From a virus (Duplodnaviria > Caudoviricetes), in IMG/VR virus record IMGVR_UViG_3300027892_001695, positions 1-30,333 of that record: a stretch of 30,333 bases of DNA. The stretch is one strand, 5' to 3'. This document shows positions 1 through 30,333 of the stretch, piece by piece. The notes beneath the pieces were generated by a model. That model had not been told where the DNA came from, did no database searches, and was given only the letters and a program-made list of their open reading frames with translations. The number at the start of each line of letters is the position of its first letter. Position 1 is the first letter of the stretch. Position numbers and translations under genes: made by a program.

Positions 1-316
1 CATTGTGGAAGAACGCTTTAATCAACTTCAAGAAATTGAAGGTATCCTTGAGTACTTAAACATTGAACTTCGTAGACTTCGTAGTCAACACTTTCGCAAG
101 TATCTTGAAAACTATCAACGAGCTTTATCTTCAAGGGACTGTGAAAAGTTCGTTGAAGGTGAAGCTGACGTTGTAGATTTTGAAAAGATTATCAACGACT
201 TTGCTCTATTACGTAACAAGTGGTTGGGTATTATTAAAGCACTCGATCAGAAACAATGGCATTTAAGCAATATTGTTAAACTACGAGTGTCTGGATTAGA
301 AGACGCATCGCTATGA
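1..316 (+). CDS. uvsY: UvsY-like recombination mediator, 5'-truncated by the window edge
   Basis: Helical protein with YLENYQRALSSRDCEKFVEGE and C-terminal KALDQKQWHLSNIVKLRVSGLED, as in T4-like UvsY proteins. The frame is open to the window edge, so the GTG at 5 is probably internal. Confidence 0.75.
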   Translation, partial: IVEERFNQLQEIEGILEYLNIELRRLRSQHFRKYLENYQRALSSRDCEKFVEGEADVVDFEKIINDFALLRNKWLGIIKALDQKQWHLSNIVKLRVSGLEDASL

Positions 317-1278
317 ACATCTTAGTAACAGGTGGATTAGGGCTTATTGGTCATAACGTAGTTCGACGACTGCAGACACAGGGCCACACAGTAAGTATCA
401 TTGATACAAAAACCAATTACGACATTATTCCTCAGGAAGAAATCGATTATCTTATAGCACAACGTTCACAGGGATTAGACTTGACAAAATACTATTGTCT
501 TGACATTGTGAATAAATGGACCATGGAGTCATGCTTTAGTATCGATAAGCCCGAAATAGTCATACACATGGCCAGTTTCCCCCGACAGAAGGTAGTGAAT
601 GCTCACCCAGGCCGCGGCAGCCGAACCATGTCAGAAGGCTTGTTGAATCTCCTGGACCACAGCAACATGTATGAAGTTCGAAAATTTATCTATATTTCAA
701 GTTCAATGGTCTACGGTGATTTCAAAGATGATGTCACAGAAGATGCAGAGTGCAGCCCGCAAGGACAATATGGTATTCTTAAACTAGCAGGGGAATGGTT
801 GGTCAAAGATTATGCTCGTCGTACTAATCTTGCTTATACTATCATACGACCCAGTGCAGTCTACGGTCCCCTTGATGTAGAAGACCGTGTGATAAGCAAG
901 TTTATTCTCAATGCCATGCGAGGCATTCCACTCAAAGTCAACGGTGCCAGCGAAACACTAGATTTTACCTATGTAGACGATGCTGCCGACGGAATTGTTG
1001 CTGCCGCTCTTTCTGATCGCACAGACAACAAGACCTATAACATTACCAAAAGCCACAGCCACAGCCTATTAGATGCTGCCAATCTAGCAGTCAAGGTTGC
1101 AGGTAAGGGTGACATCATTGTAGGCAATCGTGATTTGGATTTTCCCAGCAGAGGTGCTCTAAACATTGATGCTGCTCGCAGAGATTTTGGATTTGATCCA
1201 AAAGTTGATGTAGCCGAGGGTTTTGAGATATATTATAACTGGATTAAAAATTCAGAATATTGGAAGAACAATCTATGA
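313..1278 (+). CDS. NAD-dependent NDP-sugar epimerase/dehydratase (extended SDR)
   Basis: N-terminal TGGLGLIG (GxxGxxG), SSSMVYG, catalytic YGILK (YxxxK), RPSAVYGP and DFTYVDD motifs. ATGA overlap with uvsY. Confidence 0.92.
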   Translation: MNILVTGGLGLIGHNVVRRLQTQGHTVSIIDTKTNYDIIPQEEIDYLIAQRSQGLDLTKYYCLDIVNKWTMESCFSIDKPEIVIHMASFPRQKVVNAHPGRGSRTMSEGLLNLLDHSNMYEVRKFIYISSSMVYGDFKDDVTEDAECSPQGQYGILKLAGEWLVKDYARRTNLAYTIIRPSAVYGPLDVEDRVISKFILNAMRGIPLKVNGASETLDFTYVDDAADGIVAAALSDRTDNKTYNITKSHSHSLLDAANLAVKVAGKGDIIVGNRDLDFPSRGALNIDAARRDFGFDPKVDVAEGFEIYYNWIKNSEYWKNNL

Positions 1279-2024
1279 AAGATACATTTGTAATTACTAC
1301 TTTTAGTAAAACCAATTACGAAGAATATGCTGAAAAAACTGTTGCATCTTGGAAAAAGAATTGGCCTAGTAATTGGAAATTAGTTACTGTTGATGCCGAA
1401 GTTGATATTGGTGAAGATATAAAACTAGATTGTCCTGAAAAACATGCATGGATAGATTTGGTCAACACAACAGGAATAAAAAACACTCCACCCAAAGGGC
1501 ATTTAAAACAATGGGAAAAGTTTTGTCATAAATCGTGGGCACAAATTACTGCGTTTGAAGAATTAAAATCCGGTTATGTTATTTGGCTAGATGCCGATGT
1601 TCAATTTTTAAGCATGCCGCCTGTTGATTTGGTAGAAAAAGAAATAGCTGGAATGTTCAGTGGATATTTAGGAAGAGATCAATATATTCATAAAAGCAAA
1701 GACGGTATGCATTCAGCTCCAGAAACTGGAATTATATTTTATGATTTAGACCATCAATATGCAAACACGCATTTTTCTAAATTAAAAGAAGTTTATTCAG
1801 ATCTCAATCTATTCGAATATCCTGCATGGAGCGACGAAGTAATTTATGGGTTACTTAGAGATTTAAATCCAGCAGTATATAAATCAATGACTCCGATACA
1901 TTCAAGATTTCCGCTACCTATTAGCCATTTATCAAAATATTTCGAACACTGGATGGGCACAGGTAAAATGTATTTTAAAGATGTTCAGGGACTAAAATAT
2001 AAAAATAAAACCAAAACTTCTTAA
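1275..2024 (+). CDS. Putative GT-A glycosyltransferase (WxDAD family, paralogue 1)
   Basis: VITTFS..Y..YA..WP N-terminus, FCHK, WLDAD (DxD), ETG and terminal HWMG. Start moved to ATG 1275, which forms an ATGA overlap with the epimerase stop. Confidence 0.7.
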   Translation: MKDTFVITTFSKTNYEEYAEKTVASWKKNWPSNWKLVTVDAEVDIGEDIKLDCPEKHAWIDLVNTTGIKNTPPKGHLKQWEKFCHKSWAQITAFEELKSGYVIWLDADVQFLSMPPVDLVEKEIAGMFSGYLGRDQYIHKSKDGMHSAPETGIIFYDLDHQYANTHFSKLKEVYSDLNLFEYPAWSDEVIYGLLRDLNPAVYKSMTPIHSRFPLPISHLSKYFEHWMGTGKMYFKDVQGLKYKNKTKTS

Positions 2025-2662
2025 TTTTTAAATATATAGATTATTTGATATTCGTCAAATATTGGATATATTTTTTTATTTTGCAGGTACTGATATATTG
2101 CACGTCCTTTACCAGTTCTAGTTCCGTTAAGTAAAAAAGAATTGTCATCAATTGCAACAACACAATTTTTAAGATAAGGTTCGATTGCTAAAAACTCTTG
2201 TAAATGATGATTGGCGCTTGGTTTATCGTTTTGCCAATCAACATCGTAGCTATCTAAATAAAAAAGATCAACATTTTCCAAGTCACGTAACGATTTAAGC
2301 CAGTCCACGCTGTCACTACAAACAGATTTATAGTATCGATTATCTATAAACTGATTAGCAATATTGACTGCTTGTTGGGATATATCTACAGATCTTACAA
2401 ACCCGTCGTGTTGTTTGACTAGCTCAGAAAATAAAAATCCGCTGTTGCCATCTCTCCAATTTCCTGGATCTCTAACAGTTCCTGTTTCAATAATTTGAAA
2501 TTCTTTTTCTTTTATTTTAAAAAGTTCTTCAAAAATAATTGAAAACCCTTTACTTCGATCGTAAGGGTTTACTTTTAATCCTCGTTTTGGTCCGTTAATC
2601 TTTAAAGAAAGTTTTTCTTTGTATAATAAATTATAATTGTCTATCCAATTGGTCACATTCAT
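2021..2662 (-). CDS. Class I SAM-dependent methyltransferase-like protein
   Basis: IIETGT motif I, SVDIS acidic strand end, DSVDWL and DLFYLDS...H, VAIDD, matching small-molecule/sugar O-methyltransferases. Confidence 0.75.
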   Translation of the reverse strand: MNVTNWIDNYNLLYKEKLSLKINGPKRGLKVNPYDRSKGFSIIFEELFKIKEKEFQIIETGTVRDPGNWRDGNSGFLFSELVKQHDGFVRSVDISQQAVNIANQFIDNRYYKSVCSDSVDWLKSLRDLENVDLFYLDSYDVDWQNDKPSANHHLQEFLAIEPYLKNCVVAIDDNSFLLNGTRTGKGRAIYQYLQNKKIYPIFDEYQIIYIFKN

Positions 2663-2665
2663 TCC

Positions 2666-3130
2666 TTAATTATTAAAATCAATACGTTTCTTAGATTTTG
2701 CAGGAGATCCAGCGTACAGATATCCGCCTTCGTATACTCCCGGCAAAAGTACAGATCCGGCTCCTATTACAGCATAATCACCGATAGTGCATGGTCCCAT
2801 TATAACCGAATGGCTGGATATCCATACACCTTTACCGATAACTATATCACCGCCTTCTTTAGGATGTTGTTTTCTAATTTGGTCTTTTTGAGTAATATCG
2901 TGGGTTCCAGTTAGTACCGATACATGATTTCCAAAAAAAGTATGATCGCCTATAACTACGGTTCCTGAAGAGAGGTTAAAAAAAGTATTAACTAACTCGA
3001 CACTTGCCCCACAGCGTAATCGCTTTGTTGATCCCCAAAAGGATGGAGTTCTTAATAGTCGTTGACTAATTAAGGGAGTTAATAACTCGGCTAGTTTGTT
3101 CAAATCGTCATTTGAGAAATTATTTTGCAT
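2666..3130 (-). CDS. Hexapeptide-repeat (left-handed beta-helix) O-acyltransferase
   Basis: VVIGDHTFFG, TGTHD, IVIGKGVWI, CTIGDYAVIGAGSV and terminal AGSPAK, typical of maltose/galactoside acetyltransferase-like enzymes. Confidence 0.88.
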   Translation of the reverse strand: MQNNFSNDDLNKLAELLTPLISQRLLRTPSFWGSTKRLRCGASVELVNTFFNLSSGTVVIGDHTFFGNHVSVLTGTHDITQKDQIRKQHPKEGGDIVIGKGVWISSHSVIMGPCTIGDYAVIGAGSVLLPGVYEGGYLYAGSPAKSKKRIDFNN

Positions 3131-3142
3131 ACTAGTCCGGGA

Positions 3143-3760
3143 TTATTCCTTGTACCAAAGAAAGTCGACACCGTGTGTTAGTATACACGTATACCCCAAT
3201 TCTGACATATAATTATGATATGTATTATCGCCTCGTTGATAAGCATTATCTTCAAGACAAATATAAGAAATCCTCTGCTCCGTCCAGTCGATACATTTTA
3301 ATATAGGAAGCTCGGCTCCTTCTACATCGATCTGTAAATAATCAATGTGTAACGGAAGTTCTAAACTATTCCAAGATTTGCAGGAAAGTTTAATCACGTT
3401 GACCTGGGACGATGTATAGGTATCTACGGTCGATGAGCTACTTTCTAATAGTTTTCGATGTAACTCGTCGTATGATTCAACAATTCCGTTCCACTCTGGT
3501 TTGTCTGGAAAAAGAGCATAATCAACTTCTCCGTCATGGTCGTATACAGCAACATTTATACAACGACATTTTCTATTTTGAATTAGTTGTTCGTAACTTG
3601 GAGGAGACGCTTCGATGCAAACTCCGTCCCAACCTGCATTTTCTAAAATAATAGTGCTATTTTTCTTTCGACCATCCCATGCACCGATCTCTACATAAAA
3701 TCCAGGGTTTTCTTTCCAAATGGTATCGAAAAATATACGACTGAGTCTAGGTTCTTTCAT
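3143..3760 (-). CDS. FkbM-family methyltransferase
   Basis: GFYVEIGAWDG, GWDGVCIEA and IDYLQIDVEGAEL motifs; AAGGAAGG Shine-Dalgarno upstream. Confidence 0.88.
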   Translation of the reverse strand: MKEPRLSRIFFDTIWKENPGFYVEIGAWDGRKKNSTIILENAGWDGVCIEASPPSYEQLIQNRKCRCINVAVYDHDGEVDYALFPDKPEWNGIVESYDELHRKLLESSSSTVDTYTSSQVNVIKLSCKSWNSLELPLHIDYLQIDVEGAELPILKCIDWTEQRISYICLEDNAYQRGDNTYHNYMSELGYTCILTHGVDFLWYKE

Positions 3761-3778
3761 TGTGCCTTCCTTATAAAA

Positions 3779-3809
3779 TATTTATCACTATAATATACCC
3801 AGATAAATA
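3779..3809. promoter_or_regulatory. Back-to-back T4-late-like promoters (GATAAATA on each strand)
   Basis: Minus-strand ATAAATA at 3779-3785 upstream of the FkbM gene; plus-strand ATAAATA at 3803-3809, 5 nt before ATG 3815. Resembles the T4 late promoter TATAAATA. Confidence 0.6.
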
Positions 3810-3814
3810 TCTGC

Positions 3815-4576
3815 ATGAAAACAATTGTAATTGCAACAGGTGGATTTGACCCCATTCATTCAGGTCATATTAATTACGTTAAAGAGGCTAAAAAACTAGG
3901 CGATGTTTTGATCGTGGGAGCAAACTCCGATACCTGGTTACGCCGTAAAAAGGGGCAAGAGTTTATGCCCTGGGACGAACGTGCTAGTATTCTAAGTGCT
4001 ATTAAAGATGTAGACCGTGTTATCAACTTTGACGACTCAGACGGTAGTGCAAAAGACGCTATTAGAAAAGTAAGATCAATATATCCCAACGATAAAATTG
4101 TATTTGCCAACGGCGGCGATAGAACAGATAAAAATATTCCAGAGATGGATTTAGCCGACAATAATATTGAGTTTGCATTTGGTGTCGGCGGCTTTAATAA
4201 AGCAAATTCAAGTTCTTGGATTTTACAAGAATGGAAAGCTCCTAAGACTCTACGCCAGTGGGGCTACTATCGTGTGCTACATGAAGTGGCTGGTATGAAA
4301 GTTAAAGAGCTTACTGTGGAACCTGGTAAAAGTCTGAGTATGCAACGCCATCAATTACGTGCAGAGTACTGGATGGTTAGTGAAGGTGAGTGTGTAGTTA
4401 ACTCTATGATGCCGAACGGGTATGCATTGCCATCAAAGCATTTAACTAAACATCAAGAATTTAAAATTCCTGTCACCGAATGGCACCAATTAACTAATCC
4501 ATTTAAAGTTCCGTGCAAGATTGTAGAAATACAATACGGTGAACAATGCGTTGAAGAGGACATTGAACGAAAATGA
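3815..4576 (+). CDS. Cytidylyltransferase-like (HIGH) domain fused to a type II mannose-6-phosphate-isomerase-like cupin
   Basis: TGGFDPIHSGH (HxGH), NSD..RKKG and FANGGDR in the N-terminal half; WGYYRVL..KELTVEPGKSLSMQRH..RAEYW..G..WHQL.NP..IVEIQYG..EEDIER in the C-terminal half, as in the ManC C-terminal cupin. Confidence 0.85.
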   Translation: MKTIVIATGGFDPIHSGHINYVKEAKKLGDVLIVGANSDTWLRRKKGQEFMPWDERASILSAIKDVDRVINFDDSDGSAKDAIRKVRSIYPNDKIVFANGGDRTDKNIPEMDLADNNIEFAFGVGGFNKANSSSWILQEWKAPKTLRQWGYYRVLHEVAGMKVKELTVEPGKSLSMQRHQLRAEYWMVSEGECVVNSMMPNGYALPSKHLTKHQEFKIPVTEWHQLTNPFKVPCKIVEIQYGEQCVEEDIERK

Positions 4577-5385
4577 AATTAAACGATTGGATCTTCCTTA
4601 GTAAGGAAGGCAAAGATGAGTATATTAATATGTTTGCTATTGGAAGTGGCGGACGTGTTGTTTCTTCGGACGAGTTTAACTATGAAGATACTCCTGACCA
4701 CCCGATAGTAATGCGTGGTATTTTAAAACATAAAATTATGAAACGCTGCTGGTTAGGTGGCAGAGATTTTTATTATATGGATACCGGATATCTAGGAAAT
4801 CAAAAAAGTCCGTTAAACCCCATGGGCTGGAAACACTGGCACCGCGTGGTGAAAAATGATTTGCAACACGGCAACATAGTTCCAAGACCGGGTGATAGAT
4901 TTGAAAGATTACATATTCCAATAAGCAAGTGGAAGAAAGACGGAAGCAAAATTCTAATTGCTAAACCAGATGAAAAACCTTGTATTTTTTACGGAATCAA
5001 TCTTGACGAGTGGGTCAGCGAAACTATTGAGACAATAAAAAAATATACCGATCGACCTATTGAAGTTAGAGAACGGGCTAAAGAAAGAATTGCACGGGTA
5101 GAACATAATACACTAAAAGATGCACTTGATAGAGATGTATTTGCATTAGTCACATTCAACAGTGTTGCAGCAACAGAAGCTGTTCTGCATGGCATTCCCT
5201 CATTTACACTGGCACCATCAAACGCTGCCAGTCCAGTATGCTTACAAGATTTAAGTAAAATAGAAACACCTTATTATCCTGACAAAGATAAAGTGTATGC
5301 ATGGGCTTCCCATCTTGCCTATGGTCAATATCATATCGACGAATTAAAAAATGGTGACGCTTGGAGATTATTAAATGGATTATGA
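4573..5385 (+). CDS. Putative GT-B / capsule-synthesis-like glycosyltransferase (paralogue 1)
   Basis: YMDTGY, and C-terminal LVTFNSVAATEAVLHGIP...W..HLAYGQY...E...G shared with the 6826 and 10747 ORFs. Confidence 0.55.
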   Translation: MKLNDWIFLSKEGKDEYINMFAIGSGGRVVSSDEFNYEDTPDHPIVMRGILKHKIMKRCWLGGRDFYYMDTGYLGNQKSPLNPMGWKHWHRVVKNDLQHGNIVPRPGDRFERLHIPISKWKKDGSKILIAKPDEKPCIFYGINLDEWVSETIETIKKYTDRPIEVRERAKERIARVEHNTLKDALDRDVFALVTFNSVAATEAVLHGIPSFTLAPSNAASPVCLQDLSKIETPYYPDKDKVYAWASHLAYGQYHIDELKNGDAWRLLNGL

Positions 5386-6829
5386 TATGTTACCAATTTT
5401 TATTGGTTATGACAGCCGAGAGGATATTGCTTATCGAGTATGTGAATATTCTATATACAAACACACACCCGAAGCTGAAGTTAAACCCTTGAAACAAGAT
5501 GTACTACGTAAAGAAGGGCACTATACTAGAGCCAAAGATGAATTAAGTTCTACAGAATTTACCTTTACTAGATTCATGGTTCCATACTTGATGGAGTACA
5601 AAGGGTGGGCATTATTTTGTGATTGTGATTTTGTTTGGACTGAAGATATTAAACAGTTGTTTCAAAAAACAGATCCTAAATATGCAGTAATGGTAGTAAA
5701 GCACAATCATACGCCAAGTAGTACTACTAAGATGGACGGAGCTCAACAAACGCAGTATCCTAGAAAAAATTGGTCAAGTATGGTGCTATGGAATTGTGCG
5801 CACCCGCAAAATCAAACTCTAACACTTGATAAAGTTAACTCGGCCTCCGGTCAGTTCTTACATAGATTTGAATGGCTCAATGACGATGAAATTGGCGAAT
5901 TAGATATACGATATAATTTTTTAGTTGGGTGGAATAAAGAAAGTGCGGTCGGTAAACCAGTTGCGTATCATTGGACTGAAGGCGGCCCATGGTTTCCTGC
6001 CTACAAAGATTGTGAATATAAAGATGTCTGGTATCAATACCTAATAGATTATACACAAGAATTAGCATTAAACAATACACAAACCCATACCGCAATAACT
6101 TGGGTCACTTCTTTATCTAGATCTTACTATGAAGAAATTGCCAATCTAACAATGCCGTCGTGGGGAGACCTACCGGGCGATCTTGTTATTGTATGGGACG
6201 ATAAACCTGTCGATTTAGGATTTGGAAAAGTATTTAATTTTTGGAAGGATGTAGTGACTCCGGAAGATCCGTGGATTAAAGAAGGCATGGGTGGCACAAA
6301 AGCAGATCGTTTCTGGAAAAAGAGTCGGGTTCAAATATGGGCTGCAAGAAAATATAGAGGTTTAGTAGTTTGGATTGATGCTGACATTATGCTAACCAAA
6401 CGACTAACAAAATCAGAAGCTATTGAAAAATTGCATCCTAGACAGGATCTGTGGGGAACTTTAAACTGTGGCGATGACTTTCATGGAAAAGATTTTATCG
6501 ATACCGGTATTGTAGCATTTAATACAAGACATGAACATTTTGAAGAATTTATTAGAGATTATTCGTTGATGTGGTACGATGGTAGGATTTACAACTTGCC
6601 ACAGCCGTATGATCATTATGCTGTTACCGAGCTACGAAATAAATGGAAAATGAAAACATATGTCCCTCATTTTAGTACATGGACTACAACGCATTCTGAT
6701 ATTATAAATCGATATGCCATGGAAAATAGCTATCTCAAAGATAATTTTAAACATTATCTTGGAATTGATAATAAAAATCTCTTAAACGATTCTGCCGGTC
6801 GGCCAGTTAAAGAAAAGAAGAAAAAATGA
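5375..6829 (+). CDS. Two-domain glycosyltransferase: GT8/CDI-like N-terminal domain plus WxDAD-family C-terminal domain
   Basis: N-half: IFIGYDSRE, STEFTFTRF, ALFCDCDF, YPRKNWSS, HWTEGGPW. C-half: WVTSLS..YY, RFWKK, WIDAD, DTG, HYLG. Confidence 0.75.
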   Translation: MDYDMLPIFIGYDSREDIAYRVCEYSIYKHTPEAEVKPLKQDVLRKEGHYTRAKDELSSTEFTFTRFMVPYLMEYKGWALFCDCDFVWTEDIKQLFQKTDPKYAVMVVKHNHTPSSTTKMDGAQQTQYPRKNWSSMVLWNCAHPQNQTLTLDKVNSASGQFLHRFEWLNDDEIGELDIRYNFLVGWNKESAVGKPVAYHWTEGGPWFPAYKDCEYKDVWYQYLIDYTQELALNNTQTHTAITWVTSLSRSYYEEIANLTMPSWGDLPGDLVIVWDDKPVDLGFGKVFNFWKDVVTPEDPWIKEGMGGTKADRFWKKSRVQIWAARKYRGLVVWIDADIMLTKRLTKSEAIEKLHPRQDLWGTLNCGDDFHGKDFIDTGIVAFNTRHEHFEEFIRDYSLMWYDGRIYNLPQPYDHYAVTELRNKWKMKTYVPHFSTWTTTHSDIINRYAMENSYLKDNFKHYLGIDNKNLLNDSAGRPVKEKKKK

Positions 6830-7761
6830 AAATAGTTGCCTATCTAAGTTGTTTGCCTCCAAACAATAAAAATTCAGAGAAGGGAGAAATACTTTCTCGG
6901 TTTGCAACCGGAGTAGCAACTTCTGAAGATGAGGTAGTAATACATAACCAAATGACGTTAATAGAATGTGACGTTGCTGTCATGGTAGGCTGGGTGCATG
7001 AAAATTCAAAAAATACACCGCATTTGACATTTAGAAAAAATATTATAGACACACAACATGTTACAGGAAAGCGTATTTTACTAGCAGATAGTAATTTATT
7101 TTTGTATAAAAATACAACAAATCCCGGACACTATTTGCGTTACAGTTTTGATGGAGTCTTTCCAAACACCGGCAATTATTGTGACAAAGATATTGACCCC
7201 AGTCGCTGGACAAAACTTTCTCATAATTTAAATGTTCCTTTAAAAGAATACAGAAATACCGGCGGCCATATTTTATTATGTTTACAGCGTAATGGTGGAT
7301 GGAGTATGGGGTCATATGATGTTGTGGACTGGACTGCAAAAATTGTCCGCGAATTAAAATTACATACTGACAGAGAAATTGTTATTCGTGCTCATCCTGG
7401 AGACAGGGGATCACGAGATTATCTAAGCCCTAACAACCTAATGAAAAAAATTGGATTGTTAAAAGGAGTTCGATTATCTAAACCAGAAACATCATTAGTT
7501 GATGATTTAAAAAACTGTTGGGCTGTGGTAAATCATAATTCAAGCCCAGGTGTTGGTGCTGCTATTGAAGGGTATCCTGTATTTGTTACAGATCCTGAAA
7601 GAAGTCAATGCGCAGAAATTGCAAATTTAGATCTTGCACAAATAGAAAATCCCAATCTTCCAGATAGACAAAAATGGGCCGAACGGTTAGCAATGTTCCA
7701 TTGGAACTTTGAAGAAATAACAAATGGAGATGCCTGGCGGCATATGAGGAAGTACGTATGA
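6826..7761 (+). CDS. Putative GT-B / capsule-synthesis-like glycosyltransferase (paralogue 2)
   Basis: ILLCLQ, IRAHPGD, VVNHNSSPGVGAAIEGYP and R..W..RLAMFHW..EEI..G motifs. Confidence 0.55.
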   Translation: MKIVAYLSCLPPNNKNSEKGEILSRFATGVATSEDEVVIHNQMTLIECDVAVMVGWVHENSKNTPHLTFRKNIIDTQHVTGKRILLADSNLFLYKNTTNPGHYLRYSFDGVFPNTGNYCDKDIDPSRWTKLSHNLNVPLKEYRNTGGHILLCLQRNGGWSMGSYDVVDWTAKIVRELKLHTDREIVIRAHPGDRGSRDYLSPNNLMKKIGLLKGVRLSKPETSLVDDLKNCWAVVNHNSSPGVGAAIEGYPVFVTDPERSQCAEIANLDLAQIENPNLPDRQKWAERLAMFHWNFEEITNGDAWRHMRKYV

Positions 7762-8472
7762 AAATTGAAATCATTACAAGTTTTAATGAACGATATTATA
7801 ATGGCATTGGTAAAGAATGTGTAGAAACATGGTTAAAATACTGGCCAACTAATTTAAAACTAACCTGTTACGTAGAAGAATTTCAATTGCCTGAACAAGA
7901 TAGAATAAAACAAATATCTTTTACAGAACTAGGCGTCGACTACGAAAATTTTCAAAAAGACCCAAAGTACAAAAATCGAGTAAAGATTTTTTCTAAAAAA
8001 GCATACAGTATAATTCATGCTTTTAAAAATTCAACTGCTGACAGAATTATTTGGATAGATGCTGATGTACTAACGTTAAAAGACGTACCAATTGAGATTA
8101 TAAAAAATTTATGTCCAACTGATACATTGTTGACATACATGAGAGTATGGCATCATCTAGACAAAGCAAATTTACAAAGTTCTTTAGTGCCTAGCGCCGA
8201 AAGTGGAGTTTTTGCAGTTAATACTGAACATCAAAGCTTTCATCAGTTTGCAGATAGATACGCAGAGTATTATAATAAAAGACTTGATAAGAATATTAGA
8301 AGATTTTACGACGGCGAAGTGTTAGGTGCAGTTGCAAAAGAATTTGAAACATCAAATAAAATTATAGATTTGTGCCAAGATTTCAAAAAACCCTATCGTA
8401 CTCCTATAGGCCACACAATATTAGCACCATACCTTCACCATTATAAAGCAAAAGCTGCTAAGTCAGATTTTT

Positions 8473-8486
<14 letters not shown>
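7758..8486 (+). CDS. Putative GT-A glycosyltransferase (WxDAD family)
   Basis: IITSFNERYY..G...W..YWP, FSKKA, WIDAD, ESG, FYDGEV and YLHHYK. Confidence 0.7.
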
Positions 8487-10301
<1,815 letters not shown>

Positions 10302-10306
10302 TTATC

Positions 10307-10708
10307 CTATTGTTTAAATTTCCATAATTGATGTCGCTTTGCTAAATCAACTAATTCGTAATGTGCTTGATCCACTATCCAGCGGGTAATTTTTTTATCA
10401 AGATGTTCGCCAGACCAAATCATGAGTGTTGGTTTGTGGTGTTGAAATATTGATCGAAATTCGGGCAAATGGCGCAGTCCAGCGGGTTCTACATATATTA
10501 GACCCGATTCAGGCATTAGACCAATGTCGCTTATTTGTTCTCGATAAACAATATTTTTTTTCTTAACTAAAGGCACGGTTACAGAAAATGCAAAAACCGT
10601 TCCAAACGCTGCCGACAACGGGATTAACATGTCGTCAGACGCTTCGACAGCAATAGCTGTTTGCGTAGACCTAGCAAATTTCTTAAGTTTTTTAGTAACG
10701 TCACTCAT
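10307..10708 (-). CDS. Hypothetical protein
   Basis: 133-aa ORF filling the gap directly upstream of gmd on the same strand; no motif recognised. Confidence 0.6.
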   Translation of the reverse strand: MSDVTKKLKKFARSTQTAIAVEASDDMLIPLSAAFGTVFAFSVTVPLVKKKNIVYREQISDIGLMPESGLIYVEPAGLRHLPEFRSIFQHHKPTLMIWSGEHLDKKITRWIVDQAHYELVDLAKRHQLWKFKQ

Positions 10709-10746
10709 GTTTTCAATTAAATACTGTGTTATTTATAATCCATAAA

Positions 10747-11580
10747 ATGCGACTAAAAATTTATCGACAATTCGGCGCTCTCAACAGCCAACCTGTATTT
10801 GATGCATTTTCTGCTGGAGTGCTTGCATTGGGTCACGAAATAGTCGATACTAACGAAGATGTTGCAGTTATATGGTCAGTCCTTTGGCAAGGGCGTATGT
10901 TAAAGAATCAAATTGTATATCGAAATTGTATAACTCAAAATGTTCCAATAATGATTATTGAAGTAGGAAATTTATTACGAGGAGTTACCTGGAGATTGAG
11001 CTTGGGAAATATCAACGGAAATGGTATTTTTGCCAATCAAGAAAATTTAGATAGAGATAGACCAGAAAAATTAAAAATTAAATTAAAACCCATCATTGAA
11101 AGTCGATCAAACGGTATTTTAATAGCTAGTCAGCATAAACATAGCCTGCAGTGGGAAGGAATGCCGACAATGGAAAAATGGATAGAAAAAACTGTTAAAA
11201 AAATTAGACAATATTCGGACAGAAAAATTATTGTAAGACCACATCCAAGATCTCCAATACAAATAACTTTGTTAGATGGAGTAGAAATAGAAACTCCAAA
11301 AAAATTGCCGGACAGCTATGACAATTTTGACATTGACTATAATTATCATTGTGTTATAAATCATAATAGTGGGCCTGCTGTTCAAGCAGCCATTCACGGT
11401 ACCCCAATAATTTGCGGTGAAAGTAGTCTGGCTCATTCAATTAGTGGAACTATAGAGAATTTAGAAAATATTTGTCTACCTCCACGAGAAGAGTGGTTTT
11501 TAAAATTAACTCATACAGAGTGGACTCTACAAGAATTGAGATTAGGCATCCCACAATCGCGACTAATTGCAACTATATAG
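10747..11580 (+). CDS. Putative GT-B / capsule-synthesis-like glycosyltransferase (paralogue 3)
   Basis: IIEVG, ILIASQ, VRPHP, VINHNSGPAVQAAIHGTP and REEW..L.HTEW..EL..G. ATG 10747 preferred to GTG 10726; TAAATA at 10718-10723 upstream. Confidence 0.55.
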   Translation: MRLKIYRQFGALNSQPVFDAFSAGVLALGHEIVDTNEDVAVIWSVLWQGRMLKNQIVYRNCITQNVPIMIIEVGNLLRGVTWRLSLGNINGNGIFANQENLDRDRPEKLKIKLKPIIESRSNGILIASQHKHSLQWEGMPTMEKWIEKTVKKIRQYSDRKIIVRPHPRSPIQITLLDGVEIETPKKLPDSYDNFDIDYNYHCVINHNSGPAVQAAIHGTPIICGESSLAHSISGTIENLENICLPPREEWFLKLTHTEWTLQELRLGIPQSRLIATI

Positions 11581-11583
11581 TTG

Positions 11584-11612
11584 TTGACATATAGAAGTTT
11601 ATGTGTTATTAT
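11584..11612 (+). promoter_or_regulatory. sigma70-type promoter with extended -10
   Basis: TTGACA (11584-11589), 17-nt spacer, TG at 11604-11605, TATTAT (11607-11612); ATG at 11618. Confidence 0.8.
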
Positions 11613-11617
11613 ATAGT

Positions 11618-12805
11618 ATGGACAAACCTACCTACATTGAAGATATTTTTCTAGAATTCCACAATAGGCTGGTTAGTGTCACAACAGTGTCACAACAAGA
11701 TATATTAGCAAGTGCAAGTTTTTATAATTTAATTAGTGCGGGAAACAATGTAACTGAATCTCAAAGCCGGTTTATGTTAAAATTGTTAGAAAAATACAAA
11801 ACATATGTCAGTTCGCTGGAATTTAATTACAAAGAAAATTTAGTTAAGCCTGAATGGCGGCAACCTTTTCGGATTCTCGATGACACAAAAAAGATTTATA
11901 TAGAAATTGATAATGCTGGAAAACAGTGGATCTGTCTCAAGCATCCGTTTGCATTAAAAGACAAATTTAACAAGGAAGTTCAACCATCACTAACTGATGA
12001 TCGTTCATTCTGGGACCCAGAACAACGAGTTCGTAAATTTTCCATATACGATATTAATCTAATATTACTGCAAAAATTTATTTCAGATAACGGATTTATT
12101 ATTGATAACACGTTCTTGGATTATGCTGCTACTGTGGAAGAAATTTGGCAAGAATCTGTGAATTTTTTACCCTACTGCATGGTTTCTGATAACGAAGTTG
12201 TTTTAAAAAACTCAAACGAGTCTACACAAACATACTTTGAAAAAAATAAAAAAGAAAATATCTTTGATAATTTACTATTAGCAAAAAATCTTGGGTTCAG
12301 ATTAGAAAAAATCACAAAACCTGAAAATTTGGTGGAAAAAATCGCCTCTGAACATGCAACGAAATTTTGGTTGAAAGATATTGAAAAATTTTTTACTATC
12401 TATAAAAACATATCAGGGGTGGTTTGTGTTATTGTCGATGACAATGCTGATCCACAAGCATGGATTGAAAAGTTTATCGATACTTCGAAGAAAAATGATG
12501 TAAACTCTGAAGAAATCCGAGTTTGTTTTAGAACACGAAACGATGAAAATCCCAAATTCAATGATTGGATTAAAAATAATAATCTGGGCGGACCAATCGA
12601 TAATGCACGGCTACTAATTTTTAAAAATAAACCCCCTAAGTGGTTGTTTAAAGATAAGATAGATGTTAAAATTATAGTTGTGAATAAGCCGTTTCCACCT
12701 AGTAGCATAATTACGCAATCGTGGATTAGTAATCATCCTTGTGTAATTTATCTAGACAAACTGAGGCCATCTATCACTAAGGAAAAAAATATTGTCGACT
12801 TGTAA
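11618..12805 (+). CDS. Hypothetical ~395-aa protein heading the uvsW operon
   Basis: Long intact ORF overlapping the uvsW start; ATG 11618 lies just downstream of the promoter; no catalytic motif recognised. Confidence 0.7.
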   Translation: MDKPTYIEDIFLEFHNRLVSVTTVSQQDILASASFYNLISAGNNVTESQSRFMLKLLEKYKTYVSSLEFNYKENLVKPEWRQPFRILDDTKKIYIEIDNAGKQWICLKHPFALKDKFNKEVQPSLTDDRSFWDPEQRVRKFSIYDINLILLQKFISDNGFIIDNTFLDYAATVEEIWQESVNFLPYCMVSDNEVVLKNSNESTQTYFEKNKKENIFDNLLLAKNLGFRLEKITKPENLVEKIASEHATKFWLKDIEKFFTIYKNISGVVCVIVDDNADPQAWIEKFIDTSKKNDVNSEEIRVCFRTRNDENPKFNDWIKNNNLGGPIDNARLLIFKNKPPKWLFKDKIDVKIIVVNKPFPPSSIITQSWISNHPCVIYLDKLRPSITKEKNIVDL

Positions 12806-14246
12806 ACTTACAATTAGAGATGAAGTAAACATTAAGATTGATGGGCTTAGTGTAGAAATACGGCGCAAGATTGTTAACAAATTAAAGTTCGATCTGCCAT
12901 ATGCAAGACATATGCCAGCATATAAATTAGGCCGATGGGATGGAACTAAAACTTATTTTGGTATTGGTGGTACTGGTTATCTTGCACACTTGGATGTCAT
13001 ATTACCCATCATAGAAGATGCAGGATATGAAATTGATGTGGAAGATTTACGCAATCATAATACATTTACATTTACTAACGTTACAGAAAACTATTGGTCG
13101 GATCAAGGAAAGACTTGGCCTAAAGGGCATCCTCAAGCAGGTCAGCCTATCATACTGCGTGATTACCAGTATGATGTTGTTAACAAGTTTTTAGAAAATC
13201 CTCAAGCATTACAGGAGGTAGCTACAGGTGCCGGCAAAACAATTACTACTGCTACGCTTAGTCATCTTTGTGAGCCTTATGGCCGTACAATGGTTATTGT
13301 TCCTAACAAATCACTAGTTGTACAAACTGAAGAAGATTATAAAAATCTTGGACTTGATGTTGGAGTATACTTTGGTGATCGCAAAGAATTAGGCAAGACC
13401 CATACCATTTGTACTTGGCAAAGTCTTAACGTATTAGACAAGAAAAGTTATGACACAGATGCGCTATCTTTAGCAGAATTTACTGAGGGTGTAACCGCCA
13501 TAATCATTGATGAAGTGCATCAAGCTAAAGCCGAAGTGCTAACAAAATTGCTAACAATCAACTTTAGAAACTGTGCGATTCGTTGGGGACTTACCGGAAC
13601 AGTACCTAAAGAAGCATTTGAATTTCAAGGTATTTTAGCCAGTATTGGTCCGGTAATTAATCAAGTGTCAGCACACGATTTACAGGAAAAAGGTGTTCTT
13701 GCACAACTGAATATTAATGTATTACAGACAAATGAGGTTCAAGTTTTTAGAAGCTTCCAAGACGAATACTCATTTTTAGTAACAGACGATGATCGACTAA
13801 CTTGGATTGCAAACAAAATTAAAACATTATCACTAAGTGGAAATACTCTAGTATTAATTAATAGAATTGATACCGGCAATAAATTAATAGAACGATTGCC
13901 CGAGGCTGTATTCGTTAGTGGCGGAATGAAACTAGACGATAGGAAAGAAGAGTATGATGAAATTAAAACTAGTGATGACAAGATTATTGTGGCGACTTAC
14001 GGTGTGGCCGCTGTGGGTATTAATATCCCTAGGATTTTTAATCTGGTTCTTCTTGAGCCCGGAAAGAGCTTTGTCAGAGTTATACAGAGTATTGGGCGAG
14101 GTATTAGAAAAGCAGAAGACAAGGATCATGTAGAGATCTGGGACATAACTAGTGCCTGCAAATATAGCAAGCGGCATCTAACAGAGCGCAAAAAGTTTTA
14201 CAAGGATGCAAAGTATCCCTTTACAGTAACCAAGGTAACCATATGA
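12792..14246 (+). CDS. uvsW: UvsW-like superfamily 2 DNA helicase
   Basis: YKLGRWDG N-terminal motif, LRDYQ Q-motif, ATGAGKT (Walker A), DEVH, GLTGT, GINIP and QSIGRGIR. TTG start with AAGGA upstream. Confidence 0.9.
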   Translation: MSTCKLTIRDEVNIKIDGLSVEIRRKIVNKLKFDLPYARHMPAYKLGRWDGTKTYFGIGGTGYLAHLDVILPIIEDAGYEIDVEDLRNHNTFTFTNVTENYWSDQGKTWPKGHPQAGQPIILRDYQYDVVNKFLENPQALQEVATGAGKTITTATLSHLCEPYGRTMVIVPNKSLVVQTEEDYKNLGLDVGVYFGDRKELGKTHTICTWQSLNVLDKKSYDTDALSLAEFTEGVTAIIIDEVHQAKAEVLTKLLTINFRNCAIRWGLTGTVPKEAFEFQGILASIGPVINQVSAHDLQEKGVLAQLNINVLQTNEVQVFRSFQDEYSFLVTDDDRLTWIANKIKTLSLSGNTLVLINRIDTGNKLIERLPEAVFVSGGMKLDDRKEEYDEIKTSDDKIIVATYGVAAVGINIPRIFNLVLLEPGKSFVRVIQSIGRGIRKAEDKDHVEIWDITSACKYSKRHLTERKKFYKDAKYPFTVTKVTI

Positions 14247-14749
14247 GAATTTTAACACTGAACAATAGATCTTTTGATCTAAACGAATTACCGGATGAGG
14301 TAGATGAAGATACACGATTTAGTGTGTTAGATAATTCAAATCCTAATGAACCAGATTTTTTCTTTATGCCGCTAATTTTTCTTGAATCATTTAATAGTCC
14401 TGCTATTTTATTAAATGTTGGAGGCTATGCAGTCCAAATGCCTTTAGACTGGTGTATGGTAGTTGGTGACAAAGATTGCGGGCTCGATCCAGAAGTTTTA
14501 CCATTAACTAGTATTAACGAACGTGGATTTGATGCAATGTGTTTTAATCCTATTAACGGATTTAAAGTTGAATTTCGACCAATTGAAATTGTAAATATCT
14601 ATCAAGACGTTCGTTGGTATTTTCCAAAGATGAAAAATGGCCAACTACTAACAGTGCCTTTACACGACGGCGATAGCCCTCCGTGTGTTTACTTTGTTAA
14701 AGAAGTATCAAGACAATGTGAAGTAATTCAATTAGATAAAATATTATAA
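14243..14749 (+). CDS. Hypothetical protein with Hint (intein)-fold-like pattern, no splicing residues
   Basis: ATGA-coupled to uvsW; beta-rich pattern resembling Hint blocks (see findings). Confidence 0.55.
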   Translation: MRILTLNNRSFDLNELPDEVDEDTRFSVLDNSNPNEPDFFFMPLIFLESFNSPAILLNVGGYAVQMPLDWCMVVGDKDCGLDPEVLPLTSINERGFDAMCFNPINGFKVEFRPIEIVNIYQDVRWYFPKMKNGQLLTVPLHDGDSPPCVYFVKEVSRQCEVIQLDKIL

Positions 14750-14757
14750 GGACTAAT

Positions 14758-15114
14758 ATGAAAGCAGGAAAAGTATGGGGACAGACTGAATTGCTAGAAG
14801 CTAATGGTGTACTAGAATTTCACCGCATTGAAGCCAAGGCCGGCGGAGTGTGTTCCAAGCACAAACACAAGTTTAAATGGAACGGATTTTTTGTTGAATC
14901 AGGTGAAATGATTATTCGAGTATGGAAGAATAATTATGATCTAGTAGACGAAACCTTGTTAAAGGCAGGTGATTATACCAAAGTTGCACCCGGAGAGTAT
15001 CATCAGTTCGAAGCGGTTACCGATTGTGTTGCCTTTGAATTGTATTGGGCAGAATTTGACCATAACGACATTGAACGCGAAACAGTTGGACATGCAAAGA
15101 ATGGGAAACCTTAA
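14758..15114 (+). CDS. Cupin-fold protein (sugar isomerase-like)
   Basis: KVWG, CSKHKH..KWNGFFVESG (cupin motif 1) and VAPGEYHQFEA (motif 2); AAGGA SD. Confidence 0.8.
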   Translation: MKAGKVWGQTELLEANGVLEFHRIEAKAGGVCSKHKHKFKWNGFFVESGEMIIRVWKNNYDLVDETLLKAGDYTKVAPGEYHQFEAVTDCVAFELYWAEFDHNDIERETVGHAKNGKP

Positions 15115-15400
15115 ACCAGGAGCATCTTACGTGTACGAGCGAGAGCAAGGCACCGTGTATGCTCATGAAACGGGAACTGATCCTAGTACTAGACAACCAA
15201 TTGGGTGGAATTACGATCCTGGAGAATCGCCCCGATTCGATGCTCGAACGGATGACAGAAGACCGTTGCACGAACACATAATGGAAAACAAGTTATGGGG
15301 TGATATTCGACAAGCTGCAAAAACAAATATCACTTTACAAGATGCCCTAGAACGTGTTAAAATATTGTATCACTTGAGCAAAGAAAATGGGACAAAATAA
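15101..15400 (+). CDS. Hypothetical protein (99 aa)
   Basis: ATG 15101 (MGNLKPG) avoids the long overlap with the cupin gene that the 14969 start would need. Confidence 0.6.
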   Translation: MGNLKPGASYVYEREQGTVYAHETGTDPSTRQPIGWNYDPGESPRFDARTDDRRPLHEHIMENKLWGDIRQAAKTNITLQDALERVKILYHLSKENGTK

Positions 15401-15866
15401 ACACGTAGACCTTTTTAAGGATATGATTCCGGCAGTAGACTTGGGTCTTATGGACCTATGGGATGCTGTTACTGAGGAAGGTCGAAAAGAAATTAAAGGC
15501 GACTTTTGGAATCTTAATCGTTACATCAGTAATGTTAAATCTAATAATAAAGAGTTGCAAGAACACTTCCTGTTAACTACAAACGAATTTTATAACAAGC
15601 ACTGGAATGACATTCAAAAACATCCCAAGTTAGTTTGGCAAACTTTATGTATGTGTAGTCATGAAAGTAAAAAAACTCAATTTCACGAATGGATTCCTTT
15701 AAAGAAACAAAAGAATAAAAAGGTTGAATTTTTGTCGGAACTATTTCCTAATATGAAAATAGCAGATGTTGAAACATTAGCTACTGTAACTACTGACAAA
15801 GAAATTAAGGAATACTGTGCGACACTTGGTTGGGATAAAAAGCAAGTCAATGCAATTAAATTTTAA
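15387..15866 (+). CDS. Probable clamp-loader small subunit (T4 gp62-like)
   Basis: FWNLNRYIS...TNEFYN...FHEWI..KK followed by a short helical C-terminus resembles the gp62 pattern; located in the replication block. Confidence 0.5.
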   Translation: MGQNKHVDLFKDMIPAVDLGLMDLWDAVTEEGRKEIKGDFWNLNRYISNVKSNNKELQEHFLLTTNEFYNKHWNDIQKHPKLVWQTLCMCSHESKKTQFHEWIPLKKQKNKKVEFLSELFPNMKIADVETLATVTTDKEIKEYCATLGWDKKQVNAIKF

Positions 15867-16533
15867 ATGCGAACATTGTGAAAAATTATTTGCTAAAGAA
15901 AAAACTTTAGTAGTTCACATCTGCGAACAAAAACGTAGACATTTAAGCAAAAATGAAAAGCATGTTCAAATGGGGCTGTTAACTTTCCAGCGGTTTTATG
16001 AGCTCACACAAAAAGCAAAGCAACCAAAAACTTTTGAGGAATTTGCATCAAGTAGTTTTTATACAGCGTTTGTTAAGTTTGGTAGCTTCATGGTTAATAC
16101 CGCTCCGATCTATCCAGAAAGATTTATTGACTTTGTTGTTAAGAGTGGAGTTAAATTAGATCACTGGTGCAGAGACGAGTTATACGACAAATACATCAGC
16201 GAACTAATTAAAATAGAACCTGCAGATGGCGCTGTACAACGAACGATCCAGTCTATGATGAATTGGGCAGATAACAACTCTGCACCGTGGGAACACTATT
16301 TTGCTTATGTTAATTTAAACAGAGCTACACACGATATTAAAGAAGGTTTAATAAGTCCTTGGATCTTGTTAAATACCAAAGCAGGAAAAGAAATGCTTCA
16401 GCGCATGAATGACGAACAATTAGAAATTGTTGGTCCGGTAATTGACCCACAATTCTGGATGCGTAGATTTAAATCTTTACCGGCAGATATTGAACTTATT
16501 AAAGACGTCATCAAGGAGGCGAAAATATTATAA
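15850..16533 (+). CDS. Hypothetical protein with N-terminal C2HC zinc finger
   Basis: FKCEHCEKLFAKEKTLVVHICE (C-x2-C-x3-F-x5-L-x2-H-x-C); ATG at 15850. Confidence 0.65.
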   Translation: MQLNFKCEHCEKLFAKEKTLVVHICEQKRRHLSKNEKHVQMGLLTFQRFYELTQKAKQPKTFEEFASSSFYTAFVKFGSFMVNTAPIYPERFIDFVVKSGVKLDHWCRDELYDKYISELIKIEPADGAVQRTIQSMMNWADNNSAPWEHYFAYVNLNRATHDIKEGLISPWILLNTKAGKEMLQRMNDEQLEIVGPVIDPQFWMRRFKSLPADIELIKDVIKEAKIL

Positions 16534-16757
16534 TGGCCAAACGACCAGATCCTGAGATTCAAGAAGAAGAATTAAAAGACAACGAAGAATTTATTTCTAG
16601 AGATGACATTGATATTGAAGTAGTAGTTGCAGAAGATACTAACGATGTATATGTAAAATTTTCTGGTTTTGATGATGATGAAGATGCAGCAGAATATGCA
16701 GAATTTTTAGCAGAAACATTGCCATTACTGTTATTTGAAACTACGAGGTTACAATAA
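16533..16757 (+). CDS. Small highly acidic protein
   Basis: 74 aa with 24 D/E against 6 K/R; TAATG overlaps at both ends. Confidence 0.65.
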   Translation: MAKRPDPEIQEEELKDNEEFISRDDIDIEVVVAEDTNDVYVKFSGFDDDEDAAEYAEFLAETLPLLLFETTRLQ

Positions 16758-17332
16758 TGCCAGACATCGATATTGACTTTGTTGATAGAGAAGCCGCACT
16801 TAAATTATTTAAATATACAACTGCAAGTCGTCTTGAAAATAATAATCTAGTGAAACACAATACCGGAGTCTATCTACACGATGTTCCAGTAGATCCGATC
16901 ACTGGATTATGTTCTATCCCATATGACCAAGCAGAGGATAAGTTTTTTAAAATAGACTTTCTTAATGTTGGGATTTATAAAGGTGTTCGAGATGAGGCAC
17001 ACTTAACACAACTAATGGGGACTGAACCACTATGGGATCTACTAGAACAAGACGACTTTAGCAACTTGCTATTTCATGTGAATGGACATGGGTCTATCTT
17101 AAAACAAACAAAGCCGCAGAGTGTGGAACAATTAGCGGCAGTACTTGCAATGATTCGTCCCGCCAAGCGTTACTTGATAGGAAAAGGATGGAACGAAATC
17201 AATTCAGAGGTGTGGGTAAAGCCTATAAACGATGACTATTTCTTTAAGAAAAGTCATGCTACTGCATATGCTGTAGCCATTGTAGTACAAATGAATTTAA
17301 TTTGCGAAAATATTAGTTATGGGTTTAGTTAA
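16757..17332 (+). CDS. Miniature DnaE-like (C-family) DNA polymerase catalytic core, probably one part of a split enzyme
   Basis: PDIDIDF, KHNTGVY, FKIDFLNV, AMIRP and FKKSHATAYA match the DnaE motifs PDxDxDF, HAGGV, KxDFLGL, ALxRPG and FNKSHxxAY in the same order. Confidence 0.82.
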   Translation: MPDIDIDFVDREAALKLFKYTTASRLENNNLVKHNTGVYLHDVPVDPITGLCSIPYDQAEDKFFKIDFLNVGIYKGVRDEAHLTQLMGTEPLWDLLEQDDFSNLLFHVNGHGSILKQTKPQSVEQLAAVLAMIRPAKRYLIGKGWNEINSEVWVKPINDDYFFKKSHATAYAVAIVVQMNLICENISYGFS

Positions 17333-17700
17333 GTTGCTTTTCTAACTAGCGTAATAGATTTTCGTTTAATTCTTTTTGTTATAATATCATTTAAACTTGT
17401 GCATGGGCCTAATACAAGTCTAACATCTTTAGTTGAAAAATTCTTAATTGCGTATCTAAACTCAAAAATTTCTCTAGATAAAAATATATTAATGGGGATT
17501 TGCCTATTTGATTCCCACCACCAAGCTTCTCCTAATTCTAAAAACTTGGCTTTTTCTGGATCTGTTTTAATAGAAGCATAATCATAAAGGCTAGTTATTG
17601 CGGCATCTTGATTGATGATAATACCCACGTATTCTTGGCTAACGTGAGTGATAACGCTAATAAACGGAAAATTTTCTTGTAGGTTTTCTGTAATTCTCAT
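17329..17700 (-). CDS. Hypothetical protein (123 aa)
   Basis: ATG 17700 (MRITEN) avoids overlap with the divergent gene; FPFIS..EYVGII and WWWESNRQIPINIFL look like conserved blocks. Confidence 0.65.
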   Translation of the reverse strand: MRITENLQENFPFISVITHVSQEYVGIIINQDAAITSLYDYASIKTDPEKAKFLELGEAWWWESNRQIPINIFLSREIFEFRYAIKNFSTKDVRLVLGPCTSLNDIITKRIKRKSITLVRKAT

Positions 17701-17729
17701 ACTAAATATATTAAAGGGTCGACAAATGT

Positions 17730-18524
17730 ATGCAACTAATTCCAGTTTATTTATATCCAAACAAGGTCGACGTCTACACAAATGTCCCTGGGACATGGAC
17801 CACGGAGAGGTATCGAAAAGTGTATAATCGAACTGTAAAGCTGTTTCGTGGTGCCGATAACCGTGTTGATATTCAGATAAGAAACTCTGACGAAAAAGCA
17901 TTAAATGTAACCGGCTCCACAGTATCATTTAGCCTTATTAGGTACAGCAACCAAAGTTTAGTGGTTACAAAAACTTGCACACCTATTGATATAACCAAAG
18001 GTAGATTTTACGTAACTATTACCGAACAAGAACTGTATGATATCAACAATGGGTTTTATCAATACTCGGTCTACAAAGAAACTCCAACAGGAGTAAAAAC
18101 TCCATTATATATTGATAGTCAGTATGGTGCTGTAGCTAACATCGAAGTTGTAGGCGACATAAAAGGTAATTTGCAACCGAGCCTTGATATAATCGAGTTT
18201 GCTGAATATAACCCCGGTGTGTTTGGAGAAATTGGTAATATATTTTTTACTAGCAGTCTAATAGATACAAATTATGAATCAGAAGTTAGTAACAGTACAC
18301 ATACATTTGCGTTTTATTCAACAGGATATACTGGATCGGTAAAAATACAAGCAAGTTTAGACGAAAGTGCTGCACCTAATAATTGGACAACAATTACTAC
18401 AATTTCGATCAATAATGACCCGTTAATGTATTCAAACGTTACCGGCAAATGGAAATGGTTTCGAATTGTGCATACTCCGGTAACTAATTCTACCGGAAAG
18501 TTTGACAAAATAACGTATAGATAG
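17730..18524 (+). CDS. Putative virion structural protein (beta-sandwich, BppU-N-like)
   Basis: Thr/Ser/Tyr/Val-rich beta pattern (RGADNRVDIQIRNSD..LNVTG..F...KGRFYVTI...GFYQYSV); TAAATA at 17703-17708 upstream. Confidence 0.45.
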   Translation: MQLIPVYLYPNKVDVYTNVPGTWTTERYRKVYNRTVKLFRGADNRVDIQIRNSDEKALNVTGSTVSFSLIRYSNQSLVVTKTCTPIDITKGRFYVTITEQELYDINNGFYQYSVYKETPTGVKTPLYIDSQYGAVANIEVVGDIKGNLQPSLDIIEFAEYNPGVFGEIGNIFFTSSLIDTNYESEVSNSTHTFAFYSTGYTGSVKIQASLDESAAPNNWTTITTISINNDPLMYSNVTGKWKWFRIVHTPVTNSTGKFDKITYR

Positions 18525-18530
18525 TATACT
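18502..18530 (+). promoter_or_regulatory. sigma70-type promoter for the primase gene
   Basis: TTGACA (18502-18507), 17 nt, TATACT (18525-18530); ATG at 18537. Confidence 0.8.
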
Positions 18531-18536
18531 AGTGCT

Positions 18537-19553
18537 ATGGCCCTAGTCGTAGACACTTTTCGTAAACTAATACCTCCCCGTGCTAAGTCGAGCCCTAGCG
18601 GATGGATCAGTTTTAATGCCCCATGTTGCAGTCATCGTGGACATAGTTCAGATACTCGTAAACGTGGCGGGCTTATGGTTGGCGATTCAATTGTATTCAA
18701 TTGCTTTAATTGTAAATTTTCTACAGGGTGGAAGCCTGGGTCGTCACTAACTACTAAATTTAAAAATTTGTGTAAGTGGTTAGGAGCATCAGACGACGAT
18801 ATCAAGCACATGATATTCGATGCTATGAAAACCGAATCCGTTGACTATGTGCCTACAGAATCAAAAGAACTTGTAATATTCACGAAAAAAGAATTGCCGC
18901 CAGGCTCATTGCCTATTAAAGAATGGGCTAATCGATCATCATCATTATTAACTGAACTAGGTCCAGTATTAGAATATCTTGTTGATAGAGGGTTTGATCC
19001 AGCTGCCAATAATTTTTATTGGAGTCCTGAACCAGGATATTCTGATAGAGTTATCATTCCGTTTTTCTATAACGGAGAAATTGTTGGCAATACTGCAAGA
19101 AAAGTTCGTAACGGCAAACCAAAATATTTGTCAGATCAACATCCGTTTTTTGTGTTCAATGTTGACGAGCAAACAGAAGAAAAAAAATATGTATTTGTTT
19201 GTGAAGGCCCGTTTGATGCATTATCAATCGGAGGTGTTGCACTTCTCACTAATGAAATCTCTTCGCAGCAGGCCCGCATAATTAATAATATAGGATGTGA
19301 AGTTATTGTGATCCCAGATCAAGATATTCCAGGACTGGTATTGATTGATCAAGCAAAAGAATTAGGATGGAAGGTAGCATTCCCCACGTGGGACAATGAT
19401 ACTAAAGATTGTGCAGATGCTGTACAAAAATATGGAAAATTATTTGTTATTGTGGATGCTATAAAAACAGCCACTAACAATCCTGCTAAAATAGAAATTG
19501 AAAAAAGAAAACTTCGAGATAAGTTTGAATATATGGAGAATCAACATGGTTAA
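18537..19553 (+). CDS. DNA primase (T4 gp61/DnaG-like)
   Basis: N-terminal Zn-binding region (APCC...FNCFNC), RVIIPF..G.IVG.TAR, PKYL, TOPRIM VCEGPFDA and DQD, terminal KD..D. Confidence 0.9.
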   Translation: MALVVDTFRKLIPPRAKSSPSGWISFNAPCCSHRGHSSDTRKRGGLMVGDSIVFNCFNCKFSTGWKPGSSLTTKFKNLCKWLGASDDDIKHMIFDAMKTESVDYVPTESKELVIFTKKELPPGSLPIKEWANRSSSLLTELGPVLEYLVDRGFDPAANNFYWSPEPGYSDRVIIPFFYNGEIVGNTARKVRNGKPKYLSDQHPFFVFNVDEQTEEKKYVFVCEGPFDALSIGGVALLTNEISSQQARIINNIGCEVIVIPDQDIPGLVLIDQAKELGWKVAFPTWDNDTKDCADAVQKYGKLFVIVDAIKTATNNPAKIEIEKRKLRDKFEYMENQHG

Positions 19554-19662
19554 AAAAATACTAAATTTTATTTTATATCCCTGGCACAAGTATCAAGAAC
19601 ACAAGGCGTGGAAAAAACGTTTAGAAGAATTACGTAAACGTGATCCATTTATCTACAAATGA
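19546..19662 (+). CDS. 38-aa peptide MVKKILNFILYPWHKYQEHKAWKKRLEELRKRDPFIYK (absent from the ORF track)
   Basis: GGAG SD at 19535-19538, ATG 19546; exactly fills the primase-carbamoyltransferase gap and ends in an ATGA overlap. Confidence 0.7.
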   Translation: MVKKILNFILYPWHKYQEHKAWKKRLEELRKRDPFIYK

Positions 19663-20600
19663 TTGAGTGGGGGGTGAATGCCCTTAATCACGGTTCTAGT
19701 CTAGCTGTATTCAAGGACGGTAGTCTATGGTCCAACCAAGCGGGCTCTTCGGACGAGTTAGACAGCAAAATAATTACCGATGCCCTGCATGTTGGAGCAC
19801 CGGATCGTATCTTTTGGTACGAACGTCCCTGGATAAAGAAGGCAAGACAACTACGTGCAGGCCAATGGCATCGTGTCTTAGACATGTCCGTACTTCCACG
19901 CAAATACATGAAAGCGCAACATTATGCTCCGATCACTTATACTCCGCATCATGCTAGCCATGCAGCCGCAGGCTACTATACCAGTCCTTTTAATCATTGT
20001 GCTATTGTGGTACTCGACGCCATAGGTGAGTTTGAATGTGCTACCATATGGGAAGGCAAGCAAGGAGAAATGCGCAAAGTGTGGAGTAGAAGCTATCCAA
20101 ATAGTTTAGGATTATTTTACAGTGCATTTACACACGCTCTCGGAATGACTCCTATTCAAGATGAATATCAGTTACAACAAATGTCTGAAAAAGGCAATCC
20201 TAAAATTTTTTATTACAAAGTAAAGAAATATTTTACAGGTCTTTTAGAATTGAATTATAATTTTCACAAAGGTGTTAATGATCAAAAATTCTACATAGAT
20301 AGCATAGAAGACGAATGCAATCTTGCTGCCGCTGTTCAATTAGTGTTTGAAGAACAAATTGCATTGATTATGAATAAGGCAAAAGAACTAACTAATTCAG
20401 ATTGTTTAGTATACATGGGTGGATGTGCAATGAACAGCAAGGCAAATAAAAAAATTGTAGAGCCCATGTTTGAGTATCGTTGGTCATTGCCTAATCCAGG
20501 AGACCCTAGCAGTAGTATTGGAGCAGTATTGTATCACACTAAACAAAGAGAGCAAAAATACAACTTTGGTGTTGCAAAACATATAGAGATTCGTGTATAA
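19659..20600 (+). CDS. Carbamoyltransferase (NodU/CmcH family), N-terminal Kae1-like domain only
   Basis: HHASHAAAGYYTSPF, VLDAIGE, SLGLFYSAFT, MGGCAMNSKAN and PNPGDPSSSIGA; the ORF ends where the C-terminal YrdC-like domain should begin. Confidence 0.85.
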   Translation: MIEWGVNALNHGSSLAVFKDGSLWSNQAGSSDELDSKIITDALHVGAPDRIFWYERPWIKKARQLRAGQWHRVLDMSVLPRKYMKAQHYAPITYTPHHASHAAAGYYTSPFNHCAIVVLDAIGEFECATIWEGKQGEMRKVWSRSYPNSLGLFYSAFTHALGMTPIQDEYQLQQMSEKGNPKIFYYKVKKYFTGLLELNYNFHKGVNDQKFYIDSIEDECNLAAAVQLVFEEQIALIMNKAKELTNSDCLVYMGGCAMNSKANKKIVEPMFEYRWSLPNPGDPSSSIGAVLYHTKQREQKYNFGVAKHIEIRV

Positions 20601-20601
20601 T
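20572..20601 (+). promoter_or_regulatory. sigma70-type promoter
   Basis: TTGCAA (20572-20577), 18 nt, TATAAT (20596-20601); ATG at 20608. Confidence 0.65.
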
Positions 20602-20607
20602 AAAAGT

Positions 20608-21255
20608 ATGCAGAATCACAAGCACAATAAAAAATATCAAGTAGGGGATCAGTGGTTAATTGACACGCAGTACACTAGATACAAAGAGTTTCTTCCATTC
20701 TTAGATCGTGATTCAAGTGAAGACTATGGTCGTGAAACTGTAGCCCAACATGCTAGTCAGTACCCGTTATGGCACGATCCGGATCAAAGTGTAATGTTGG
20801 CATACCCAAAGAAGTACGGTGGAGACTTTGAAGCACATCCGTTGTGGCATACAGTAGCAGATGGTGCTTATAAGTGGACTAACCGAAAATTAAAAGAGAA
20901 TGGGATTGAATCTGAGATCCGACCAGTAATTAGTTGGTATATTGATTACAAAGAAGGTGGTTGGCAACCAATGCACACTCATTCTAAGAACTGTGTAACA
21001 CAGATTATCTACATGGATGCACAGACTCATAGTGTTAAAGTTAACGAAGCCAATGTACCAGAATTTGATGGTAAGGAAGCACAATGGGGTTCAATGTTTG
21101 CATTAATGGCCAGTAAGGATGAAACAAAATACGTGTCTTTCATGAATTGGCCTGGAAGATGTGTTTTAATGAGAGGCGATATATTCCACGGTGTGTATCC
21201 TGTTAAATCAGTACCACGTAGAAGTATTATTATTGATTATATAATTTTAACATGA
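20608..21255 (+). CDS. 2OG-Fe(II) oxygenase-like protein
   Basis: SWYIDYKEGGWQPMHTH, PGRCVL, HGVYP and RRSIIID fit the DSBH oxygenase pattern; start moved to ATG 20608. Confidence 0.7.
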   Translation: MQNHKHNKKYQVGDQWLIDTQYTRYKEFLPFLDRDSSEDYGRETVAQHASQYPLWHDPDQSVMLAYPKKYGGDFEAHPLWHTVADGAYKWTNRKLKENGIESEIRPVISWYIDYKEGGWQPMHTHSKNCVTQIIYMDAQTHSVKVNEANVPEFDGKEAQWGSMFALMASKDETKYVSFMNWPGRCVLMRGDIFHGVYPVKSVPRRSIIIDYIILT

Positions 21256-22733
21256 TAAAAAATTACGATTACGAAGTACAGAAATTATATCTTGAACTTA
21301 TGCTGGCAGACGCAGAAGTATTTGTTCGCTGTCAAGGTATTTTTGATCACACATTATTTGATCGCAAACTGCAAGATGCGGCAGAGTTTCTACATGAATA
21401 TGCCAAAGGGTATAATGTATTGCCAGACTATGAAATGGTCAATGCCACCTGCAGAGTTGACCTCAAACGTCCAGAGGACCTCAAAGAAGGACATATGGAT
21501 TGGTTTATGGATGAGTTTGAGAAGTTTACTCAACACAAGGCTCTTGAACGTGCAATTATACAATCAGCCGATCTATTAGAAAAACATGACTACGGTGCAG
21601 TAGAAGTATTGATCAAAGAAGCAGTACAGATTGGACTTGCTCGAGACATGGGCACAGATTACTTTGCTGATCCTCGTGGCCGATTGATGGGCATCAAGGA
21701 CAAGAACGGACAGGTAAGTACAGGTTGGCCGACAATGGATAAAAGATTGTTCGGTGGATTCAATCGAGGAGAACTGAATATCTTTGCAGGTGGATCTGGT
21801 GCAGGTAAGAGTTTGTTCTTGGCTAACTTGGGTGTGAACTTTGCACTTGCAGGATTGAACGTGGTTTATCTAACACTGGAACTTTCAGAAGCACTAGTTA
21901 GTATGCGTATTGATGCAATGCTAACAGGAATAGCAACCAAAGACATCTTCAAGGACCTAGATGATGTTGAAATGAAAGTCAAAATCATTGGCAAGAAATC
22001 TGGACTGTTACAGGTCAAGTACATGCCAAGTGGCAAGACTGCCAATGATATCCGTGCATATCTAAAAGAATATGAAATCAAAGTAGGTAAGAAAGTAGAT
22101 GTACTTCTAGTAGACTACTTAGACTTGTTGATGCCACTCAGCAAGAAGATTAGCCCAGCAGACTTGTTTATCAAAGACAAATATGTATCGGAAGAATTGC
22201 GTAACCTAGCAGTGGAAAAGAACTGTGTGTTCGTTACTGCGGCACAGTTAAATCGTGGTGCTGTTGAAGAAGTGGAGTTTGACCACAGTCATATCTCAGG
22301 TGGCTTGAGCAAGATTCAAACTGCAGATAATGTGTTTGGTATCTTTACCAGCAGGGCTATGCGTGAACGTGGACGCTATCAATTACAGTTGATGAAGACT
22401 CGTAGCTCAAGCGGAGTAGGCATGAAGATTGATCTTGAATTTAATCTTGAAAGTCTTAAGATTTCAGACTTGCCAGAGGACGAACAAGAACACAGTGGAG
22501 CAACATCTAGGGGTAGTAGTTCGATCATCGAATCTATTAAAAATAGATCAACAGTTGTAAAATCCGACGACCGGGCACAACCCAAAGAAGGATTTGACCC
22601 ATTTAATCCAACGCCTAATGCAGGTAGAGGATTAGACCCATCGCAAGGCACAGGCGTTGGAAAAGTTCGTGCTAACGTAGAATCCACAAAATTACGTGAA
22701 ATTTTAAATTCTATGGGTAATGATGAAGAGTAA
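21252..22733 (+). CDS. Replicative DNA helicase (T4 gp41/DnaB-like, SF4)
   Basis: STGW..MD..L.GGF.RGEL, GGSGAGKS (Walker A), TLELSE, VDYLDL (Walker B), TAAQLNR and MKTR. Confidence 0.93.
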   Translation: MIKNYDYEVQKLYLELMLADAEVFVRCQGIFDHTLFDRKLQDAAEFLHEYAKGYNVLPDYEMVNATCRVDLKRPEDLKEGHMDWFMDEFEKFTQHKALERAIIQSADLLEKHDYGAVEVLIKEAVQIGLARDMGTDYFADPRGRLMGIKDKNGQVSTGWPTMDKRLFGGFNRGELNIFAGGSGAGKSLFLANLGVNFALAGLNVVYLTLELSEALVSMRIDAMLTGIATKDIFKDLDDVEMKVKIIGKKSGLLQVKYMPSGKTANDIRAYLKEYEIKVGKKVDVLLVDYLDLLMPLSKKISPADLFIKDKYVSEELRNLAVEKNCVFVTAAQLNRGAVEEVEFDHSHISGGLSKIQTADNVFGIFTSRAMRERGRYQLQLMKTRSSSGVGMKIDLEFNLESLKISDLPEDEQEHSGATSRGSSSIIESIKNRSTVVKSDDRAQPKEGFDPFNPTPNAGRGLDPSQGTGVGKVRANVESTKLREILNSMGNDEE

Positions 22734-22959
22734 TAGACTTGAGCTGTATCATTGGCACACACGCATCGATGCACCGATTGAAGTCGATTGGCCCAACGTA
22801 CACAAAACTGTAGGAGTTGATCTAATAAGTTGGATTAACAAACAGCCCAAGGAAAAATGCCAGTTAGTTGTAGATAAACTCAACGACGATTTCAAACTCA
22901 TAGCAGAATTTTACGATCAACAAACACTACTAGCTTATCACTTAATGTGGGCTAAATAA
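22720..22959 (+). CDS. Hypothetical protein
   Basis: 79-aa ORF overlapping the helicase stop and filling the gap. Confidence 0.6.
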   Translation: MMKSNRLELYHWHTRIDAPIEVDWPNVHKTVGVDLISWINKQPKEKCQLVVDKLNDDFKLIAEFYDQQTLLAYHLMWAK

Positions 22960-22962
22960 TGA

Positions 22963-23673
22963 ATGCGCCTAAGAGAATTACAAGAACGATCAGATATAAT
23001 TACAGTTAATCGCCGTCTTAATCCCAAGATATGGGACGGTGATTCGCTCGACCCAGCAGTTGCACAAAAGCTCAAAGAAATTGCTGACGCATTTCAAGAG
23101 TTTATAGGCATTGATCTAGATGTAGTAGATTACACAATTACTGGATCAAACGCCAATTATACTTGGACTGATCACAGCGACCTAGATCTGCATCTTATTA
23201 TTCAAGGAGAGGTAGGAGAAGCGGCTCGCGAACTGTTCAATGCCAAAAAGGCACTCTGGGCAGAGCAACACAATATTACTATCAAGGGATTGCCTGTTGA
23301 ATGTTATGTTCAGGGCAAAGAAGAAGAACACCACAGTACCGGAGTGTATAGCATAGCTGACAATCGATGGCTGGTTGAACCTAAGAAAATAAAACCAGAA
23401 GTAGATGACAGTGCTGTGGAAGCTAAAAAAGATTCAGTCATCCATGATATCGAAACTGCCCTGTTAAGCAAGGATCTTAACAAGTTAAGAGCTGTTAAAG
23501 AAAAAATTACCAAGATGCGCAAAGCAGGATTGGAACGTGCAGGTGAGTGGTCGGTGGAAAACCTAGTTTTCAAAATACTAAGAAATTTGGGTCTTATTGA
23601 TGAAATTGCAGATAAGATTCGCGAACTAGAAGATCAAGAACTGAGTCTAGAACAAACTCAAGTGTTAATTTAG
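22963..23673 (+). CDS. Pol-beta superfamily nucleotidyltransferase
   Basis: ITGSNANY...SDLDLH (GS plus DxD) and third acidic residue in PVECY; CTAAATA 4 nt before the ATG. Confidence 0.8.
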   Translation: MRLRELQERSDIITVNRRLNPKIWDGDSLDPAVAQKLKEIADAFQEFIGIDLDVVDYTITGSNANYTWTDHSDLDLHLIIQGEVGEAARELFNAKKALWAEQHNITIKGLPVECYVQGKEEEHHSTGVYSIADNRWLVEPKKIKPEVDDSAVEAKKDSVIHDIETALLSKDLNKLRAVKEKITKMRKAGLERAGEWSVENLVFKILRNLGLIDEIADKIRELEDQELSLEQTQVLI

Positions 23674-24239
23674 TCTTTGTAAACAGTATTAAAACTAATA
23701 GTAATTCTGTTATCAGTTGAATTAACATCAGTGCTATGTTCTAACCAACTGGGAAATATTATTAACTTTCCGGGAACACAATCAATATCAAAATGGTTGG
23801 TACTATTAAAGTTTGGTTCTTGAACAAAATCAAACATCTTAAATGCTGCTATTGGACTGTGTAGAGTCAGTGGCACACTGCCCGGATCTGCATCAACATA
23901 AAATGCTCCAGACACAATGCTCATTTCGTGCCGGTGATTGTCAACTCGTTGACCCTTGCCCATCTTGTTAAACCAATTGCTAGAAATTGTAACTGGTTTA
24001 ATCCCCATGTTTGTAATATAACTATCAACACAGTCTTGTATACGCTGTTTAAATCCAGCAAGTTCTGCAATGTCTAAAAATTGTCGTTCATACAGATTAT
24101 AACTACTTTCTGCGCCGTGAAGCAGTCCGTGTGGTTTAGTTTTGTGAACTGCAATCAATTGTTTAATTAGGGGCAGGTCTGGATCTGTTGATAGATCGTA
24201 TTCTTGTATCACAGTGGGAAATAAATTAGCTTGTCTCAT
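23670..24239 (-). CDS. 2OG-Fe(II) oxygenase (TIGR02466-like)
   Basis: LFPTVI, WFN, HRH..SIVSGAFY, PGKLIIFPSWLEH and RITISFN. Confidence 0.88.
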   Translation of the reverse strand: MRQANLFPTVIQEYDLSTDPDLPLIKQLIAVHKTKPHGLLHGAESSYNLYERQFLDIAELAGFKQRIQDCVDSYITNMGIKPVTISSNWFNKMGKGQRVDNHRHEMSIVSGAFYVDADPGSVPLTLHSPIAAFKMFDFVQEPNFNSTNHFDIDCVPGKLIIFPSWLEHSTDVNSTDNRITISFNTVYKD

Positions 24240-25132
24240 TTAACGCCTTTAGTTATAGTTTTCGGCTTAATGCTGAAATCTTTGCTAATACCCATGCGCA
24301 CAGCCCAACTGGTCATGCCTTTTTCGAATCGTTTCTGTTTGGCATTAGCATCTACTACAAACGGGTTAATCTCTCGTTCAATCCATGCTCTATCATTAAT
24401 AGAGTCCGCTTGTATGATACCTTTCATATAACCGTCAACTAAATCCAATGTGGTATCATTGTGCAGTGCTTGACCTGCACGTGGCCCGAGAATGTTGTGA
24501 TTGCTAAGACACATGTGATTGTATCTAGGATCAATGCCTTTCCAATAGACTTGATTTTCATCTAATAGTGGATCCCAAAACTCATGCACCTGTATGTGAT
24601 CCATTAGATTGCCATTGGCCCAATTAAGCTCTTTAAATTGTCCAGCCTGTGCAACAGTTTGATCAAAGCATTTGATAACCAAGGGCCTGCGTAACTTTTG
24701 TCTGCGAGTTTGATAAGCCACATAGGCCATACGATTTTGTAAATGAAGTGTATCTAGCAAAGGTCGCTGTATGTATTGAATGAATCCCATGATAGCCTTG
24801 GCCTGATCCTTGGTTACAAATTCGTCTAGATCAGTTAGATGATGGTTGCTAACGTCTGGCTGTGTTTCAAAGTACCATTGACGATTGGGATGTGTCAATC
24901 CAATGATCAAATAATCGTCGGGTGTGATGCGCCCTGAATACAATTGATGTAATAAAAAACAACTAAAGTCTTGAGCACTGCCCATAACTGCTTTGGTATC
25001 AACTTCAACAGTCTTGCCTGATAGTCGTGACAGTTCATCAGCAGCCTGCTGAATCCACCAGGGTTTGATTTCTTCGTTCAACGGCGGAACCATAAAGCTA
25101 TCGCCTACCACGAATAATTTAGGATTTCTCAT
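24236..25132 (-). CDS. SGNH/GDSL-like hydrolase or acyltransferase (paralogue A)
   Basis: FVVGDSF, GSAQD, THPNR and D.RYNHMCLSNH. Confidence 0.6.
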   Translation of the reverse strand: MRNPKLFVVGDSFMVPPLNEEIKPWWIQQAADELSRLSGKTVEVDTKAVMGSAQDFSCFLLHQLYSGRITPDDYLIIGLTHPNRQWYFETQPDVSNHHLTDLDEFVTKDQAKAIMGFIQYIQRPLLDTLHLQNRMAYVAYQTRRQKLRRPLVIKCFDQTVAQAGQFKELNWANGNLMDHIQVHEFWDPLLDENQVYWKGIDPRYNHMCLSNHNILGPRAGQALHNDTTLDLVDGYMKGIIQADSINDRAWIEREINPFVVDANAKQKRFEKGMTSWAVRMGISKDFSIKPKTITKGVK

Positions 25133-26007
25133 TTGTTATTAGTGGTAATTCCACGACGGTTTTTCCAGGGCAACAAAGAATTTTTGTATTGCTTTCTATT
25201 GTCCAAGTTCCTAAGAGTAATTTCATAATCCAGTTCAGTCTGCTGGAATTCGATATTAGTTTCCCAATCATCGGGTATAATCTTTTCAACGAATCCAGAT
25301 GTAATATCAAGAACAGAGTCAGTGATCAATGCTGTGGCAATCTTTTCAGCGAGTATTTTATGATTGCTAAGACACATGTGATTGAATCTGCCGTCTAGCC
25401 CTCGCCAAAAAACATCAGCAACTTCACGATCCTTATCGGAAAATTCGCCACGTTGGATATCTTCAAACAAATTGCCCTTGGCCCAATTTAGTTCTTCAAA
25501 CTCTTCAGCATGCCCAATCATTTGATTAAAACAGTTGATCATCAACGGTCGATTGAGTTTTTGCTCGTTAACCATAAGAGCCAAATAGGCCATGCGATTG
25601 ATCAACAGCATTGTGTCTAAGTTAGGACGTTGTATGTGCTTGATAAACAGCTCAATAGCTGTGGCTTCTTCTTTAGTAACATGTCGATCTAAATCAATAA
25701 TGTTAACATTGGTCAGTTCGGGAAGTCTTTCTAGAAACCAATATCGACTGGGATGTGTTAGGGCAACAACAAGATAATCGTCAGGTCCTATAGCATTGTT
25801 AAAAAACCATTCCTGTAGTAGTCCCCAACAAAAGTCCTGTGCTGACCCAATCAATGATGAGTTGATTAAGTGTACTGGTTCCCCGTGATGCTGACTCAAC
25901 AGGTCTGCGGTAAGTCTATGCCAAGTGGGTGCGGATTCAGTTCCGGGCCTACAGGCAGCAAAGCTGTCGCCCAATATAAAAAGTTTACGTCCTGCGGGAT
26001 ATGTCAT
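25129..26007 (-). CDS. SGNH/GDSL-like hydrolase or acyltransferase (paralogue B)
   Basis: FILGDSF, GSAQD, THPSR and DGRFNHMCLSNH; collinear with paralogue A. Confidence 0.6.
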   Translation of the reverse strand: MTYPAGRKLFILGDSFAACRPGTESAPTWHRLTADLLSQHHGEPVHLINSSLIGSAQDFCWGLLQEWFFNNAIGPDDYLVVALTHPSRYWFLERLPELTNVNIIDLDRHVTKEEATAIELFIKHIQRPNLDTMLLINRMAYLALMVNEQKLNRPLMINCFNQMIGHAEEFEELNWAKGNLFEDIQRGEFSDKDREVADVFWRGLDGRFNHMCLSNHKILAEKIATALITDSVLDITSGFVEKIIPDDWETNIEFQQTELDYEITLRNLDNRKQYKNSLLPWKNRRGITTNNK

Positions 26008-26046
26008 ATTATTAATTATCTATTTTCTCATTCAGTGCGTATTTTA

Positions 26047-26105
26047 TTGATTTATGATAAGTATTCATGTATACTAGTATACACGACTCACAAGGACACT
26101 GTCAA
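26047..26105. promoter_or_regulatory. Overlapping divergent sigma70-type promoters sharing a 16-bp palindrome
   Basis: Palindrome TGTATACTAGTATACA at 26068-26083. Plus strand: TTGATT(26047)-N17-TATACT(26070). Minus strand: TTGACA(26105-26100)-N18-TATACT(26081-26076). Confidence 0.6.
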
Positions 26106-26107
26106 CC

Positions 26108-26545
26108 ATGCTGCACGAAATTAATGATCTAACCGACGAATTGCTTCGACTAATCAAGGACGATCCTGTGAGACCAGAAATTCCCCTAGATCAACGTGTC
26201 AATGGTAATAGCAAAATTTACGTGTTGCAAAATGACCAAGGTGATCCAATTGCAGTTACCTGTGTCAAGTTTCTCAGTGACATTCCCAAATCAGTTAACG
26301 AACTGACTGATCTTGCAGTTAATTCTAGTACTGCTGTGTTCTATACCATTTGGAGTTATGCTGCGGGTGCGGGCAAAGATCTTATCATGGCTGCTCAAAA
26401 GAACATTGAAGAAACCAAACCTGAAGTGAAAACTTTTGTTACGCTAAGTCCCAAGACAGAAATGGCCCGCAAGTTCCATCACAAGAACGGGGCCACTACA
26501 TTTAGAGAAAACGAAGACTCGATCAACTACCTATACAAAGGTTAA
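26108..26545 (+). CDS. GNAT-fold protein resembling the malonyl-CoA decarboxylase catalytic domain
   Basis: TAVFYTIWSY..GAGKDLI...KTFVTLSP resembles MCD AIFYSIS..GNFLIK..KTFxTLSP; ARKFHHKNG resembles the GNAT A..FY.K.G motif; AAGGA SD. Confidence 0.55.
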   Translation: MLHEINDLTDELLRLIKDDPVRPEIPLDQRVNGNSKIYVLQNDQGDPIAVTCVKFLSDIPKSVNELTDLAVNSSTAVFYTIWSYAAGAGKDLIMAAQKNIEETKPEVKTFVTLSPKTEMARKFHHKNGATTFRENEDSINYLYKG

Positions 26546-26730
26546 CGAGTTTGGTACAGTTCTACTTCACCAACCCACTGATCGCGACCCTGTAGGCCCA
26601 TGCGTTCAGCAAATTCGCGAGCTTGTGCTTCTGCCAGTGCAAGTTCACGCACTTCAGTGCCGTCTAGGAACTGTTGTACAATACGCTGTTTTGTACGTGA
26701 ATTACGAGCCATTATTTTGTAAGCCTGCAT
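26542..26730 (-). CDS. Hypothetical protein
   Basis: 62 aa; AAGGAG SD and CTAAATA (26749-26755) upstream. Confidence 0.7.
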   Translation of the reverse strand: MQAYKIMARNSRTKQRIVQQFLDGTEVRELALAEAQAREFAERMGLQGRDQWVGEVELYQTR

Positions 26731-26772
26731 GATATCTCCTTGATGAATTATTTAGCTGGGCATGCTTGTGAT

Positions 26773-26825
26773 GCCGAAGGCGCAGCGCAAATTTTTTTGT
26801 GCGTAGCACTAGCGCAAGATTTTTT
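26773..26825. repeat. Cluster of GNA-triloop mini-hairpins and GCGCAA-T-tract repeats
   Basis: GCC-GAA-GGC (26773-26781), GC-GCA-GC (26780-26786), GTGC-GTA-GCAC (26799-26809); AGCGCAA plus T-run at 26784 and 26811. Confidence 0.55.
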
Positions 26826-27048
26826 AGTCGAATAAAGTGCGCACTATTCTCGTCTGTTCAGGGTACATGATGAGCCACTGTGCAGCCAGCATTTCAGCAC
26901 TAAACAGGAGCCACCAATCTGTAGGAATTGCTGCGTTATACTGTTCTGTATGCGCATAACTGCGCGGCCAATACCGAACCTGCCGATCCCACGAGGTCAA
27001 GATCGTAACTTGCGCTAACACTAGAGGTTCAAGATAAACTAGCAACAT
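26824..27048 (-). CDS. Hypothetical protein
   Basis: 74 aa; TTAAATA (27057-27063) 8 nt upstream of the ATG. Confidence 0.55.
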   Translation of the reverse strand: MLLVYLEPLVLAQVTILTSWDRQVRYWPRSYAHTEQYNAAIPTDWWLLFSAEMLAAQWLIMYPEQTRIVRTLFD

Positions 27049-27063
27049 GCTAGTAGTATTTAA

Positions 27064-27633
27064 TTATTTTTTTGCTATTTGATAGTTTACGGTCATTACC
27101 ATGCGTGTTTCGTGCAAGGTAGGAGTAGAACTTGAATGATAATGTTGTCCCGGAAAGTCAAACCATAGGTTAGCAGTAGGTGCCTGTTCAAAGATCAAGC
27201 TAGGAGTCTTGGGCACAGGTTGTCGACGTGTTTCCCGATAAACCCTAGTAGGACCTGTACTAGAGTAGGGATACCATATGCCTGTGCGATGCTCCAGCAC
27301 AGGATGATCCACGTGAGGCGTGTGTACTATTTCTTCGGGAGTACGAGTGCTGAAGCCCAAGCGTATGCGCAACACACTAACAGGAGTTTCACCATTGAGA
27401 TCACACGCTCTAAATAACACCTGTAGAGCCGGCTCCCACAGAGTGCTTAGACCCTTGTCGTCTGCGCCGATAAGGTGACTGAAGCTGCCTGAGTATTCTG
27501 ATATACTGTCCAGATCGTCGGGGTTGGCTGTAAAGGGGCTGTAGAACCACTGTATAGCTTCGGGTGTCAAGCGTTCACGAGTATAGATATACTGACTAGG
27601 GCCTAGTAGGTTTTCATGCCGTCTAACTATCAT
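27064..27633 (-). CDS. 2OG-Fe(II) oxygenase-like protein
   Basis: HTPHVDH (HxD), FPGQHYHSSSTP and RMVMTVN; start moved to ATG 27633, immediately after the upstream stop. Confidence 0.75.
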   Translation of the reverse strand: MIVRRHENLLGPSQYIYTRERLTPEAIQWFYSPFTANPDDLDSISEYSGSFSHLIGADDKGLSTLWEPALQVLFRACDLNGETPVSVLRIRLGFSTRTPEEIVHTPHVDHPVLEHRTGIWYPYSSTGPTRVYRETRRQPVPKTPSLIFEQAPTANLWFDFPGQHYHSSSTPTLHETRMVMTVNYQIAKK

Positions 27634-27634
27634 G

Positions 27635-28318
27635 TTAAAACTCAATCCAACCGTTGACCAAGTACTTGACGCCACTGCGTGGAGGATTTCCACGATGTGT
27701 GTGCGTGTAGTTGCCAGGGTAGATCAGTAAGGTGCCCATACGACTTGGCTCTACTCGGGGATAGTACAAGAACTCTGTTTCTCCACCCGCTGCCACGTTG
27801 TTCAAAAACAACTGCACATTCATGAGTCGGCTGCAACTGGTACGTCCTTCCTGTTCCCAATGCCACACATGAAATCCACCGCCTATTTCAGTTTTTTGTA
27901 TTTTGATTTCATAAATGCCCTGCTGTGCTTGTGTGTCTAGAGCAGAGTACTTTTCAGTGTAGATTCTATAGCATTCCCACACCACATCTAGAAAGTGATT
28001 TTGCATAGAAGGTACGCCCACAATGCCAATATCGTTAACACCTGCTGACACAGCACGACTGGTGTTAAAGGCCACTGTGTCTTTTAGATGCGCAGGCACA
28101 CCTTCCACTCGCTGGCGACTGCGTCCAAAGCCTAGAGCGTTCATGCTCTCAAAGTATTCAATAGCTGATGAGCAGTAGTCCTCTGTAAAGGCATGTTCAA
28201 ACTTGCCCACAAAGTCTGAGAACTCTACTGTCATACTAGGATTTAATATACTAGTGGGATCCGGGGGTGTCCACGTATTGGCCAAATTGGGTGTGGCTGC
28301 GGGCTTGAATTGCGTCAT
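27635..28318 (-). CDS. 2OG-Fe(II) oxygenase (prolyl-4-hydroxylase-like phage family)
   Basis: KIQKT..GGGFHVWHWE, FLNNV..GGETEF, YPGNYTHTHRGNPP and KY. Confidence 0.88.
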   Translation of the reverse strand: MTQFKPAATPNLANTWTPPDPTSILNPSMTVEFSDFVGKFEHAFTEDYCSSAIEYFESMNALGFGRSRQRVEGVPAHLKDTVAFNTSRAVSAGVNDIGIVGVPSMQNHFLDVVWECYRIYTEKYSALDTQAQQGIYEIKIQKTEIGGGFHVWHWEQEGRTSCSRLMNVQLFLNNVAAGGETEFLYYPRVEPSRMGTLLIYPGNYTHTHRGNPPRSGVKYLVNGWIEF

Positions 28319-28361
28319 AAAAATACTCCGTAAGCAGTGTGTAACTACTTATCGGAGTATT
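28319..28361 (-). terminator. Hairpin plus U-tract that also buries the SD of the downstream gene and contains a late-like promoter
   Basis: Arms AATACTCCG (28322-28330) and CGGAGTATT (28353-28361) with further internal pairing; followed on the minus strand by a T-run and ATG 28318. Confidence 0.6.
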
Positions 28362-28384
28362 AGCGAACTAAACTAAGTCTTGGT

Positions 28385-28615
28385 TTATGCTTGGCCAGTG
28401 GGGATATGCTCTGGACGACCCGTTACTTCAAGTCCTGCTTTTGGTGCTCCGTACTCTGCTGCTTCTACTGAAGTCTTGAGTAGACCGCTGTATACTGCAC
28501 GAGCAGCTTCGCCTTCCGCTAGTTTGGCTTGTGCTTCTGCGCCACGTGCATTACGAGCTGCTAGAGCTGTGGCTGCTGCTTGTTCTGCGCTTAATGGTGT
28601 AATTGTTCTTGACAT
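28385..28615 (-). CDS. Ala-rich helical hypothetical protein
   Basis: 76 aa; AGGAG SD (28625-28629) and CTAAATA (28653-28659) upstream. Confidence 0.7.
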   Translation of the reverse strand: MSRTITPLSAEQAAATALAARNARGAEAQAKLAEGEAARAVYSGLLKTSVEAAEYGAPKAGLEVTGRPEHIPTGQA

Positions 28616-28651
28616 GTTGCTATGCTCCTAATGGGTAACAATGTTATAGTG

Positions 28652-28831
28652 TTATTTAGCATGAAACTCCGCATAATATGCAATGGCAGCTAGTAACAGG
28701 GTAATAAACACCCATGCCCAGCGGCTGACTGGACCTTCTACATCATGTACTGCATAGTAAGCATCAAAGTCGGGATCATAGCGATACAGCTTGCCCCTAA
28801 TGATTTCGTGTTCTGTACGTTGTTGTTTCAT
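28652..28831 (-). CDS. Small protein with C-terminal transmembrane segment
   Basis: ATG 28831 (MKQQRTEH); hydrophobic WAWVFITLLLAAIAYY tail. Confidence 0.6.
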   Translation of the reverse strand: MKQQRTEHEIIRGKLYRYDPDFDAYYAVHDVEGPVSRWAWVFITLLLAAIAYYAEFHAK

Positions 28832-28964
28832 ACTAGTATATAGTAAAAAAAGGTTACAAGCTGAGAAAAAAATACTGCGCAAATTTTTTAAAAAGCGTTT
28901 TTCAACCAGTATAGGATGATTTCTATAGTACCAGGATCTGGGGGAATGGGAACGTACATGCGAC

Positions 28965-29168
28965 TTATATAGAGGTTACTTGAGCTGCAACACAGGTTGC
29001 TTGCACCAGCACAGCTAGTCCCTGGACTCTAGCTGTGTTAACAATCAAGGCACGTTGGGTTTCCACAGCTAGCACACACTCTTGAGCTGAATAGAAATGT
29101 GTGGTTGCCTGCAGAAAATCACAAGTTGAATTGGCACAAATGAATAGCACGGGTATGAATATGTTCAT
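28965..29168 (-). CDS. Small Cys-containing hypothetical protein
   Basis: 67 aa, hydrophobic N-terminus, 4 Cys; CTAAATA (29176-29182) 7 nt upstream. Confidence 0.6.
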   Translation of the reverse strand: MNIFIPVLFICANSTCDFLQATTHFYSAQECVLAVETQRALIVNTARVQGLAVLVQATCVAAQVTSI

Positions 29169-29310
29169 GATGAATTATTTAGTTTTGATTACACTAAACA
29201 AGATTACAGAAAAAGGGCTGTGTGAGGGAAAAAACAAGAACGCTAAAAAATTGTGGGTAAGTACTTTTCGTTTCAGGGTGGTGATTTTAGACCACTACCA
29301 CTTTTTAAAC

Positions 29311-29330
29311 TACTGTACGTATATACAGTA
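29311..29330. promoter_or_regulatory. LexA (SOS) box-like palindrome
   Basis: TACTGTACGTATATACAGTA matches the E. coli-type consensus TACTGTATATATATACAGTA at 18 of 20 positions, in an apparently non-coding stretch. Confidence 0.7.
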
Positions 29331-29370
29331 CTATGCCGGCCGGCCTCGCCCACCGACCACCACCGACCCC

Positions 29371-29598
29371 TCATCGGTTGGCGGTGTTCAACCATGACCA
29401 ATAGGTCAGCATGTCACCCTTGAGTCCCATAAGGACCCCTTCGTATGCAGCGTAGGGCAACACTTGGTATTCCCCAGCTTCATATCGAAGACGATGCGGG
29501 TTGTTGTTCAGCTTGGTAGCCTGCTGCTTTGCTGTGCGCTCTTGCTTGTAGTAACGCTCTGCACGTCCGCTTGCTGTGTTGTATACAATGTATCCCAT
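29371..29598 (-). CDS. Hypothetical protein (75 aa)
   Basis: ATG 29598 (MGYIVYN) with AGGAAG SD, 1 nt after the upstream stop. Confidence 0.6.
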   Translation of the reverse strand: MGYIVYNTASGRAERYYKQERTAKQQATKLNNNPHRLRYEAGEYQVLPYAAYEGVLMGLKGDMLTYWSWLNTANR

Positions 29599-29599
29599 A

Positions 29600-29785
29600 C
29601 TACTTCCTACATCCATTAGGGTTATAACAAGGCTGCTTGCCCATTGGGTGATCCCAGTTAGGTAACTGTTCGTGTAAGGCACGACCCGTCTTGGGGTCCC
29701 AGGGTGCATCACGTGGATCCCTACTGGCGCAGCCTGTGCTAATCGCTGCGAGCGTTAGCAATACACATGTCAGCACGAGCCGCAT
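29600..29785 (-). CDS. Putative small lipoprotein
   Basis: MR + hydrophobic core + ISTG-C (relaxed lipobox), then a Pro-rich mature region. Confidence 0.55.
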   Translation of the reverse strand: MRLVLTCVLLTLAAISTGCASRDPRDAPWDPKTGRALHEQLPNWDHPMGKQPCYNPNGCRK

Positions 29786-29975
29786 AGTCTTCTAGCCTTC
29801 CTTCTTGTTCTAGTGTTTCCAGTACTGCCATCTGCATAAGGCTGTTAGCGTCTGCACGATCCTTGGGTGTGGGCATGCTTCGTATGAACAGTTGAGCTTG
29901 CTCTATACTGGTGCAGGCCCACAGTATGTCCATGATGGCCTTTTGCTTGTGTGTGAGTCCTGTAATGGTAATCAT
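29739..29975 (-). CDS. Hypothetical protein (78 aa)
   Basis: ATG 29975 (MITITGLT) directly after the upstream stop at 29977. Confidence 0.6.
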   Translation of the reverse strand: MITITGLTHKQKAIMDILWACTSIEQAQLFIRSMPTPKDRADANSLMQMAVLETLEQEGRLEDYAARADMCIANARSD

Positions 29976-29976
29976 G

Positions 29977-30162
29977 TTAGTCATAGTAGTGACTGTTACG
30001 GAAACCCAGTGTGCCCGCATACATAGCCAACAGGCCCAACACTGCCAATAGCAAACTGCCTGTCAGTTGTTCTGCATCCACGCTGGCTTCTACACCACCC
30101 ACTGCACCCAGTGTAAGTATGAGTCCTGCTATGAATACGAAAAAGGCTTGATTAGTTGTCAT
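29977..30162 (-). CDS. Small two-transmembrane protein
   Basis: ATG 30162 with AAAGGA SD; two hydrophobic helices separated by GGVEASVD. Confidence 0.7.
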   Translation of the reverse strand: MTTNQAFFVFIAGLILTLGAVGGVEASVDAEQLTGSLLLAVLGLLAMYAGTLGFRNSHYYD

Positions 30163-30187
30163 ATAGTTCCTTTGTGTGTATGTAGTA

Positions 30188-30216
30188 ATTATAGCGTCAT
30201 CTATCCAAACTGTCAA
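30188..30216 (-). promoter_or_regulatory. Consensus sigma70 (early) promoter
   Basis: TTGACA (30216-30211), 17 nt, TATAAT (30193-30188): perfect consensus. Confidence 0.88.
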
Positions 30217-30240
30217 CCAAAGACCCTGTGGGCCCCCGGG

Positions 30241-30333
30241 TTAATCAAGTCTGCTGCCCGCATAGGCTTCGAAGCCGTACTTCTCAAACACCCCGGCTGC
30301 TGCGCGAGCGCCTGCTTCAAGAGTGTCCACGTT
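30241..30333 (-). CDS. 3' end of a hypothetical protein (...NVDTLEAGARAAAGVFEKYGFEAYAGSRLD), truncated by the window edge
   Basis: Open frame from the window end to TAA at 30243-30241. Confidence 0.6.
   Translation of the reverse strand, partial: NVDTLEAGARAAAGVFEKYGFEAYAGSRLD

Follow-up and report, generated by a model that had tools for sequence, protein, structure and literature searches.

In bacterial C-family polymerases of the DnaE type, the whole active-site region is carried on one chain together with the PHP and (HhH)2 domains, and the catalytic residues are D401, D403 and D555 (and D405), according to the available sections of PMC3919608. A reduced phage form has been in print since 2021, when Iyer et al. 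described, from sequence, a split minimal Pol III alpha in group 2.2 jumbo phages; the accessible text assigns Mg2+ and template binding to the C-terminal unit and NTP binding to the N-terminal unit, and already contains a guess at an accessory role (PMC7824862). The same main text, as available, is without fused forms, a change at R390 or a nested ORF. The Atu_ph07 paper, in its accessible part, names the N-terminal half alone, as gp316 (PMC6102473). The family is not treated in the available portions of PMC3919608, PMC12926913, PMC11646218, PMC9224347, PMC12641269, PMC12592400 and PMC8373059, and the literature covered, largely outside subscription journals, contained no report of a measured activity of the split enzyme.

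The gene analysed here lies in a stretch of viral DNA of 30,333 bases, which constitutes the whole of its record (IMGVR_UViG_3300027892_001695) and is termed the window below. It encodes a protein, hereafter mini-DnaE, that almost certainly belongs to the family of Iyer et al. as its C-terminal unit. The two have in common the subdomain content, the phage group and, in relatives, a distant N-terminal gene and a family B replicase; no trait sets the present copy apart. The novelty implied by the first-pass annotation of this DNA is therefore unsupported, since both the split arrangement and the accessory-role guess had been published, and as a discovery the gene matters little. What it poses is a question: the job of the smallest C-family core beside primase and helicase in thousands of phages with a family B replicase.

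Family membership, reading frame and fold

Mini-DnaE matches PHROG 11778, "DNA polymerase" (E 2.9e-66), and 96 phage records, 95 of them across at least 80% of its length. The latter include Atu_ph07 (56% identity), GAP32 (41%), Phosso, PA5oct/Paride and RaK2. Among 8000 candidates scored in a protein search, at least 7949 were relatives (clusters at 90% identity), and a search at the 50%-cluster level gave 417. Direct comparisons gave little: the sole match in a Pfam scan was PF17657 (E 0.036), phmmer against the PDB returned no match, and E. coli DnaE, taken by itself, was matched weakly in pairwise comparison, both by BLAST (E 0.005) and by HH comparison (probability 13%). The C-family assignment therefore rests on the PHROG match, the fold searches and the order of the motifs. 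Three cellular matches, all on MAG contigs (13 of the 64 parts of the genome collection were scanned), are probably misbinned phage rather than cellular genes. The gene order around mini-DnaE is common to Atu_ph07, GAP32, Paride and Phosso, a group 2.2-type context. Both halves also occur in Alishewanella phage Slickus01 (OQ508957.1), which at 141 kb is below jumbo size; there they lie about 11 kb apart, with the gene order unchanged.

The positions of the gene, its motifs and its neighbours are given in Table 1. On re-reading, the ORF is bounded by stops and without an internal stop, its ATG overlaps the TAA of a 74-aa upstream ORF (TAATG), and the five DnaE motifs occur in order, all as originally annotated. 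Contigs from all four DNA runs compared (lake water, freshwater and crustacean metagenomes, one sharing a study with a possible source run) extend across the whole gene and show 0, 0, 0 and 1 differences, on which grounds an assembly error was rejected. RNA-run contigs cover the gene in part, a kind of coverage that cannot show transcription.

Table 1. Coordinates of mini-DnaE, its motifs and other features of the window
Feature	Position	Strand	Remarks
Sugar-modification cluster	313-11580		11 kb
159-aa and 238-aa upstream genes	15387-16533	+	
Upstream neighbour, 238 aa	15817..16533	+	phrog_11058; N-terminal C2H2-like zinc finger
C-terminal (aspartate-bearing) unit of split minimal Pol III alpha	16757..17332	+	191 aa
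PDIDIDF strand, residues 2-8	16760..16780	+	D3, D5 = E. coli D401, D403; D7 = D405
KHNTGVY strand, residues 33-39	16853..16873	+	Comes after thumb deletion
KIDFL, residues 65-69	16949..16963	+	K65 = K553; D67 = D555, third catalytic aspartate
Nested +2-frame ORF	17032..17235	+	TAG at 17059-17061 breaks the frame; open in most close relatives
AMIRPAKR (AMIRP, residues 131-135)	17147..17170	+	K137 family-conserved, proline in E. coli; fingers deletion comes next
FKKSHATAYA helix, residues 163-172	17243..17272	+	H167 = H760; K164 family-conserved, N757 in E. coli
Convergent neighbour, ~120 aa	17329..17700	-	phrog_11637
DNA primase	18537..19553	+	62/62 loci with enough flank
Carbamoyltransferase and 2OG-Fe(II) oxygenase	19659-21255	+	Between primase and DnaB; only the N-terminal domain of the carbamoyltransferase matched
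DnaB-like replicative helicase	21252..22733	+	48/48 loci with enough flank
Second Pol-beta-type nucleotidyltransferase-like gene, 236 aa	22963-23673	+	Just past DnaB; PF01909, E 0.0017 (below cut-off); phrog_36119
Further 2OG-Fe(II) oxygenases	23670-24239, 27635-28318		

The catalytic spacing claimed earlier was confirmed against E. coli DnaE: D5 and D67 are 62 aa apart, compared with 152 aa between D403 and D555. Much of this difference is accounted for between D5 and H34 (29 aa, against 108 aa for D403-H511 in E. coli), a stretch that corresponds to the thumb. A second large deletion, overlooked in the first-pass annotation, affects the outer fingers; R134 and H167 are separated by 33 aa, against 120 aa between R640 and H760, and R709 and R710 are removed with it. 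The small size of mini-DnaE is thus due to the thumb and outer-fingers deletions. The PHP, HhH, clamp and OB parts are lost as well, and the reported absence of the PHP, clamp-binding and OB domains and of the RGS-bearing palm segment holds for the protein in full.

The structure of the protein modelled alone has a pLDDT of 92.4. The best 18 Foldseek matches are all DnaE or PolC, as are the best seven VIA matches, the next unrelated one having a Z of 4.3. The best VIA match is PolC (3f2b; Z 9.6, rmsd 3.4, 189 residues aligned); E. coli DnaE (5m1s) follows the model with gaps over the range 401-783 (Z 7.2, rmsd 4.2, 188 aligned). By this modelling, the predicted fold of mini-DnaE is that of E. 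coli DnaE 401-783 from which the thumb and the greater part of the fingers are missing, in agreement with the thumbless, trimmed core proposed earlier; the superposition places the predicted fold among the C-family polymerases, with a Pol-beta-like palm present.

Conservation of the active site was assessed in two sets of sequences. All 82 aligned sequences have D3, D5 and D7, and 81 of these also have K65 and D67. Of 93 diverse representatives (those near full length among 150 listed, at approximately 35% overall identity), 91 have D3 and D5, and none of the 93 lacks K65 or D67. H167 occurs in 82 of the 82 and 89 of the 93, and K137 in 81 and 82, respectively. K65 corresponds to K553, which contacts the primer end; past the DxD strand, D10 and R11 form a pair, each found in 74 of the 82. 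The catalytic aspartates are thus conserved among the homologues.

The length of the gene is equally constant. Among 171 loci with a match to the C-terminal half, seven are cut by the end of the locus; in 163 of the remaining 164, the distance from the first aspartate to the stop is 180-202 aa, and no in-frame upstream extension is present in relatives. The median dN/dS, from the 414 unsaturated pairs out of 9730, is 0.125 (quartiles 0.086-0.19), and the gene is under purifying selection. These observations bear on whether mini-DnaE is a decaying remnant of a full-length dnaE. A single complete locus, L268:971-1384, could be cited for decay: an in-frame internal deletion of about 50 residues removes K65 and D67, by natural loss or misassembly. 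Set against this are the constant length of all other complete loci, the low dN/dS and the thousands of relatives at the 90% level noted above; the homologues are neither full-length nor variably eroded. Given the conserved length, the aspartate triad and the dN/dS, we conclude that the gene is not a pseudogene, for which the probability is negligible. A frameshifted dnaE was rejected on the same grounds, together with the matching contigs of the DNA runs.

Within the gene, the +2 frame from the ATG at 17032 was compared in 82 unique sequences of no less than 60% identity. In 73 of them it stays open over 55 codons or more, where synonymous resampling predicts 0.62; of 58 more distant sequences, only two have it open. 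Third-position T before stop-forming codons is at 3% inside the nested region, compared with 35% before other codons and 48% outside the region, and an SD-like motif precedes the nested ORF in 73 of the 82. In the window, a TAG ends the frame after nine codons and the upstream GGAG reads GGGG. The break is confirmed by independent contigs, and in two further loci (L014 and L012) the frame is broken at the same or the next codon. Rescue by TAG recoding is unlikely, as TAG ends four of 38 window genes checked (one with wrong coordinates); no tRNA was found in the window. The nested gene looks dispensable and lost in this genome.

The 238-aa upstream neighbour is found near mini-DnaE in 74 of the 74 IMG/VR loci with enough flank, as is the 159-aa gene (74/74), which may resemble a clamp-loader small subunit; the convergent neighbour is present in 69 of 69 and a UvsW-like helicase in 49 of 68. 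Atlas searches gave no name for the 238-aa gene or the convergent one. The three flanking genes are candidates for further subunits; gene order shows association, not function. Elsewhere in the window, the sugar-modification cluster includes an epimerase, a GDP-mannose dehydratase, a cytidylyltransferase-isomerase fusion, an FkbM methyltransferase, a hexapeptide acyltransferase and glycosyltransferase-like genes.

The partner half and natural fusions

The need for a separately encoded RGS-bearing partner, proposed in the first-pass annotation, is borne out by a gene in relatives, by a modelled complex and by natural fusions. Read in all six frames, the window shows no DnaE-type RGS segment, and no family B polymerase was seen among the part of the window ORFs scanned. 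Both were found in all five complete relatives searched: a stand-alone RGS gene (PF07733) of 155-177 aa, separated by 34 to 224 kb from the gene of the C-half, and a family B polymerase (PF00136), so that both of the searches suggested earlier succeeded outside the record itself. Across relatives the distance between the halves ranges from 11 to 224 kb. The partner was also found in four of 20 partial contigs (16-79% completeness), namely in four of the six that are at least 55% complete and in none of the 14 smaller ones; the 79%-complete contig (G003) has no match. In GAP32 and Atu_ph07 the clamp loader is encoded close to the partner gene. By genus of cultured phages, the counts for the two halves are 34 and 34 for Escherichia, 11 and 11 for Pseudomonas, 8 and 8 for Salmonella, 8 and 8 for Erwinia, and 11 and 10 for Klebsiella.

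The two proteins divide the palm between them. Over its residues 55-155, the partner is superposable on E. coli 278-395 (5m1s; Z 9.6, rmsd 2.7, 99 aligned); it stops at about N393, and the C-half starts at M399. Partners end 31-37 residues past the R of the RGS motif, and the C-half has two residues ahead of its first aspartate (up to 18 in relatives). GxGRGS is invariant in all 67 partners. A complex of mini-DnaE with the partner of a different genome (G004, in which the C-half is 72% identical) was modelled with a score of 0.90, against 0.00 for the best of three controls, at a contact agreement between runs of at least 95% and a partner pLDDT no lower than 86. Of 157 solved complexes, 116 reach the mark applied, as do two of 215 mismatched pairs. 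In the model, C-half residues 2-9 contact partner residues 114-128, and the DIDID strand lies on the WGVGRGS segment. Resemblance to solved DnaE structures may account for the score.

Three metagenome proteins of 375-376 aa (P0208, P0276 and P0277) contain both halves in the DnaE order, the others being 78-81% identical to the first. Their RGS-to-first-aspartate spacing is 42 aa, compared with 39 in E. coli. In a quick tree of 114 C-halves the fusions make up a single clade (support 100) within a larger one (support 96) to which eight stand-alone C-halves also belong, and this nesting suggests secondary re-fusion. The fusions come from contigs of 2.4-5.9 kb; viral and metagenome contigs yielded no DNA context for them, and it is solely the equal linker length of three diverged proteins that excludes read-through of adjacent genes. 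The sole longer form obtained with the window protein as query, of 350 aa, looks chimeric and was rejected; that query missed the true fusions. A different division is seen in Cellulophaga phage phi19:2 (KC821621.1), where a large phage DnaE is annotated as two adjacent genes; the break falls after the RGS segment and differs from the mini-DnaE split.

The partner also carries a change of the active site. In the E. coli structure cited in the accessible text of PMC4374717, R390 contacts dATP alongside R362, R709 and R710. By ungapped mapping between conserved flanks, the R390 position is E in 59 and D in eight of the 67 unique sequences of the partner; E is likewise found in all three fusions and in Slickus01. 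The arginine is kept in E. coli, in Taq and in all six parsed larger phage DnaEs (of seven, with L276 left out). R396 falls in the gap between the halves.

Possible activities

The reading to which we assign about an even chance is that of a distributive accessory polymerase at the fork, extending primers or filling short gaps. The C-half would bind the partner of about 160 aa, whose WGVGRGS strand is predicted to pack on the DIDID strand and so rebuild one active site. Since the steric-gate histidine is kept (H760 being the steric gate of E. coli DnaE, as stated in the available text of PMC8485763), the heterodimer would use dNTPs rather than rNTPs, and at the triphosphate K137 and K164 may stand in for the arginines that are gone. 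As it is without domains that grip DNA, it would presumably be held on DNA by the primase and helicase machinery, where primase-made RNA primers could be extended, or short gaps filled, before hand-off; a short-patch, non-processive polymerase would thus work beside the family B replicase. De novo RNA priming is the least likely of the activities listed, because a primase is encoded 1.2 kb downstream and the steric-gate histidine is retained. Some observations speak against an accessory polymerase: the R390 position is acidic in all partners, R396 lies in the gap and R709/R710 are deleted, and the partner and family B gene of this phage itself were not seen. In T4-type replisomes the family B enzyme alone extends primers, and a primer-extension role is therefore not obviously needed.

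Another reading is an active nucleotidyltransferase that is not templated, adding dNMPs to DNA ends or to a protein or small-molecule acceptor, or handling an unusual nucleotide. Nothing is left of the duplex-gripping domains or the outer fingers, a rewiring of the triphosphate pocket runs through the whole family (an acid for R390, conserved K137 and K164), and the remainder is close to a bare Pol-beta-fold core; retention of K65, the D10-R11 pair and H167, and the fixed place of the gene within the replication cluster, tell against it, and we regard it as a tentative possibility. Equally tentative is its more specific form, a rewired enzyme with the metal triad, RGS loop and steric gate kept, the triphosphate arginine turned to acid and the index finger dropped, that would be, instead of Pol III chemistry in reduced form, a template-independent or non-DNA-acceptor deoxynucleotidyltransferase fixed in the replisome of a very large group of phages. 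Somewhat less probable is a heterodimer that binds metal and nucleotide without polymerising, and serves in pyrophosphorolytic trimming or unblocking of 3' ends, in dNTP sensing or as a replisome scaffold. With an acid in place of R390, the triphosphate could bind less readily, and three of the listed dNTP-contacting arginine positions are changed or gone; the invariance of GxGRGS in the partners argues the other way, the conserved lysines could compensate, and a pure scaffold is not expected to keep three aspartates at such low overall identity. It is very improbable that the 191-aa protein acts alone or borrows the missing part from the host DnaE. Its confidently predicted lone fold (pLDDT 92) and the remoteness of the partner gene in relatives might suggest so, but the RGS loop is missing from the C-half, the genus counts of the two halves nearly match among cultured phages, and natural fusions exist.

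If active, mini-DnaE would show which parts are the minimum for a polymerase of the Pol III type; should the rewired reading be true, it would be the first member of the C family other than a templated polymerase. Activity is made easier to test by the fusions and by the rewired triphosphate site: the natural 375-aa fusions provide single-chain versions for the rewired reading, and the R390-to-acid change yields a specific prediction.

Comparison with known polymerases

Mini-DnaE and its partner share with bacterial DnaE and PolC the Pol-beta-like palm, the equivalents of D401, D403, D405 and D555, of K553 and of H760, and, in the partner, the RGS motif. Unlike these enzymes, they form two chains of about 350 aa in total, without the PHP, thumb, outer fingers, HhH, clamp motif and OB, and they differ from bacterial DnaE in the replacement of R390 by E or D and the absence of R396 and R709/R710. 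In cyanobacteria, DnaE is encoded by two distant dnaE genes whose products bear intein pieces and are joined by splicing into an enzyme of full length. The mini-DnaE halves are likewise encoded by two distant genes; they lack intein pieces, however, and end and begin directly in palm sequence.

Like the role proposed for mini-DnaE, that of B. subtilis DnaE is as a C-family primer extender ahead of a processive replicase: it extends DnaG primers and then hands off to PolC, according to the accessible text of PMC3664799. The B. subtilis enzyme is, however, full-length and single-chain and hands off to PolC, whereas the replicase beside mini-DnaE would be of family B. Pol X of African swine fever virus resembles mini-DnaE as a viral nucleotidyltransferase fold with one small subdomain, and serves in repair; it is a single chain of the X family, as described in the available part of PMC11646218, whereas the fold searches place mini-DnaE with the C family.
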